Shown here piece by piece: positions 1-64,000 of a DNA stretch of 64,000 nucleotides; within the stretch, counting starts at the first letter, position 1, and every line of letters begins with the position of its first letter. The notes beneath the pieces were generated by a model, which did no database searches, had not been told where the DNA came from, and saw only the letters and a program-made list of their open reading frames with translations. A program made the position numbers and the translations under genes. Origin of the DNA: a virus; IMG/VR virus record IMGVR_UViG_3300008448_000012, positions 50,471-114,470 of that record; one strand, given 5' to 3'.

Positions 1-3000
1 ATGAATTGTATAAGTCCATAGATCTCAGATATTCTGGTGTAATGAATGAAGATAAGACCAGAAAGTATTCTCCACAGGTTATAGATAAAATGGTTTATGC
101 TGCTTCAAAGATAGCAAACTATGACTTGCGTATTCCTCAAGTAGAGTCTCCTTTGTCACAAGCTGGAGTAACCACTTTTGATGTTCTTGAAGGAATTATA
201 AAGAACAACAAAGAAAACAAAGAAGCTACAGCACAAGCTCTAGATGTTATAAATAATCTTAATGTCACTTCAGATATCAAAGACGAACTTAAAACAAATT
301 TGTCTGATATTATTGAATTGTCCCTTCGTAGAAAAAAGTTCATGGAGGAATATGACGACATTAAAGATAATCCTTCCAAATATGAAGTGATTGATTACGG
401 TGAACTTGGTGCTCTTGAAGAACCAGGAACAGTTTCAATCAAACAAGAAGTTCCTGAATCTGAAGAAGAAGGAGCTAAAAAGAAAGTTGTAGATAAGGAA
501 ATTGAAGTTGGTAAAGAATACTCTCTGAGACAACCTGTAAGAAGAGAAGGTAATAGATTACAATTTGCTCCTAAGGTTGGTGTATTATCCAAAACTCTTG
601 GTGGAGAATATGAAGTTAAACTTCCTAATGGTAATGTTACATTCTTTACTCCTGAACAGTTTAAAGATTATGAAGTTTCAGATGTAAACCCTGCTTCTCC
701 AAAAATTGCTGAAATTCTTGACAAGGCTATTGATTCTGTTCTTGGTAGAAAAAAGTATGAATCAATTGAGAAGCCTACAGAAGATAAACTTGACTACATC
801 AACAATCTTGATAACAAAGAATTGATTGATGATATTGAACAGGAGTTCAATGAAAAGGCTGAAGAATATCTTAAAGAGTTGGCTAGTGAAGTGGCTAGAG
901 TTGAGAGGTTGATGAACAACTCTGAACAACTTAAAAAGACACAAGAAGATATTGAAAAGCTTTCTGGAGACAATCCTACAAATGATGATGAGTCTGACAT
1001 TGAGTTAAGTGAGAACTTCTGGGAGGACATGAAGAAGTCAGCTATACGATTGTTCAAGTCTACAATAAATGCTTCAGAAGATTGGGAAAAAGGTCCTCTT
1101 GCTCCACACATCACTCGTTTCATTGAGTTCACTAATAAAGCAAAAGACTTTACAAACAGGTCAAAGCTTAAGGTTATTCTTGTAACTTCAGCATCTCAGA
1201 AAGCACTTGGTCTTGATGGTCTTGCTCAAATGTCATTTGAAGCAGGTGGAGATAAATCTCTTCTTGTTGGTAAAGAAGAATTTGATAAGCTTGATGACAA
1301 CAAGAAGAAAGAAGTTATTACAAATGGTTTTGTAGGTGCTGTTGTTGTTGAGATGGACAAGAACGGAAATATGTTCTTTGTCAACAAGAATGGAGAACGC
1401 ATCAAATCTCCTGAAGGCAATGATATCAAGGTGACAGAACAGGCTCCTATTAATGATGTTGTTTTTTCAACAATGCCTGCTGTAAACCTTTACTATTCAA
1501 ATGATGAGAAGAGTCCTAGATATAGGAGTGGTGAGAAAGAAGAAGCTGCAAATTATGCTGCTGCATGGGAGGTTTATCGTAAAGGTCTTTTTGAAGGAAA
1601 TCCTAAATCTGCTACAATATTTGACTTTGGTATATCCAAAGGAATTCCTGTAATAAACAAAGAAGCTCGTGAGAAAAACTTTGTAGGAAATACACTTATT
1701 GATAATGATAAGCTTGCCACTCAAAACCTTATAGTTGTATCTACAAAAGGTGCAATTGCTCATGAGGATGGTAATAACTACAGGTTTGCAAATGGAAGAC
1801 CTGTATTTAAGAATGCTGATGATTTGGCATATCTTAACAACAATAGGTTTTCAAAAAATAAAGCTAAGGCAATATTTTCTGTTATCAAGAAATGGTCTGA
1901 TGAAATCAACCAACAGATTGTTGATAACAAGAACATTGTTGTAAATGAAAACTATTCGAAGTTTCTTCAGAACGTTCTTTATTGGAACTCTAAACCTGGA
2001 GCACTTCCTAGTGCAAATAAAATTTATTTAGATACTAACACAGGTCTTCTCCATGTTGGTACTAAAATAGATGGTGAGATTAGAGAAAACACATATGATT
2101 TTGCCAACATAGGAAAATATGAAAATGAGGTTATAAATGATTTGACAAATGCCTACCACAATGTTAATAACAAAACATTGGAGTTAGGACTTGCTGAACC
2201 ATTTTTGGAATTCTATCTGGATGAGAATGGTGATCTTAAAGAAAGAACTTGGACCAACTATCAATCATATTTGCTGTCTAATGTAAATCCTGATGGTAGC
2301 AATCGTTTGATTGAGGATGCTCCTTTGTTTACAAATATCTCCAAACCAACAGAAAGTGTTCCATATCCATTCAAACAGAAATATCTCTATCTGCAAGGAA
2401 TGGATCTTCCTGTTGAGGAAGTAAAACCTAAGGAAGATGAAAAGAAAGGAGACCCTACTCCTGCAGCTCCTTCAAATAAGATTGGAGAATATTTTGTAGA
2501 TGGCAAAACAGTTAATAAATACAATATTGCCAGTATCAAAAAGGATGTAGAGCTCACTATAGATATAGATGAGAATGGTGAACCTAATGTAACACTTATA
2601 TCAAGTGAAGGAAATAAAGACGCAATAGATACAATCCTTAAGCCAGAAAACGCAGCTCTTAAAAATACACTCATAGGAGTTCTGAAAAACAGTAAGGATG
2701 CTGATGGGAATTCTTTATTTGAGGCTGATAAACCTGATGACTATCTTATTGGAAAGGCTATTTCATATAGCATCAAGTCTAAAGTGGTACAGATTAGTAA
2801 GGAACAAAAACCAGAACCTTCAACATCAAACACACCACCACCTCCTCCTCCACCACCACCTCCTGTTACTCCAAAATTAACTAGGAAAGAAGAAATACTA
2901 AATAAGTTAAAAAGTATAAGAGGAAATAGTTTAGGATTTTCTAGTAGAACAACTCCTGGAACAACTAAGTGGACTGAAGATGGAACTAAGGTGACATTCA

Positions 3001-6000
3001 ATAGTAGTAACAGAGATAAGTATAATAGGGGTAATGAGATATTTACAATAAATGATAAGACTACAATATCTGTAGATTATAACCAAAGACCTTCAAATGG
3101 TTTTAGGGGCATGGAGGAACTTCCTTTTAATGCTTATTATTCTGAAAATCCAAAAGCTCTTCTTGATGAATTAGCTGCTTTAGAAAAAGAAGAAGAAGTT
3201 AAACCTACTGTAGTAGAAGTTACACCTGCTGAAGAGACTAAACCTGAGACACAAGCTCCAGTTGATTTTAGTTATATAGATGATTCTGACGATAGCACTG
3301 TTTATAAAAGAGTGGGAGTTGATACAGAAGCTGAACCTATGTCAGAAGCTGAAGTGGAATTCTTTAAGGATTTTGTTGGTAAAAAAGTTCCTGGTATTCC
3401 ATATGAATTTATGGACAACCTCATTAGAACATATGATAATGAAGATGCATATGGTTCTTTTGAAAAGGGGATGATGAAGATATATAAGAAAGCAGCTAAG
3501 GGTACAGCATTCCATGAATTGATGGAAGGCGTATGGATGGGCTTTCTTTCTCCAGAAAGAAGAAGAGCAATTCTGGATGAGTTCAAATCCAAGAAAGGAA
3601 GTTTTGTAGACAGAGCTTCTGGACGAAAGATTGATTATAATGAGGCTACAGATCAGGAAGCAAAGGAAAGAATCATGGATGACTTTGCTGAATTCATGGA
3701 TGGAAAGATTCCTGCTAAGTCTGTATCTGAAAAAATATTGCAATGGTTTAAGGCAATTCTTGATTACATCAAAGCTATTGTAAACAAAGGATCTTTAAAG
3801 GATGAATTGTTTAGAGAAGTGTATAGAGGTAAATTCAAGAATGCAGTGTTTCCACAAGAGAAAATGGGAGCTGCTGCTGAGTATAGAGAAGTTGAAGGAT
3901 TGAACCAACAACAAGTTAATGACTTTGTACAAGACATCACTGCAAGAGTATTCCAAATAGTATTTAAGACAAAACGTTCTTTGTTCAATCCTGAAGAGAT
4001 TACATCCAAACAAATATTTGATGATGTAAAAGAACAATATGTTCAGAAGGGATACTTCAAGAAAATATCTGATAAAACATTTGATGAACTTGTAGATAGG
4101 ACAAGAGACTATCTTAGAGTGTTCAATATTGAGTTTGATAGTGATGGTAATATTAACATCAATGATGAGGGAGCTAATAATAGAGACTATGCTGCTGAAA
4201 CATTCAGTATAAACTTTAAGAAGTCTTCTCCTTATGCTGTTAAACTTCTAATTAGTTCATTGATTAGGACAGGAAGAGTTAATCAGGAAAAGATACTCAC
4301 TCCTAGTGCAGATATTGTTGCTGATAAAACTGGGTCTAGTGTTAAAGGATTTATGCTTGTTCCTTTTGGACAATCGTTCAATATATTGATGAACAAGTTG
4401 AATAACACTCTTGACAAAGATGACTTTGTAAGAAAGCTTTATTCTCTTGCTAAAGAGAACTCTGATTATATAGCACTGTTCAAACGTTTGGGTGGTGATT
4501 TTGCTACAGGTAAAATCAACTTCAACAATTATGAAGATCATGACTGGAGACTGTTTACAAGTTTCTATCAGGTGTTTACAAAACAACTTCCTGATGGAAT
4601 CACCCAATATGTTGATGGTGGACAGGTTTACAGTGGATCAGCAAACCAATCTAGAGCAATAGATCAGATTGGTAAAGAGTGGACAGAGAATATAAAAGAA
4701 CTTGCAAACAAGAAGGATTCCATAATACAATATGATCCAATTGGTAAAGCATACAAAGTTGATAAAAGTTCAGATAAGTATAAATCAATCGATATAGGAA
4801 GTCCTTCAAAGATGATTGATTTTCTTAATGAACTAGGAATCAATTTCTCTATAAGCACATACAATAGACTTAAAGGAAAACAACTAATAAATTTTGCAGA
4901 AGCTGTAAGTGGTATTAAGACAGGTCTTGATAAGAGTGGTGTATTGATATCCATGAAGATTAAGAATAAAGAACTTGATATTACAGGAAACATCAATACA
5001 ATTGCTGATCTTTATGTAAAGGCAGAAAATCCTACAGTAGAAACAACATTCTTCAATAACTCAGGTAAGCAACAACAAGCTTTCACTGATAGCAATGCTC
5101 CTTCTGTATTTGAATCTATATTCAATTCTGTTGAAACTCTAGAAGAGCTTAAAAAGAAAATGCCTCAATTGAATGATGTATTTTCAACCACTTCCCAATT
5201 GCTCAAGCGTGGAGGAGTATTCTTTGATGAGAAAGGAAATAGAACAGATGCTAATTTGAAAGTGCAATACATTCTTGGAGATAAAGACAAGAATGATAAT
5301 GATGGAACAACAATTGCAGAACTCAGTCCTGGAAAAAGAAAGTCTCTTGAGATAAATCAAAATATCAAAGGAAGCTATTACATTGTTATCCCTGGAGATG
5401 GTTCTACAGAATGGATGATGAATCTTGGTAATCAGATTGATTACAAAGAGTTTAGAAGAGGAGCTGGTTTTGAAAAAGTGTATGAAATTTTCCAAGGATA
5501 CCTGAAAGATGAAATTGCTTTGGCAAAAGATTCTGAAAACAGGAAGAAGTTAAAGAATGTAGGAAGCAAAGCATCTGAACTCAGATTCTTTAAAGAACTG
5601 CTTTCTGAAGGTGTTCTTAAAAAAGCAAATGATATCATAGCTGATAAAAAAGCTACACCTGCAGATATAGAAAAATTCATTGCAGATAATGCAGAAGCTA
5701 TCAACTTGTCCATAAAAAATTTCATTGATTCTAGTGCAAGAAAAACATTGGAATCACTGAAATACAATGGTGAGATTGTTCTGAATAAGAACGGATCATA
5801 CAGCTACAAAGGACTTGATTCAAACTTCTCAAGGAACAATGATATAAATCAAAACAAAATGTCAGAAGAACAACTTCTGAACTTGCTGACATTCACAAAT
5901 GCCAATTTTGCAATAAACAACATAGAGTATCACAAGGTTCTCTTTGGTGATCCATATCAGTTCAAGATTGCTAATAAGGACGGTAAAGTGATTTTGGATG

Positions 6001-9000
6001 AAACCAAACGTATTAAATCATTCCTTTCTCCAAGAAGAGTTACTCTCAGTTTTGATGAGATGAACAACTGGTATGATAAAGAGTACAATAAAGTTGGTCA
6101 AATCAGTCTTACTAAAGATGACTATGGATATCATCAGTTTAAGAACTATGCTAAAACATTCACTGCTAAAGATGTAGAGATTGTTGGTAGTCTTGCTTCA
6201 AGGTTCCCTGCTTATGCTAAAACCAATGAGGCAGATGCTGCTTCATGGATTAGTGCAACTGCTTACAGAGAAGTTAAAATTAAAAACGGTCAATGGAGCG
6301 AAGAAGCTGAAAGATTCCATCAATGGCAAATGGCTTATACAAGACAGAACATTCCTGGATATGTATACACCAATGAAGCATTGAGAGAACTGGATGCAAA
6401 GATTATAAGCTATCCAGTTCCCAACTATACAATTGAGGTTATTAAACCTATTGTAACAGGAAACAAGTTCCAAAAGAATGATATAAATCTGGTATTGGAT
6501 AAGTTTTCTCAAATGCCTATTTACTATCAAGCTGTAAAAGGAACTAATCTTGAAAGTCTTTATATAAAGATGTTCAAGGGTGGATATGATTATGTAGTTG
6601 TTGAGAGTGGTAGGAAAGTTGGAATAGAAGGATTGCAAGAATTGTATAAACCAAATGGTGAATTCAATGATGATGCTGCAATCAACAATACTATCAATGT
6701 TCCTTGGTCAGCATACGGTATTCAAGTGGAGAACAGTTATAATAAAGAAAAACTGCAAACACTTGGTTCTCAGCTTACTAAACTTGGTACAATGGATTTG
6801 TACAGGGATGGTGAAGCTATTGGTGATACCCCAGAAAGAAAAGAAGTTATAAAGAAAGCAGTTGAGCGTAACATCACTGCTTTGTCAGAAATGGCAATGA
6901 ATGGATATAACGAACTTCTTAATAAGTTGGGTATTGAAGATCTTGGAGATGGATTTAATATTCTTGACAAAACCACTGTAGCAAATACCCTTAGACAAGA
7001 AATGCTCAAAAGGGAAATATCAGATAATGGAATTGATAGTGTCACTCTCAATAGTCAAACAGGTGAGTTTGAAATTCCTTTTGAAGCATCTACAAACTAC
7101 AAACAAATTAAAGATATTCTTTATTCTATTGTAGACAAATCTATTGCTTCTCCAAAGGTGAACGGTTTCTCTGGTGTACAGGTGGCTGCTACAATGTGGG
7201 AAAAGTCTGGCAAAGGAAGACAGCTTGTACAGAAAATCTATTTCCAAAAAGTTGGAGAAACTCTAAAAGAGATTACCAAAGAAAAATATGACGAACTTCC
7301 AAAATCAGAAAAGTCAACTGATTGGAAGAAAATCACTTCTAAGGAATATGAAAGTCTTCCACAAGATAGACAAGCTGATGTGCAACTGACAAGTGATGCA
7401 CTTAAGTTCTATGAAGACAAAGATGGTAAAAGGTATTGTGAAGTTATGCTTCCTAACTGGTTTAGAAAGAAACTTCCTGCAGGTAAATTTAAGAGTGATG
7501 AAGAACTTATCAATTATCTGAACACCACAGAAGGTGGAAAGATTTTGATGGGTATAGGATTTCGTATTCCTACACAGGCAATTAACTCTGTAGAGGTGTT
7601 TAAGGTGAAAGGGTTCCTTCCAGATTTTATGGGAAGAACTGTAGTGGTTCCTTCAGAAATCACTACTAAGTCAGGATCTGACTTTGACATAGATAAACTC
7701 AACATGTATCTGAAGAATGTGTACATCACTCCTAGTGGTGAAATTAAACTTGTACCATTCTTTGGATTTGGACAGCAGGCTATTGATAAAATGAAAGACT
7801 TCATTTTCCAAGAAGACATCAAGTCTGTAATGAGCATCTATGAAGATGTTACAGGTGATCGTGAAGATGATTATGGTGAACTCTCAGAAAAGCTTTATAA
7901 GCAATCTCTTGAGAATGAATATTATGATTCTCTAGAAGAACTGTTGACACTTCCTGAAAACTTTGAACGTTTGGTTGTCCCAAATACAAGTAAGGATTTG
8001 GAAGATCTTGCCTCTGAACTTAGTAATCTAAGAGGTGAAACTGAGGAAAATGTTAAAAACAGGCTCTTGGATAGAGATGTCATGAGTGACCTTAGGCACA
8101 CATTCATCACTGCAAAAAGATGGGTTGGTAGGGCAGCTGTTAATATTACAAGTCACTCTTTGTTTCAGAAAAGACTAATGTATATTGCAATTCCAAAGTT
8201 TAAAATTGTTCTTCCCCATAACTCTGTAATAATAGATGGCACTCCTTTTGTTTCTCTTTCTGGTACATTAGATAAAGCTGGTAAATACATTTCTGATAAA
8301 CTGTCAATGTATGCCAACTCCTTTGTGGACGTTGTGAAAGATCCATACATTATGAAGATCATTTACAGTGACAGATTGGTTAGTACATTCATGTTCTTGG
8401 AAAGAGCTGGTGTTCCAATGAGATCCATAGGACTGTTTATGAATCAGCCTATTATTAGAGAATATGTAAACATCCTCGATGCTAGTGGTGCAAGTAGTTT
8501 TTCAATTGAATCAGATTCTTCATTTCTTATAATTGGAAAAATGTTTCCAACAAAGAAGGAACTTATTGCAAAAACAAATATTGATGTAAGTAATGCTAGT
8601 TTAGCTGACTCTATATCAAAATACTATAAGGATGGTAAAACGTTAACAGATGCTGAAAATGCTCAACAGCGTTTGATATTAGAACAGTTTATTAGTTATT
8701 ATAAAATGTCTGATAGCTTATTCAAAATAACTCAGGCTACAAACTATGATACCACTAGCTTTAAAAATGCTGATGATCTTTATAGAAAACAAATAGTAAC
8801 TAATTTAACAAATGAGACAAGTCCTATACCATTTGCTCCATTAGAAATATTAAAGTCTTCTCATTTGGGAACTCTTGCTAAAGCTTTAGACAGAGCAGGA
8901 TTGGCATTAGGTGAGATATTAAAATTCAATAAGTCTGAATTTAGAGATGTATTAGAAAGATCAATCTATCAATATGCATCTAATCAATATTTGTCAAAGG

Positions 9001-10277
9001 ATAAGTTCACAAGAGTGGCAGAAAAACTTTCAGCATCATTCTTGGATTACATTATCCAGACAAACATGAACACATTGGATCTTAAATCTCTTGTTGTTGA
9101 TTCTGATTCTGTAGCAAACAGAATAGAACAAGCAAAGGTGCTTTATCCTGAGGTTAAGATATTGAAAGACTTTGTAATGGAATCCAGCGATCTTCCTGGA
9201 GGTGCTAAAACTGTAAAGCTCAGGGCAAACGTTAAAGAGGTGTATGATGAAAATCTCTACATCGGATACATGAGAGAAATGAAATCTCATCCTGCCCTAA
9301 GAGATTTGTATAACGATCTTGTAAAACTGGCTATTGTACAAGGGACATACCAATCTGCAGTATCCATAAAGAACATTGTTCCTTTGGAAGACTATGCAGC
9401 AATTGTTGCTCCTATTATGAAGACATTGAATGTCAATGATAACATTAGGCAGTTCTATAAAGAGAACATGTTCCAGAGAAGTAATTGGAAAGATAAGAAC
9501 ATTGTTCCAAGAGTGAAACCTAGTTTTTATTTGGATGAAGAAGGTGATTATGATCCGCTAATCACTGTAGATGAAAATGATGTTGAAATCTATCAATATA
9601 GCACAAAAGCTTTTCCTGAAATTCTAGAATTAGGAATAACATCTGGACAGAGAAAAATAATGTTACTTAGTCCAAGATCTAAAGGTTCTAAAAATAGTGT
9701 TGTAATAGTTCCTAGAATTGTTACAGTTGGAAACACTAGTGAAATGATTGATTTTATTACAGGACAAACTGTTACAAAGAGCGAGTTTGCCATCAGGAAA
9801 AAAGCTGGTGATCCAACAATAAATGAGATATATGGGTACAAAAGATTGGAAGATAGTAATGGAGAACCTATTACAACAGATAAAGGATATTCTATATACA
9901 AGCAAATCAATCTGTTAGGTGATGGTCAGTATGCTTCTGAGTATAAGTTATTCCCTACAAAGTCTCCAATTAATAATGGTACAGTGAAGATTGAACAGGA
10001 GATTCCTGATAATGACATCATTAGATTTTTACTTAAAGATGTTTCACCAGTTATACCAGCAACATTGCAAACATCTATTTCTAATGAACCTGTAACACCT
10101 ACACAACCTGTAAGTTTTGATATACTAGAAGATTTTACTTTTGAAAGAAAACAGGAAATATTGTCTAACTTTGCTACAAAGCATAAAATGACACAAGAGC
10201 AAGCCAAGAATTATATCAATGAAGCTCTTCAAAAGGATAGAGAAAATACAATAGCTAAACTTAAAGAATGTTATTAA
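1..10277 (+). CDS. Giant virion-packaged RNA polymerase polyprotein (crAss-like two-barrel RNAP), 5'-truncated
   Basis: At least 3423 aa, and the frame is open back to the window edge. Catalytic-loop motif GSDFDIDKL (~7675-7700) is preceded by GFRIPTQA, typical of crAss-like virion RNAP (DFDID variant of NADFDGD). Degenerate zincin motif AFHELME at ~3510. Confidence 0.9.
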   Translation, partial: ELYKSIDLRYSGVMNEDKTRKYSPQVIDKMVYAASKIANYDLRIPQVESPLSQAGVTTFDVLEGIIKNNKENKEATAQALDVINNLNVTSDIKDELKTNLSDIIELSLRRKKFMEEYDDIKDNPSKYEVIDYGELGALEEPGTVSIKQEVPESEEEGAKKKVVDKEIEVGKEYSLRQPVRREGNRLQFAPKVGVLSKTLGGEYEVKLPNGNVTFFTPEQFKDYEVSDVNPASPKIAEILDKAIDSVLGRKKYESIEKPTEDKLDYINNLDNKELIDDIEQEFNEKAEEYLKELASEVARVERLMNNSEQLKKTQEDIEKLSGDNPTNDDESDIELSENFWEDMKKSAIRLFKSTINASEDWEKGPLAPHITRFIEFTNKAKDFTNRSKLKVILVTSASQKALGLDGLAQMSFEAGGDKSLLVGKEEFDKLDDNKKKEVITNGFVGAVVVEMDKNGNMFFVNKNGERIKSPEGNDIKVTEQAPINDVVFSTMPAVNLYYSNDEKSPRYRSGEKEEAANYAAAWEVYRKGLFEGNPKSATIFDFGISKGIPVINKEAREKNFVGNTLIDNDKLATQNLIVVSTKGAIAHEDGNNYRFANGRPVFKNADDLAYLNNNRFSKNKAKAIFSVIKKWSDEINQQIVDNKNIVVNENYSKFLQNVLYWNSKPGALPSANKIYLDTNTGLLHVGTKIDGEIRENTYDFANIGKYENEVINDLTNAYHNVNNKTLELGLAEPFLEFYLDENGDLKERTWTNYQSYLLSNVNPDGSNRLIEDAPLFTNISKPTESVPYPFKQKYLYLQGMDLPVEEVKPKEDEKKGDPTPAAPSNKIGEYFVDGKTVNKYNIASIKKDVELTIDIDENGEPNVTLISSEGNKDAIDTILKPENAALKNTLIGVLKNSKDADGNSLFEADKPDDYLIGKAISYSIKSKVVQISKEQKPEPSTSNTPPPPPPPPPPVTPKLTRKEEILNKLKSIRGNSLGFSSRTTPGTTKWTEDGTKVTFNSSNRDKYNRGNEIFTINDKTTISVDYNQRPSNGFRGMEELPFNAYYSENPKALLDELAALEKEEEVKPTVVEVTPAEETKPETQAPVDFSYIDDSDDSTVYKRVGVDTEAEPMSEAEVEFFKDFVGKKVPGIPYEFMDNLIRTYDNEDAYGSFEKGMMKIYKKAAKGTAFHELMEGVWMGFLSPERRRAILDEFKSKKGSFVDRASGRKIDYNEATDQEAKERIMDDFAEFMDGKIPAKSVSEKILQWFKAILDYIKAIVNKGSLKDELFREVYRGKFKNAVFPQEKMGAAAEYREVEGLNQQQVNDFVQDITARVFQIVFKTKRSLFNPEEITSKQIFDDVKEQYVQKGYFKKISDKTFDELVDRTRDYLRVFNIEFDSDGNININDEGANNRDYAAETFSINFKKSSPYAVKLLISSLIRTGRVNQEKILTPSADIVADKTGSSVKGFMLVPFGQSFNILMNKLNNTLDKDDFVRKLYSLAKENSDYIALFKRLGGDFATGKINFNNYEDHDWRLFTSFYQVFTKQLPDGITQYVDGGQVYSGSANQSRAIDQIGKEWTENIKELANKKDSIIQYDPIGKAYKVDKSSDKYKSIDIGSPSKMIDFLNELGINFSISTYNRLKGKQLINFAEAVSGIKTGLDKSGVLISMKIKNKELDITGNINTIADLYVKAENPTVETTFFNNSGKQQQAFTDSNAPSVFESIFNSVETLEELKKKMPQLNDVFSTTSQLLKRGGVFFDEKGNRTDANLKVQYILGDKDKNDNDGTTIAELSPGKRKSLEINQNIKGSYYIVIPGDGSTEWMMNLGNQIDYKEFRRGAGFEKVYEIFQGYLKDEIALAKDSENRKKLKNVGSKASELRFFKELLSEGVLKKANDIIADKKATPADIEKFIADNAEAINLSIKNFIDSSARKTLESLKYNGEIVLNKNGSYSYKGLDSNFSRNNDINQNKMSEEQLLNLLTFTNANFAINNIEYHKVLFGDPYQFKIANKDGKVILDETKRIKSFLSPRRVTLSFDEMNNWYDKEYNKVGQISLTKDDYGYHQFKNYAKTFTAKDVEIVGSLASRFPAYAKTNEADAASWISATAYREVKIKNGQWSEEAERFHQWQMAYTRQNIPGYVYTNEALRELDAKIISYPVPNYTIEVIKPIVTGNKFQKNDINLVLDKFSQMPIYYQAVKGTNLESLYIKMFKGGYDYVVVESGRKVGIEGLQELYKPNGEFNDDAAINNTINVPWSAYGIQVENSYNKEKLQTLGSQLTKLGTMDLYRDGEAIGDTPERKEVIKKAVERNITALSEMAMNGYNELLNKLGIEDLGDGFNILDKTTVANTLRQEMLKREISDNGIDSVTLNSQTGEFEIPFEASTNYKQIKDILYSIVDKSIASPKVNGFSGVQVAATMWEKSGKGRQLVQKIYFQKVGETLKEITKEKYDELPKSEKSTDWKKITSKEYESLPQDRQADVQLTSDALKFYEDKDGKRYCEVMLPNWFRKKLPAGKFKSDEELINYLNTTEGGKILMGIGFRIPTQAINSVEVFKVKGFLPDFMGRTVVVPSEITTKSGSDFDIDKLNMYLKNVYITPSGEIKLVPFFGFGQQAIDKMKDFIFQEDIKSVMSIYEDVTGDREDDYGELSEKLYKQSLENEYYDSLEELLTLPENFERLVVPNTSKDLEDLASELSNLRGETEENVKNRLLDRDVMSDLRHTFITAKRWVGRAAVNITSHSLFQKRLMYIAIPKFKIVLPHNSVIIDGTPFVSLSGTLDKAGKYISDKLSMYANSFVDVVKDPYIMKIIYSDRLVSTFMFLERAGVPMRSIGLFMNQPIIREYVNILDASGASSFSIESDSSFLIIGKMFPTKKELIAKTNIDVSNASLADSISKYYKDGKTLTDAENAQQRLILEQFISYYKMSDSLFKITQATNYDTTSFKNADDLYRKQIVTNLTNETSPIPFAPLEILKSSHLGTLAKALDRAGLALGEILKFNKSEFRDVLERSIYQYASNQYLSKDKFTRVAEKLSASFLDYIIQTNMNTLDLKSLVVDSDSVANRIEQAKVLYPEVKILKDFVMESSDLPGGAKTVKLRANVKEVYDENLYIGYMREMKSHPALRDLYNDLVKLAIVQGTYQSAVSIKNIVPLEDYAAIVAPIMKTLNVNDNIRQFYKENMFQRSNWKDKNIVPRVKPSFYLDEEGDYDPLITVDENDVEIYQYSTKAFPEILELGITSGQRKIMLLSPRSKGSKNSVVIVPRIVTVGNTSEMIDFITGQTVTKSEFAIRKKAGDPTINEIYGYKRLEDSNGEPITTDKGYSIYKQINLLGDGQYASEYKLFPTKSPINNGTVKIEQEIPDNDIIRFLLKDVSPVIPATLQTSISNEPVTPTQPVSFDILEDFTFERKQEILSNFATKHKMTQEQAKNYINEALQKDRENTIAKLKECY

Positions 10278-10278
10278 T

Positions 10279-13200
10279 ATGGCATGTATAAATCCAAATA
10301 GTGCAGAATTTAAAGCTGCTCTTGAGAAAGTAGGTGGTAATCCATTATTGGCTGAGATTAATCTTTCTAAGCAACAGGAACTTTCTGTAAAGATTGAAAA
10401 TGAAATGGGTGAATCCTATTGGAAAAATCTTTATACAGGCAATAGACTATCTAATAGAGAAGATTTCGTATCAGTTGCTATACCTGGAATCCCTAATAAA
10501 TTCAAGCCTGACTACTATAATGTATATCATGGAACAAATGTATACAATATAAGTGATGATGGAAGTTTAGTATTGACTCCTTCTAAAAACTTTGATGACA
10601 AAACTACATCAATATCTTTAACTCAGATTCCTGTAGTTGCTCAAGATTACATGCTTAGAAAAGATGGGAATGTGATTATTAAAATAAAGAATGGAGCATT
10701 AGGAGATAATTATGATGTAGAATCTGCAGAAGAGATAGCTATCAATGGAAACAAACCTTTAGTTGTTCCAAAAGGACAATATGAAATAATAACAGTCCCT
10801 ACGCTAAAAGAGAAGATGCGTCAAAAGTATAGTGCGGAGGTTGATGATGTAGCTGAAGAAATGATGTCAGAAGCTAGTTCTGATATAGAGCTTCTTGATT
10901 CAATTTATTCTAACAGAATAGAGGCAGCAAATTATTCTGAATTGCAAGAGTTTGAAAGAGGTTCAGAAAATGATACTACTCCTGATTGGTATGTTCCTGA
11001 TGAATATATTGCATCTAGAGCTGCTGAAAAAGTTTTTAATAAGATTAAAAATAAAATAGATAAGTCATTTATTGTCAACGGGTTATCTGAAAAGATATTA
11101 GACACCATTAGAAAAATTGGAAATAAAGTTGATGTAAATGAAATGTATTTGTCAAATATTTCCACTTATGGATCAAGAAATTCTCCTCATGGAGGTGACT
11201 TGTTTGATTTCCTAGTTCGTGAAATAAATGCTACAAAGAGTGAGAAAGAGTCTATAATAAAAGAAATAAAAGATATTGTAGACAACAATCAACAAGCAGC
11301 TATTGACTTTTACAACTCTCCAGAACAAGTTCAGAAAAGAAAAGAAGAAGCTAGATTGTATGAAGAAAATTTAAAAAAGTTTAAAGAACTATCAAATGAT
11401 AAGGATTTAGACTTTCTTCCATTTCAATTAATAGGAACAGAAACATCTAAAGCTTCTCCTAAAACAATAAGATTGGTGAAAGACCTTCTTAAAAGAATAG
11501 GGGTTAATTATCAATCAGTTAGCTCTATAAGAGTGAATGGATTAGAGATTGGAGCAAATGGTGTTGCTGATATTACACAGAAGCTTGTACAAATTGTACA
11601 GGGTAAGGAAGATGTTGCTCTTACAGAGGAAGCAATGCACTTTGTTGTTGAACTTTTGGAACAAAAAGACCCTGCTTTGTTCAACAAACTTCTTGGTGAA
11701 ATAAATGGTTACAACATGTACAAAAGTGTTGTAGCTGAGTATGGATCTCTTAAAGAATATCAAACAGCTGATGGTAAACCAGATATCAGAAAGCTTAAGA
11801 AAGAAGCTATTGCAAAAGTACTCACTGAGGTTGTTATCAAGAAGAATGAAGGATATACAGAAAAGCCTGAACTTCTGGCTAAGTCTGAATCTTGGTGGGA
11901 TAGAATAGTTAATGCAATTAGAGGAATATTCTCAAAATCAGGATTTGATCAAGCAGCAATGCAAGTGCTATCTGGAGAGTTCGAAGGAACTGTAGATGAA
12001 CTTAGAGGTGATGGTGGAGTGTATCTACAAGAGTCTAAATCAGTACAGCAAAAGATTATTGACAATTTAAAAGATATACAGTCAAGGATAAAGAAACCTA
12101 CAACAGATGGTGGAAAATATACCATTGATGGTAAAGAGATTAAGAATAGGGTGAGTGATTTGTCCAAGACTTGGTATGAGAATAGGTTTGCTGATAAAGA
12201 TCTTGTAAAGTCTGAATTTGCTCAAGCTGTAGATGATCTTAAGAAAGAAAAAGGAACAGCAGGACATGCTGACTTTGAACAAATGATGAAGAATCATTTC
12301 CTTGATGCTGATGGTAAGTTCATAAAGAATGAAGCAGATAGACCTTCTGATGCTAATTATGTTTCTCAAATCAATCCTTATGATAGAGAAATGTATGATA
12401 CTCTTAAAGCAAACATGGAGCAACGTTTAGCATCATTTCCTGATGGCACAGTGTTTCTTGCAGAAACAACAATATATGATCCTAAGCGTGATCTTGCAGG
12501 TACCATTGACTTCATAGCTGTAGAACCTTCAGGCAAGACACATATCCTTGACTGGAAGTTCATGGATATTAATATTGATAAAACAGAAGATGTTCCTTGG
12601 TATAAGGTTGGAGCTTGGAAAACTCAAATGAAAAACTATAAGCTTATTCTAAAGAATGCTTATGGTGTTCAGTTTGATGGAACTGAGCAAACAACAATGA
12701 TTCCTATCAGAGCTGAATACAGTAAAGGTGATTCCAAGAAAAAGATTAAGCCTCAATTGCTTAAAATATATATTGGAAATGTCAATGTTAAAGATGAAGA
12801 AAGAGCCTATCTACTTCCTGTAGGTCTTGAAGAACAGAAAACTGGTGATAAGAGAATTGATAAACTCATTGAGCAGCTTAACAATATCTATGAAACCATT
12901 TCTTCAAGAAAAGCTACTCCTGATCAAAAAGGAGTAAAAGCTGAACAACTTAATGAGTTATATAAAGCAATCAGACAATTGCAAGTTAGACAAAACTTTA
13001 AACCCCTAGTTCATCAGGCAAAGGTGCTTAACAAAGAGATTAGAAGCATAATCAAAGATTATAATGAGAACTGGAAGTCTAAAGATCTCAGTACAATAAG
13101 TAGGGCTGAGAAGAATGACTTTGCAAATAAGATTCTTACATATGAAAAGTCTCTCACTGTATATACAACTCTCTACAAGAATCTAAGAGGTTTGTTTGGG

Positions 13201-16029
13201 GATACACTTACAGAAGAAGATAAAAAACTTAGGGATGATATACGTGATGTAACTGATACAGCAAATGAATTGGAAACAGAGTTGGATGAAGTGCGTGATG
13301 ATTTTGCTGAAAACATTATAGCCAAGGGTGAAAATGTTCTTGAATTCTTGAGACCAGAAAAAATCATCAAAGGATTTAGCAAATGGTTTGGATCCACATC
13401 TACATTGCAACTTAAGAGTACAGAGGTGTTGTATAAGATGGCTAACAGAGCATTTGGTTTTGCTGCTCAGGATACAGTTACACAAGGTAACATTCTGCTG
13501 GGAATAAAAGAGAAGTATGACAAGTGGGCTGCTGGAAAAGGATTAAACAATAAAAACTACTTTGATATCCTTAAGAAGAAGGATAAGAATGAACTTATTG
13601 ATGAATTTGATCCTGAGTTCTACAAAGAGTTGAAAAGTAAAATACATGATAAGGATCGTCAGTGGGTTAAAGATAATGTTGATGTAGATGCCTATCGTAA
13701 GTTCCTGGAAGAACAAAAACAAAAGGATTACGAAACTATAGAAAAGAAAACAAGATTTGGTAATGATAGGGATATAGCAAATGAAATCACCTTTGAAAAA
13801 GGAAAGGTAGATCAGTTGCTTGACATATCAACTCCTGATTCTCCTGGATGGCTTTTGTATGATTATGCTAAGAAGTTTCCAAAAAGAGAGAAGTGGGAAT
13901 CCAAAGAATGGAAAATTCTTAATAGTAAAGGAAATGAACCTGCTCTTGAATTCTACAACTATATCAAGAAAAGAAATGAAGAATTTGAAAAGATAGGGTA
14001 TATAAATGGTAGGCAAGCAAGAACCTTCCTTCCTTTTGTAAGAAAAAGTTTGATGGAAAAGATTGTGATGGGTGGCAAACTTGCTGTAGGAGAAGGTTTG
14101 TTGAGAGCTATCACTGTGAGTGAAGGGGATGTTGGATATGGACAGATTGATCCTATTACAAAACAACCAGTATATAACATTCCAAAGTATTTCACTAGAG
14201 ATACAAAAGAAGAAGTGAGTGGTGATCTGTTTAGAAACATGACACTTCTTAATGAGATGGCTATTCGTTATGAATATCTTAATGAGATTGAAGATCAACT
14301 TAACTTGATAATAGCAACAGAATCCAACAAAGATGCAATTAAAACTTCCTATTTTGGTAAAACTGTTTACAGACCTGATGGTGAAATAGAAACAACCTCT
14401 GACAACACTGAGAATACAAAGCTTGTCAGAGATATGATGGAAGCTATTGTATATGGACATAAGTTTATCGAGAGTGAAAACTTTGACCAGCTTCTTGGAG
14501 GACTTGGTAATCTTGGTAAAAGGGTTAATGAGAAGTTAGGAATTAATATATTTCCAGAAAAATATACAAATAGTCAGATATCTTTGAATAAGTCTATATC
14601 TTGGTTGAATAATACATTTCAATTAAAAGCATTAGGACTTAACCCAATATCTGCACTTTCCAACTTCCTTGGAGGCTCCTTCCAGAGTTACATTAATGCT
14701 GGAACATATTTTACAAAGAGTGAGTTTGCAAAAAATGAATTCCTGATAGCAGGAAGAATGAAAGGTGCAGATGCTAAGAAGTATCTAGGAGCATTAGAAT
14801 ACTTCTTACCATTGACAGAAAACTACAATCAAATTCTTGCTAAGAAGCTGTCTCTCAGTAAGTTAAGTCAAGAAGGTGTACAAGATTTCCTTATGAGTTT
14901 GATGAGAAACTCTGATCAGTATGTACAAACTGTAAACTTCTTCAGCTTCTTGGATAATACGATTGTTGAGGATGGTAAACTTGTTAATGCAAGAGAGTTT
15001 CTCAGAGCTACAGATGAGTATTCAAACATATATAATGTATCTGGTGCTGAAAGAAAAGCACTTGATGCAAAGTTTGAAGAAGATGTAAAGAAGCTTGTTG
15101 AAGAAAAAGGAGTGATGAAACTCGCAGAGGTTAAAGGAGATGAGTTGATTATTCCTGGAATTGAAAGAAAATCTGATACTGTTATAAATCTTCGTAGGAA
15201 GGTGCAGGCAGTAACAAAAGATGCTTTGGGTAATCTGTCTGAAGATGATTTGAGAACAATCAATCTTAACATATATGGAAAATCTTTCATGGTGTTCAAG
15301 AACTGGATTCCTCGTTTGGTTGATGTTCGTCTTGGTAATCTGAAATACAACTCAGCTACAGAAGCTTATGAGTGGGGTAGAACTAGGATGATGTGGAGAG
15401 TGTTATCTGAAGAAGGAGTGCTTAAATCAATTTCCAATCTGACCAGTGCTGTTATGGGAAATGATGAAAGGTGGGTGGAACAAATGAAAACCCTCTATGA
15501 AAAAAAGAAGACTGATTATAAGAAAGATACAGGAAAAGAATTAAAAATGACTGAAGCTGAGTTTCTAGATCTTGTTAACAAGAACATTAGAAACCAGGCA
15601 ACAGACTTATTGTTCTATTTGTCTCTTACAGGATTGTTCCTTCTTGCAAAAGCCCTTCCTCCAGATGATGAGGATAAAGCTACCCAAAACAGATATAAAT
15701 ATATGGTGAGGGTTCTTGATAAGGTAAAAGATGAGATTGGATTCTTTTATGATCCAACATCTATGATTGGCTTAACAGCATCTGGACTATTCCCAGCTGT
15801 AGGATATTTGGACAACTTCAAAAAACTATTCTTGAATTTCAGTAATGAAATGTATGGTATGGCTATAGGAGATGAAGAAAGAGTTGAGAAAAACCAGGTG
15901 CTTAAATACGGACTCAAAGGATTTCCTGTTACATCCCAGTTTGATGCTATTTTCTTAATGTTTTTCCCTGATTTGGCAAAAGAGCTTGGTATGAAAGCCC
16001 AATCTCAAGCTAGACCTTTTGGTAAATAA
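10279..16029 (+). CDS. Large ejected virion protein: ART-like N-terminus, degenerate zincin, PD-(D/E)xK nuclease domain, C-terminal hydrophobic segment
   Basis: 1916 aa directly after the RNAP gene. Motifs VYHGT...SISLTQ...EEI, TEEAMHF and AGTIDFIAVEPSGKTHILDWKF; hydrophobic LLFYLSLTGLFLLA near the C-terminus. Confidence 0.75.
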   Translation: MACINPNSAEFKAALEKVGGNPLLAEINLSKQQELSVKIENEMGESYWKNLYTGNRLSNREDFVSVAIPGIPNKFKPDYYNVYHGTNVYNISDDGSLVLTPSKNFDDKTTSISLTQIPVVAQDYMLRKDGNVIIKIKNGALGDNYDVESAEEIAINGNKPLVVPKGQYEIITVPTLKEKMRQKYSAEVDDVAEEMMSEASSDIELLDSIYSNRIEAANYSELQEFERGSENDTTPDWYVPDEYIASRAAEKVFNKIKNKIDKSFIVNGLSEKILDTIRKIGNKVDVNEMYLSNISTYGSRNSPHGGDLFDFLVREINATKSEKESIIKEIKDIVDNNQQAAIDFYNSPEQVQKRKEEARLYEENLKKFKELSNDKDLDFLPFQLIGTETSKASPKTIRLVKDLLKRIGVNYQSVSSIRVNGLEIGANGVADITQKLVQIVQGKEDVALTEEAMHFVVELLEQKDPALFNKLLGEINGYNMYKSVVAEYGSLKEYQTADGKPDIRKLKKEAIAKVLTEVVIKKNEGYTEKPELLAKSESWWDRIVNAIRGIFSKSGFDQAAMQVLSGEFEGTVDELRGDGGVYLQESKSVQQKIIDNLKDIQSRIKKPTTDGGKYTIDGKEIKNRVSDLSKTWYENRFADKDLVKSEFAQAVDDLKKEKGTAGHADFEQMMKNHFLDADGKFIKNEADRPSDANYVSQINPYDREMYDTLKANMEQRLASFPDGTVFLAETTIYDPKRDLAGTIDFIAVEPSGKTHILDWKFMDINIDKTEDVPWYKVGAWKTQMKNYKLILKNAYGVQFDGTEQTTMIPIRAEYSKGDSKKKIKPQLLKIYIGNVNVKDEERAYLLPVGLEEQKTGDKRIDKLIEQLNNIYETISSRKATPDQKGVKAEQLNELYKAIRQLQVRQNFKPLVHQAKVLNKEIRSIIKDYNENWKSKDLSTISRAEKNDFANKILTYEKSLTVYTTLYKNLRGLFGDTLTEEDKKLRDDIRDVTDTANELETELDEVRDDFAENIIAKGENVLEFLRPEKIIKGFSKWFGSTSTLQLKSTEVLYKMANRAFGFAAQDTVTQGNILLGIKEKYDKWAAGKGLNNKNYFDILKKKDKNELIDEFDPEFYKELKSKIHDKDRQWVKDNVDVDAYRKFLEEQKQKDYETIEKKTRFGNDRDIANEITFEKGKVDQLLDISTPDSPGWLLYDYAKKFPKREKWESKEWKILNSKGNEPALEFYNYIKKRNEEFEKIGYINGRQARTFLPFVRKSLMEKIVMGGKLAVGEGLLRAITVSEGDVGYGQIDPITKQPVYNIPKYFTRDTKEEVSGDLFRNMTLLNEMAIRYEYLNEIEDQLNLIIATESNKDAIKTSYFGKTVYRPDGEIETTSDNTENTKLVRDMMEAIVYGHKFIESENFDQLLGGLGNLGKRVNEKLGINIFPEKYTNSQISLNKSISWLNNTFQLKALGLNPISALSNFLGGSFQSYINAGTYFTKSEFAKNEFLIAGRMKGADAKKYLGALEYFLPLTENYNQILAKKLSLSKLSQEGVQDFLMSLMRNSDQYVQTVNFFSFLDNTIVEDGKLVNAREFLRATDEYSNIYNVSGAERKALDAKFEEDVKKLVEEKGVMKLAEVKGDELIIPGIERKSDTVINLRRKVQAVTKDALGNLSEDDLRTINLNIYGKSFMVFKNWIPRLVDVRLGNLKYNSATEAYEWGRTRMMWRVLSEEGVLKSISNLTSAVMGNDERWVEQMKTLYEKKKTDYKKDTGKELKMTEAEFLDLVNKNIRNQATDLLFYLSLTGLFLLAKALPPDDEDKATQNRYKYMVRVLDKVKDEIGFFYDPTSMIGLTASGLFPAVGYLDNFKKLFLNFSNEMYGMAIGDEERVEKNQVLKYGLKGFPVTSQFDAIFLMFFPDLAKELGMKAQSQARPFGK

Positions 16030-16076
16030 TCAAATGTCATATAGCTATATTATGCCAAATAACTTTCTGTAGGTCA

Positions 16077-16117
16077 TTGTATATGGGGGAGATTGAGTTA
16101 CTTTTGCTCAATCCCCC
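16077..16117 (+). promoter_or_regulatory. Bacteroidota-type promoter embedded in a hairpin
   Basis: TTG(16077)-N19-TACTTTTG(16099-16106). The -7 box lies in the loop of the GGGGAGATTGAG/CTCAATCCCC stem. Confidence 0.65.
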
Positions 16118-16150
16118 AAACTATATTTCAATCATTTATATATAATTGCA

Positions 16151-19100
16151 ATGAACATAACTTGTTCTGCTAAAGCCTGTCCTGTACTATTAAGTGCTGC
16201 CTGCGTGTTCTACGAAGGAGTTAATCTCCCATATACGGGAATTAACATGAATGATAATTTACAGGTGGCTCTTGAGAAGATTGATACAAAGTTCAACAGC
16301 TTAATTGATGTTAATATATATGTATCTAATGGTACAGTAACCAGCAATAGAACTGTCACTCTCAATGGTAAGACACTCAGTTTTGTTGGTTCTTCCTACA
16401 CAACAATATTTCAGCCTGCAGGAACATTGCAGCTTGGATCATTGGCTGGTGCTGGAAACAGAATGGTGATTGCTGATACAAATGGTTTGCTAAGCACACA
16501 GGCAATTCCCCTTGGAACTGTTACATCTGTAGACATGTCTGTTCCTACAGGATTTGCAATAAGTGGTAATCCTGTTACAACATCAGGAACTCTTGCTCTT
16601 GCATTTGCTTCAGGATATTCTTTGCCTACAAACTCAAGTCAATCAAATTGGGATACAGCATATAACTGGGTGAGCAATTTCCCAGCACTTGTAGCTGGAC
16701 AATATCTGACAAATAATGGCACCAGTCTTTCATGGTCAGCAATAGATCTCTCTGGATATGTTCCATATATAGGAGCTACACAAGATGTTGACCTTGGAAC
16801 ACACAAACTCACTGCTGATGCAATTGCATTTAGCCTTACACCAACAAACTCTCCAGGTGCAGGACAGATTGCATATTATGGTGGAACAGGCGCACTTGCC
16901 TATTTGATGGACAATACAACTGTGATGTGCCAAATAGGACAGCAGTTGTATGCTTATGTAACAAATGATGACACTGTAACAATCCAAAAAGGACAACCTG
17001 TATATCTGTATTCAGCAACAGGAAACAGAGCTTCTGTAAAGCTTGCTGCAAATACAGGTGATGCTACATCAGCCAAAACACTTGGACTTGCTGCTCAAGA
17101 TATTACATCTGGACAGAAAGGCTTCATCATGTGTCAGGGTGTTCTTGACGGTTTGAATACTGGGATGTATAATTCTGGTGACACTCTCTATCTTGGACCA
17201 ACAGCTGGTTCCTTGACAGCCACAAAACCATATGCTCCAAACCACCTTGTTTACATAGGTGTTGTAGAAAGAGCAAACAATGGTAATGGACAAATATATG
17301 TACGTCCTCAGAACGGATATGAGCTTGATGAGATACATGACGTAGACCTCATCAGCACTCCTCCTGTTAATAACGACATTCTTACATACATTACAGGAAC
17401 AAACAATCTATGGAAACCAAGGAGTATTGCAACCATTCTTGGCTACACTCCTGCAAATGCAGCAACAACTCTTACAATCAATGGTACAACCTATGACATT
17501 TCTGCAAACAGAACTTGGAGTGTAGGAACTGTAACATCTATTGCCACATCTGGTCCTATAACAGGAGGAACAATTACCACCTCAGGTACAATTGGTATTA
17601 CACAAGCCACAACATCAACAGATGGTTATTTGTCTTCCACAGATTGGAATACATTCAACAATAAATACAATCTCCCTGCTCTTACATCAGGTAGTGTTCT
17701 GTTTAGCAATGGTACAACAATAGCTCAGAATAATGCCAACTTCTTTTGGGATAATGTAAATGGGAGATTAGGATTGGGAACTTCAAGCCCAAGTGCTGCT
17801 GGAGCGAGATTGACTATATCATATAGTGATAATAGTTATAATCAAGGTTTTGTTATACAAAATACAAACACAGGGACTACTGCAATTACGGGTATGCTTC
17901 TACAAGCACAAAGCACTTTAGTAGCAGCTTTTGCTTATTATCCAAGCAATTACAATATAGCAGGACTACAAAATACTGCGGTATTTTCATCAGTAACATC
18001 TCAAAAATTAGGATTTCAGGCTAATGCAGCAGGTAACAATGGAGTGCCTCAAGATATTTGGTTCAGTACTTATGGTACAAATACTACTTACCAAATGCAA
18101 ATAAAAGCAAATGGTAATGTACAAATAAATACTAATACCGATGCAGGATATAGATTAGATGTCAACGGTACAACAAGACTTCAGGGTAATACAACAATTA
18201 GTACAGGAAACCTTACCGTTACATCAAACGGCACCAATACTTTTGGTTATTACACATTAGTAGGTACAAGTAATAATCTCACTTTAAACGGTGGTCATCT
18301 TGGAACTACGTTTAAGAGCAGGGATCCAAATATGGATAGCCAGTACAATAGTGCTCTTTTTTCTATTGGTGCTACTAACTTTAATGGAACATCAGGTATT
18401 CCTCAAATCCTTAATGTTAATGCAACTGTAAACAGTACAGGAACAGCAGGATATACAGGTTTACAAGTATCTATTACAGATACAGGGACTGGTACTGGTG
18501 CTAAAAATCTAATGAAGCTTTCTCTTGGTGGTGTTGATAGATTTTCTGTATCTAATACAGGTGTACTCACTTCAACAGCAGCTGTGACAGCATCTGCAGC
18601 ATTGGCAAGAGGTGTTATCTTTAATCCAACATTAACAGCTGCTGCTAACAATGATGTATTGGTTGGGCTTGACATAGCTCCTACATTTACTAACGGTGCT
18701 TTCACTGGTGTTAGTAACTGGGCATTGAGAATTCAAGGAGGTAATATATCACTAGGAACATCTACATCAAACCCCACTATAAATCTTGCAGCTTCTAATA
18801 ACGCAAGTGCCACACAATTTGTAATTAACAACTCTGCTTATGGTGGAACCTTAGTGACATTTAGAAACCCTGCTGACAGTAGATATTTTAGAATAAGTGG
18901 AATAAACTTTGACTTATATACAAGTGGAAATATTTATCCTACTAATGTTATAGCTGGATCGATTTCATTTGGTAGTAGCTATGGTACAATTATTTATGGA
19001 TTTAACAACTCATACTTAAACCTAGGTGGAGATACTGTTGTTCTTGCATCTAGGGATAACACAGCAGCAAGTATCTCACTACTTGCAGGTAATGGAGACA

Positions 19101-19759
19101 TCAACTTTCAACAGAGACCATCAGGTGTTACAACACTTAGAGCTAAATTTGCAATTTCTACAGGTAACTTCATGATTCAAAATGGAGGTACATTTACAGA
19201 TAGTGGTGAGAGATTGCAAGTTATTGGAGATGCTAAGTTCACAGGAACAATGTATCAAAACAGTGCAAGTGATGCTTTGTACAATTTCCAGAATGGTGGA
19301 GCAAACAAATGGAGGATTGGTAATGCATTTGTTGCAGGAGCAAACTATTTCCAGTTGTATGACAGTGTAAGCAGTCTTGAGAGAATCAGATGGAACAATA
19401 ATAGTACAGCTACATTTACAAGTGATTTCACATTTGTGGGTGGTTCAAATGCTGTAGCTACATTCCAAGCAGCTCAGCCTGATGTAAAGATACAAGCTAC
19501 AGGAGGATCAAATGCTGTATCCCTATCCTTCGCTCCTTCTGACGGATTTGAAGGTGTTGTTCAGAATAATGTAACAAATGGTTTCATACAAGTGAAGACA
19601 GCCTCTACAATTAGGGTGACATTTAAAAATGGAGGACAAGTGAACTTCCAACCTCTTGCTGCTGATCCAGCTGGTGCAGGTGCAGGAGATGTATATTATA
19701 ATTCAGGAACAAATAAGCTTCGTCTTTATGACGGAACTTCTTGGGTAGACTTAAATTAA
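16151..19759 (+). CDS. Long tail fibre / receptor-binding protein
   Basis: Gly/Thr/Asn-rich. Cys-rich N-terminal adaptor; fibre blocks GTVTSV, GYLSSTDWNTFNNK, FFWDN..RLGLGT and RLDVNG; C-terminal GDVYYNSGTNKLRLYDGTSW. Confidence 0.85.
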   Translation: MNITCSAKACPVLLSAACVFYEGVNLPYTGINMNDNLQVALEKIDTKFNSLIDVNIYVSNGTVTSNRTVTLNGKTLSFVGSSYTTIFQPAGTLQLGSLAGAGNRMVIADTNGLLSTQAIPLGTVTSVDMSVPTGFAISGNPVTTSGTLALAFASGYSLPTNSSQSNWDTAYNWVSNFPALVAGQYLTNNGTSLSWSAIDLSGYVPYIGATQDVDLGTHKLTADAIAFSLTPTNSPGAGQIAYYGGTGALAYLMDNTTVMCQIGQQLYAYVTNDDTVTIQKGQPVYLYSATGNRASVKLAANTGDATSAKTLGLAAQDITSGQKGFIMCQGVLDGLNTGMYNSGDTLYLGPTAGSLTATKPYAPNHLVYIGVVERANNGNGQIYVRPQNGYELDEIHDVDLISTPPVNNDILTYITGTNNLWKPRSIATILGYTPANAATTLTINGTTYDISANRTWSVGTVTSIATSGPITGGTITTSGTIGITQATTSTDGYLSSTDWNTFNNKYNLPALTSGSVLFSNGTTIAQNNANFFWDNVNGRLGLGTSSPSAAGARLTISYSDNSYNQGFVIQNTNTGTTAITGMLLQAQSTLVAAFAYYPSNYNIAGLQNTAVFSSVTSQKLGFQANAAGNNGVPQDIWFSTYGTNTTYQMQIKANGNVQINTNTDAGYRLDVNGTTRLQGNTTISTGNLTVTSNGTNTFGYYTLVGTSNNLTLNGGHLGTTFKSRDPNMDSQYNSALFSIGATNFNGTSGIPQILNVNATVNSTGTAGYTGLQVSITDTGTGTGAKNLMKLSLGGVDRFSVSNTGVLTSTAAVTASAALARGVIFNPTLTAAANNDVLVGLDIAPTFTNGAFTGVSNWALRIQGGNISLGTSTSNPTINLAASNNASATQFVINNSAYGGTLVTFRNPADSRYFRISGINFDLYTSGNIYPTNVIAGSISFGSSYGTIIYGFNNSYLNLGGDTVVLASRDNTAASISLLAGNGDINFQQRPSGVTTLRAKFAISTGNFMIQNGGTFTDSGERLQVIGDAKFTGTMYQNSASDALYNFQNGGANKWRIGNAFVAGANYFQLYDSVSSLERIRWNNNSTATFTSDFTFVGGSNAVATFQAAQPDVKIQATGGSNAVSLSFAPSDGFEGVVQNNVTNGFIQVKTASTIRVTFKNGGQVNFQPLAADPAGAGAGDVYYNSGTNKLRLYDGTSWVDLN

Positions 19760-19790
19760 TTCTTATTTTTGATAACTAAAACAATAAACA

Positions 19791-20042
19791 ATGGCACAAA
19801 TTCAACCGATCGTGTACCCTCTCATTGGTACAGCAACCACCCTCGAGGTGACAGTTCTTTCATTTGCTACATCTGCAACTACAGCAGGAACCTACAATCG
19901 TCTTTTGACAGATGATGGTAAAGAGTGTGTTCCAGCATGGAACTATTACATGACCGAAGAGCAGTTTGCTGCTTGGGGACAAGACAATTCTGTTGTAGAT
20001 GATTATGTAGCAGCAGACAAAGGGTTGGTGATTATCCCATAA
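19791..20042 (+). CDS. Putative tail-fibre assembly chaperone
   Basis: 83 aa immediately downstream of the fibre gene, with MAQIQP...WGQDNSVV..YVA pattern. Confidence 0.55.
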   Translation: MAQIQPIVYPLIGTATTLEVTVLSFATSATTAGTYNRLLTDDGKECVPAWNYYMTEEQFAAWGQDNSVVDDYVAADKGLVIIP

Positions 20043-20048
20043 AATAAA

Positions 20049-20080
20049 TTTGGATAATTAATTTAATTACCTTAGTTTTG
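20049..20080 (+). promoter_or_regulatory. Bacteroidota sigma70-type promoter
   Basis: TTTG-N20-TAGTTTTG upstream of ORF 20100. Confidence 0.75.
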
Positions 20081-20099
20081 CCAAAAATAATCAACTCTT

Positions 20100-20480
20100 A
20101 TGACGTATAAAGATTTGAACCTCCTGGTTAGGAATATCCAAGCTAGTGTGGGAAATCAAGAAACCAAAGTTCAAAAGAAACTCTTCAAGATTTTTGAAAA
20201 AGTTAAGAAGCATTTGGAAGATTACAACGAGCAAGTTAATGAGCTTAGGCTTGATAACGCTTCTGTAGATGAGAAAGGAATTATTCTCATGGACGATAAG
20301 GGTGCTTATAAGTACACCAAGGAAGCTGCAAAACTTCTAACTAAACAAATTACTGATCTTGACAACAAGGAGTTTCCTTTTGAAAAGATTAATGTTGTAA
20401 ATCCTCAGGGTCTCGAAGACTTCATATTCCTCCAAGATTGGGTGGTAGGAGTGGAGTTCGAGGCTGATGAAGAACTCTAA
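20100..20480 (+). CDS. Hypothetical protein (possible fibre chaperone, DUF1617-like)
   Basis: 126 aa helical acidic/basic protein with its own promoter and terminator. Confidence 0.5.
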   Translation: MTYKDLNLLVRNIQASVGNQETKVQKKLFKIFEKVKKHLEDYNEQVNELRLDNASVDEKGIILMDDKGAYKYTKEAAKLLTKQITDLDNKEFPFEKINVVNPQGLEDFIFLQDWVVGVEFEADEEL

Positions 20481-20501
20481 CTAATTAATTATCAACTAAA
20501 T

Positions 20502-20549
20502 ATATTCTCCCTTTTCCTGTTAAAAGCAGGAACTGGGAGAATATTTTTT
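20502..20549 (+). terminator. Intrinsic terminator
   Basis: TATTCTCCC..TTCCTG / CAGGAA..GGGAGAATA stem followed by a T-run. Confidence 0.6.
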
Positions 20550-20565
20550 AAAGGAAGACAATGTA

Positions 20566-20871
20566 ATGGAACAGGAATTTAAATCTGAGCTAACGCAAAT
20601 GGAACACAGACTCACAGAGATGGAGGAGAAAATTGACGTTATTGACAAAAAGCTCAACCAAGTGGTTGAAGCTATTCTTGGCAATTCACTAACTAAAAGT
20701 GGTGGGTTCATCCATGACATTGATGTTCTTAAAGAGAAAATGTTTCTCTTAGAGAAGAAGATTGAAAAGCAGGAAGAGTTCAGGAAGAGGATATCATGGA
20801 CAATTGGCATTATTGCAGCTGCTGCCATGGTTATACAATATCTTGTTAACCTTTATACTAGTGTAAAATGA
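20566..20871 (+). CDS. Coiled-coil protein with C-terminal TM helix (lysis cassette, XhlA/holin-associated type)
   Basis: Heptad pattern followed by ISWTIGIIAAAAMVIQYLV; first gene of the lysis cluster. Confidence 0.55.
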   Translation: MEQEFKSELTQMEHRLTEMEEKIDVIDKKLNQVVEAILGNSLTKSGGFIHDIDVLKEKMFLLEKKIEKQEEFRKRISWTIGIIAAAAMVIQYLVNLYTSVK

Positions 20872-21125
20872 AAGACTGGATCATTGAATTATTCAAAGAT
20901 GAACGTGGTGTAGCTTCAATTAAACCTGTAGCTGCTGCCATATGTACAGTTTTTCTTTGTGTAACAATGACAATCACTAGCTTTGCAAAGGATATGAAAC
21001 CAGCAGACACCCTTGTGGATGCTGTAATGTTTATTGCTCTTGTAGGTATGGGCAGTGATACATTTGATAAGTTCAGTACAAGAAACCTACCAAAAAAAGA
21101 AGAAACCAAACAACCTGATATATGA
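20868..21125 (+). CDS. Putative holin
   Basis: 85 aa, two TM helices, basic C-terminal tail, upstream of the endolysin. Confidence 0.65.
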   Translation: MKDWIIELFKDERGVASIKPVAAAICTVFLCVTMTITSFAKDMKPADTLVDAVMFIALVGMGSDTFDKFSTRNLPKKEETKQPDI

Positions 21126-21730
21126 AATATGTAAGTGCTGTCCTGTTCCTAATCATTCTTGGATTTGTTTTTTATCGTCATCAGAATGGTGGAATATTTG
21201 GACCAGAAAAACCAATCGTTGATACTATTGTTAAAATAGACACTCAGTATCAAGAAGTTACAGTGGTAGAGGTTAGAAAAGTACCAGTGGTACGTGTTAT
21301 TCATGATAGTATTCCCTATCCAGAATACATCCCTGATACATCCTATCCAAAACTAAAACTACAATATGAAGACCTTGTTTCAAAATATACTGATAAGATT
21401 GTGTATGGTGATAGCTTTCCTATTGGTACTTACGGTAGGTTGGTTGTGCGTGACACTGTTCAATTTAATAAACTTGGCAATAGGAGTTATGATGCAAAGT
21501 TTGATATTCCTACAGTTACCAATACAGTTACAATAGTTGAACCTGCTCCAAAGAAGAATGAATTCTATGTTGGTGGAGGTGTGGCAGGTAACAGAAGTGC
21601 TGTATCAGCCATCCAAGTTGGAACAATTATGAAGACTAAAAGTGATAAAATCCTAGGCACTTACGTTAGTGGAGCACCTGGAACCAAGCTTTCCTACGGT
21701 GTTCAATACTACGTAAAAATAGGAAAATGA
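21122..21730 (+). CDS. Putative spanin-like protein
   Basis: N-terminal TM anchor, DT-rich extended stalk and C-terminal amphipathic beta strands ending SYGVQYYVKIGK; inside the lysis cassette. Confidence 0.5.
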   Translation: MKYVSAVLFLIILGFVFYRHQNGGIFGPEKPIVDTIVKIDTQYQEVTVVEVRKVPVVRVIHDSIPYPEYIPDTSYPKLKLQYEDLVSKYTDKIVYGDSFPIGTYGRLVVRDTVQFNKLGNRSYDAKFDIPTVTNTVTIVEPAPKKNEFYVGGGVAGNRSAVSAIQVGTIMKTKSDKILGTYVSGAPGTKLSYGVQYYVKIGK

Positions 21731-21885
21731 AAATTATAAAGTACTTTATCTACGCAGCATGTATTTATGTAATATCTGTTGTAGCTCTTGAAGGAATCAT
21801 CATTGTTGCTGATTCTTTTGGATTTGAAAATGTCAAGGGTTTAGCATTTAAGATTCTCAAAACCATAACATTTAATACTATTTAG
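21727..21885 (+). CDS. Small membrane protein (52 aa, not in ORF track)
   Basis: MKIIKYFIYAACIYVISVVALEGIIIVADS...; ATGA-coupled to the upstream gene and ends 2 nt before the endolysin start. Confidence 0.65.
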   Translation: MKIIKYFIYAACIYVISVVALEGIIIVADSFGFENVKGLAFKILKTITFNTI

Positions 21886-21887
21886 AT

Positions 21888-22394
21888 ATGAAAGATCAAC
21901 CAACTTTGTCAAGAATCAAAACTGCCCATCCTAAACTTGTTGAAGAGTTAACTGAGATATACAATGAGATATCAACTGTGTTAACAGGTAGGGCTATTTG
22001 TAGATTTCCTTTTGTAACAAGAACAATTGCTGAGCAAGATGCTCTGTATGCACAAGGAAGAACTAAACCAGGAAAGATTGTTACAAATGCAAAAGGTGGA
22101 CAATCATACCATAACTATGGACTAGCAGTGGACATTGTTCTTCTGTGGGATAAAGATGGTAATGGTACATTTGAGACAGCTGTTTGGGATACAAAGACAG
22201 ATTTTGATGGAGACAAGAAGTCAGACTGGATTGAAGTGGTAAATGTATTTAAGAGGCATGGTTGGGAATGGGGAGGAGACTGGCGTTTTGTTGATCCACC
22301 ACACTTCCAAAAGACATTTGGAAAATCTATATCAGACCTTCTTAAATTATATAATGCCAAGAAGGTTGATAAAAATGGATATGTATTAATATAA
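21888..22394 (+). CDS. Endolysin, M15 family L-Ala-D-Glu peptidase
   Basis: RTIAEQDALYAQGRT, SYHNYGLAVD and WGGDW..DPPHFQ motifs. Confidence 0.9.
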   Translation: MKDQPTLSRIKTAHPKLVEELTEIYNEISTVLTGRAICRFPFVTRTIAEQDALYAQGRTKPGKIVTNAKGGQSYHNYGLAVDIVLLWDKDGNGTFETAVWDTKTDFDGDKKSDWIEVVNVFKRHGWEWGGDWRFVDPPHFQKTFGKSISDLLKLYNAKKVDKNGYVLI

Positions 22395-22404
22395 AATTGT
22401 AGAA

Positions 22405-22536
22405 ATGGCAAAAGCTAAAGGCGGTGGTTCTGAGAAAACCAAAATCACATTCGGAAAACGTAAGAAAGGTAAAGCTCAGAAAAGCTACAACAAACATGAT
22501 AGGTCAGAAAAGAACTATCGTGGACAAGGTAAATAA
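22405..22536 (+). CDS. Small basic protein ending YRGQGK (43 aa, not in track)
   Basis: MAKAKGGGSEKTKITFGKRKKGKAQKSYNKHDRSEKNYRGQGK; the C-terminal YRGQG pattern is familiar from small basic phage proteins. Confidence 0.7.
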   Translation: MAKAKGGGSEKTKITFGKRKKGKAQKSYNKHDRSEKNYRGQGK

Positions 22537-22608
22537 CTGATTTAGTTAGACAATATTTTTAAATTGACATTGCAGATCTATCTGGATGTCATACCTTTAT
22601 GATGTTTT

Positions 22609-23247
22609 ATGAAACTAACTAAATTAAAAATTAACGAGCTTTGGAATAAATTACAGAGCGTAATTTCAAAAAACCCAGAGGAAGTATCTATTATTATAGA
22701 AGAAGAATCTCCTATTATAATAGAAGAAACCCCACCTCCTCCTCCTGATATGGCTGTAATTTCTGAAGAGCAGCCTATAATAAATGAAGCAGAAGAGGAG
22801 GTTATTGAATATAGAGGATTGTTTTTTGATAACAATAAACAAACAGCTCCAAGAGACATAATCAGAGCTGTTAAGTTTGGTAATACAAATGAGGCTTACA
22901 CAAACAAGTTTATTGTTAAGAACAACACATCAGGCAATCCAACAAGAATTACAGCATTACGTAAGGGATCTTATACACTAAGAATATCTGCCCAACTACA
23001 AAAGTTATCAGTAACTAAGAAAGCTCAAGTTGTTCTTTGCGTAAGAAAGAATGATTTGAATGTACCAGATACAGCAACCACTATAATAATGGAACCAGGA
23101 CTTGTGGGATTGATTGCAACATGGGATTTTTCCATAGATATGCTGGCTGGAGAATATATAGAAATAATATGGTCACAAAATGGTGGAGTGGAAATATCAA
23201 ATAAGCAGACACCAAGTGTGATGTTGAAGATTAATCAGATAATATAA
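22609..23247 (+). CDS. Putative virion protein, acidic/Pro-rich linker plus C1q/TNF-like beta-sandwich
   Basis: IIIEEE repeats and TPPPPP; C-terminal ..GSYTLRISAQL...AGEYIEIIW pattern. Confidence 0.5.
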   Translation: MKLTKLKINELWNKLQSVISKNPEEVSIIIEEESPIIIEETPPPPPDMAVISEEQPIINEAEEEVIEYRGLFFDNNKQTAPRDIIRAVKFGNTNEAYTNKFIVKNNTSGNPTRITALRKGSYTLRISAQLQKLSVTKKAQVVLCVRKNDLNVPDTATTIIMEPGLVGLIATWDFSIDMLAGEYIEIIWSQNGGVEISNKQTPSVMLKINQII

Positions 23248-25067
23248 TGACAAGTAGACAAATAGGATGGAGCCAAGAATCTAACCTTCTCTATGAAATA
23301 GGGAAGCAGTTGGATATTCTTGCCAAGGTTTTAGCAAACTCTGGTAAGGGTAGTTTGGAAGCATACCCAGATTTGGCTTCTTTTCCTCCAGTGGGAGTTC
23401 CAGGAGTGATATACTTGGCTGAAGACACTGGATACATATATTATTGGGATGGAGCATCTTATGTTCAGTTTGGAGGAGGATCATATGTTCCTACCTCAAG
23501 ACAGCTAACCATAAATGGTGTTACGTTTGATTTGTCAGCAGACAGAACATGGACAATAAGTACAGGGGATGATATAACTGTTGTAGCAAACTATTCAGCT
23601 CTCCCTGCTCCAAACACTGTAACAGGACAATTCTATTGGTGTTCAAATCCTCAAGGAACAGCATGGCTTCCTGGATCTGTAGGAGGAACATACTATAATT
23701 CAGGACTTTATTATTCAAATGGAACAACATGGGAATTTCTCAATGTTCCATACCAAGCAACACAATCTGAGGTTAATGCAGGAATAATATCAGACAAGTT
23801 TGTAACTCCAAACACTCTGTTCAATTCTTCCCAATGGGGCACAAAAGAAAACCCATTAACATTCTCTGCCCCTCTTTCAAGAAGTGTAAACACAATTAGC
23901 ATTCCTGCTGCATCGTCTTCAGCCAATGGTTATTTATCATCTACGGATTGGTCAACATTCAATGGCAAACAAGGTGCTTTAACACTCACCACCACAGGCA
24001 CATCAGGTGCTGCTACATTGGTAGGAAATACGCTTAATATTCCGCAGTATTCAGGCGGAGGTGGTGGTATGGCTATCGGTGGAAGCATAACTTCTGCAAC
24101 GGCAGGTAGTGTGTTGTTTGCGGGAACAAGTGGGGTGTTGGCGCAGGATAATAGCAACCTGTTTTGGGACAATACTAATAAGAGGTTGGGGATTGGGACG
24201 GTAAGTCCGCAAGGCCCTTTTCATATCAATTCAAATATTACTGCAGCTACTAATGGTTTAACAATAACAAGAAATGCAGTTTCTTTATCAGATGCAAATT
24301 TTCAGATAACAAGTGCAACAAATAATAGCGGAGAATTTTTACCTGCTTTTTTATTCACAAGTAATTTTTCTGCTCCTGGATTTACAATTGGTGGTTTTTT
24401 AAGTGCAAGAATTACAAATAGTTCAACAACTGATATAGGAATTATTCTTGATGCAAGAACTAAATCAGCTTCAGCATTAACACAAGGATACATTTTATCG
24501 ATTAGAGGTTTTACAACTGATTATGTTCGAATAGCACATAATGGTAATATGATTCTACAAAACGGAGGCACTTTCACCGACGCAGGCTTCAGACTCGATG
24601 TTAACGGAACGATGAGGGTGCAGAGTGAGACTGTATTAAATAATTTTTCAATTGGTAGAACATCACTTTCTCCAAGCTATCCTGCAATATGGATAGATAA
24701 TGGGAATAGAACGCTTTTATCAAATTATTCTTATTCAGGATACTTACAACTTCAAGGCGCATATAATAATGAGGGAGCGCATTTAAGACTTTCAGGAAAA
24801 ACTTCTATATCAAATACGGCTAATAGCGCAATTTTAATTACGAGTGGATTTGTTATCGGTGTTTATGGAGTTGATAATGTAGGAATAAATCCAAACACTT
24901 CTGCAATATTACAAGCTAACTCAACTACTCAGGGCTTCCTTCCTCCAAGAATGACAACCACGCAGAAAAACGCTATAAGTTCTCCAGCATCAGGATTGGT
25001 GGTTTATGATTCTACAACAAATAAACTTTGCTGCTATAACGGCAGTACATGGAATGATTTATTTTAA
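23247..25067 (+). CDS. Tail/head fibre protein 2 with RQIGWSQE anchor
   Basis: N-terminal MTSRQIGWSQESNLL; fibre blocks shared with ORF 16151; C-terminal GFLPPRMTTTQKNAI..GLVVYDSTTNKL..YNGSTW. Confidence 0.8.
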   Translation: MTSRQIGWSQESNLLYEIGKQLDILAKVLANSGKGSLEAYPDLASFPPVGVPGVIYLAEDTGYIYYWDGASYVQFGGGSYVPTSRQLTINGVTFDLSADRTWTISTGDDITVVANYSALPAPNTVTGQFYWCSNPQGTAWLPGSVGGTYYNSGLYYSNGTTWEFLNVPYQATQSEVNAGIISDKFVTPNTLFNSSQWGTKENPLTFSAPLSRSVNTISIPAASSSANGYLSSTDWSTFNGKQGALTLTTTGTSGAATLVGNTLNIPQYSGGGGGMAIGGSITSATAGSVLFAGTSGVLAQDNSNLFWDNTNKRLGIGTVSPQGPFHINSNITAATNGLTITRNAVSLSDANFQITSATNNSGEFLPAFLFTSNFSAPGFTIGGFLSARITNSSTTDIGIILDARTKSASALTQGYILSIRGFTTDYVRIAHNGNMILQNGGTFTDAGFRLDVNGTMRVQSETVLNNFSIGRTSLSPSYPAIWIDNGNRTLLSNYSYSGYLQLQGAYNNEGAHLRLSGKTSISNTANSAILITSGFVIGVYGVDNVGINPNTSAILQANSTTQGFLPPRMTTTQKNAISSPASGLVVYDSTTNKLCCYNGSTWNDLF

Positions 25068-25078
25068 TACATAATAAC

Positions 25079-25102
25079 ATGGCAAATATTCAACCTGTTT
25101 GA
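25079..25102 (+). pseudogene. 7-codon relic of a fibre-chaperone gene (MANIQPV*)
   Basis: Matches the start of ORF 19791 (MAQIQPIV) and sits in the same position, right after a fibre gene. Confidence 0.55.
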
Positions 25103-25126
25103 AGTTGAATAATAAAATATAATAAA

Positions 25127-26299
25127 ATGGCTAATAGACAAATTGGTTGGAGTCAGGAAGCTAATCTTCTATATCTCATCTCTGGACAAGTGGACAGGGT
25201 TGCCCAAATAATTGCTAGTTCTGGTGTAGGAGGTGGGGTGAGTTCGTTCAATACCAGAACAGGAGATATTACACTTCTTTCTTCAGATGTAACAACTGCT
25301 CTTGGATATACGCCTACAAATGGTAATATTTATGGTACTAATGGTTCACTCACTGGAGTGAGAACTGTTAATACAGGAGCATATGCATTGGCTTTCACTG
25401 CTACACAGCCTGCTGCCAGTTATGCATTTACAATTGGTACACCTACAGGTGTGAGTGTTCCTTCTTGGCCTGCAACATTTGTAAGGCAAGGTGAATTTAA
25501 TATTTCATCAACATCTTCTGCTGAACCTGAAAACTCCAGGTATTGGGGAAGAAACCAAACGACAGCTCTTAAAAGTCTTTATGTAAATCAATCATATGCT
25601 GATGTCACTGCTGAAACAGCAGGAGGAGGTGTTTCTTTATATAATCAAAGTATAAGAACATACAGAGGATCTCCACTTGATATAAGCACTGCAGTTACAA
25701 CATTGTCTAATTTAACAGGTGTAGTTAATACTATAGGACATGGTTATTCTGGAACATCGTTAACTACTGCTCAAATACATACCCAAAATGTAAACGCAGT
25801 CCAATCTTCTATACAGAATAACGTTGGTACAATGGTTAATGCTAACGGATATCGTATTATTCTTTCGATGTCACCAACCTCAACCAGTCAGAATTCCGCA
25901 ATTACAAACTTCTATGGAGTAAATATAGGTACATTTACCATAGGAGCAACCAGTGGACCAACAGCCACCATTACAAATTTCTATGCTCTTTATATAGATG
26001 GTATAACAACCCGTGCTACAGGAACTGTTACAAACAGGTGGGGTATATATTCAACAGATTCCACTATGACACATTACCTTAATGGTAATGTATTGATTGG
26101 TACAAGTACAATTGCTGGATTTAAACTAGATGTAAATGGGACGATGAGAGCATCTCAGTTTTATTTGAGTGCATTGAATTCAACTCCTGCTTCAGCAGGA
26201 GCAACAGGAACACTTGGAGAAATCAGAATTGACGCAAACTATATTTATGTATGTACAGCAACCAACACTTGGAAGCGTGCATCCATAGCAACTTGGTAA
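25127..26299 (+). CDS. Fibre protein 3 with RQIGWSQE anchor
   Basis: MANRQIGWSQEANLL, VSSFNTRTGDITL block, C-terminal GEIRIDANYIYVCTATNTWKR. Confidence 0.8.
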   Translation: MANRQIGWSQEANLLYLISGQVDRVAQIIASSGVGGGVSSFNTRTGDITLLSSDVTTALGYTPTNGNIYGTNGSLTGVRTVNTGAYALAFTATQPAASYAFTIGTPTGVSVPSWPATFVRQGEFNISSTSSAEPENSRYWGRNQTTALKSLYVNQSYADVTAETAGGGVSLYNQSIRTYRGSPLDISTAVTTLSNLTGVVNTIGHGYSGTSLTTAQIHTQNVNAVQSSIQNNVGTMVNANGYRIILSMSPTSTSQNSAITNFYGVNIGTFTIGATSGPTATITNFYALYIDGITTRATGTVTNRWGIYSTDSTMTHYLNGNVLIGTSTIAGFKLDVNGTMRASQFYLSALNSTPASAGATGTLGEIRIDANYIYVCTATNTWKRASIATW

Positions 26300-26310
26300 A
26301 ATATAATAAA

Positions 26311-26994
26311 ATGGGAATTCCAAATAGACAAATAGGTATTTATAAAATCACTAGTCCTAGTGGTAAAACCTATATTGGTCAAAGTTGGAATATTAGAAAA
26401 AGAATTTATAAGTATAAAAGTGTACAAGGTTGCAAAAAACAAAGAATTTTATATAATTCTCTTAAAAAATATGGTTGGGAAAATCATATATTTGAAGTTG
26501 TCTATACATTACCCATAGAAACAGAGCAACGCACTTTAGATAACTATGAAATATTTTATATTATTCAGTTTAAAGAAGCTGGATATGAAATGATGAATAT
26601 AAAAGAAGGAGGTTCAGGAGGTAAATTATCTAAAGAATCTATACAAAAGATGATAGAGACTAGAGGAAAATGGAACCACTCAGAAGAAACTAAAAAGAAA
26701 ATCAGTGAGTCTCACAAAGGAATAAAACATTCTTTAGAGACTATTAAAAAAATGAAAGGAAGAAAATTTACAATTGAACATGTAAATAAAATGAAAGGAA
26801 GAAAGCGCAATGAATCAACTGTAGAAAAATTTAAAAAAATTATTCTTCCTGGCAGATTAGTTTTAGATAAAGAGATGGGAATTTTTTATGATAGTATTGC
26901 GATGGCAGCTAAAATTTTTAGAATAAATCAAAAAACACTACATAATAGACTTACAGGAATTTCAAAAAATACTACTAATTTAATACTTGTATAA
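26311..26994 (+). CDS. GIY-YIG homing endonuclease with NUMOD3-type repeats
   Basis: GIYKITSPSGKTYIGQS and HSEETKKKISESHKG repeats. The likely start is ATG 26311 (MGIPNRQIG). Confidence 0.9.
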   Translation: MGIPNRQIGIYKITSPSGKTYIGQSWNIRKRIYKYKSVQGCKKQRILYNSLKKYGWENHIFEVVYTLPIETEQRTLDNYEIFYIIQFKEAGYEMMNIKEGGSGGKLSKESIQKMIETRGKWNHSEETKKKISESHKGIKHSLETIKKMKGRKFTIEHVNKMKGRKRNESTVEKFKKIILPGRLVLDKEMGIFYDSIAMAAKIFRINQKTLHNRLTGISKNTTNLILV

Positions 26995-26996
26995 TT

Positions 26997-27137
26997 ATGA
27001 TACCTTCAAGACAAATAGGATGGTCTCAAGAAGCCAATCTCTTATGGGAGATAGCAAGAAAACTTGAAAGACTTATTCAAGTTGCTGGACCAACAAGTCC
27101 TACAACCACAACCACTACTACAACTGTAGCTCCTTAA
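26997..27137 (+). CDS. 46-aa RQIGWSQE-anchor peptide with poly-Thr tail (not in track)
   Basis: MIPSRQIGWSQEANLLWEIARKLERLIQVAGPTSPTTTTTTTTVAP; Thr codons are mixed. Confidence 0.8.
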   Translation: MIPSRQIGWSQEANLLWEIARKLERLIQVAGPTSPTTTTTTTTVAP

Positions 27138-27164
27138 GAATTATAAAACCAACAAAAACTACAT

Positions 27165-28184
27165 ATGAAGGATCTAAAGTTCCTTTGCGTTCAGCCTGAT
27201 GATCATTATTACGTTTGGCAAGTGCACACATGGATTGAGAGTTTAAAAAATATTGGAAAGAGTGGGGACGCTATAGTGGTTGTTTTCACTCCAGACTTCA
27301 GAGAATTCAATACGAAATGGAAAGAGCTACAGGCTTTGTATCCAGAGGTTGAATTCTTTTTTGTTAAGGATGAGGATGGAATCAGCAAACTGATAAGAGT
27401 GTATATTCCCATCATCAGACCTTATTCACTGATGAAATATTTTCAAGCTCGTCCAGAGATGGTACAAAAAGCAATATTCTATTGTGACTGTGATATCATC
27501 TTTACAGAGAAGTTCAATGTTGATCAATATGTAGATGATGATGTTTGCTACCTATCTGATACAAACAGCTACATCAATGCTTCATATTTTGACAGCAAGA
27601 TAAAAGATGTCAAACCTGAACTTCTCGAAGAATATAAGAAGATGGATGTTCTTTCTGGAGCATGCAGTCTTGTAGGAATAACACGTGAGATATGTGAGAA
27701 GAACAATCAGCATTCAGGAGGAGCACAATATCTTCTGAAGAACGTAGGAGCAAGCTTTTGGGAAAAGGTGATTGGTGATTGCATTATGATAAGAACCTAT
27801 CTCTCTGCTATAAACAAAGACTTCTTTGAGAATGAGAGTAAGGGGTTTCAGTCTTGGTGCTCTGATATGTGGGCTGTGCTTTGGAACCTTTGGTTAAGAG
27901 AACAAGAAACAAAATGTATTCCTGAAATGAATTTTGCATGGAGTACAGATCATATAAGTAAATTAAATAATTCAACGATCCTTCATAATGCAGGAATATC
28001 ATCCACACATATGGGAGATGTTCCAGTGTTCTACAAAGGACTCTATCACAATAAAAAAGATCCTTTTGAGGATCCACATTTAACCAACGTTTTAAATAAT
28101 GAAAAGAGCAAGAGTCTCTGTAATCATTACTATTTGACAAAAATGTTTGAAGTTAAAAATAAATATAATTTAAACTATGGCTAG
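27165..28184 (+). CDS. Putative GT-A glycosyltransferase (HPAT/SGT, GT95/GT96-like)
   Basis: DxD motif FYCDCDIIF, GGAQYL, WCSDMWAVL (resembles the W..EM motif of HPAT/SGT enzymes) and ILHNAG. Confidence 0.6.
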   Translation: MKDLKFLCVQPDDHYYVWQVHTWIESLKNIGKSGDAIVVVFTPDFREFNTKWKELQALYPEVEFFFVKDEDGISKLIRVYIPIIRPYSLMKYFQARPEMVQKAIFYCDCDIIFTEKFNVDQYVDDDVCYLSDTNSYINASYFDSKIKDVKPELLEEYKKMDVLSGACSLVGITREICEKNNQHSGGAQYLLKNVGASFWEKVIGDCIMIRTYLSAINKDFFENESKGFQSWCSDMWAVLWNLWLREQETKCIPEMNFAWSTDHISKLNNSTILHNAGISSTHMGDVPVFYKGLYHNKKDPFEDPHLTNVLNNEKSKSLCNHYYLTKMFEVKNKYNLNYG

Positions 28185-28596
28185 TAATAAACGCTTTTTA
28201 AAAGCATACGCAAGATTTGATGGTTCTGGAAGAATTGTTCCATCTAGCACTATTCTCAGAAAGAATAAACCTAAGGTGGGTAATTGGACAGAAGTGCAAA
28301 CATATGAGTGCTGCAATGAAGTATCCTCCTATGATCTATTTGCTATACCACCATTACCAATAACTTGGCCCGATGTAATATTTTTCTGTAACGAAGAAGG
28401 ATTACCTATTGGATCTGGTTTCCCAGGAACATACACAACATTGGAAGAGCTAGCAGATGCATTTAATGCTGAAATAGGCTCAATGTATGGAGTTTTCTCA
28501 GTGTACAACGATGGTATAAAACTCACGGTATCAGCAGAGTTTAAGAACACCCACTGTCCAAATGGTGTTTTAACATATGGTATTATACCAGACTAA
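28177..28596 (+). CDS. KR..CC anchor family paralog 1
   Basis: KRFLKAYARFDGSGRIVPSSTILRKNKPKVGNWTEVQTYECCN followed by a small domain ending CPNG. Confidence 0.75.
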   Translation: MASNKRFLKAYARFDGSGRIVPSSTILRKNKPKVGNWTEVQTYECCNEVSSYDLFAIPPLPITWPDVIFFCNEEGLPIGSGFPGTYTTLEELADAFNAEIGSMYGVFSVYNDGIKLTVSAEFKNTHCPNGVLTYGIIPD

Positions 28597-28606
28597 AATA
28601 TAAAAT

Positions 28607-29029
28607 ATGTCTAACAAACGTTTCCTAAGAGCTTTTGTAGAATACGATGGAACAGGGAGAGTGCTTCCTGGAAGTCTTGTTCTGCGTGGCAACATCCCAA
28701 GAGTTGGGAACTGGGGAGAGATTCCTGCATACAAATGTTGCAATCCCTCTACACCAATGTCCAACACTGTAACAGCTGGTGGTGAACCAGGAACTATTTG
28801 TGTATATGGATTTGAGCTGTTCTGTGATGAATTGTTTCTGTTTGGAATAGCATTTGATTTTGGAGACACTATGACAAGTGTTCTTTCAGGATTGAATTCT
28901 TCATATGGATTCCTTGGACAATGGACAGCTCCTGACAGTGGAACAATCAAGCTTGATATGAAAGACGAAGTTGCTAAAGGACTTTGTCCAAATGGAACCA
29001 TAACAATTACCTATATTTGTGGAGGATAA
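28607..29029 (+). CDS. KR..CC anchor family paralog 2
   Basis: KRFLRAFVEYDGTGRVLPGSLVLRGNIPRVGNWGEIPAYKCCN; C-terminal domain homologous to paralog 1. Confidence 0.75.
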   Translation: MSNKRFLRAFVEYDGTGRVLPGSLVLRGNIPRVGNWGEIPAYKCCNPSTPMSNTVTAGGEPGTICVYGFELFCDELFLFGIAFDFGDTMTSVLSGLNSSYGFLGQWTAPDSGTIKLDMKDEVAKGLCPNGTITITYICGG

Positions 29030-29034
29030 ACATT

Positions 29035-30531
29035 ATGGAAAAAAGAATTTTAAAAGCTTACGAACGTTACGATTATAATGGAAGAGTTGTACCAGGCAGC
29101 CTTGTATTGAGAAGTAAGAAGCCTAAGAACGGTAAATGGAAGGAAGTACAAGCCTATAGATGTTGTAATGAAACAGGAGGTATTTGTACTAATTTCTGGA
29201 TTAACCAAACAGTGAATCCAGATAATCTAGATGGTGTTTGGACAGTAGGATCAGGAATGGATACTCAATGTAATTCATTTATGATAATGGAAGATTACTG
29301 GACCAGTCCAAACAACCCTAATCAAGATTCCCCACAAAACTTAGTGCTACAAAAGTTAAATAACGCTGGTGAGGTAGTTTGGAATAGAGTGTTTGATTTT
29401 GCAGAAAGTGGTGTAGACTATGAATATTTGGAAGCTCAAACAATGGGCGTAGACAAAAATAATAATGTGATTGTTTGTCTAATAGCATATGTTACAGCAA
29501 CTTCTAAACAAAGAACAGGTATCATAAAGTTTGATAATGATGGTAATAAGTTATGGGCAATAATTCTTACAGATTCTATCTATGATCAAGAATATGTAAC
29601 CTCTATAAAATTTGATAGTTTTAATAATATTTATCTTGCTATTCGTGGAGGTGGAAGTACAGGTGGTATAATAAAAGTTACTCCAGAAGGTGCAATAGTA
29701 GACAAAAAGTATTTAGTCCATCTATACAACCTAGATGAGTGTTATATAGAAGTGAATTCAAATAACGAAATTTATTTGATAACCAAATATTATGGTCCTC
29801 CACCCATTTATAACGCTCGTATTATTAAATTGGATTCTTCTCTAAATGAAATTTGGAATAAGAGCTTTGATCCAGATACAGGTGGTACTCCATATGGTAT
29901 AGCATTAGATGCAAATGAGAATATAGTATTTCAAATAGGTAATGGAATTGGTGCAAATACATCATCTCTATTTGGAGCATACATAAAGGTGTCACCAGAA
30001 GGAAACTTTATTTGGGCTACTAGGATATCTAATACTATAGATCCTGATGTTTCTCTTGGAACTTTTCAATTAGACTCTGATAAAAGCGGTAATGTATATA
30101 TTTCATCAGGTTATCCATCCTCAATTCCTGGATATAGTACTAATCCAAGCAATACAGTAATTATAGCAAAACTGTTACCAAATGGATCTCTTGATTGGGT
30201 TTATGGTATAGAGTCTGTTAGTAGCATATATCCTTGGTATTGGAGTAGTCCAATAGTGGGAAAAGTTGTAAACAATGCTCTTATTCTTGCATATTATAAT
30301 GATGGAGATCCATTTGATGCACAATTGTTTAAACTTCCATTAACTGCTGTAGCTGACGGTACATATGGAGATTATACATTTACAAACATCACTAACTTAT
30401 GGACAACATCAAATCCTTCAATTATACTTAGTGATGCTGAAAGTATTTGGACATCTGATTCTACAAATTCAGTGGAATTGAACTATCTTACATTTGAGGG
30501 AACTTACACAACAACACTTACATCTTTGTAA
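29035..30531 (+). CDS. KR..CC anchor family paralog 3 with beta-propeller-like domain
   Basis: Start ATG 29035 (MEKRILKAYERYD). Repeats KLNNAGEVVW, KFDNDGNKLW, KLDSSLNEIW, KVSPEGNFIW and KLLPNGSLDW. Confidence 0.75.
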   Translation: MEKRILKAYERYDYNGRVVPGSLVLRSKKPKNGKWKEVQAYRCCNETGGICTNFWINQTVNPDNLDGVWTVGSGMDTQCNSFMIMEDYWTSPNNPNQDSPQNLVLQKLNNAGEVVWNRVFDFAESGVDYEYLEAQTMGVDKNNNVIVCLIAYVTATSKQRTGIIKFDNDGNKLWAIILTDSIYDQEYVTSIKFDSFNNIYLAIRGGGSTGGIIKVTPEGAIVDKKYLVHLYNLDECYIEVNSNNEIYLITKYYGPPPIYNARIIKLDSSLNEIWNKSFDPDTGGTPYGIALDANENIVFQIGNGIGANTSSLFGAYIKVSPEGNFIWATRISNTIDPDVSLGTFQLDSDKSGNVYISSGYPSSIPGYSTNPSNTVIIAKLLPNGSLDWVYGIESVSSIYPWYWSSPIVGKVVNNALILAYYNDGDPFDAQLFKLPLTAVADGTYGDYTFTNITNLWTTSNPSIILSDAESIWTSDSTNSVELNYLTFEGTYTTTLTSL

Positions 30532-30533
30532 TT

Positions 30534-30662
30534 ATGGAAACTACCACAACCACTACTACATCTGCTCCTGTTGAAAAATTATACGGTAGAGAACTTGCAG
30601 ATAAATTGAGAGAAGAAAGAGAGCAAAAAAGAGTTGCCAGACTTCAGTCTTCTCAACAGTAA
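30534..30662 (+). CDS. 42-aa peptide with N-terminal poly-Thr (not in track)
   Basis: METTTTTTTSAPVEKLYGRELADKLREEREQKRVARLQSSQQ; tightly packed between its neighbours. Confidence 0.7.
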   Translation: METTTTTTTSAPVEKLYGRELADKLREEREQKRVARLQSSQQ

Positions 30663-30680
30663 TATATTAAAATAGAAGAA

Positions 30681-31589
30681 ATGGATAAAAGAATTCTTAA
30701 AGCTTACGAAAGATATGACTACAATGGTAAAGTTGTTTCTGGTAGTCTTGTACTCAGATACAAAAAGCCTAAAAATGGTAAATGGAAAGAGTTGACAAGT
30801 TATGAGTGTTGTAACGACATAACAACTACCACTACAATTCCTCCAGCATTTAGAATGTTTGCAACTACTACATCTCCTAGTCAGACATTTCAATTCTCAA
30901 TAGGATCATTAGGAGGAGTTTTACCACTTAATATAGATTGGGGTGATGGTAATTCAGAAACAGTTAGTACTCCTACATACTCATCATCTGATCTAGCACA
31001 TACATATGTTTCCCCAGGTTCATATGTAGTGACTCTTACTAGTACTTCTCCTCAATACTTTGGTGTCTTAAATTCATTTACATCAATTCTAAAAAATATA
31101 ACTGGATGGGATCAGTTTCCAAATATGACAGGTTTATACATAAGTAATGGTGGATTTACATCAGTAGACTTTGGCACTCTAAATTTCTTAAGTTCAGTAA
31201 CTCTTATAGACATGCCAAGTCTTACATCTTTTACATTTACAAGTCTTCCTGCATTAAGTTTCTTACATTTGTATGGTACTAATATATCAGGAAATTTGTT
31301 TAGTGGGAAATCTCTTCCACTTCTTAGTGAGCTTAATGCTGCTTATACAGATATCACCAACATTGACTTATCAGGACTTCCAGACTTATACATCTTACGT
31401 TTGATGGGCTGTGCTATAACAAATAGTACAGATATTGATAACATATTTATTGGTATTCTTGCTAATGATAGAACAGGTGGTGTAATTGATGTAAGTGGAG
31501 GAACTAATGCTGCTCCAACAGCTGCTAGTGCTGCTGCTAGAGCCACTCTTACAAACTTTGATTACGACTACTATTTAGCTTACAATTAA
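30681..31589 (+). CDS. KR..CC anchor family paralog 4 with Thr linker, PKD-like and LRR domains
   Basis: Anchor, then TTTTTIPP, IDWGDGNSETV..HTYVSPGSYVVTL (PKD-like) and LP.L..L.L repeats (LRR). Confidence 0.75.
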   Translation: MDKRILKAYERYDYNGKVVSGSLVLRYKKPKNGKWKELTSYECCNDITTTTTIPPAFRMFATTTSPSQTFQFSIGSLGGVLPLNIDWGDGNSETVSTPTYSSSDLAHTYVSPGSYVVTLTSTSPQYFGVLNSFTSILKNITGWDQFPNMTGLYISNGGFTSVDFGTLNFLSSVTLIDMPSLTSFTFTSLPALSFLHLYGTNISGNLFSGKSLPLLSELNAAYTDITNIDLSGLPDLYILRLMGCAITNSTDIDNIFIGILANDRTGGVIDVSGGTNAAPTAASAAARATLTNFDYDYYLAYN

Positions 31590-31604
31590 TAAAACAAATA
31601 TAAA

Positions 31605-32015
31605 ATGGCAAAATCCCTATTTCCAGAAGACATGATGTCAAAGTCTGGAGGAGCTATGACTCTTGAAACCATCGCAGCTAAGCTCACTTATTTTCATGAG
31701 CAATTGCATCTATTGCATTGGCAAACAAGCTCTTATGCTGAGCATCAAGCTCTTGGAGGATTGTACGATTATGTACATGATTTCAAAGATGGATTGATTG
31801 AAAAGATTATGGGATATACAGGGAAGCGTCCTAGTGGTTATAAAATTGATTCAGTTACAGCAACAGCTGCCACTTCTGTAGTTAGTGAACTTATGGCATT
31901 TGCTTCTAGTCTAAAAGATTATGGAGAAGCAAATTCATATCACGATGTTTGTAATCTTGCTGATTCTCTTTCTGGAGAAGCAGCTAAAACTAAATATCTG
32001 CTAACCCTCAGCTAA
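31605..32015 (+). CDS. Ferritin/Dps-like protein (DUF5856-like)
   Basis: LHLLHWQTSSYAEHQALGGLYD...DGLIE...KTKYLLTL pattern. Confidence 0.75.
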   Translation: MAKSLFPEDMMSKSGGAMTLETIAAKLTYFHEQLHLLHWQTSSYAEHQALGGLYDYVHDFKDGLIEKIMGYTGKRPSGYKIDSVTATAATSVVSELMAFASSLKDYGEANSYHDVCNLADSLSGEAAKTKYLLTLS

Positions 32016-32296
32016 TGCAAATACATACAAAATTCTTTCCCCAAGTGTTGCAAGATAATGAAATAGCTTATTTTGCACACTTGGAGGGAATTTTAGAGGC
32101 AGTGGATGAATTGGCTTCTTTAGAGATAACAAAAAATCCACACTCATACCACTTTAGACTAGCTCCTTCTCTACCAAAATATAACGACATGTTATTGGAA
32201 GAGCTATTAAAGTTTCACAATTTGCTGCAGATAAAGCTGAATCTCAGCAAGAGTATAAAAAGTTCAGCAACAATAGTATTTGAAATTTCAATTTAA
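32015..32296 (+). CDS. Hypothetical protein
   Basis: 93-aa ORF, TAATG-coupled to the upstream gene. Confidence 0.6.
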   Translation: MQIHTKFFPQVLQDNEIAYFAHLEGILEAVDELASLEITKNPHSYHFRLAPSLPKYNDMLLEELLKFHNLLQIKLNLSKSIKSSATIVFEISI

Positions 32297-32301
32297 CTGA
32301 C

Positions 32302-32772
32302 ATGCCTACATTTATTAAAACAGGATTTTGGGAAAAACTGTCTAAAGCTCCCAAGGAATATTTGAATCTTGACAACCTCATCCAATCAATTGGAGGAGGA
32401 GGAGGTGGTTCCTATCTTAAATATATTGCTTCAATGGGGCAAGTTGGAATCAGTGACCCTCAGGTGATTGTTCATGAGAACACAATAGGTAATATTGTTT
32501 GGACAAGAGATTCTGATGGTTTATATATAGCCACTTTAGCAGGAGCATTTCCTAACGGAAAAGTTTGGTGCAATGTAACCTCAGGTTCCAACTATGGCAA
32601 CACTACAATTCCTATTGGGTTTGCAAAAGAAAATTTTAATTCAAATGATTCACTTGCACTTCGTACAGGATATATTGATGCTACAGGTGCAGATGTTCCT
32701 GTAGATATAAATTCAAATTTTGGACCTAATGTTGTTTATGAGTATTCTATTGAAATTCGTGTATACCCATAA
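32302..32772 (+). CDS. Putative virion protein (short N-terminal module, Gly linker, beta domain)
   Basis: MPTFIKTGFWE...GGGGGG-YLKY...ENTIGNIVWTR..GLY. Confidence 0.55.
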   Translation: MPTFIKTGFWEKLSKAPKEYLNLDNLIQSIGGGGGGSYLKYIASMGQVGISDPQVIVHENTIGNIVWTRDSDGLYIATLAGAFPNGKVWCNVTSGSNYGNTTIPIGFAKENFNSNDSLALRTGYIDATGADVPVDINSNFGPNVVYEYSIEIRVYP

Positions 32773-32778
32773 AATAAA

Positions 32779-32810
32779 TTTGGTAAATCCAAATTAATTT
32801 ATTACATTCG
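32779..32810 (+). promoter_or_regulatory. Bacteroidota-type promoter (variant)
   Basis: TTTG-N20-TACATTCG; shares the 18-bp CCCATAAAATAAATTTGG with the 20049 promoter. Confidence 0.65.
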
Positions 32811-32826
32811 CCCCTAAAACCAATTT

Positions 32827-33054
32827 ATGGAAAAAATTAAATACGATCCTACAAAATCCTACAAATGGACACCAGATGATTCTTTTATTTTGTCTGGAGG
32901 AGAATTCGGAACAATTCTAAATGCATTCCGTGCTGTACTTTCTTCTCAAGAAGCCCAAAAAATCATTGCTGTTGAAAGAGCAAATGATTTGCTTGAGGGA
33001 GTTTTGAAGAAAGCTGTAGAAGATGGAATTGCTGTAGAGTCAAATAATGAGTAA
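32827..33054 (+). CDS. Hypothetical protein
   Basis: 75-aa ORF downstream of the promoter. Confidence 0.65.
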   Translation: MEKIKYDPTKSYKWTPDDSFILSGGEFGTILNAFRAVLSSQEAQKIIAVERANDLLEGVLKKAVEDGIAVESNNE

Positions 33055-33227
33055 TGAAAAAACAAATGATTAAACGCAAGGATGGTTCTGTCTCACAACG
33101 TGGTTTGTGGGACAACTTGAGGAGCAAAGCTGCTGAAAATAAAGCATCAGGAGCTAAGCCCAAAAAACCTACAGCCCAAATGCTTAAGCAAGAGAAGAAG
33201 ATTAAAGCTGCTTCTAAGAAGAAATGA
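33054..33227 (+). CDS. Small Lys-rich protein (57 aa, not in track)
   Basis: MKKQMIKRKDGSVSQRGLWDNLRSKAAENK...KAASKKK; TAATG coupling. Confidence 0.7.
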   Translation: MKKQMIKRKDGSVSQRGLWDNLRSKAAENKASGAKPKKPTAQMLKQEKKIKAASKKK

Positions 33228-33304
33228 AAATGTGTGGTATCCATATAATCCCTTTGGATGAACATGGACTATGTCCAATATGTCTAAATGATAAAAACAC
33301 TTAA
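33224..33304 (+). CDS. 26-aa putative zinc-binding micro-protein (not in track)
   Basis: MKMCGIHIIPLDEHGLCPICLNDKNT with CxxH...CxxC; ATGA coupling. Confidence 0.5.
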   Translation: MKMCGIHIIPLDEHGLCPICLNDKNT

Positions 33305-33306
33305 TT

Positions 33307-33462
33307 ATGGCAAAGGTAAGCAAAGCTAAAAACATCTCTGCAGGTGTTGGTGGCAAAGGTAAGAAAGCTCCTATGGTAGATCCCAAAGGTGCTTATACAA
33401 AAGTGCAAGAACGCACTCTTGGTAACATGAAGAAAGGCGGTAAAGTTTCTAAAAAGAAATAA
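33307..33462 (+). CDS. Small Lys-rich protein with MKKGG motif (51 aa, not in track)
   Basis: MAKVSKAKNISAGVGGKGKKAPMVDPKGAYTKVQERTLGNMKKGGKVSKKK. Confidence 0.7.
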   Translation: MAKVSKAKNISAGVGGKGKKAPMVDPKGAYTKVQERTLGNMKKGGKVSKKK

Positions 33463-33464
33463 CC

Positions 33465-33626
33465 ATGGCTACAGATAAAAAGTGGATACAAAAAGCCACT
33501 GCTTCTATTAAACGTAGAGGTACAGAAGGTAAATGTACCCCCATCACTAAACCTGGATGCACAGGTAAAGCTAAAGCCCTTGCCAAGACTTTCAAGAAAA
33601 TGGCTAAAGCCCGTAAAGGCAAATGA
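33465..33626 (+). CDS. Small Lys-rich protein (53 aa, not in track)
   Basis: MATDKKWIQKATASIKRRGTEGKCTPITKPGCTGKAKALAKTFKKMAKARKGK. Confidence 0.7.
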   Translation: MATDKKWIQKATASIKRRGTEGKCTPITKPGCTGKAKALAKTFKKMAKARKGK

Positions 33627-33826
33627 CAATATTCGAACCATCAAATCGTGTTGAGGTTTCTACTCCCAAAGGTGATGGAGTCATTTGGTTAGTGACCGAG
33701 TTTGGTCATGAAACAGATACAATTTACACTGTAATTATTAATGATACAGGTGAAATGTGGCAGTTGCGTCATAAAGATATTATTGTAAAGAACAACATTA
33801 CTTTTGGTAGAAATGGCAACTATTAA
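33623..33826 (+). CDS. Hypothetical protein
   Basis: 67 aa, ATGA-coupled. Confidence 0.6.
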   Translation: MTIFEPSNRVEVSTPKGDGVIWLVTEFGHETDTIYTVIINDTGEMWQLRHKDIIVKNNITFGRNGNY

Positions 33827-34172
33827 AAAACTTCTTCAGGATGCTCCTAGGATGAGAGGTGTTACACCTGTTCCTAATGGACCATTGGTTAAGAAGAAAG
33901 GACCTTATAAAGGATCCACACTTAAATCAGGTGGTAAGGTGAAGGTTGTTGCTGGTGGTGAAAAGCACGTAGTTTACAAAGCTTCAAAGAAAACTTCTAA
34001 AGGTAAACCTGGAGATGTTATGGTGAATCATCCTACAATGGATAAAGGTAAATGGGATACCATTAATCTTACCAAGAAAGGAAAAGCCAAAACTGTTAAA
34101 CAGGGAGTTGCTGCTACAAAGAAATGGCACAAAGACAACCCTGATTATAAATACAAGGGTAAAAAGAAATAA
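33813..34172 (+). CDS. Lys-rich protein with LKSGG motif
   Basis: Start ATG 33813 (MATIKK). Confidence 0.7.
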   Translation: MATIKKLLQDAPRMRGVTPVPNGPLVKKKGPYKGSTLKSGGKVKVVAGGEKHVVYKASKKTSKGKPGDVMVNHPTMDKGKWDTINLTKKGKAKTVKQGVAATKKWHKDNPDYKYKGKKK

Positions 34173-34173
34173 A

Positions 34174-34476
34174 ATGGCTACTGTTAAAAAAGTTATGAAG
34201 TCTGGTGGTAAAACACCTGCTTGGACACGTTCTGAAGGAAAGGATCCAAAAGGAGGTCTCAACCGTAAGGGTGTAGCTAGTTATAGAGCTGCTAATCCTG
34301 GCAGTAAGTTAAAGATGGCTGTAACTACACCTCCTTCTAAGTTAAAGAAAGGTAGTAAGGCAGCAAAAAGAAGAAAAAGTTTTTGTGCCCGAATGTCAGG
34401 AGTTAAAGGTCCTATGAAAAAACCAAATGGTAAACCTACAAGAAAAGCTCTTGCTCTTCGTAAATGGAATTGTTAA
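34174..34476 (+). CDS. Basic phage protein (DUF6321-like)
   Basis: Start ATG 34174. PAWTRSEGKDPKGGLNRKG..RRKSFCARM...ALRKWNC is a widespread phage family pattern. Confidence 0.7.
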   Translation: MATVKKVMKSGGKTPAWTRSEGKDPKGGLNRKGVASYRAANPGSKLKMAVTTPPSKLKKGSKAAKRRKSFCARMSGVKGPMKKPNGKPTRKALALRKWNC

Positions 34477-34495
34477 TCATAAAAATTAATATAAA

Positions 34496-34765
34496 ATGGC
34501 AACTGTTAAAAAGAAAATGAAATCTGGTGGATCTCTTGGTATGAAATCAGTTAAGGCTGGTTATGACAAGAATCCTTCTGTAACTAGGGCTGACGTTATC
34601 GTAGCTGCTAAGGGTGAAGCTAAACATGGTACTAAAATGAAGAAAGCTAAAAGTGGTGCTGCTTTGAAAAAGCAAGCTGCTACAGCTATTGCCATGAAAA
34701 AAGCTGGTAAGGCTCCCAAGAAGATGATGAAGATGGGTGGTAAATGTAAATATGGTTGCAAATGA
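34496..34765 (+). CDS. Lys/Ala-rich histone-like protein with repeated xKxG(G) motifs
   Basis: MATVKK, MKSGG, AKHG, AKSG and MKMGG. Confidence 0.7.
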   Translation: MATVKKKMKSGGSLGMKSVKAGYDKNPSVTRADVIVAAKGEAKHGTKMKKAKSGAALKKQAATAIAMKKAGKAPKKMMKMGGKCKYGCK

Positions 34766-34899
34766 AATCAGGCAAACCAAAGAAAGCTCCTAAAGTGAAA
34801 AATCCTCGTCCAAAGGATAATTACATGAAGGAAGCTGATACAAAGCTTAGACTCAAAAGTCCTCAATGGCCTATGAAGCAGAAGAGATTATCAAAATAA
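34762..34899 (+). CDS. Small Lys-rich protein (45 aa, not in track)
   Basis: MKSGKPKKAPKVKNPRPKDNYMKEADTKLRLKSPQWPMKQKRLSK; ends at the terminator. Confidence 0.65.
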   Translation: MKSGKPKKAPKVKNPRPKDNYMKEADTKLRLKSPQWPMKQKRLSK

Positions 34900-34900
34900 G

Positions 34901-34930
34901 AAAAGCCCCAATTAATTTTGGGGCTTTTTT
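34901..34930. terminator. Bidirectional intrinsic terminator at the arm convergence
   Basis: AAAAGCCCCAA-TTAATT-TTGGGGCTTTTTT between convergent genes. Confidence 0.85.
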
Positions 34931-35598
34931 ATTTTCTTATAATAGTCTTGTTTAAACCTTGGAGATAGTGTAATCACTCCTTTTGTATTATCCAACACCT
35001 TGTCTGCCTTGTTTAGGATTGTTTCATTGGATTGTTTACCCAGTCCTGATATATGTAGAGTGTTCATTCCCCATCTATATATCATTGTTGGATCATCTAT
35101 GGTGTATATTTTGGCATTGTTTGAAAATGTAATGTCAGCATCCTCATCTCCACTTTTATCTGGAAACTTGATTCTGTCTAAATAGGATTTAGTGTATACA
35201 TTCCCATTATTTACACTGCCTGTAATTTTATCATAGACATTGTTCACAAAGAAATAGTGTCCCTTGCTTCTGTATATTTCATATCCAGGATTGGATTGAA
35301 TTGCTTCAGACACAATCTTCAATCCTCCATCATACAAAAGATCATCATCATCGAGTCTATATATGTAATCATATTTACACTGCTTATATCCCCATTCAAG
35401 TTTAGAGGCTATAGATGGAAATCTTTCTTTACAATTGATAACTCTCACCCTGTCATGGTTATAAACATAATCCACTTCTGGATTATCATTTATAATAACC
35501 ATTTCACAATTAAGTGAATCATCCTGTTGTAAAAAAGATTCAATAGCTTCTTCAAGAAGATGATGTCTTTTATATGTTATTGTAAGTGTAGATATCAT
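34912..35598 (-). CDS. Glycosyltransferase family 2
   Basis: ITYKRHHLLEEAIESFLQQ, EMVIIND and IYRLDDDD. Confidence 0.85.
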   Translation of the reverse strand: MISTLTITYKRHHLLEEAIESFLQQDDSLNCEMVIINDNPEVDYVYNHDRVRVINCKERFPSIASKLEWGYKQCKYDYIYRLDDDDLLYDGGLKIVSEAIQSNPGYEIYRSKGHYFFVNNVYDKITGSVNNGNVYTKSYLDRIKFPDKSGDEDADITFSNNAKIYTIDDPTMIYRWGMNTLHISGLGKQSNETILNKADKVLDNTKGVITLSPRFKQDYYKKIKKPQN

Positions 35599-35957
35599 TA
35601 GTATACCATCTCTTTGGCTAATCCTTTATCAAGAAGTACAGCGTTAAGATGCATGCTATAACCTTCACCACAATATACATCCACAAGTGGTCGTCCATAT
35701 TTGTCCAGGTCCTTACTCTTGATGATGATTGTTGATCCTTCAGGGAGATTGGCTTTAGTGAACTCTTTAGATTCCAAGCCTCGTTTCTTTTCTTCAGCAT
35801 CTTTAGTCTTTGTCTCAGGGGTATTAATTCCATAAAATCTACATGGAGATTTGAAATAGGTTCTGAATCCTAAGTCAATAAGCAAATCAGCAGTGTCTCC
35901 ATCAAGCACCCTAATGATTGTAGCTTTATAATAATGCAAGTTACTTTCCATACTCAT
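35598..35957 (-). CDS. Thermonuclease (SNase-like)
   Basis: RVLDGDT..., RFYGINTPE and DKYGRPL. Confidence 0.85.
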   Translation of the reverse strand: MSMESNLHYYKATIIRVLDGDTADLLIDLGFRTYFKSPCRFYGINTPETKTKDAEEKKRGLESKEFTKANLPEGSTIIIKSKDLDKYGRPLVDVYCGEGYSMHLNAVLLDKGLAKEMVY

Positions 35958-36594
35958 AGTCTAGAATTTTGCCCACAAGATCGCTCCTGTGATTTTCTTT
36001 AAGTTTAATGTATTGAATATCATCTATTCTTTTTGAGAGCTCAATAGCATAAGCCAACCCATTCATACCGTTGTCCCTGATATCTGTCTGTTCAAGATCA
36101 CCATTAATGATAATCTTTCCTGTTTTACCAATCCTTGTAAGAATTGCAAGCATCTGGGCTTTAGTCAGGTTTTGGGCTTCTTCTACAATAAGCACATCAT
36201 CAATAGTCTTACCACGAATAAACTGTACAGGATAGGTGAGAATCTTCTTTCCCTCTATCAGTTCCTGTATCTTTATTGCATCGTAACACTTGAGAAGGTT
36301 CTCTTGGAATGCTTCCAAATAGGGATTGAATTTATCATCAATACCTCCAGGAAGAAATCCCAATGAATTACCCACCTCAATTGTAGCTCTTGTAATAAAC
36401 ACCTTATCACATTGCTTCTTAAACAGAAAGTCTAAAGCACATTGTGCACTAACCAATGATTTACCACAACCTGCTCTTCCTGTAATTACAACTATTTGGT
36501 TTTCAATTATGAGCCTCTTTGCTTCCTTCTGCTCATCATTCAATGTCACCTTATACTTAATATCACTTTTGTACTCACGTTTAGGCTCTCGCAT
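35941..36594 (-). CDS. phoH: PhoH-like ATPase
   Basis: GRAGCGKS, LGFLPGG, RGKT, EEAQN and GDLEQTD. Confidence 0.9.
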   Translation of the reverse strand: MREPKREYKSDIKYKVTLNDEQKEAKRLIIENQIVVITGRAGCGKSLVSAQCALDFLFKKQCDKVFITRATIEVGNSLGFLPGGIDDKFNPYLEAFQENLLKCYDAIKIQELIEGKKILTYPVQFIRGKTIDDVLIVEEAQNLTKAQMLAILTRIGKTGKIIINGDLEQTDIRDNGMNGLAYAIELSKRIDDIQYIKLKENHRSDLVGKILDYEYGK

Positions 36595-36970
36595 ATTTTT
36601 CAAGTAGTTTATCTCTTCTAGAATTTATTTCCTCATACCTATACATATCCATTTCAACCTGATCATGTTCTTGCCATGTTAATAAGACAATGTTTTCAGG
36701 ATCATAAGCTGCTTCTGGATATTTTTCTTTTGGAAGAATGTGATGAAAGAACACTGTCAATGGTTCATTCCCAAGAAATACATTGCTCACCTCAGAAAAG
36801 TGTCTACGTTGTGCCCAAACTTCTTTAAAGAAATCTTTCATTTCTCTTATCTGTATGCCACATTTACCATCTTTACATGTCCACTTTCTTGTTCTAGCCA
36901 TTGCTTTCCTAGGTTTACATCTGAAACAATATTCACTATCAGCGTTCTTTCCGCATTTGATACATTTCAT
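36581..36970 (-). CDS. HNH-like/NinG-like protein with N-terminal Zn finger
   Basis: CIKC..YCFRC and FHHILPK..YPE...ENIVLL...EH. Confidence 0.55.
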   Translation of the reverse strand: MKCIKCGKNADSEYCFRCKPRKAMARTRKWTCKDGKCGIQIREMKDFFKEVWAQRRHFSEVSNVFLGNEPLTVFFHHILPKEKYPEAAYDPENIVLLTWQEHDQVEMDMYRYEEINSRRDKLLEKYARA

Positions 36971-37200
36971 TTGATTTTTTTATAAGCTGCCCATCCAACT
37001 TTAATATTGTACATGTCTATAAGAAAGTTAACCTTCTCCTTCCAGAGTCTGTATTCCTTCTTACGTTTGTCAATTTTATCCTCTTCATATTCCAAACGCT
37101 CAATCTCTTCTTTGATTTCAGCAGCGTTCAGGTATTGTTTCTTGAAAAGGTTTAAGTCATTCTCCTCAATATCGAGGATCAAGTTAGTCTTCTTGCTCAC
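36967..37200 (-). CDS. Hypothetical protein
   Basis: 77 aa, coupled to its neighbours. Confidence 0.55.
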   Translation of the reverse strand: MSKKTNLILDIEENDLNLFKKQYLNAAEIKEEIERLEYEEDKIDKRKKEYRLWKEKVNFLIDMYNIKVGWAAYKKIK

Positions 37201-37576
37201 TTCTGTAAAGTTTTTCTTCTATAAATAATAACAAATAAACGTCAGATAGGGTTGCTTTTTGGTTTGGACCAGGGATGTAGAACTCAAGAATTGCATCCAA
37301 CCAATCATCACTAATATCCATAAGTGACATATACTTTTGATCATAGTTATTCCACCTATAGTAATATTGTCTGATGATTGAGAATGGATGGTCTTCCAAA
37401 TACAAACAATGGTTAAACACTGTATTAGGTTTATCCCATCCCCATCTTGAATAGTCCAAGCCCCCATCCACCATGGCATTTTTACAACTACAGTATTTAA
37501 AATCGTGTCTATGGTAACTTTGAATAGTCTCACCACATAGACTACAATATACTGAATTATAAATTAATGTTTTCAT
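37184..37576 (-). CDS. Zn-finger phage protein (CxxC..HRHDF.xCxC..VDGG family)
   Basis: CSLCGETIQSYHRHDFKYCSCKNAMVDGG. Confidence 0.65.
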   Translation of the reverse strand: MKTLIYNSVYCSLCGETIQSYHRHDFKYCSCKNAMVDGGLDYSRWGWDKPNTVFNHCLYLEDHPFSIIRQYYYRWNNYDQKYMSLMDISDDWLDAILEFYIPGPNQKATLSDVYLLLFIEEKLYRSEQED

Positions 37577-38132
37577 AAATCTTATTAATCTTGTTCCTGA
37601 ATTCTGTTAACGATAAATCATTTTTCATTCTGTTACAATATTTACAACAAGGTACACAATTATTAGAAACATAACCAATTGTATTTTCTAGTCTATCTAT
37701 ACCATTATAATAAATTGACTTATTGCTTCTTTGAAAAAAGTTAGAAGAGGACTCATGACAATAGTAACATTTATCTTTTATTAAAACTTCAAACTCTTCC
37801 AAAGAAATAGAAAATTCGATATTTCTACGTTTTGCAGAAGATTTATATTTAATATAAATACTATTTACTAAAATATCAATTTTCTCTTTTTCTGATTTAT
37901 TGCTATGAAATTTTTTAACAGATAATGATCTATTACAACCACAACTTGTAGTGGCACCAGAACTTAAATTATAAGAAACAACAACACATTCATTTCCACA
38001 ATCACACAAACATTTCCAAAAAGTTCTACTATTACTTTTATTTTTAGTAGAATATTTTTTGACATGGTCTAGTTCTAAAACTAAAAGTTTTCCATATCTG
38101 GTATTTGTTTTATCATGAATATTTTTATGCAT
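37557..38132 (-). CDS. HNH-type homing endonuclease
   Basis: RYGKLLVL..WKCLCDCG..TTSCGC and GIDRLENTIGY..NCVPCC..CN..K; AT-rich. Confidence 0.8.
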   Translation of the reverse strand: MHKNIHDKTNTRYGKLLVLELDHVKKYSTKNKSNSRTFWKCLCDCGNECVVVSYNLSSGATTSCGCNRSLSVKKFHSNKSEKEKIDILVNSIYIKYKSSAKRRNIEFSISLEEFEVLIKDKCYYCHESSSNFFQRSNKSIYYNGIDRLENTIGYVSNNCVPCCKYCNRMKNDLSLTEFRNKINKIYENINL

Positions 38133-38155
38133 TGTTGTTTCTTATTTAATTTAAT

Positions 38156-38287
38156 CTACAAACTTGCCAACCATTGCTTGGCAGCTTTGATTGTTGTAAA
38201 GTTACGGCTCATACGTATACCATCTACGTATTTCCTAACCCTGTAAGTACCGTTGATTGTCTTGTAGATGTTGTTCATCTTTTTCAT
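38156..38287 (-). CDS. 43-aa AP2/integrase-arm-like DNA-binding mini-protein (not in track)
   Basis: MKKMNNIYKTINGTYRVRKYVDGIRMSRNFTTIKAAKQWLASL. Confidence 0.55.
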   Translation of the reverse strand: MKKMNNIYKTINGTYRVRKYVDGIRMSRNFTTIKAAKQWLASL

Positions 38288-38289
38288 AA

Positions 38290-38706
38290 CTATTGGTTTA
38301 AATAAATGACAATTCCAAGAGAGACTCCTTTTGTTGCTGTTACAACAGATTTAGGAATCTTACCAAGAAACCTATCTTGATGACTTGTAGTTCCTGTATA
38401 GTCATATGGAAGATTTCTTGTCAAATTATAACCTGCATCAAATAACGCATACCTGAGACAGGTGAATGTAATTACATAATTCCATCCATCTTTTCTATCA
38501 ATATGCGTAACCAAAGGTACAATTAATAATGTTCCTATGGATGCAGCTTTAAAACTTTTTGATTCAAGCTTTTTCCCTTCGTCATATAGCCCATCACCCA
38601 CAGCATTCAAGACAATGGATGTAGTGAACAATCCCACTCTCACCCATTTGTCTTGAGATTTTGCTGTAAGCGATGCGACAATTAACAAAAGGAACAGGTA
38701 TTTCAT
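38290..38706 (-). CDS. Secreted/membrane protein
   Basis: Signal peptide ending AKS-Q plus further hydrophobic segments. Confidence 0.6.
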   Translation of the reverse strand: MKYLFLLLIVASLTAKSQDKWVRVGLFTTSIVLNAVGDGLYDEGKKLESKSFKAASIGTLLIVPLVTHIDRKDGWNYVITFTCLRYALFDAGYNLTRNLPYDYTGTTSHQDRFLGKIPKSVVTATKGVSLGIVIYLNQ

Positions 38707-39140
38707 TTCAAACCAGTTGATCCGAATCCTCCAGATCCCCTATTTGATTCTTCAAGAGAGTCAACTTCCTTAAATTCAACATCCAACACTTTTTCAAAAT
38801 AGATTTGACCAACCCTATCTCCTGTACCATAAGGAAGACTGTTTTCTATCAACTCTCCTTCAAGAGGTGTAAGAATCATCATCCATTCTCCCCTATAGTC
38901 ACTATCAATAACTCCCACACTATTGTTCATAACCCATCTATGTTTGGTCAGATTGCTTCTTGGTACAATGATTCCTTTGTAACCAACAGGGATTTCTGTA
39001 GCAAATCCCAGACCATAGACAGCTTTACCATCCTTAAATGTAATAGAGCTACAATAAACATCGTAACATGCTGCATGTTCACTACCTTTTACAGGCAGTT
39101 TTGCATCCTTTGTAAGTCGTTTAAATTTCACTGTTAACAT
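38703..39140 (-). CDS. dut: dUTPase (trimeric type)
   Basis: AACYD, PRS, GVIDSDYRGE and RGSGGFGSTG. Confidence 0.95.
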   Translation of the reverse strand: MLTVKFKRLTKDAKLPVKGSEHAACYDVYCSSITFKDGKAVYGLGFATEIPVGYKGIIVPRSNLTKHRWVMNNSVGVIDSDYRGEWMMILTPLEGELIENSLPYGTGDRVGQIYFEKVLDVEFKEVDSLEESNRGSGGFGSTGLK

Positions 39141-40149
39141 CTTGTTCGGTTTTAATTTCTACTTCGTTAATCTTACTCTTGATTTTCTCACGAATATCAT
39201 TGTAAAACTCTTCATTATCTAACAGCATTGATGAGAATTGCTCAAGATCATACTTTGTTTCTCCAAAAGTAATGGTTTTTCCCCATTTCTTGAAGATTTC
39301 ATACTCACTTCCCAGTTCCATCATCTCTTTCAGCTTGTCAATACCCACACCATACACAATCTCAAACTGGCTCAGCCTATAGGGAGGAGACATTTTGTTC
39401 TTGATAGCCTTCACCTTGGTGATATTACCGTAGTTTACATCACCTTCTTTAGCCAAAGATTTGCTCACCTCTATACGAACATCTGAATAATACTTCAGAG
39501 CATGACCACCCTGTGTAGTTGTAGGATTACCAAACATCACACCTATCTTCTCACGATATTGACTGATAACAATAACACAAACATTGTGTTCAGCAAGAGC
39601 AGATTTCATCTTTGGATAGGCAGAACTGTTCAGAACAGCTTTCTTACCGATAGCACTATCCCCCACCTCACCATCTAACACCTTCTTGGGAATAAGAGAT
39701 GAATCTGAATCTATAATAACAAGATCCACACCACCACTATTAATCATTTCCATAGCAATGTTAAAACCTTCCTCACCACAACTGGGCTGAGCAATCAACA
39801 TCTTATTTGTATCTACACCAAGAGCCTCGAAATACTTCTTGTCAACAGCATGTTCACCATCTATATACAATACAACACCACCCTTCTTCTGACATTCTGC
39901 TACAGCATGACCACAAATTGTTGATTTACCTGAACCTTCCCATCCCATCAATTCATACATCTTTCCCTTTACAAATCCTCCTGTTCCCAATGTCACATAA
40001 TCAAACCCTACAGATCCTGTACTGATTACATCATATTCCCCATCTGACTTACTGCTTAATGTAAGAATTGTTCCTACACCGTATGTCTTATTTAATTTCT
40101 CCAGCGTTTCCTGGAACTTGTCCCCTGTTGATTCTTTTGCTTTTGCCAT
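39121..40149 (-). CDS. recA: RecA recombinase
   Basis: GWEGSGKST, YIDGEHA, IIDS, GVMFGNPTTTQGGHALKYYSDVR and KNK. Confidence 0.95.
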   Translation of the reverse strand: MAKAKESTGDKFQETLEKLNKTYGVGTILTLSSKSDGEYDVISTGSVGFDYVTLGTGGFVKGKMYELMGWEGSGKSTICGHAVAECQKKGGVVLYIDGEHAVDKKYFEALGVDTNKMLIAQPSCGEEGFNIAMEMINSGGVDLVIIDSDSSLIPKKVLDGEVGDSAIGKKAVLNSSAYPKMKSALAEHNVCVIVISQYREKIGVMFGNPTTTQGGHALKYYSDVRIEVSKSLAKEGDVNYGNITKVKAIKNKMSPPYRLSQFEIVYGVGIDKLKEMMELGSEYEIFKKWGKTITFGETKYDLEQFSSMLLDNEEFYNDIREKIKSKINEVEIKTEQDVNSEI

Positions 40150-40160
40150 AATTTTTTTAT

Positions 40161-40192
40161 CAAATATACAAAATATTGTTTAAAAGGCCAAA
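40161..40192 (-). promoter_or_regulatory. Bacteroidota promoter for recA
   Basis: Minus strand TTTG-N20-TATATTTG. Confidence 0.75.
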
Positions 40193-40193
40193 T

Positions 40194-40224
40194 AAAAAAA
40201 GCCCAGGGGTAGAAACCCCCAGGC
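40194..40224 (-). terminator. Intrinsic terminator
   Basis: GCCTGGGGGT-TTCT-ACCCCTGGGC followed by T7 on the minus strand. Confidence 0.65.
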
Positions 40225-40244
40225 GTAAAATCGAAAACACAATA

Positions 40245-40412
40245 CTATTGAAGTTTCTTATTTCCTTTCTTGACAGGCTTTGTAAATGGACAATGTCTGC
40301 AAGAATTTCCACAACAATGGTTTCTATCTTTTAAATATTTTTCAGTAAAGATAATTTTACCATTTTCTAAATAAAAATGAATATTTTCAATAAATTCTTT
40401 TTTATCTTGCAT
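40245..40412 (-). CDS. DUF5522-like Cys-rich protein (55 aa, not in track)
   Basis: FYLENGKIIFTEKYLKDRNHCCGNSCRHCPF. Confidence 0.75.
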   Translation of the reverse strand: MQDKKEFIENIHFYLENGKIIFTEKYLKDRNHCCGNSCRHCPFTKPVKKGNKKLQ

Positions 40413-40956
40413 GATTCAAGTATATCATTGTACATAAATTTACAAATTCTTCGTGAGACATAGATCCTTTAAATTTATTTAAAGGCTTATAAACCCATTG
40501 AACATTTCCTTCCACATAACCAAAGTTGCTATTTATTCTATCTAAAGATGCATTTAAAGGGGTTCTTGATCCAGTATTTTTGTTCTTTAAAATCAAATCT
40601 ATTCCTGTATAAGGACATTTTTTATTTTGATTAATATAGATTTTCCATAAGTATTCTCCATCTACTTCAAACAATATGTTTCTCTTCAAGGCATTTTCTT
40701 TATAATGATAGATTATACTTCCAGAAAGTTCTGTATTCAAATGTCCTTTCCATTGACCGTTCAAAATCCCTTTATTTTTTTGACATCCACATGATTTAGT
40801 TTTTCCACGTTTAACATCTTGTAATGCAGAAATATGTTCATTTTTACATAGTAAACATATAAACTTCCAATAAGTTACCTTATTTATTCTATGTGAATGT
40901 TCTACAGCTTGAAGATTATTATAAATATCTCCTTTTTTGGTAATAGTTTTTGGCAT
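40402..40956 (-). CDS. HNH-type homing endonuclease
   Basis: WKFICLLC..TKSCGC, QNKKCPYTG and ASLDRINSNFGYVEGNVQWV..N..K. Confidence 0.8.
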   Translation of the reverse strand: MPKTITKKGDIYNNLQAVEHSHRINKVTYWKFICLLCKNEHISALQDVKRGKTKSCGCQKNKGILNGQWKGHLNTELSGSIIYHYKENALKRNILFEVDGEYLWKIYINQNKKCPYTGIDLILKNKNTGSRTPLNASLDRINSNFGYVEGNVQWVYKPLNKFKGSMSHEEFVNLCTMIYLNHAR

Positions 40957-41013
40957 ATGAGGATTTTGTTTATACAAACGTACAACAAAATCCTCACATT
41001 ACCAAATTTATTT

Positions 41014-42882
41014 TTAGATATAAACCTCACATGCTCCTCCTCCACAAGCCTGAATAGAAGAGAAGTCAACTGTATCATCAAGCTCAACAACTTTTGTGAG
41101 GTCTACAGACTTGAGACTTTCAATTCTCTTTTCATATTCCTCTTTAGTGATGTCCTCAAAAGGTGCTTGTTTATAGGTGCCTCCAAAGAATGGCAATACA
41201 CTCAAACCATTGTATACATCCCTATTGTTCCACATCCATTCTCCCACTTCTTTCCACCCATCTTCAAGAATAGAAATTGTAGCACTTACGTTATGTGTAT
41301 TATCACCATTAATATGTCCTGGCTTAATCCATTCTTGAGAAAACTTCTTAACACGCTCAAGTGTATCAATAGCTGTCTCTGTACGGAAAATAGATCCTTC
41401 AGGAGCTTTAACAGGAATTCTTACACATACAGTGTCTGTTGGTCTGAGTACATCATCTTCACAAAGCTCTGGATGATTAACCATCAAATAGGCAGCAAGG
41501 TCTTCATTCTTGTTGAACCTCATTGTTCTCAGATAGTAATCATTATGCCATGCATGAATACCACTAGCTGTACCCAACACCAATGATGTTGTACCACTTG
41601 GTTTGATACATGTAATCCTAGCTGCTTCATTGGTTCCAATCAAGCCACTAATCATCCTGTTCATTGTTTTGGCAACATCAGCAGCAATATCCAAATTGTA
41701 TTTGAGGATTTCACCAGATCCAATACCTGTCATACCTATACCAAGAAGAGCATCCTTTTGTGTTGTCCTAGCCCAAATTGGTCTGAGATAATGAAAGTCT
41801 GTAAATCCTGCCTGAAGAGTTCCAAAGAATGCTGCAACACCTACACGATTGTTCAAATCTTCTTGGTCAGTTACATCACTTACATTCACCTCACACAGGT
41901 TACAGAATTGATAGGGTCTCAAACCAATTTCACAACAAGGATTGGTTCCCCAATCTTTATTGTTGGTCCAATAGATACCAGGTTCACCAGATCCACTTGC
42001 TTCAATCCTCTTCCAAAGATCAAAGAATTCTTGTTCACCAACTTGTCCTCTCTCAAGAACAGCACTATTGTTAGCCCTACCACGTTGCTCATTCAGTTCC
42101 CACCAATTACCATACTTACATGTAATCATTTCCTCATCATCATGACTGAACAGAGCAATCATAGCAGATCTACGGATACCACCAGCAAGTACACTATTGG
42201 CAATATGACAAAGCATATCATGACATTCCAATGGTGAAAGCTTTTCCCCTTCTTGTTTCCTATCAAGAACTGCTTGAATATGTGCCAAACAAATCTTAAG
42301 AGGCTCAGCACCAGGAGCTTTACCACCTGCTGTAACAAGCCTTGCACCCTTCTCACGAATAGCACGGAAATCAAATTCAGGCATAAACTTACCTTCCAAA
42401 TAGGCTTTGAACAACACCTTAACAGCATCAGCCCAGCCCATAATAGAATCTTCTATCAGGTAGTGCCTCTTCTTTCCTGGTTTTGTAATAGCAGGAAGTT
42501 GGTCTACGTGATGTTTCTGTACAGAATATCCTACACCTGATCCTCCAAGAAGAAGAAACATTGTCTCTGGGAATGCATAAATTGTGTCAACAGGATGATA
42601 TGCACAGTTATAACCCCTTGCATTGTTAACCTCCATAGCTGGACCAGCAAATTGCAGAGCTCTCATGGAAGGAAGCACCTTTTTATCCCTAATCATCTTG
42701 GCACTTTCAACAATAGCATCTTGTAGTTTGGGATATTTCTTAATCATCATTGTCTGATAGCGATCAACAATTTCATCCCATGTCTCTCTTCGTTTGAGTT
42801 CAGGAACGTACTTACTGTACTTCGAGAACACAGTGATTTTGGATAGAGAATCCAATCCTAGATCTTTTTTTGTTTCCATCAT
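41014..42882 (-). CDS. nrdJ: Class II (AdoCbl-dependent) ribonucleotide reductase
   Basis: PSMRALQFAG, NCAY, GGIRRSA, TNPCCEI, TCIKPSGT and C-terminal ACGGGACEV; no beta subunit nearby. Confidence 0.9.
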   Translation of the reverse strand: MMETKKDLGLDSLSKITVFSKYSKYVPELKRRETWDEIVDRYQTMMIKKYPKLQDAIVESAKMIRDKKVLPSMRALQFAGPAMEVNNARGYNCAYHPVDTIYAFPETMFLLLGGSGVGYSVQKHHVDQLPAITKPGKKRHYLIEDSIMGWADAVKVLFKAYLEGKFMPEFDFRAIREKGARLVTAGGKAPGAEPLKICLAHIQAVLDRKQEGEKLSPLECHDMLCHIANSVLAGGIRRSAMIALFSHDDEEMITCKYGNWWELNEQRGRANNSAVLERGQVGEQEFFDLWKRIEASGSGEPGIYWTNNKDWGTNPCCEIGLRPYQFCNLCEVNVSDVTDQEDLNNRVGVAAFFGTLQAGFTDFHYLRPIWARTTQKDALLGIGMTGIGSGEILKYNLDIAADVAKTMNRMISGLIGTNEAARITCIKPSGTTSLVLGTASGIHAWHNDYYLRTMRFNKNEDLAAYLMVNHPELCEDDVLRPTDTVCVRIPVKAPEGSIFRTETAIDTLERVKKFSQEWIKPGHINGDNTHNVSATISILEDGWKEVGEWMWNNRDVYNGLSVLPFFGGTYKQAPFEDITKEEYEKRIESLKSVDLTKVVELDDTVDFSSIQACGGGACEVYI

Positions 42883-43397
42883 TTTGTTAGATATTTTATA
42901 GCGTTTGTTAAATAATTTACATTATCATCAAATTGTCCTAATCCTTTATTACATTTTCCACAAAGAATACCTCTTACTTTACCAGTTGTATGACAATGAT
43001 CTATATGTATTTCATTATCTAAATTTTTATTACATATAGCACAATTACCATTCTGATTATCAATCAATTGTATAAACTCAAGTTTAGTTATTCCGTATTG
43101 TTTATATCTATGTACTTCTTTATGATAAGTTTGTGATTTTATTTTAGAACAAGATTTACAACATGAATGACAGTGTCCAGACGCATACTTAAAAAATTCA
43201 TCTAGAGACTTTTCAACATTACAAGATGAACACATTTTAGAATCTCCTCTATACAAATTACCTATTCCACCTAGTTGAATAGAATTTGAACAAGATCTGC
43301 AAGGTTTATTATGTTTTCTAGCCTTGTAAAAATATTGTTTTGATGAAAATTTTCTTAATTTACCACATATAGGACATGGTAATTTACAATCGCTCAT
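42879..43397 (-). CDS. Endonuclease VII-like HNH homing endonuclease
   Basis: Several CxxC pairs, YGIT..., and CAIC..IHIDHCHTTGKVRGILCGKCNKGLG. Confidence 0.85.
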   Translation of the reverse strand: MSDCKLPCPICGKLRKFSSKQYFYKARKHNKPCRSCSNSIQLGGIGNLYRGDSKMCSSCNVEKSLDEFFKYASGHCHSCCKSCSKIKSQTYHKEVHRYKQYGITKLEFIQLIDNQNGNCAICNKNLDNEIHIDHCHTTGKVRGILCGKCNKGLGQFDDNVNYLTNAIKYLTK

Positions 43398-43422
43398 ATT
43401 AGTATATTTGGAAAATATAAAA

Positions 43423-43461
43423 AGGGATTGCGAAATTAATGCAATCCCTCTTAATAACCAA
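43423..43461 (-). promoter_or_regulatory. Hairpin with an embedded promoter
   Basis: AGGGATTGC/GCAATCCCT stem followed by a T-run on the minus strand; TTG-N20-TAATTTCG with the -7 box in the loop. Confidence 0.55.
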
Positions 43462-43476
43462 GACATTTGAAAAATT

Positions 43477-43728
43477 CTAACTAACCAATCGTCTTATTTT
43501 TTCACCAAGTTCCTGATCATTTGGAGTGGTTTTAACAAGATTGATTATCTCTGCATTTTGTGTCAATATTTTCTCAATGTAGAGAGTCGCATCTTGTAAC
43601 TCTTCCTGAAGATGGAGCAGATAATTGTCGTGATTGTTTTGGTATAGTGTTGTACCATACTTCTTTATCCCAACACTGCTTCTCTGGAGAAACTTGGCAA
43701 TAACTTGATCTACGATTTGGTCTTTCAT
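43477..43728 (-). CDS. MazG-like / all-alpha NTP pyrophosphohydrolase-like protein
   Basis: GIKKYGTTL...HLQEELQDATLY. Confidence 0.5.
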   Translation of the reverse strand: MKDQIVDQVIAKFLQRSSVGIKKYGTTLYQNNHDNYLLHLQEELQDATLYIEKILTQNAEIINLVKTTPNDQELGEKIRRLVS

Positions 43729-43729
43729 T

Positions 43730-44413
43730 TTATTTCGTTTTAATTACAAATCCGCTATTGTCTTTTTTACCCCTCCCTTTAGCTCTTAGTCCTACAATTA
43801 CACCTTTTTCATCCAGCCATCTGACATCATCAACATCTCCATCTATCACCTTCCTGTTTTTCCACTCCAAAGGAAGAGCATCTTCCTTCTTTGTATCAAA
43901 TACAACAGCAATATTAACATTTTTTGTCAATAATAGCTCAACTTCATCATCATTTGATTCATTTCTACTAAATGTCAAATGATAATTTTCAGGAAGCTCC
44001 TTGTCAAATCTGTTTGCCACCTTTGTATAATCATAGAACCTTATGTCTGGAAACTTTTTTATTATTCCAAAACGTGTCCATTCTATATCTGATGTTCCAT
44101 TTAACCTAACAGTGGGCAAATAACTCAGCTTCTTTGCTTTCTTAACCAAAGAATTAATGTCTTTGTTCAATAGATCCATAAACATGTCTCTTTTCTCAAA
44201 GAACATCTTTGTTCGGTTTATTCTAGCAGTTTGCACTGTAGTGAATGCACCATGTCCAGCTGTATAAAGACAAGCTTTTGTACAGCCATCACTTCTCTTT
44301 GGACAAACTTCCCAACCAGAAATAGATGCAGGAGCAAGATAGAGAATTCCTGTTAGAATTCCCTTCTTCTCTCCTTTTATTGTTTTTGCATTATTCAGTG
44401 TCAGTAAGTGCAT
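43730..44413 (-). CDS. GP88 family protein
   Basis: LYLAPA, VCPKRSDGCTKACL, RLNGTSDI, FYDYTK, NYHLTFS and DGD..D.R..D...IVGLRAKG. Confidence 0.8.
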   Translation of the reverse strand: MHLLTLNNAKTIKGEKKGILTGILYLAPASISGWEVCPKRSDGCTKACLYTAGHGAFTTVQTARINRTKMFFEKRDMFMDLLNKDINSLVKKAKKLSYLPTVRLNGTSDIEWTRFGIIKKFPDIRFYDYTKVANRFDKELPENYHLTFSRNESNDDEVELLLTKNVNIAVVFDTKKEDALPLEWKNRKVIDGDVDDVRWLDEKGVIVGLRAKGRGKKDNSGFVIKTK

Positions 44414-44768
44414 CTTCCAAAACTTTAAATGCATCAATAACAGCTACCTTTTCTGCTTCCCTCCTGGTCTTATACCATTTTACATCTAAGAATTTTACAT
44501 CTCTAGGATATATTTTATAAGAAAAGTCTGTATTTGATACAGAAATTTCAATGAATATACCATTATCATCGAATGCATCAAATAGACCTCTTGGAGCAGC
44601 ATCCAACATTTTAGCAATGTCTTCATTGCTCAGCCCCTTTTCTCTTACATAATCCTTAAAGTTCTCAGGGAGCTCCTCAGTGTTTAGGCTTTCTAGCATT
44701 ACCTCTAGATAATACTTCCTAACTACTTCTGCCGCTTTTGGATACTTGTTTAACACTTCCATTATCAT
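44391..44768 (-). CDS. Hypothetical protein
   Basis: ORF in the operon; TRREAE..A...AF motif. Confidence 0.6.
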   Translation of the reverse strand: MIMEVLNKYPKAAEVVRKYYLEVMLESLNTEELPENFKDYVREKGLSNEDIAKMLDAAPRGLFDAFDDNGIFIEISVSNTDFSYKIYPRDVKFLDVKWYKTRREAEKVAVIDAFKVLEDALTDTE

Positions 44769-44977
44769 AGTTCTTGATTTTTAAGTTTGTCTGCCCTATC
44801 TTTCCACCATGTCCTTTCATAATCATAATCCATATATTGGTCATATGGAATGTTCTTCATTTGCTTGAACTCACGAACAATTATGTCATTCTTCTCTGCT
44901 TCCAGTTGACAGAATATAAGAGCTTGTTCTCTGCCATGTTCTGAAATAATACGCTGTACAAAATCCTCGTTATACAT
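44765..44977 (-). CDS. Hypothetical protein
   Basis: Coupled ORF. Confidence 0.55.
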   Translation of the reverse strand: MYNEDFVQRIISEHGREQALIFCQLEAEKNDIIVREFKQMKNIPYDQYMDYDYERTWWKDRADKLKNQEL

Positions 44978-45521
44978 TTTCTTTGATTTTATCAATGTTT
45001 AAAGTTTCATCTTCCTCTATCCAAGTTTGCCAATATTCCATAGAATCATCAAATTCCACATCAAACTTCTCTTCCCAATATTTTTTCAAATCTTCTGTCT
45101 TATTGAAGACACGATATTGTAAAGATATTTCATCTTTATGTAAACCGTTAAGTTTAATCTTTACAACCTTGGGAAACAATGCTTGAAACTCTGGTGATGT
45201 TTTGGAATATTTACCAAGCTTAATAAGAGTGAAGTCTTTCTTGAACTTTGGATTCATTTGATATACTACAACCACATACCCATCAGGATAGTCATAATCA
45301 TCAATAATGCTCTTTGTTCTTTCATACTCTTCATCTAGAAACTCTTTGAATTTATCCAGATTGGATGGATGAAACAAAAGATATGCAGCATTTTTATACT
45401 GCACATCTTTACCAGCATCTTCAATAAATCCATTAATGAACCCATTTTCCAATAACTTATCCCTGCTTATTCCAAATGTTGGAACAATAAATATGGTTGT
45501 TACAGTTCTTACTACCTCCAT
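44970..45521 (-). CDS. Conserved crAss-like hypothetical protein
   Basis: T..FIVP...FINGF...GKYSK pattern, downstream of the exonuclease. Confidence 0.6.
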   Translation of the reverse strand: MEVVRTVTTIFIVPTFGISRDKLLENGFINGFIEDAGKDVQYKNAAYLLFHPSNLDKFKEFLDEEYERTKSIIDDYDYPDGYVVVVYQMNPKFKKDFTLIKLGKYSKTSPEFQALFPKVVKIKLNGLHKDEISLQYRVFNKTEDLKKYWEEKFDVEFDDSMEYWQTWIEEDETLNIDKIKENV

Positions 45522-46570
45522 CAATTTCCTTTTAGTTTTACCATTCCCTGAGATGTATAATTCTTTCGTGAAATATTCCAAATGTCATTCTCGATAGCCC
45601 ATTTGAGATCCTCTATGATGTCCTTGACACCTGGATATTTCTTTCCCTTGTGCTCAAACCCTTCATACGCTTCCAGTATGTCTTCCATAGACAACTGATA
45701 TATGAGAGGATTATAATAATTCGTACTGTCACAAACAATAAACCGAATAGGAGATATCTCGTAATCACCAAGATCGTTTTCATTTTTAAAAGCTGTAGCT
45801 GCTTTCCAATACAAGAATGCCTGAATATATGCCCTGCGATAGAGATAGTATTCCTCATAGAAATTCTCTACAGCCCAAACACATTTCAAATCATACACCT
45901 GTATGGTTTTATCATTGTGATCAATTACCATCTTGTCCATCATGGATTTGAATTTGATTCCATCAAACTCATATCCTTCTATCTGAACCTGATTGAACAC
46001 TTCCCATCTAGCACTGTTTACAAGATTCACAACATTTGCTGTAACAATATTTGTTCTCATGTTGCTTACAACATTCTCAGCATTTGTTACATCTTCTGTT
46101 GTCACCACTGTAAGATTGTTTGCTTTCACCTTCCTGAGCTCATTGTAATAAATCTCAGCATCAGATCCTACAAACTTGCCTATAACAGCATCAAACTTGA
46201 TTTTGAATCCTGATTCAGCATATGCATCTTTTGCAATGTCTTCAAAAGACCTTGTCACTTCTCCATTCTCATTTGTTGATTCCATTGTATATTTACACAA
46301 TGCATCTACAAATGCCAACATAAGTCCTGTAGGAGCTGTTGCACAAGCAGACATATAAAACCTGTTCTCAAACTCTTCTGGTTCAAGAAGCAATGTTTCT
46401 ACAAGTCTACCTACAACAGAAGCATAAGAATCCTTTTCTTCAACTGACTCTCCAAGAACATATTTACGATGATACTTCTTCCTATCTAAAGAAAATTCCT
46501 TCAAGGAACTTGAGCTATTCAAATTAATAGCTCTGTATGTCGCCTCTGTCTTTTGCTTTCCTTCTATCAT
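45521..46570 (-). CDS. PD-(D/E)xK exonuclease (RecE/ExoVIII-like)
   Basis: SSSSLKEF, KSMMDKMVID...VYDLKC and YIQAFLY. Confidence 0.8.
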   Translation of the reverse strand: MIEGKQKTEATYRAINLNSSSSLKEFSLDRKKYHRKYVLGESVEEKDSYASVVGRLVETLLLEPEEFENRFYMSACATAPTGLMLAFVDALCKYTMESTNENGEVTRSFEDIAKDAYAESGFKIKFDAVIGKFVGSDAEIYYNELRKVKANNLTVVTTEDVTNAENVVSNMRTNIVTANVVNLVNSARWEVFNQVQIEGYEFDGIKFKSMMDKMVIDHNDKTIQVYDLKCVWAVENFYEEYYLYRRAYIQAFLYWKAATAFKNENDLGDYEISPIRFIVCDSTNYYNPLIYQLSMEDILEAYEGFEHKGKKYPGVKDIIEDLKWAIENDIWNISRKNYTSQGMVKLKGN

Positions 46571-46787
46571 CTTGTATTTGTTTAAACATATTAACAATCT
46601 CTGTATACGTAGATCTCACTTCCTTCGGAATAGAACTATTGAACCATCTCACCTCAGGTTCGTAATCAGAGTTTTGAGGTTCAACAAGCCAAAATCTATA
46701 AAACTCATCATCATATTCAACAGAACCTTCATACCAAACTTCTGTAAAAGATGGCTTCCTGTTTAGATTAATACCTAAGGTTTTCAT
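46524..46787 (-). CDS. Hypothetical protein
   Basis: ORF in the operon. Confidence 0.55.
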   Translation of the reverse strand: MKTLGINLNRKPSFTEVWYEGSVEYDDEFYRFWLVEPQNSDYEPEVRWFNSSIPKEVRSTYTEIVNMFKQIQDDRRKAKDRGDIQSY

Positions 46788-47032
46788 TAGTAGGAGATTT
46801 CGTTAGGATCCCATTTGAAACTGATGAGTCGATAATCCTTATCGCTTCCAAACTTACTCTTCATTGGTTTGGAAATTTGCAATTGCTTGCTCATCAATTC
46901 ATCAGCAGTTAGAATCATAACTTCTCCATCATAACTAATCCTAAGTGCATGTCCTTTTTCAATACACTCTTTAACAGTGTAATCACGCACATCTACCATT
47001 CCTCTGAATAGCTTGTTAACTTTTACTTCCAT
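46787..47032 (-). CDS. Hypothetical protein
   Basis: VDVRDY pattern; coupled ORF. Confidence 0.6.
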   Translation of the reverse strand: MEVKVNKLFRGMVDVRDYTVKECIEKGHALRISYDGEVMILTADELMSKQLQISKPMKSKFGSDKDYRLISFKWDPNEISY

Positions 47033-47414
47033 ATTTCTCTGTTTTTGTTTTTAAATCGTGACAAGATTCGCAAAGACACTGAAGATTGTCAACCTCACAA
47101 AAAAGCCTATCAACAAATCCTGGTAGGTCTTCTGGACAATTCAATGATCCAGCAGGGATGATGTGATCAATATTGATCTTCTTCTCTGGGAACCATTTAC
47201 TACAATGAGCACAAAGATACTCAAATTTTTGTCTTTTATTGGCACCTTTGTATGGTCTTCTTGCATCCATTTTACATTGTGTAATTGGTTTCCACCACCT
47301 ACTCTTTTGTCTTAGAGCACTTCTAATGAAGCTCCAAAACATGGATTCTGTCATTGTTCCATTGTTTCTGGTACGTTCAACCTTTGGTTTTGCAGGGGCT
47401 CGTTTCTTCCTCAT
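47016..47414 (-). CDS. HNH endonuclease (T7 gp7.7-like)
   Basis: FIRSALR..SRWW, CAHC, IDHIIP and NLQCLCESCHDLKT. Confidence 0.8.
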   Translation of the reverse strand: MRKKRAPAKPKVERTRNNGTMTESMFWSFIRSALRQKSRWWKPITQCKMDARRPYKGANKRQKFEYLCAHCSKWFPEKKINIDHIIPAGSLNCPEDLPGFVDRLFCEVDNLQCLCESCHDLKTKTEKYGSKS

Positions 47415-47428
47415 AATCAATAAGTTAT

Positions 47429-47476
47429 AAAAAGGGGACTGTCGCAAAGTTAAACTGTTTTCACGACAATCCCCAA
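47429..47476 (-). promoter_or_regulatory. Terminator-like hairpin with embedded promoter
   Basis: GGGGATTGTCG/CGACAGTCCCC stem plus T5 on the minus strand; TTG-N21-TAACTTTG with the -7 box in the loop. Confidence 0.65.
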
Positions 47477-47480
47477 TTTA

Positions 47481-48929
47481 TTAATCTATATTAACTATAC
47501 GCTTGGAAAGCTGATCTTTCATTTCATTCAAGCTTGCAACAATGTTCTCAATTTGAGAATGTGTAATAGCTGGAATGTTGAACTCATGCTTCTTAGCCTC
47601 TGTAATGAAACCTTCTTTAGCCCTCTCAGTCAAATCTTGCAATTCGTGAATTGCGAAAGACTCATCAAGCTCAAGGGTATCAAAATCCAAATCATGAAGA
47701 ATGGTTGTTGATTCTTCTGTAGATACAGTCATGATAGGCAGATACTCATAACACCTACCCTTATGCTCACCAATACCTACCACCTTCATTGGATTGATAA
47801 GCACAAGAACAGATTGGTCACCACATCCTACATAGTTGATATGGTCAGCTGTGAAATGCAAACCTGCATGAGCACAATCTGCAGTAGACCAATTACACTC
47901 ATTTGGAGGCATATTCACCACCCTACCAATACGAATGTCAAATGTTTGTGTGTGAGCATCTGTGAAACGGTTCTCATGCCTATTGGGCAAATCAAGATAG
48001 AGTTCTGTCAAACCACCTATTTTCTCTCCGTGATTTACAGCCACTTCATCTTCATAACTATCTCCTGTTTCATCATCATATCCCTCTACAGTTTCATAAA
48101 GATCACTATAATGAACTAGTTTATATTCACCATTCTTTAGGAATACAGTGTAATCATCAGGAGATTTCTTCCATACAGCTTTCACCTTATTATAAACATT
48201 ACTTACAAATTGTACAAGTTCTGTACCACCATGTACTGTTACAACATTCCTAAGAGCAACAAAGAAGCCCTGCTTTGTAATCCTGAAGCTATTACTATTC
48301 AAGAAATCATACAAATCATTAGCAACTTCTGCTCTTGGATTCAAGCAACACCACATGAAGAACCTCTTAAGAGCTTGATATTCTTCATCTTGTACAAGTC
48401 TCTCTTCTATGCTTCCAAATCCTGCATAATACGCAGATTCTTCTACAATTTCAATAAACCTTTCAACCAGGAGTTGTGGCATAGTTCTACCTGTACCACG
48501 AAGCTTTACAGAATTACCCTCAATCTCAAAATCATCCAATCCTTCAAGCGTTTTGATTCCTTGTTGAAGAGTTTGCAGACGCTTAACTTCTGCCTCTTGC
48601 TTCTGCCTTTCTTCCCTAAGTTCAGGTGTAGCCATAATATCAAATACACTTGATTCAGAAACAGCATTCCTCACCCTATTGAAATCATCTGCTGTAGCAT
48701 CAGTTTTGCTAAGAACAGAACCATCTTGAAGAACTACAATCAAAAGGTCATTAACCAACTTAACTGACTTACATGGATTTCCATAATTCATAGGGGTAGT
48801 GGTGTCTGTTGTTGTAACAACATCACCAACTTGCTGACGCAATACAGCATTCTTCAGCTGTTGCTCCTCAATAATAAGGTTTTCCAATTCTGCTTGTCTC
48901 TTGAACCAACTCAATGTAAAATTACTCAT
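47481..48929 (-). CDS. rIIB-like protein
   Basis: LYDFL..F.IT..G.FVALR, F.IRIG.VV.MP..C..C..GLH and LINP..VV.I...KGRC.EY. Confidence 0.7.
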   Translation of the reverse strand: MSNFTLSWFKRQAELENLIIEEQQLKNAVLRQQVGDVVTTTDTTTPMNYGNPCKSVKLVNDLLIVVLQDGSVLSKTDATADDFNRVRNAVSESSVFDIMATPELREERQKQEAEVKRLQTLQQGIKTLEGLDDFEIEGNSVKLRGTGRTMPQLLVERFIEIVEESAYYAGFGSIEERLVQDEEYQALKRFFMWCCLNPRAEVANDLYDFLNSNSFRITKQGFFVALRNVVTVHGGTELVQFVSNVYNKVKAVWKKSPDDYTVFLKNGEYKLVHYSDLYETVEGYDDETGDSYEDEVAVNHGEKIGGLTELYLDLPNRHENRFTDAHTQTFDIRIGRVVNMPPNECNWSTADCAHAGLHFTADHINYVGCGDQSVLVLINPMKVVGIGEHKGRCYEYLPIMTVSTEESTTILHDLDFDTLELDESFAIHELQDLTERAKEGFITEAKKHEFNIPAITHSQIENIVASLNEMKDQLSKRIVNID

Positions 48930-48939
48930 AACGTTGTTT

Positions 48940-49128
48940 TTAAAAATGTTTCTTTCTCTTTTTGCTTAATAAATACTCTACGAATACAACAAACCAGGAT
49001 ATAAGTCCGATGGGCCATGCTAAGAACCACACAAGTGGTAGCAACCAATCACCTTCGGTTTCCAATTTTCTAACAAAAGAGTTGAGCCCCCAATACAGGA
49101 GCCCAACCATAAAATAAATAGCCATCAT
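48940..49128 (-). CDS. Small two-TM membrane protein
   Basis: 62 aa hydrophobic, WFLAWP motif, basic tail. Confidence 0.65.
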   Translation of the reverse strand: MMAIYFMVGLLYWGLNSFVRKLETEGDWLLPLVWFLAWPIGLISWFVVFVEYLLSKKRKKHF

Positions 49129-51404
49129 ATTTCATTAATTAATTCTTCTGAAATTGGAGTTGTTACTTCCTCATTCAGCTTTATGTTATAATTCTTCCAA
49201 TTGATACGCTGCTTGTGATATTTGAACAAATCAATAACAACAGGAATCATTGGGTCACTTTCTCTCCAGTTAGACATGCTTGCAAATGTAACATTCAGGA
49301 ATTTCAATTTGCCAAAGAGCTCCTTTATCTTCAGATAATCACTGTAGATGGACATATCATAAAGATTGTTTGCATCAGCCACTTCAATCATTGATGGATA
49401 CAAATCTGAAGAACGTGAAAGGCAGTGGTCATTATTGTATGCATTCAAACGATCCATAATTTCAGCAAGATCTTCTGAGATGATTTTCATCCTATTGGTC
49501 TTGTTAAATACAGAACTATAGTCAGAAATCAAACAACCAATCTTATAGGCAGTCACTACCCTTCTAAATGCTATGTGTTTACCTTCCATAAATTTATCCA
49601 TTGAAATCCAGTTATGCAAATCTACATCTTTAATCACCTTAAGTTCCCTATCAGAAAGAATGATGAATTTCACACTCTTTTGATTAAACAGTTTAAACAA
49701 ACCATCTGCAAGTTCAGAATGACTTGTTCCACCATAAACTGTCAAATAAGGACGCTGATGAGCTTTTGACATATCTATCAGATCAGGGACAAGTTTGGAA
49801 TTCTTATTTGAAACATACCTTTCAAGACCTACAAGCTTCTTGCAATTGATTTCTCCTTGAAGCTTTTTCCTCCTTGGATCTTTTGCAACAGCTGGTTTAA
49901 TCTTCTTCCTGGAGTTGATAAATGCTTGAGGAACAATAGCGTCATCAAGATTGATTACATTTTTGAAGCAACTTTTGATGATGTTCTGAATCTCAATAAT
50001 CCTTCCTCTCCATTCACTCTTTGGATGATTGTAAAGCTTCAAAAGACCCATGTAAGTGTCTATGTCTGAATTCTTGGAAGAACCAAGTTTCATAGAACGG
50101 ATCTTCTTTATAAAATAAACAGTTTCTCTCTTGACATAGATTGACTTCATGTAGTCTTTCTTCAACCCACTAATCTTGTCATTTATCATGTAACAGGGTT
50201 TCTCCTGTCCAAGAACATAATAAACTCCTGACCAGCGAGAACCTTGAGACATTCTGCCATTATACAATTCATACTTCACACAATACTCATTGAACATATA
50301 GTCTCTCATTCTGTAAATGTCATAAGTTGTGTGATAGTGCAATCCTTTAATGACAGCTGTTTTGAATTGAATGGATGAATAGTCTTTGAAACAACTTGCA
50401 TCATAATAACCTTTTCCAAAACATTCAACCCTCTTGGTAGTAGTGTTAAATTCATCAATTGCTTTTCTGACATCTTCTGTATCAATCACTGATTCATTGT
50501 ATTTGTTTACAAAATAATCAGCAACGATAGCAAGCTTCTTCTTGATAGCATCGATTGTTTCTTTTGTATACCTCAAGGATTCCCTATTTGGTGTTGGAAA
50601 CACTCCATCTGTAAGACTGAACCTCAAAGCAACTGGGAATTCTATAGAATGCTTTATACCAAGCTTCGAGAAATCAATTGGATAATAAACATTATCCAAA
50701 CAAATGTGCAGGCTAGAGTCTCTTGACATAGATGAAATCTGAAAATGCTCATGCCTTGTTATTGAGAAGTCATTGTTCACCTCACTTCCATCAAACACAT
50801 CAAAATAAACACTCTCAAAATAAGCAAGCTGTTCAGATATCTTCCTGATGAATGAATACTTGTCACTATACCTTACAGGAATAATCACCTTTACACCATT
50901 ACGTTGGTCTGTAGGAGTTTCATAGAGCAAATCAATTGAGTTTACATCTTCTCCCTCATACATCATATACTTACGCTCTACACCATTCTTACGAGCAACA
51001 AAATAGAAGCTTGAAGAATATGCAAGAGGAGCTTTGAAGCCCAAGCCCATCATACCCAACTCATTGGCTGAATTACGCTTTGTACTCTTACCATACTTAC
51101 TGATGATATTCTTTACATCATCTGCATCCAAACCAACACCAAAATCCTCAACAGAGAATTCATAGGAGTTGTCTTTTGATTGCATGGATACAATAATTGG
51201 ATCTGTAACACCAGCTCTTCTATGACTATCCAGTGCATTGGATGCACACTCACGGATAGTAGAGCCTATTGAATCTGAATAGAGATTCTTACTTAACATC
51301 TGCATCAGGATTTGAGCAGAATCTAAGTCAAGAGACATTCCAATTGTTTCCTGTGTTTCGCCTTCTTCAAGAATTACAGCGTTTGTTTGTTTTTCTAAGA
51401 TCAT
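49125..51404 (-). CDS. rIIA-like protein with GHKL ATPase domain
   Basis: LYSD...IRECASNALD, VEDFGVGL, STKR..N..G.MGLGFK and PNRESLRYT. Confidence 0.8.
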   Translation of the reverse strand: MILEKQTNAVILEEGETQETIGMSLDLDSAQILMQMLSKNLYSDSIGSTIRECASNALDSHRRAGVTDPIIVSMQSKDNSYEFSVEDFGVGLDADDVKNIISKYGKSTKRNSANELGMMGLGFKAPLAYSSSFYFVARKNGVERKYMMYEGEDVNSIDLLYETPTDQRNGVKVIIPVRYSDKYSFIRKISEQLAYFESVYFDVFDGSEVNNDFSITRHEHFQISSMSRDSSLHICLDNVYYPIDFSKLGIKHSIEFPVALRFSLTDGVFPTPNRESLRYTKETIDAIKKKLAIVADYFVNKYNESVIDTEDVRKAIDEFNTTTKRVECFGKGYYDASCFKDYSSIQFKTAVIKGLHYHTTYDIYRMRDYMFNEYCVKYELYNGRMSQGSRWSGVYYVLGQEKPCYMINDKISGLKKDYMKSIYVKRETVYFIKKIRSMKLGSSKNSDIDTYMGLLKLYNHPKSEWRGRIIEIQNIIKSCFKNVINLDDAIVPQAFINSRKKIKPAVAKDPRRKKLQGEINCKKLVGLERYVSNKNSKLVPDLIDMSKAHQRPYLTVYGGTSHSELADGLFKLFNQKSVKFIILSDRELKVIKDVDLHNWISMDKFMEGKHIAFRRVVTAYKIGCLISDYSSVFNKTNRMKIISEDLAEIMDRLNAYNNDHCLSRSSDLYPSMIEVADANNLYDMSIYSDYLKIKELFGKLKFLNVTFASMSNWRESDPMIPVVIDLFKYHKQRINWKNYNIKLNEEVTTPISEELINEI

Positions 51405-51718
51405 TTTATTATGTTTTCTTGTTTCAAAATATCAATTGCTTGTTCGTATTGTTGCAGGTCTTCTTGTTTATATAGCACATCCTTGGTCAATCTTAACACC
51501 CTATATTCCAGGTTGTCTCCATAGATATATGCTTTATGAAACTCTGGTTTCTTATTGTTGCTTGCATAATATTTAGCACTAGATATAACACCATGTGGCA
51601 TGTAATATTGAATTGTGCCTTTACCATATCCTGCAAATATTCCAATATAAAAACCTTGTGTGTAACTAACTCCAATAAGGTCACCTATTTCTAGTTCACC
51701 TCCATACCTAAGTCTCAT
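51401..51718 (-). CDS. Hypothetical protein
   Basis: Likely start MRLRYGG at 51718. Confidence 0.6.
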   Translation of the reverse strand: MRLRYGGELEIGDLIGVSYTQGFYIGIFAGYGKGTIQYYMPHGVISSAKYYASNNKKPEFHKAYIYGDNLEYRVLRLTKDVLYKQEDLQQYEQAIDILKQENIIK

Positions 51719-51734
51719 GTTGTTCGATTTTAAA

Positions 51735-52469
51735 TTATAAATATTTCCATATAAATTTTTTATATGTCTTACGTTCACCTCTTGCTGCTTTTACTATATT
51801 TTGATAACTAAATCCTGTTTCTATACTAGCAAGTTTAACATTGTTCCATTCTTGTAATAATTTACCAGATTTATCAAATTTTCCAACCTTTTTATATAAG
51901 TAAGAATAATCTTTTTCAAAGAAATTTCTTTTTTTATTTTTTATAAAGTCTTCAAATTCTGATTTATATATCCAAATATATCCTCCTGCACTTTTTTTTC
52001 CTATACTTCTTGCAGAACTTCCTACATGCTTGATGTTTGTTTCTAATATTGCTTTTTTACAAGAAGAATACTCTTTAATAATGTTAAAATTTAAGTCAAG
52101 TTGATAAATAGGTTTAGATTTTATTTCTGACATAGTTTTAATAGTTTCCTCTTGTCTTATTACACCAAGAGGACCTTCCCCTCCTTCAGCAAGATTTGTC
52201 AAGTTTGGATTAATTTTTCTATAATAAGAAATCCAATACTTCTCTCTTTCTCTCCATATAGACTCTTCTACATCTTCTATAACTTTTGCAATAGGCTTTA
52301 GTCCATTTTTTATAAGACTAGCTATCCAAATGTCTCTAGGAGTAGAGTTATGTCTTGAACAGTGATAATGAGAGGACAATCTTGCTGAAAGTTTAACTTT
52401 TGTTCTTCCTATATACATTACTTTATTTGTAATAGGGTCTGATAAACTGTATATTTTTACTTTATCCAT
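51735..52469 (-). CDS. GIY-YIG homing endonuclease with NUMOD1 domains
   Basis: IYSLSDP...YIGRT, REKYWI..Y, LTN...GG and two K.I.Q.D..G..I.E..S repeats ending (G/K).IW.Y. Confidence 0.85.
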   Translation of the reverse strand: MDKVKIYSLSDPITNKVMYIGRTKVKLSARLSSHYHCSRHNSTPRDIWIASLIKNGLKPIAKVIEDVEESIWREREKYWISYYRKINPNLTNLAEGGEGPLGVIRQEETIKTMSEIKSKPIYQLDLNFNIIKEYSSCKKAILETNIKHVGSSARSIGKKSAGGYIWIYKSEFEDFIKNKKRNFFEKDYSYLYKKVGKFDKSGKLLQEWNNVKLASIETGFSYQNIVKAARGERKTYKKFIWKYL

Positions 52470-52471
52470 AT

Positions 52472-52528
52472 TTTTGGGTATGAATTTGATTATATACCCA
52501 AAATTAAGAAAAATAATTTACATAACAA
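52472..52528 (-). promoter_or_regulatory. Promoter plus hairpin adjacent to the endonuclease start
   Basis: TTG-N19-TAATTTTG; TTTTGGGTAT/ATACCCAAAA stem ends 2 nt before the ATG. Confidence 0.6.
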
Positions 52529-52550
52529 TAAATCAACTATTAAATAATTA

Positions 52551-53267
52551 TTAAAAAGGAGGAGGTTCGTATAACCAGTCTATAATATAGTTATTATTAT
52601 CCTTTATTATCTTTGAGACTTTTGTAAACACACCTTCTGTATCCCAATCTGTGTTTTTATAACTGGCAGAAGCTGGATGACTTACAGTGAAACTCCAAGA
52701 CATAGGACCAGTGTACTTCTTATACTTAGACGCATCTTTACCAAGAAAGACAATAGGAACACCTGTAAGGGAAATTATCTCTTCCATTACATATTTTGTA
52801 AAAGGTTCCCATATATCAATATGACTTCCTGCTTTGTTCATCTCTGTTGTAAGAGCTGCGTTATACATAAGAACACCTTGCTTTGCCAAATAACTGACAT
52901 CTGGAAGTTTCTGATATTTGAGATTAAGAGCATGTAGCTCTGCCTCAATACCATCATAAAACTTGTCAAGAGAGGGTTGCAGTTTATTTGTTTCACTGCA
53001 TCCCATAAGCAAACCGTCTGCTACAGGATTTCCATTAATAAATGTGTGATAGGGACACATACCCATAAGTACCACCTTCAAATCATCAAGAGGAGTTTCT
53101 TTGAAACACCTATAAGTGACAGAAGAAGAAGGGGCAATCTTCTTGCCCCTCTTTCCTTCTGCTTTAAGAAACTTATAGATGTTATCACATTCTTCACTCT
53201 CAATGAAAGGTCTCATTTTTGAATGCCAGCTTTCGTGAAACTGATCTTTAAAGTTTTCCCAAATCAT
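52551..53267 (-). CDS. ung: Uracil-DNA glycosylase family 1
   Basis: KVVLMGMCPY (GQDPY variant), QPSL, QGVLMYNAALT and SHPAS. Confidence 0.85.
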   Translation of the reverse strand: MIWENFKDQFHESWHSKMRPFIESEECDNIYKFLKAEGKRGKKIAPSSSVTYRCFKETPLDDLKVVLMGMCPYHTFINGNPVADGLLMGCSETNKLQPSLDKFYDGIEAELHALNLKYQKLPDVSYLAKQGVLMYNAALTTEMNKAGSHIDIWEPFTKYVMEEIISLTGVPIVFLGKDASKYKKYTGPMSWSFTVSHPASASYKNTDWDTEGVFTKVSKIIKDNNNYIIDWLYEPPPF

Positions 53268-53272
53268 AATTC

Positions 53273-54067
53273 TTAATTAAACATGTCCAATTGCAAAAAT
53301 CCTTCAGGAGTATCAATAGGTTGTTCGAAGACTGGCTCAACTGTAGGAACAAACATGCCACTCTCATTCACAAAGAAATTGTGAGCTTTGATGTGACTGT
53401 TCATACGAATAGATGGATGCAATTCCTTCATAGCAAATGTGGCATAGTTATACAACTCCCACATGCTGTCTGGAGCACCATAATCATGTGTAGGATTTTC
53501 AAGCTCTCTAGCCATGATGTTCATCTGTGTAGAGCTAATGAATTGCTCTTCAATCAACATCCTACCAATGAGCTCAGCTTTAACACGCTTGGACAATTCA
53601 ATTTGCTTCATTGCTTCACGCTCTGTTTGCATCTTTTTGAATGTATCACCAGCTTGTTTGATGTATTCACTGATAGCATTTGGTGTGAATTCCTGAACAT
53701 CACCCTTGTGCCTTTTCTTGAAAGAGCCCATATCACCATGAACCATACCATTCTGACAAATGAATATACGTGCACCAATAGCAAACTTCAAGCTCAATGT
53801 CTTGTTGTAGCTATTCTGCCAACCAATTTGCAATTGCATTTCACTATCAGCAACGTTCCTAATACTAAACTGACCATTAGCAATAGCACCACCTTGTGCC
53901 ATTGAATAGGTTTCTTTATCTAATGTAAATCCTGCTTTCTCAATACTGTTCAATGTGAGATCAATCAGACTAGCATGTGTAATTGGCTTATAAGTCCTTG
54001 TCTGTTGAGGAATGTCTGCATTAATAATCATTCCTTTTGTTGTGGTGTAAGTTGGAGCTGTGCTCAT
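53273..54067 (-). CDS. DUF932-like protein
   Basis: YKPITH, NSYNK..S...GARIFICQNG..., W.LYN..T...K. Confidence 0.7.
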   Translation of the reverse strand: MSTAPTYTTTKGMIINADIPQQTRTYKPITHASLIDLTLNSIEKAGFTLDKETYSMAQGGAIANGQFSIRNVADSEMQLQIGWQNSYNKTLSLKFAIGARIFICQNGMVHGDMGSFKKRHKGDVQEFTPNAISEYIKQAGDTFKKMQTEREAMKQIELSKRVKAELIGRMLIEEQFISSTQMNIMARELENPTHDYGAPDSMWELYNYATFAMKELHPSIRMNSHIKAHNFFVNESGMFVPTVEPVFEQPIDTPEGFLQLDMFN

Positions 54068-54216
54068 TGTTGTGTCAGTTTAATTGTTATTCCTAAATAT
54101 TTACTCAATATACCCTGGAGATTCTCAATGCCTATGCATTCTATTTCATCTCCTTGCGTTGTTGACAACCATTCAGTGTCATTTTGTATCTGAATGATAA
54201 GTTCATTAATTGTCAT
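54064..54216 (-). CDS. Hypothetical 50-aa protein (not in track)
   Basis: MTINELIIQIQNDTEWLSTTQGDEIECIGIENLQGILSKYLG...; overlaps both neighbours. Confidence 0.55.
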   Translation of the reverse strand: MTINELIIQIQNDTEWLSTTQGDEIECIGIENLQGILSKYLGITIKLTQQ

Positions 54217-55213
54217 AAATTCCCTTTTTCTTTAGATAATCTTCAATGGTCTGTAGCCCATGTTTCCTGCTCAAATCAGCCCAATCCTTGATTCCTTCAA
54301 CAAGATATTTTCTTGGTACATTGCAATAATCAAAGTCAAACAGTTTTGTTATCTGTTGACTGTTCTGCACTCCAACAATATCACTGTCAAAGCTTAGCAC
54401 TTGTCTATCAGAATTAGCCTTGAGATATTCAACATTCTCATGAGAGAAACAACCCATTCCTTCATTCTGTACAGCACAGCTGCATGGAAAGATCTTTTTA
54501 ATCACCATGTAATCCTTCTTGCTCTTATTGATAAAAGCAGTTTTACAGTTGATTATATCCTCTTTGCCATCCATAGCTGTAATTGGTACATTATTAGGAA
54601 CCCATTTGTTTTTCTTATCACCATAAGGTCTGTAGATTTTCCAATGTCCATCATACAAATACCCAAACACCAATTCATCATCTTTAATATGAAACAATTG
54701 CTTGTTCAAAAAGACTTTCTTGACAGCATATACATTATTTGCTCTCAGATCATCTACACTCTGATGATATTGATTCCAGTATTCAAGTTCCCTATTTGTG
54801 AACTTCCTGGTAATCACTTGAATTAGCGATGTGCGTTTGTTTATTTCAGGTTGTTTGTAATCAGAAACAATTCTTTTGTATTCCTCTGTAGAGTTTCCAG
54901 AAAGTATTCCCAATCCAAAATCCTTATCAATCAGCTTCAACACATCATCATGTGAAGAAAGATTGAATAGCATCTTGACAAAATGAAAACAATTACCACG
55001 CAAACTTGTATCTGTAAAATCGATATATGAAATATATCCAAGCTTATTACCAATAAGAAACGAGGGATTGTTCTCTTTTCTGAAAGGAGAATATGTAACA
55101 CGATTCAACTTCCATGATTTATCAGGCATATAAAACCTGAAGATATCATACTCTGTAATTTTATCCAAGATTGTTTCTGCTGTAAGCCTTAACCTCTTTT
55201 TCCCTTGTATCAT
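54206..55213 (-). CDS. DNA primase (crAss-like, TOPRIM)
   Basis: SPFRKENNPSF, KIYRP, KSKKD, SFDSD..G and KDWAD. Confidence 0.85.
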   Translation of the reverse strand: MIQGKKRLRLTAETILDKITEYDIFRFYMPDKSWKLNRVTYSPFRKENNPSFLIGNKLGYISYIDFTDTSLRGNCFHFVKMLFNLSSHDDVLKLIDKDFGLGILSGNSTEEYKRIVSDYKQPEINKRTSLIQVITRKFTNRELEYWNQYHQSVDDLRANNVYAVKKVFLNKQLFHIKDDELVFGYLYDGHWKIYRPYGDKKNKWVPNNVPITAMDGKEDIINCKTAFINKSKKDYMVIKKIFPCSCAVQNEGMGCFSHENVEYLKANSDRQVLSFDSDIVGVQNSQQITKLFDFDYCNVPRKYLVEGIKDWADLSRKHGLQTIEDYLKKKGIYDN

Positions 55214-55219
55214 ATAATA

Positions 55220-55258
55220 CAAATATAAAAAAAGCCCCTCTAATAATCAAGAGGGGCT
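55220..55258 (-). promoter_or_regulatory. Terminator overlapping a promoter
   Basis: AGCCCCTC/GAGGGGCT stem plus T7. TTG lies in the loop and TATATTTG overlaps the T-run, 20 nt apart. Confidence 0.7.
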
Positions 55259-55281
55259 CTTAGTTTCATTAATCTAAATGA

Positions 55282-56148
55282 TTAATAAGAAGAGTCATCA
55301 TCAGAGATGATTGCATCCGAAGCTACCAGGTTATCGTTAGGGTTGTATTCTTTCAAGTCTTTGAGAATATAGAAATCTTTACATCCATATTCACCAGTCA
55401 CTTTCATAACAAACTTCTCATGTTGCTTCAATTCTTTAGGTTTCTTAGTCCTAAGATTTGCAAGCACAGCAGGGTTTGTATAGTCTACAAGTTTGAAATG
55501 CTTCAAAGAATATGAAGAAAGGAAATCCCTGTTGTAAACACCTTGATATTCCTTAGTGTCATCTTCTTTGATAACAGTCTTCACTGTAGCAAGAGCACCA
55601 ACAGTTGTAGTGTATTCTCCACCAATTTGAGCTTTGATGTCCTTTACATTACCTTTCATCAGTGATTTCCACTCAAGCTGAAGAGTAGTATCTGCATCAC
55701 GATAGTCAAGGTTGCCCAACCATGTTCTCATAAAGTTGTACAGTTCCTCTTCACCAACAAATGCTGGACGATACTCCCTAGTTGCAAACCATGATGCAAT
55801 GTTGTTTGGATCATCAGCCCAAGTGCAAGTACCTACAGTGTTGATATACTGCTTCTTGGTCCTATCCTTGTTCTCTTTTACCTTGTTCTCAAGGAAGAAT
55901 GTCACCTTGAATTTCTCTTTGCTCTTAACTTCTTCAAGCCAGAAATCAACACGCAGTGTAGTGTTACCATCATTGTTGGTTCCGAGATACTCAATTGCTT
56001 TGCTATCTTCCTTCAACTCAATACCGAGTATTTCACTATACTCTTCAAGTGTAGGATTAACAGCAACAACGTTTGCTTCAAACAAACCAACACGCTTTAC
56101 GCTTTCAAAGTTCTGTTGTTCTTTCTTTTTACCTCCGATTGTACTCAT
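55282..56148 (-). CDS. Putative ssDNA-binding protein (crAss-like)
   Basis: VVAVNPT.EE, K.QYIN..G..TW and GEEELY.F; acidic C-terminus; lies between the AAA ATPase and primase. Confidence 0.6.
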   Translation of the reverse strand: MSTIGGKKKEQQNFESVKRVGLFEANVVAVNPTLEEYSEILGIELKEDSKAIEYLGTNNDGNTTLRVDFWLEEVKSKEKFKVTFFLENKVKENKDRTKKQYINTVGTCTWADDPNNIASWFATREYRPAFVGEEELYNFMRTWLGNLDYRDADTTLQLEWKSLMKGNVKDIKAQIGGEYTTTVGALATVKTVIKEDDTKEYQGVYNRDFLSSYSLKHFKLVDYTNPAVLANLRTKKPKELKQHEKFVMKVTGEYGCKDFYILKDLKEYNPNDNLVASDAIISDDDSSY

Positions 56149-56159
56149 TGTTCTTGTTT

Positions 56160-56831
56160 TTAATTATAATATTCGTTAATAGTGTCAACAACTTTCTGAA
56201 GATTGTTGTCGATTTTAATTTCATTAAACATACCATCAGGACTCTTAGCAGGATATTTCTTAAACCTATTGGTTATGAAATTGTAGCTAACAGTTCCATC
56301 CTTATTTTCCTCTACGTGTGTGTAAAGACAAATTGTGAACAATCCCTCAAGAGTGATTTGATTGTCCAACATTTTGCCAGAGGTCTTCATTTTATATCCA
56401 ATTATCTCACCACTGTCTTCAATTGTTTCAGGATGTGTAAAGTAGAATATCTTCATGTCATCACGCAATCTACGTGCTTCTCTGAACAATTCCACCATAT
56501 CCTTAGCAAGAATAGTGAACTTTCCATAACCAGTTTCTGTAGCCTTATCAGCCATACGAAAAGCCATCATATAGTTACTATCTTCGATAATAACATTTTT
56601 GATGTGTGTAGCCTTCTCAGAAATTGTTTTCAACAAACGGGTGATTTCTACGATTTCATCAACTTCCTTGTAATTACGCTTTTCAGCGTTATACAATTTG
56701 TCTGCTCCCTTGAAAGGTAGCTCTTTCTTTGCAACATTGATAATGTAAGTCTCTTCTGAATTCAAATGCTTAACAGAGGTGGATTTACCAGTGCCTGTAG
56801 CACCTACAATCCCAATTAATTTACTCGCCAT
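56160..56831 (-). CDS. AAA ATPase (Sak4/AAA_24-like)
   Basis: GATGTGKSTS, IIEDSNY, KT.GKMLD and AKSPDGMF. Confidence 0.8.
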   Translation of the reverse strand: MASKLIGIVGATGTGKSTSVKHLNSEETYIINVAKKELPFKGADKLYNAEKRNYKEVDEIVEITRLLKTISEKATHIKNVIIEDSNYMMAFRMADKATETGYGKFTILAKDMVELFREARRLRDDMKIFYFTHPETIEDSGEIIGYKMKTSGKMLDNQITLEGLFTICLYTHVEENKDGTVSYNFITNRFKKYPAKSPDGMFNEIKIDNNLQKVVDTINEYYN

Positions 56832-57033
56832 CTTTTTTTTCTTTCAAAGATACATCAATTTCCTCTGACTTCAAAATTTCTTTGGTTTTATAATTAGGGT
56901 TTTCTTTCACCTTTTCATAAAAACCATTTGCTTTTTCTTCGTCATAAGAACCTGTGATATACTTATCATCAACATACACTGCAAACCAATCTTTATCAGT
57001 GTAGCATTTTTCTCTAACCAACCTGATGTTCAT
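56821..57033 (-). CDS. Hypothetical protein
   Basis: Coupled ORF. Confidence 0.55.
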   Translation of the reverse strand: MNIRLVREKCYTDKDWFAVYVDDKYITGSYDEEKANGFYEKVKENPNYKTKEILKSEEIDVSLKEKKDGE

Positions 57034-58106
57034 ACGTACTTAATTTTACTTTTGTCAAAAAATTCCAATGCTTTCTTTAACCATTTCAGCTCAACATCTT
57101 CGTTGCTACTGATTATGTATATTTTTGCCTTCTTGTCTGGATTATTATATTCCATAGCCATACATCGATTTATCTTTTGGGCAAGATTCTCTCCATTGCT
57201 ATCAAAATAATTAATAATCACCTTATTGAGAGGTTTATATGTCACCCCTGTATTTCCTATTTTAACTACAGCCATATGATTACCCTCACCTGCAGCAAAC
57301 TTTTCAAAGACATCCTTCTCGTTCTTCTTGCTATGATAGGATGGGATACCCAGTTGGTCAGCTATCTTGGTTACACCACAGAATACCAGAATACGTTCAT
57401 CTTTAAAATTCTGTAATATTCTCTTTGTGCATTCCAATTTAGCCAAACTGTTCTGTATAATACGCATTCTACCTAAACGTAAGAACATTGTGTTCTGTCC
57501 TTGTCTTTCTTTCTGATTTATCACCCAGGTGTATGCTTCAAATTGGGCTTTTTCCGTTTTCAATTTTCCCTTGTAATCCTGTTTCACTTTGTTATCCAAA
57601 GGCACCATTCTTACAATTATTTCATAATCAACAATTATTCCTTCTTCTATAGCTGTTTCTATTGGATAATGCGCTACAACAAGAAGATTTAATTCTTCAG
57701 CAAGTGTCTCTTCTGTCCATTTTGATAATGTACCTGTAAGACCAAGTACTCTCTCATTATTTGTTATCAGATCCTTGGCTGCTTCTATCTGAGCTTCAGA
57801 CAGTAAATGAATCTCATCTATTACAACAAGATCAAATGACTCATCTTTATACTTATGCATAGATAGGTGAGTGGTGTAGGTGATGTTGTCATTCTTATAC
57901 CTCATCTCCTCAAAATCACTAATCCAAGAATCCTTAATCTTATTGTCTGGATAGGCAATAAGAATATCTTTAGGTTTGAGCTTATTCAGAATATTGATTG
58001 TTGTTCTGATTTTACCAAACCTAGGACAGAGATTCAATATGCCAAACTTGCCACTATTAATCCATATATCAGCAAATTCAGCTTGTCTTTTATCTCTTAG
58101 TGTCAT
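57030..58106 (-). CDS. SF2 (DExH) helicase
   Basis: CPRFGKI, VIDEIH, LGLTGT and Q.INR. Confidence 0.85.
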   Translation of the reverse strand: MTLRDKRQAEFADIWINSGKFGILNLCPRFGKIRTTINILNKLKPKDILIAYPDNKIKDSWISDFEEMRYKNDNITYTTHLSMHKYKDESFDLVVIDEIHLLSEAQIEAAKDLITNNERVLGLTGTLSKWTEETLAEELNLLVVAHYPIETAIEEGIIVDYEIIVRMVPLDNKVKQDYKGKLKTEKAQFEAYTWVINQKERQGQNTMFLRLGRMRIIQNSLAKLECTKRILQNFKDERILVFCGVTKIADQLGIPSYHSKKNEKDVFEKFAAGEGNHMAVVKIGNTGVTYKPLNKVIINYFDSNGENLAQKINRCMAMEYNNPDKKAKIYIISSNEDVELKWLKKALEFFDKSKIKYV

Positions 58107-58312
58107 CAGTTATCATTAAGTTGGTAAACCACTGTTTCATCATTGCTATGAATCAACAATGTAGCTGACCAAAATAGCCACTCAAAATTAAAAGCTACAT
58201 GCCAATCTGATGAATTAACTGTTTGTTTATACAGTGCTACAGTGGGGATAAATACAAGTTGCCAGTAATTATTGCTCCTCTTGGGAGCATTGCTCAAAAA
58301 TAATAGTTTCAT
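58106..58312 (-). CDS. Hypothetical protein
   Basis: Coupled ORF. Confidence 0.55.
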   Translation of the reverse strand: MKLLFLSNAPKRSNNYWQLVFIPTVALYKQTVNSSDWHVAFNFEWLFWSATLLIHSNDETVVYQLNDN

Positions 58313-59370
58313 TTAATAAAATAAGATTTGTTAATTACACTGTCATAAACATCGTCTGTCATATTTGATTTCTTAGGAAGCTCTTTGAACATACCCACCT
58401 GACCAAGAAATGCAAGACCAACACGTACATCATCTTCTCCATAGCTATTCTTAATTAGTCTAAGAGATCTGAAATACTTTGCACCTGTGACATTATCCCT
58501 GAGCCTTGATGTGTCATATCCAGATGTGTCTGTTACATTATATCTAAGTGGATCAAACAATGCAAGAACTACGTCTGCATCATTCTGTGTACTAGAACTC
58601 TCTGCAAAATCTTCCAATTGAGGCTCTACATCACCACTCTTAATCCTCTGGATATTTGAAATTGACCTATTGAACTGACTTACAGCTACAGGTGTATAAC
58701 CAAAGAAATCTCTGGCATACCTGAGCTCATCAGACATTTTATCAATTGCATCTTTCTTAGAGGGTTGGTCTTTTGTAGTTTTAATCAAACCAACGTGATC
58801 CAATATTACAATTGTTATTTCATTCTCATCATTTGGGAAATAACGCTTGTTATATTCATCCACTTGTTCAATTCTACCATGTTTCAAAGCATGTGCTTTA
58901 AGTTCTTTGGCAATACCTACAGCATTCTCTGGACCATCGATGATTGTTATGACATCTTCCATTTGATTCATGTAGTCTTCATACATAAGGAATAAATCAT
59001 GCTCATCATGTGTCATCTTCTCTGTCCAACCTAACATCTTTTGAACAGGGAGAACAACTGCGTGATCCAGGAATATTTTCCTACTAATCCATTTCGCAAA
59101 CTTATACGTTCTACTACGCTCCATTGAACGATATATGATGCGTAACTTCAATTTTGGCTCTTTCTGACTGATATACCAATCAAATGGATTCAAAACAAAG
59201 GCATCATCAATAAAACTTGTTTTACCAGAACCTGTTAAACCACCAACAAGAAAATACATAGATTTCCTTATACCGATGTACTTATTGAGTCTGTCAAATC
59301 CCATTGGAATACCTCCATTTCTACCATCAAGCCCTGCCTGCACTTCATTTCTCAATAACTCAAAACTCAT
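58309..59370 (-). CDS. dnaB: Replicative DnaB-like helicase
   Basis: GLTGSGKTS, SME, ILDHVGL, VSQFNR and QNDADVVL. Confidence 0.85.
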   Translation of the reverse strand: MSFELLRNEVQAGLDGRNGGIPMGFDRLNKYIGIRKSMYFLVGGLTGSGKTSFIDDAFVLNPFDWYISQKEPKLKLRIIYRSMERSRTYKFAKWISRKIFLDHAVVLPVQKMLGWTEKMTHDEHDLFLMYEDYMNQMEDVITIIDGPENAVGIAKELKAHALKHGRIEQVDEYNKRYFPNDENEITIVILDHVGLIKTTKDQPSKKDAIDKMSDELRYARDFFGYTPVAVSQFNRSISNIQRIKSGDVEPQLEDFAESSSTQNDADVVLALFDPLRYNVTDTSGYDTSRLRDNVTGAKYFRSLRLIKNSYGEDDVRVGLAFLGQVGMFKELPKKSNMTDDVYDSVINKSYFIK

Positions 59371-59993
59371 ATGTCGAATGTTTTAGGAGGTTCATTTTGA
59401 ACAATAACCTTTTGTCCTTCTCTTATAAGCTCAACAAATGGTTCAAATGTTCTTTGATTCAGATATGTTAGAGAATTTTGCATAAAGCTGAGTTTATTGG
59501 AAGCAGCCTTAACTGAATTCTCCTTCTTCTGTAAAACCTCAAACTCAAGAGCTGCAATTAGATCATCTATGGTATATTCACCCTCAGACAAAATCTTGTT
59601 CAACTTGAGCTTACATTCATCTTTCTTTACACGCATGCTTCTTGTACCCGTGAAACTCTTTCCCTTGTATTTAAATGTATCAGTGCCTGGATAGGCTTTC
59701 CACCATCTGTCAAATTCCTCCACTGGTCTCTTCTGTTTCACATATGTTTCTTCAGAAGGACTATCAAGGAAGGCAAGAAGATTCTTGCCCTCCACTGTGA
59801 GTTTGTTTTCCTCACTGATAAGCCCTTTCCTCATAGCAGTGTGACAGAGTAGGGATATTTTTGCAGAAGGGGATTCAGGAATATCATCCCCCTGATTCAA
59901 CATCATCAAAAGGAAGATCATATCCAACGTATACCCTTTGCTTATTATACTCTCGAACTTTTGGAAGTTCATCTGGATTGATACTTGCACCAT
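59367..59993 (-). CDS. Replication initiator / helicase-loader-like protein
   Basis: FDRWWKAYP...MQNSLTYLNQRTFE; directly upstream of dnaB. Confidence 0.6.
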   Translation of the reverse strand: MVQVSIQMNFQKFESIISKGYTLDMIFLLMMLNQGDDIPESPSAKISLLCHTAMRKGLISEENKLTVEGKNLLAFLDSPSEETYVKQKRPVEEFDRWWKAYPGTDTFKYKGKSFTGTRSMRVKKDECKLKLNKILSEGEYTIDDLIAALEFEVLQKKENSVKAASNKLSFMQNSLTYLNQRTFEPFVELIREGQKVIVQNEPPKTFDI

Positions 59994-60123
59994 CTTTAAT
60001 CACTTTAATAATTGCTGCATTTCTCTCAATCTCCTGCTCAAGTTCTTGCTTCAACAGAAGAATGCTCTCTTGCAAATATATGGTTTCCTTCAGGAAATCC
60101 CTCTCAAAATCCTCTTGAATCAT
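59884..60123 (-). CDS. Hypothetical protein
   Basis: 79 aa acidic, ends DLPF-like. Confidence 0.5.
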   Translation of the reverse strand: MIQEDFERDFLKETIYLQESILLLKQELEQEIERNAAIIKVIKDGASINPDELPKVREYNKQRVYVGYDLPFDDVESGG

Positions 60124-60135
60124 AAATAAAAGTTT

Positions 60136-60687
60136 TTAATAAGAAGCCCAACCAAAGAATACCCATTTACCTTCCTTTTCATCAGAAGACTTTTTATATG
60201 TTACTCTGGCTACAGTGGTGGTACCTTTCTCAAGACATTTTTCCATTACAATATTGGTGCTCTTCTCATTCTTCTCTGTATACTCTCTAGCTTTCTTCAG
60301 AGCTTCACCTTTGGTATTGAATGCACCAATCTTATTGTCCCAACTATAGACAACATATTTAAGAACCCATTTCTTTGTACCAGGAACAACAACATGCTCC
60401 ACTTGAGTCTTGATCTTATTCTTGTTCTCACGTGGTTCCTCAAGACAAATAGCTTGTGCTCCCTGATGCTTAGTGAGCCTATCTGCTGACTCATTCATAA
60501 ATTGCATCAAGCTCTTACCACTAGCCTTGAATTCTTTGGTGATATCCCTGTAGCCTGCTGAACAATTAATCTCACCACTATAGCCTTGTTGATGACCATG
60601 TTCCTCTTCAGCACGTTCTACAGCTTTGTCATAAGCATCCTTTACATTTTTACCATAAGAGTTGTTACAAAACCAACTTGCTCCCAT
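60136..60687 (-). CDS. Hypothetical phage protein
   Basis: MGA..F...A..E.GH..GYSG.I...WVFFGWAS family pattern. Confidence 0.65.
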   Translation of the reverse strand: MGASWFCNNSYGKNVKDAYDKAVERAEEEHGHQQGYSGEINCSAGYRDITKEFKASGKSLMQFMNESADRLTKHQGAQAICLEEPRENKNKIKTQVEHVVVPGTKKWVLKYVVYSWDNKIGAFNTKGEALKKAREYTEKNEKSTNIVMEKCLEKGTTTVARVTYKKSSDEKEGKWVFFGWASY

Positions 60688-60697
60688 AAATTTGATT

Positions 60698-61084
60698 TTA
60701 GTCCCACCAGTTGTGGAGATTGTGATTTAAAAATTTAAATAACAGATTTTTTGCCCTTTCATGTTTTCTGTATCCTTTATTTGTAACATCAAAGAAAGTT
60801 TTGTCATCCAATTCTTTGCCTGAATACATCATAAAGACAGCATCTATGTACTTTTCCGTTTTTACTGCTTCTATCAAATCGATTGCTGTTTGGATCCTAG
60901 ATGCAACATTCTTACTGTCTAAGTGATAACCATTAAGAATGTGATCTCTTGTAAGCTCCAATTTCTTCTGAAGAATATTGTAGATAAAGAAATAATCCCA
61001 ATCCTCATCATACCAGAGAATTGGGATCCATTTCCATAATCTTTTTAGCCTTCGCTTAATCTTCAGGATTTTCCATTTCATCAT
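60698..61084 (-). CDS. Hypothetical phage protein
   Basis: W.D.DWDY...WWD family pattern. Confidence 0.65.
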   Translation of the reverse strand: MMKWKILKIKRRLKRLWKWIPILWYDEDWDYFFIYNILQKKLELTRDHILNGYHLDSKNVASRIQTAIDLIEAVKTEKYIDAVFMMYSGKELDDKTFFDVTNKGYRKHERAKNLLFKFLNHNLHNWWD

Positions 61085-61376
61085 TCTGAAGTTTTTCTGA
61101 TAACAAAAGCTTTTCGTATGGACTAGGTACTATCTTCAATCCAAATTGTAGATTGAACCAATCCATAGTCTTTTGGGCATTCTTCTTATTACATCTGTAC
61201 ACCTTCTTAACCAATGGTATGGCATATGCCATAAATTCATCAAATTGTTCTGGTGTCATTGTAAAATTGAAATACCACTGCTCATCAGCAAGAGCATCTT
61301 CCCATGTCTTACCAACCATTTCCAGCTCATATCTGATAAGATGTTCTGCAAGGTTTTCACGTGTTAATTTTTCCAT
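61056..61376 (-). CDS. Hypothetical protein
   Basis: Likely start MEKLTRE. Confidence 0.6.
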   Translation of the reverse strand: MEKLTRENLAEHLIRYELEMVGKTWEDALADEQWYFNFTMTPEQFDEFMAYAIPLVKKVYRCNKKNAQKTMDWFNLQFGLKIVPSPYEKLLLSEKLQNDEMENPED

Positions 61377-61386
61377 AATAGACGTA

Positions 61387-63351
61387 TTAAAATAAAGACA
61401 GCTGATTAGGATTAACAACCACCTTACGTTTCTTACCTTCATAAAGAATCTTATGTACAATCCTTTCTGCTTTCTCTATGTAATAATCATAGTTTATGTT
61501 ATCAAGAGGATGATCTGGTAATAGATGATTACAAACTGTACACACCCATTCTCCAGCTTCCACTTGAGATACATCAGCAGCATTGGTTTGACATTCAGGA
61601 TTCTTCACCTTCAGAAGCTTTTCTCCTGTATTGCTCACATAATACCTTATAAGCTTGTTATAGACAGTTTTCTCACCACGTGCTCTATTCCATCCTTCAT
61701 AGTGAAAATCTTTACTAGACTTTTGTCTAAGACAAAAATCATAAATATTCCTATGAGCCATAATAGTAGTAGCAACAGGTATATCGTGTACATAATAAGC
61801 CTCGAGAGCAATAGGAACAATACGACCAGACTTGTTTTTATGAAGTTCAAAATCTGTAAGGAAATCTCCCTTCTTCTTGATTTCTCCATCTGTTTTAATT
61901 GCTATGTAATCATTAACGGTTGAAAAGATAATCTTCTGATAATCAGTGCGTTCTAGCTCATAACTCGTCAATTCCATCCACCATTTGTTGATGTCATCCA
62001 TCTTCTTGGTGTCTGTTTTCTTAATCATGATTGTAACACCATCTGTATTTGCAGATATGACATGTATACCAGCAAGTTCATATGCTTCAATCAACATCAT
62101 CAGGCTCAACTCACCTGTAATAGTGGTGAACATTGTCAATTGTCTATCATATATCCAATTCTGCATGTCAGAACTCTTACCATATACAGAGTTTACAGCA
62201 AGCTTTAGAGCACCAACTATACCCTTGATACGCTTATCTTTCTTTGCTAAGGGCTTAAGTTCCAACCTCTTATCAAACATAGCCTTATAACCACGAAGAA
62301 ACTCTTTTCCCAAATGTGCAGGATAACGTCCATTATTAATGATGATGGCTGGATAATAACTGCTTACATCCCAATCAACAATCAAATGTTCATCATCTGC
62401 CTCAAACACCTTTGGTTTATTCTCTGTATGCAAACCACCTTTCATAAAAGAATATACATTATCATAGAAATGTATTTCTTCTTTGAAATCATCTTGCATA
62501 CCAAGAGACTTCTTTTTAATGCTGCTGAGAAAATCAGATAGCTCAGGTGTTTGGAACTTGATATAATCAGCTATACAATTCCTAACTCTTACATCTTTCC
62601 TGAATGTTCCTTTCTTTGGAAGCTCCCTATATTCTATTCCTTTCTCCTGGCAATAAAACTTCTTAATCATTTCATCACCAATCTTACTGTCTGAATAGTT
62701 TAGACAAGGAATACCAAATTCAGCTTCTATGTCTTGTCTCAGCTCAATCTGATTGTTTCCTTTATACAGAGGATGAGAACAATCACCAATGGTGATTTTA
62801 TAGAATTCATAAGTGGCTGTAACATCATTCCTACAATATTCCTTGGTAAGCCTGATTTCATCTTCAGACATATCTATTGTATTGTGATGTATGGGCATCT
62901 CTTCTATGTTCTCAAGATCCATCTCAAACTCAAGCCTCTTCAAACTCACCATCCTATTCTTATTTGAAAAATGGTGAATCTCAAAAAGATCTATGATTTT
63001 AAAGCTTAATTGATTTTCTCTATATTTAGGTAAAAGACCAAAATTTGAGTCATCTATTGTGTCTTTTGCGTTCTGAGCAATGATTTTACATATTTCAAGT
63101 CTTCCTTTTTCTATCCAGTTATGATGTTCTCTAATAATAAACTCTAAAACTTGACTATCAAATCTTAATCCATTGTATGTAACAAAATAATGATCACTCT
63201 TTTTTTCAAAATAATGCACCATTTGAATAATATGATCGTGATTTTTATTCACTTCAAACTCATTCCATTCATTTAATTGAGGATCATAACATGTACATAG
63301 AAAAAACTCAGCCATTGTTTCTATATCCACAATTATTACTGGTAATTTCAT
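61387..63351 (-). CDS. polB: Family B DNA polymerase
   Basis: Exonuclease motifs DIET, YNGLRFD and YCRNDV; polymerase motifs DVSSYYP, KLAVNSVYGK and SANTDG. Confidence 0.95.
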   Translation of the reverse strand: MKLPVIIVDIETMAEFFLCTCYDPQLNEWNEFEVNKNHDHIIQMVHYFEKKSDHYFVTYNGLRFDSQVLEFIIREHHNWIEKGRLEICKIIAQNAKDTIDDSNFGLLPKYRENQLSFKIIDLFEIHHFSNKNRMVSLKRLEFEMDLENIEEMPIHHNTIDMSEDEIRLTKEYCRNDVTATYEFYKITIGDCSHPLYKGNNQIELRQDIEAEFGIPCLNYSDSKIGDEMIKKFYCQEKGIEYRELPKKGTFRKDVRVRNCIADYIKFQTPELSDFLSSIKKKSLGMQDDFKEEIHFYDNVYSFMKGGLHTENKPKVFEADDEHLIVDWDVSSYYPAIIINNGRYPAHLGKEFLRGYKAMFDKRLELKPLAKKDKRIKGIVGALKLAVNSVYGKSSDMQNWIYDRQLTMFTTITGELSLMMLIEAYELAGIHVISANTDGVTIMIKKTDTKKMDDINKWWMELTSYELERTDYQKIIFSTVNDYIAIKTDGEIKKKGDFLTDFELHKNKSGRIVPIALEAYYVHDIPVATTIMAHRNIYDFCLRQKSSKDFHYEGWNRARGEKTVYNKLIRYYVSNTGEKLLKVKNPECQTNAADVSQVEAGEWVCTVCNHLLPDHPLDNINYDYYIEKAERIVHKILYEGKKRKVVVNPNQLSLF

Positions 63352-64000
63352 TTAGTAATTTTTAATGTTTTTAAATAGGTTTCTCGTTTTACTGCTGTTG
63401 ATATAGCTCCTTGGTTAACATTTATAATATTCACAATATCCTTAGATGTTGCTGTTCCAACAAATGTTCCAAAACATGTGTAGATCTTGTAAGGTCCTTC
63501 ACATTCACTTATGTTAAGAAACACATCATCCCAATAAGCTTTTACATCACTTAAAGAGACATCGATGTCTGAAAACAAGTACATGCTAGATTTTGAATCA
63601 ATCAATGTCTTTTTTGGATTAATATTGTTCATTTTTCTATGTACGTTTGGAGCAACTGTTTCAAATTCCTGTGCACATTTATACAAATCTGAGAAATCTT
63701 TATAAAAATCACCATATATTGTATGTACTCTAACAGGTCTTTTGTGAGCACCAATGCTCATTTTAGTTTTTGTTTCATCAGACACTGCACATTTTCCATT
63801 AGGAGCTGTTGGATCAATATTATAGCCATGTTTTCTATTATGAGCATCTAACATATTACACCAATAGTTTTCTTGAGAATAAATAAACAACTCGTCACAG
63901 TCTTCTAAAACATCAAATATAAAGTGTTCTTCTCCATATTTATTAAAAGAACTCTGCAGATGAACATTATGATGAATGTTTCCTCTAAGAGCAACCTTGT
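63348..64000 (-). CDS. GIY-YIG-type homing endonuclease, 5'-truncated
   Basis: The frame extends to the window edge (..HHNVHLQSSFNKYGEEHF.F..E.YW...GYN), with SDETKTKMS repeat. Confidence 0.7.
   Translation of the reverse strand, partial: KVALRGNIHHNVHLQSSFNKYGEEHFIFDVLEDCDELFIYSQENYWCNMLDAHNRKHGYNIDPTAPNGKCAVSDETKTKMSIGAHKRPVRVHTIYGDFYKDFSDLYKCAQEFETVAPNVHRKMNNINPKKTLIDSKSSMYLFSDIDVSLSDVKAYWDDVFLNISECEGPYKIYTCFGTFVGTATSKDIVNIINVNQGAISTAVKRETYLKTLKITK

Follow-up and report, generated by a model that had tools for sequence, protein, structure and literature searches.

In many unrelated phages, a glycosyltransferase of an unnamed phage family is accompanied by structural proteins that carry threonine-rich tags. 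Since this pairing recurs across them, the phage described here probably coats its own particle proteins with sugar. We consider it fairly likely that the enzyme is a cytoplasmic protein O-glycosyltransferase which tags the virion proteins of the phage via their threonine runs.

The source is a complete genome of an uncultured phage (114,470 bp), of which the window analysed here covers 64,000 nucleotides. A preliminary description of the window had proposed a surface-display locus in which a GT-A enzyme would glycosylate Thr-rich peptides and adhesins docked on the virion. All open reading frames (ORFs) lie where that description had placed them, as the ORF listing of the window confirms, and its observation stands as a whole; its interpretation is supported in part.

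Organization of the locus

The glycosyltransferase gene (GT) is located between two paralog arrays, just as first described, and these comprise three RQIGW genes on one side and four KRxLKAY...CCN (KR) genes on the other. The features are as follows, with the evidence for each in parentheses.

23247–25067, plus strand: putative fibre-type protein with RQIGW N-terminal module, 606 aa (ORF, N-terminal alignment)
25127–26299, plus strand: putative tail-fibre-like protein with RQIGW N-terminal module, 390 aa (ORF, N-terminal alignment, PHROG tail matches)
26311–26994, plus strand: GIY-YIG homing endonuclease inserted where the microprotein gene begins (phrog_314, weak Pfam match)
26997–27137, plus strand: microprotein of 46 aa, consisting of RQIGW anchor, T8, VAP, and stop (ORF, database relatives)
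27165–28184, plus strand: GT-A glycosyltransferase, phrog_4417, 339 aa; proposed peptide O-glycosyltransferase (AF2 model, fold matches)
28177–28596, plus strand: protein with KRxLKAY...CCN N-terminal module, 139 aa (ORF, alignment)
28607–29029, plus strand: KR...CCN module protein, 140 aa (ORF, alignment)
29035–30531, plus strand: KR...CCN module with SBBP-type beta-propeller, 498 aa (ORF, alignment, NCBIfam)
30534–30662, plus strand: putative gene, ORF with N-terminal T7-SAP followed by a charged helix, 42 aa (ORF, one homologue)
30681–31589, plus strand: KR...CCN module, T5 linker, PKD domain, and leucine-rich repeats, 302 aa (ORF, alignment, Pfam)
32302–32772, plus strand: protein headed by a third shared N-terminus (MPTFIKTGFWEK...), 156 aa (same N-terminus in L003 and L004)
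34912–35598, minus strand: accessory GT2-family glycosyltransferase with a putative link to the system (Pfam PF00535, E 1.3e-12)

GT starts 28 nt past the stop codon of the microprotein gene, and its own stop codon overlaps the start of gene 28177 by 8 nt. A megablast search of the locus against phage records gave no match. Within the RQIGW N-termini (ORFs 23247, 25127, and 26997), R4, Q5, I6, and G7 are invariant (alignment, n = 3). The N-termini of ORFs 28177, 28607, 29035, and 30681 share 19 invariant columns, nearly all of them within the first ~47 residues. Both arrays have counterparts in related loci: the RQIGW N-terminus of the 606-aa protein also heads GT-adjacent genes in the relatives L003 and L004, and a KR-module gene directly downstream of GT is kept in L003, L004, L005, and L111–L115. 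Likewise, the MPTFIKTGFWEK N-terminus of protein 32302 recurs in two relatives, on a 492-aa protein of L003 and on a 162-aa protein that lies beside the Thr microprotein in L004.

Adhesin domains, expected as passengers of the modules, were found: the 498-aa protein matches the NCBIfam SBBP repeat beta-propeller (E 7e-13) and, weakly, Pfam DUF5122, while the 302-aa protein matches Pfam PKD_4 (E 4e-5) and LRR_4 (E 1e-5), with a weak match to internalin B. The C-terminal part of the 390-aa protein matches the PHROG tail-protein families phrog_17312 (E 5.9e-6) and phrog_37350 (E 7.6e-10); the 606-aa protein matches nothing in Pfam or among PDB sequences. These weak tail matches hint that the RQIGW proteins may be fibres. 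The RQIGW and KR modules would be the parts that dock on the virion. Nothing significant came from PDB sequence searches with four fibre-type proteins or with the head-module and capsid proteins.

The GT2 gene at 34912, which had been suggested to extend the glycans, belongs to a convergent minus-strand unit and faces the late operon across a bidirectional terminator (34899–34930). Its homologues occur in L004, L005, G003, and G004 but are absent from the complete relatives G001 and G002, which keep the GT-A enzyme and the tags. GT2 is thus dispensable, and a role as obligatory partner was rejected.

Fold and family of the glycosyltransferase

The alignment-based AF2 model of GT (pLDDT 97.3), for which a single-sequence model with a pLDDT of 41 was set aside, displays a GT-A fold in a single compact soluble domain. 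The motifs CDCD and WCSDMW occupy residues 107–110 and 231–236, and the DxD aspartates D108 and D110 are invariant among 74 homologues of 30–50% identity. The model and the invariant DxD uphold the GT-A assignment made at the outset. A Foldseek search with the model, as had been advised, yielded 225 PDB matches at E ≤ 0.001, with GT-A folds matched at E 7e-7. Structural comparison (VIA) aligns GT across residues 1–339 with dozens of GT-A enzymes at Z-scores of 9–14.4. The closest solved folds include Skp1 AgtA (Z 14.4), LgtC (14.2), glycogenin (14.0), UGGT (13.6), WbbM (13.5), and GlyE (13.0).

The closest solved folds are retaining enzymes (GT8, GT24, and Skp1-AgtA), which suggests retaining (alpha) transfer by the modelled enzyme. 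Several GT8-type, UGGT, and AgtA enzymes act on proteins or protein-bound glycans. GT resembles the GT8-type enzymes glycogenin, LgtC, and GlyE, as well as UGGT (GT24) and Skp1 AgtA, in its predicted solubility, its DxD motif, and a GT-A fold matching over most of the protein (Z 13–14.4). In contrast, identity in the structural alignments is only 7–12%, and GT is ~60–100 residues longer than compact GT8 catalytic domains. H274, K291, and Q188 are also conserved among the homologues; short of a residue-level superposition, they may be read as the GT8-type His/Lys/Gln positions.

Profile searches place the enzyme outside named families. No model in Pfam (hmmscan, E ≤ 10) or NCBIfam matched GT, and the GT8 model PF01501 matched neither any of the 74 family members at E ≤ 0.01 nor the window protein at E ≤ 10. 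PDB sequence searches with GT and with its profile gave nothing significant. HPAT (GT95) and peptidyl-Ser alpha-galactosyltransferase (GT96) O-glycosylate extended peptides rich in Pro, Ser, and Thr, and the preliminary description had recognised their motif set as the most similar one. This kinship proved weak: one of the 74 members matches PF23452 (E 1.3e-4), whereas the window protein has no match at E ≤ 10. PF23452 is further found in 10% of the members of one neighbouring Atlas cluster. A six-frame search of the genome with PF23452 and PF23741 gave no match, in a setting where control searches were also silent. No solved GT95/GT96 (HPAT) structure is among the fold matches, and the likeness was compared by sequence profile only.

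GT is contained in 77 phage records (tblastn, E ≤ 1e-3) and is called "hypothetical" in every annotated row among those listed. Some homologues are fused to GT2, DXD-type GT, GlcNAc-GT, or O-FucT domains. Our literature searches found no paper on the family (phrog_4417) or on Thr tags in phages. As judged from its model, ORF 27165–28184 is a glycosyltransferase of GT-A fold from an unnamed phage family.

Threonine runs and their pairing with the enzyme

The poly-Thr tracts reported for the window are real (T8 in the 46-aa ORF, T7 in ORF 30534, and T5 in ORF 30681), and all three mix ACA, ACC, and ACT codons. Across the whole genome, seven runs of at least five threonines occur in six proteins, all on the late plus strand, compared with a chance expectation of 0.106 on average and two at most (2000 within-protein shuffles). 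The tags of the source phage sit directly behind N-terminal modules of ~30–47 residues (RQIGW, KR...CCN). Head-module and virion proteins encoded outside the window bear additional Thr runs: a conserved head-module protein, whose role is putative, carries a T7 tail on its C-terminus, and further tags are located inside two other virion-region proteins. Among 66 runs compared, 34 have a proline within +3, with x-A/K-P punctuation in both host groups, and 25 end no more than four residues from the C-terminus.

The build of the microprotein (anchor, T7–T9, stop) is kept in database clusters of 43–48 aa at 62–98% identity, which establishes the anchor-plus-Thr microprotein as a conserved gene. Equivalents are located directly upstream of GT in L003, L111, L113, and L115 and near GT in L004, and anchor genes with Thr runs flank GT in the window, L003, L004, and L111–L115. 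The status of ORF 30534 as a real gene is uncertain: it has a single homologue (41 aa, 76% identity, frame kept) and no equivalent in related loci. A frameshift from ORF 29035–30531 was considered for the 2-nt gap between the two, and no slippery site was seen.

Both small ORFs could instead be decayed remnants of fibre genes that recombination or insertion of an endonuclease left behind, even if the link between GT and the tags is genuine. The 46-aa ORF begins exactly at the site of a homing endonuclease, a stretch of 18 nt is identical between the Thr-run DNAs of the two small ORFs, some 34-aa database relatives of the microprotein have no Thr run, and the lone homologue of ORF 30534 would fit as well. 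We nevertheless regard decay as quite improbable, as the microprotein build is conserved in several clusters and beside GT in five relatives, a pattern that decay would not be expected to produce.

The GIY-YIG endonuclease, whose gene separates the second RQIGW gene from the 46-aa ORF, had not been mentioned in the preliminary description. It matches phrog_314 (E 6e-30) and, weakly, Pfam GIY-YIG/NUMOD3, and starts with MGIPNRQIG-IYK. In the database protein P0274 (66 aa), the same upstream residues run straight into the microprotein; P0274 thus represents an endonuclease-free allele. The homing endonuclease is a passenger outside the system.

Co-occurrence across phages, a check suggested earlier, bears out the pairing. 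Thr-rich tails or linkers lie within 6 kb of GT in 13 of 13 evaluable loci from the source lineage, other Bacteroidota-type phages, and Firmicutes phages, and in 0 of 10 GT-free controls (eight tail-tube orthologue loci and two whole Streptococcus phage genomes), in a small test whose loci are not phylogenetically independent and whose controls all come from Streptococcus or Bacillus phages. In Firmicutes carriers, the proteins of capsid and tail tube bear the runs as C-terminal tails, and their genes often lie directly upstream of GT (phiFL1A gp45 and gp50; 1706 orf10 and orf13; bIL285 orf50; the SA2 major tail protein; phiCTP1 gp11 and gp18; (TTVxP)n in SAC12B). GT itself lies within the head or tail modules of siphophages, between the tail tube and chaperone genes in phiFL1A and after the capsid genes in bIL285 and Planchet. 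In Herelleviridae-type Lactobacillus phages, it adjoins recA and sigma-factor genes outside the head-tail module.

This last position would suit an enzyme that modifies something other than phage proteins, either glycans of the host envelope, as in serotype conversion or superinfection exclusion, or the DNA of the phage, the Thr runs being mere flexible linkers or tails. The GT8-type relatives LgtC and WbbM are LPS/O-antigen enzymes, and phage glycosyltransferases are best known for modification of DNA and O-antigen (PMC12619734). Still, we judge such a target unlikely given the location of GT in siphophage structural modules and its model as one compact soluble domain. Moreover, runs that end at the C-terminus join nothing, and tail-tube orthologues from GT-free loci carry no such runs. 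For DNA in particular, neither ThyA nor ThyX was found in the source phage, and there is thus no visible hydroxymethyl-pyrimidine route to DNA glycosylation.

If the tags are glycosylated, GT might only extend a glycan started by the host, or prime itself like glycogenin. GlyE, Skp1 AgtA, UGGT, and glycogenin among the closest folds, together with the homologues fused to additional GT domains, are compatible with either role. Against extension, no GT2- or GT1-type gene is present in five complete Firmicutes phage genomes carrying GT and tails; in these phages, initiation of the glycan would therefore fall to GT. A GT-B (PF00534) initiating enzyme was found neither in the source phage nor in these five carriers. 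In the tail-tube contrast, tags occur only with GT, which a host-started pathway would not need. Overall, the chances of an extending or self-priming GT appear slim.

Within the lineage of the source phage, 10 of 80 orthologues of the head-module protein have no Thr tail. The prediction that such genomes would also have lost GT failed, as all three near-complete genomes among the ten contain it; five shorter fragments gave no GT match and are too short to weigh. GT is kept despite tail loss and is thus universal inside the lineage, which offers no GT-free control.

Proposed route and known glycosylation systems

In the protein O-glycosylation route that we favour, a soluble, cytoplasmic, and metal-dependent (DxD) enzyme, akin in fold to retaining GT8-type enzymes, would act late in infection. 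It would move sugar from a nucleotide-sugar to hydroxyl groups within short Thr(/Ser) runs, which would serve as portable tags, typically T5–T10 followed by x-Ala/Lys-Pro or the end of the protein. The products would be particle proteins bearing small mucin-like glycan tufts, and the microprotein would be an anchor with the glycan as its only passenger. Threonine as acceptor, the identity of the sugar, and the alpha linkage are presumed at this stage, as are display on the virion and a role in shielding, solubility, or adhesion.

More tentatively, the 43–81-aa anchor-plus-Thr proteins could be glycan-only mini-fibres at docking sites, with T(n)-x-Ala/Lys-Pro as the portable sequon of a single-enzyme system in Bacteroidota-type and Firmicutes phages. 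This more specific proposal is possible though somewhat doubtful; if true, many phages would have a self-made mucin-like coat.

To our knowledge, glycosylated phage particles have been demonstrated only for mycobacteriophages. As summarised in PMC12619734 and PMC10877033, phage-encoded glycosyltransferases attach O-glycans there to capsid and tail-tube subunits at their C-termini (Freeman et al, 2023, Cell Host Microbe 31:1216). Similarly, in Firmicutes GT loci it is the proteins of capsid and tail tube that end in Thr tails, and the GT gene lies within or next to structural genes. In contrast to the mycobacteriophage system, the enzyme belongs to another family, with none of the 77 tblastn records coming from a Mycobacterium phage, and the putative tag is a stereotyped run of threonines. 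The source lineage further adds anchor-only microproteins and fibre linkers. Consequently, the system is probably new relative to mycobacteriophage virion glycosylation in its enzyme family and its simple Thr tag.

If the proposal holds, virion glycosylation would be widespread and include phages of enterococci, staphylococci, and lactic acid bacteria as well as large environmental phages. It would have consequences for the stability and adsorption of phages, their interactions with mucus, and their recognition by the immune system in therapy, and a one-enzyme, short-tag system would be a useful tool for glyco-engineering. Cultured carriers exist, among them Enterococcus phage phiFL1A, Lactococcus phages 1706 and bIL285, Lactobacillus phage LP65, Staphylococcus phage SA2, and Chryseobacterium phage MA9V-3, and the hypothesis is thus directly testable.

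In streptococci, serine-rich repeat adhesins are decorated on long Ser/Thr-rich tracts by cytoplasmic GtfA/B and GT8 enzymes such as GlyE before export or assembly. The phage system differs from this pathway in that it has no PF00534 initiator and its tags are short rather than hundreds of residues long. The two share Ser/Thr tracts and an enzyme that is soluble, as predicted for GT, and GlyE itself belongs to the closest folds of GT.

Architecture of the locus and its threonine runs

The complete viral record (114,470 bp, with direct terminal repeats) contributes its final 64 kb to the window, where the locus ORFs of the preliminary description are borne out in position and kind.

Features of the locus and associated genes
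+ strand: three genes with the N-terminal RQIGW module (606, 390 and 46 aa)
After the second RQIGW gene and before the 46-aa ORF: GIY-YIG homing endonuclease gene
27165-28184, + strand: candidate enzyme gene, 3' of the RQIGW genes
3' of the enzyme gene: four genes with the KRxLKAY...CCN (KR) module (139, 140, 498 and 302 aa)
G000 26718-27851 (L009:6718-7851), this phage's genome outside the window: highly conserved 377-aa head-module protein ending in T7-AAPIL

Passenger domains in the locus include an SBBP-type propeller as well as PKD and LRR domains. Genome-wide, seven runs of at least five threonines occur, compared with 0.106 expected from shuffles, and all seven sit in late + strand genes; three run-bearing proteins, including the 377-aa head-module protein, are encoded outside the window. 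The runs do use mixed codons, as had been described. An identical 18-nt stretch (ACCACAACCACTACTACA) in the Thr-run DNA of the 46-aa ORF (27100-27120) and of ORF 30534 (30543-30562) hints at copying of the tag from one gene to another.

In the region 26251-27137, the endonuclease opens with MGIPNRQIG-IYK, a reuse of the initial residues of the microprotein gene (the 46-aa ORF), which restarts 2 nt past the endonuclease stop. Judged by its sequence, the 66-aa database protein P0274 is the uninterrupted, endonuclease-free allele. Microprotein relatives (43-48 aa, 62-98% identity) are identical in build, while ORF 30534 has one homologue of 41 aa.

At the 5' end of the window, upstream of the lysis and fibre genes, lie three giant + strand ORFs (3-19759; at least 3424, 1916 and 1202 aa). 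Downstream of the KR array, positions 31605-32296 contain a DUF5856 gene (Pfam E 3e-14) and a 93-aa gene; the former keeps its position in the related loci L005 and L111-L115, the latter in L004 and L005.

Family and predicted fold of the enzyme

The enzyme matches no Pfam or NCBIfam model, and its sole family match is phrog_4417, annotated as function-unknown. Homologues number 1519 in one database, and a second yields 755 representatives after clustering at 50%; fused domains include GT2, DXD-type GT, GlcNAc-GT, O-FucT, F5/8 type C, methyltransferase and radical-SAM. Across 74 diverse homologues the DxD residues D108 and D110 are invariant, and the AlphaFold2 model built from 74 such sequences (pLDDT 97.3) predicts a GT-A fold. 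The top solved structures are Skp1 AgtA (Z 14.4), LgtC (14.2) and glycogenin (14.0), followed by UGGT (13.6), WbbM (13.5), and GlyE and LARGE1 (both 13.0). Foldseek gave 225 PDB matches at E<=0.001 for the model. In a viral structure library, members of the enzyme family are uncharacterised and the next-best matches are GT8 proteins. The GT95/GT96 relationship suggested earlier from motifs is supported only faintly.

Enzyme and tags across phages

In the related loci L003-L005 and L111-L115, gene order runs from RQIGW-type genes through the enzyme and KR-type genes to DUF5856. Wherever the flanking sequence of a relative is present, the enzyme has anchor-plus-Thr ORFs (41-81 aa) or Thr linkers as neighbours. 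The nearest isolates are Leptolyngbya (27%) and Flavobacterium (22%) phages by capsid protein, and a Chryseobacterium phage (34%) by enzyme.

By tblastn, 77 of 50,697 phage records encode the enzyme (Lactobacillus 23, Enterococcus 21, Staphylococcus 11, Lactococcus 8, unnamed 6, Clostridium 3, others 5); phages of Streptococcus, Bacillus and Mycobacterium account for none of these 77. Fourteen enzyme loci were taken, and Thr-rich runs occur in all 13 that were evaluable (L005, a related locus cut at its 5' end, was left out).

Thr-rich proteins in enzyme-bearing phages
phiFL1A: gp45 and tail tube gp50; enzyme gene directly after gp50
1706: orf10, orf13
bIL285: orf50
SA2, Planchet: major tail proteins
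phiCTP1: gp11, gp18
R3.3, Bacchae: runs at the enzyme locus
SAC12B: (TTVxP)n
Chryseobacterium phage MA9V-3: T/S runs of 20-40 residues

Among enzyme-free controls carrying orthologues of the phiFL1A tail tube (eight loci and two whole Streptococcus phage genomes), 0/10 have a Thr tail or run. At face value 13/13 versus 0/10 gives a Fisher p of about 1e-6, but the loci are related to one another; the strict tail tube orthologue contrast (2 versus 10) gives p = 0.015. In both host groups, x-Ala/Lys-Pro follows the Thr runs.

Phage DNA is an unlikely target of the enzyme, since ThyA and ThyX were not found in the phage and many Thr tracts are terminal tails. A host glycan is a possible but less likely target than the Thr tags. 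O-glycosylation of the Thr tags, as proposed from sequence and fold, would share its logic with mycobacteriophages, in whose virions phage enzymes O-glycosylate capsid and tail-tube subunits at their C-terminal ends (Freeman et al. 2023, as reported in PMC12619734 and PMC10877033). Unlike that system, the present one would combine another enzyme family with a stereotyped Thr tag and anchor-only microproteins.

Genes with PF00535 or PF00534 are absent from five complete Firmicutes carrier genomes; there, if any phage enzyme starts the glycan, it is this one. The only further glycosyltransferase in the present phage, a GT2 (34912-35598), is missing from two complete relatives. Its gene is the last in a convergent unit, and its 3' end overlaps a strong bidirectional terminator hairpin (34899-34930; 13 pairs, T-runs on both strands), where late genes of the + strand meet those transcribed from the - strand.

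Variation in the set of tagged proteins

The 377-aa protein, whose gene lies about 1.9 kb 3' of that for the major head protein, has no match in PHROG or PDB by sequence search. A C-terminal T/S-rich tail of variable length is present in 70 of 80 IMG/VR orthologues (64-85% identity); the other ten are tail-less, most with a GTPTPDPLVP-like end. The expectation that genomes with a tail-less protein would lack the enzyme failed: all five near-complete relatives, three of them tail-less, encode it. Thus, this lineage has the enzyme as a core gene and offers no enzyme-free control, and its members differ in which proteins are tagged.

The stretch from 33054 to 34765 encodes a series of small Lys-rich proteins that are very basic; several (33804, 34108, 34496) share an MAT(V/I)KK start also present in L005. 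From their sequences, they appear to form a family of paralogues that either bind DNA or are internal proteins.
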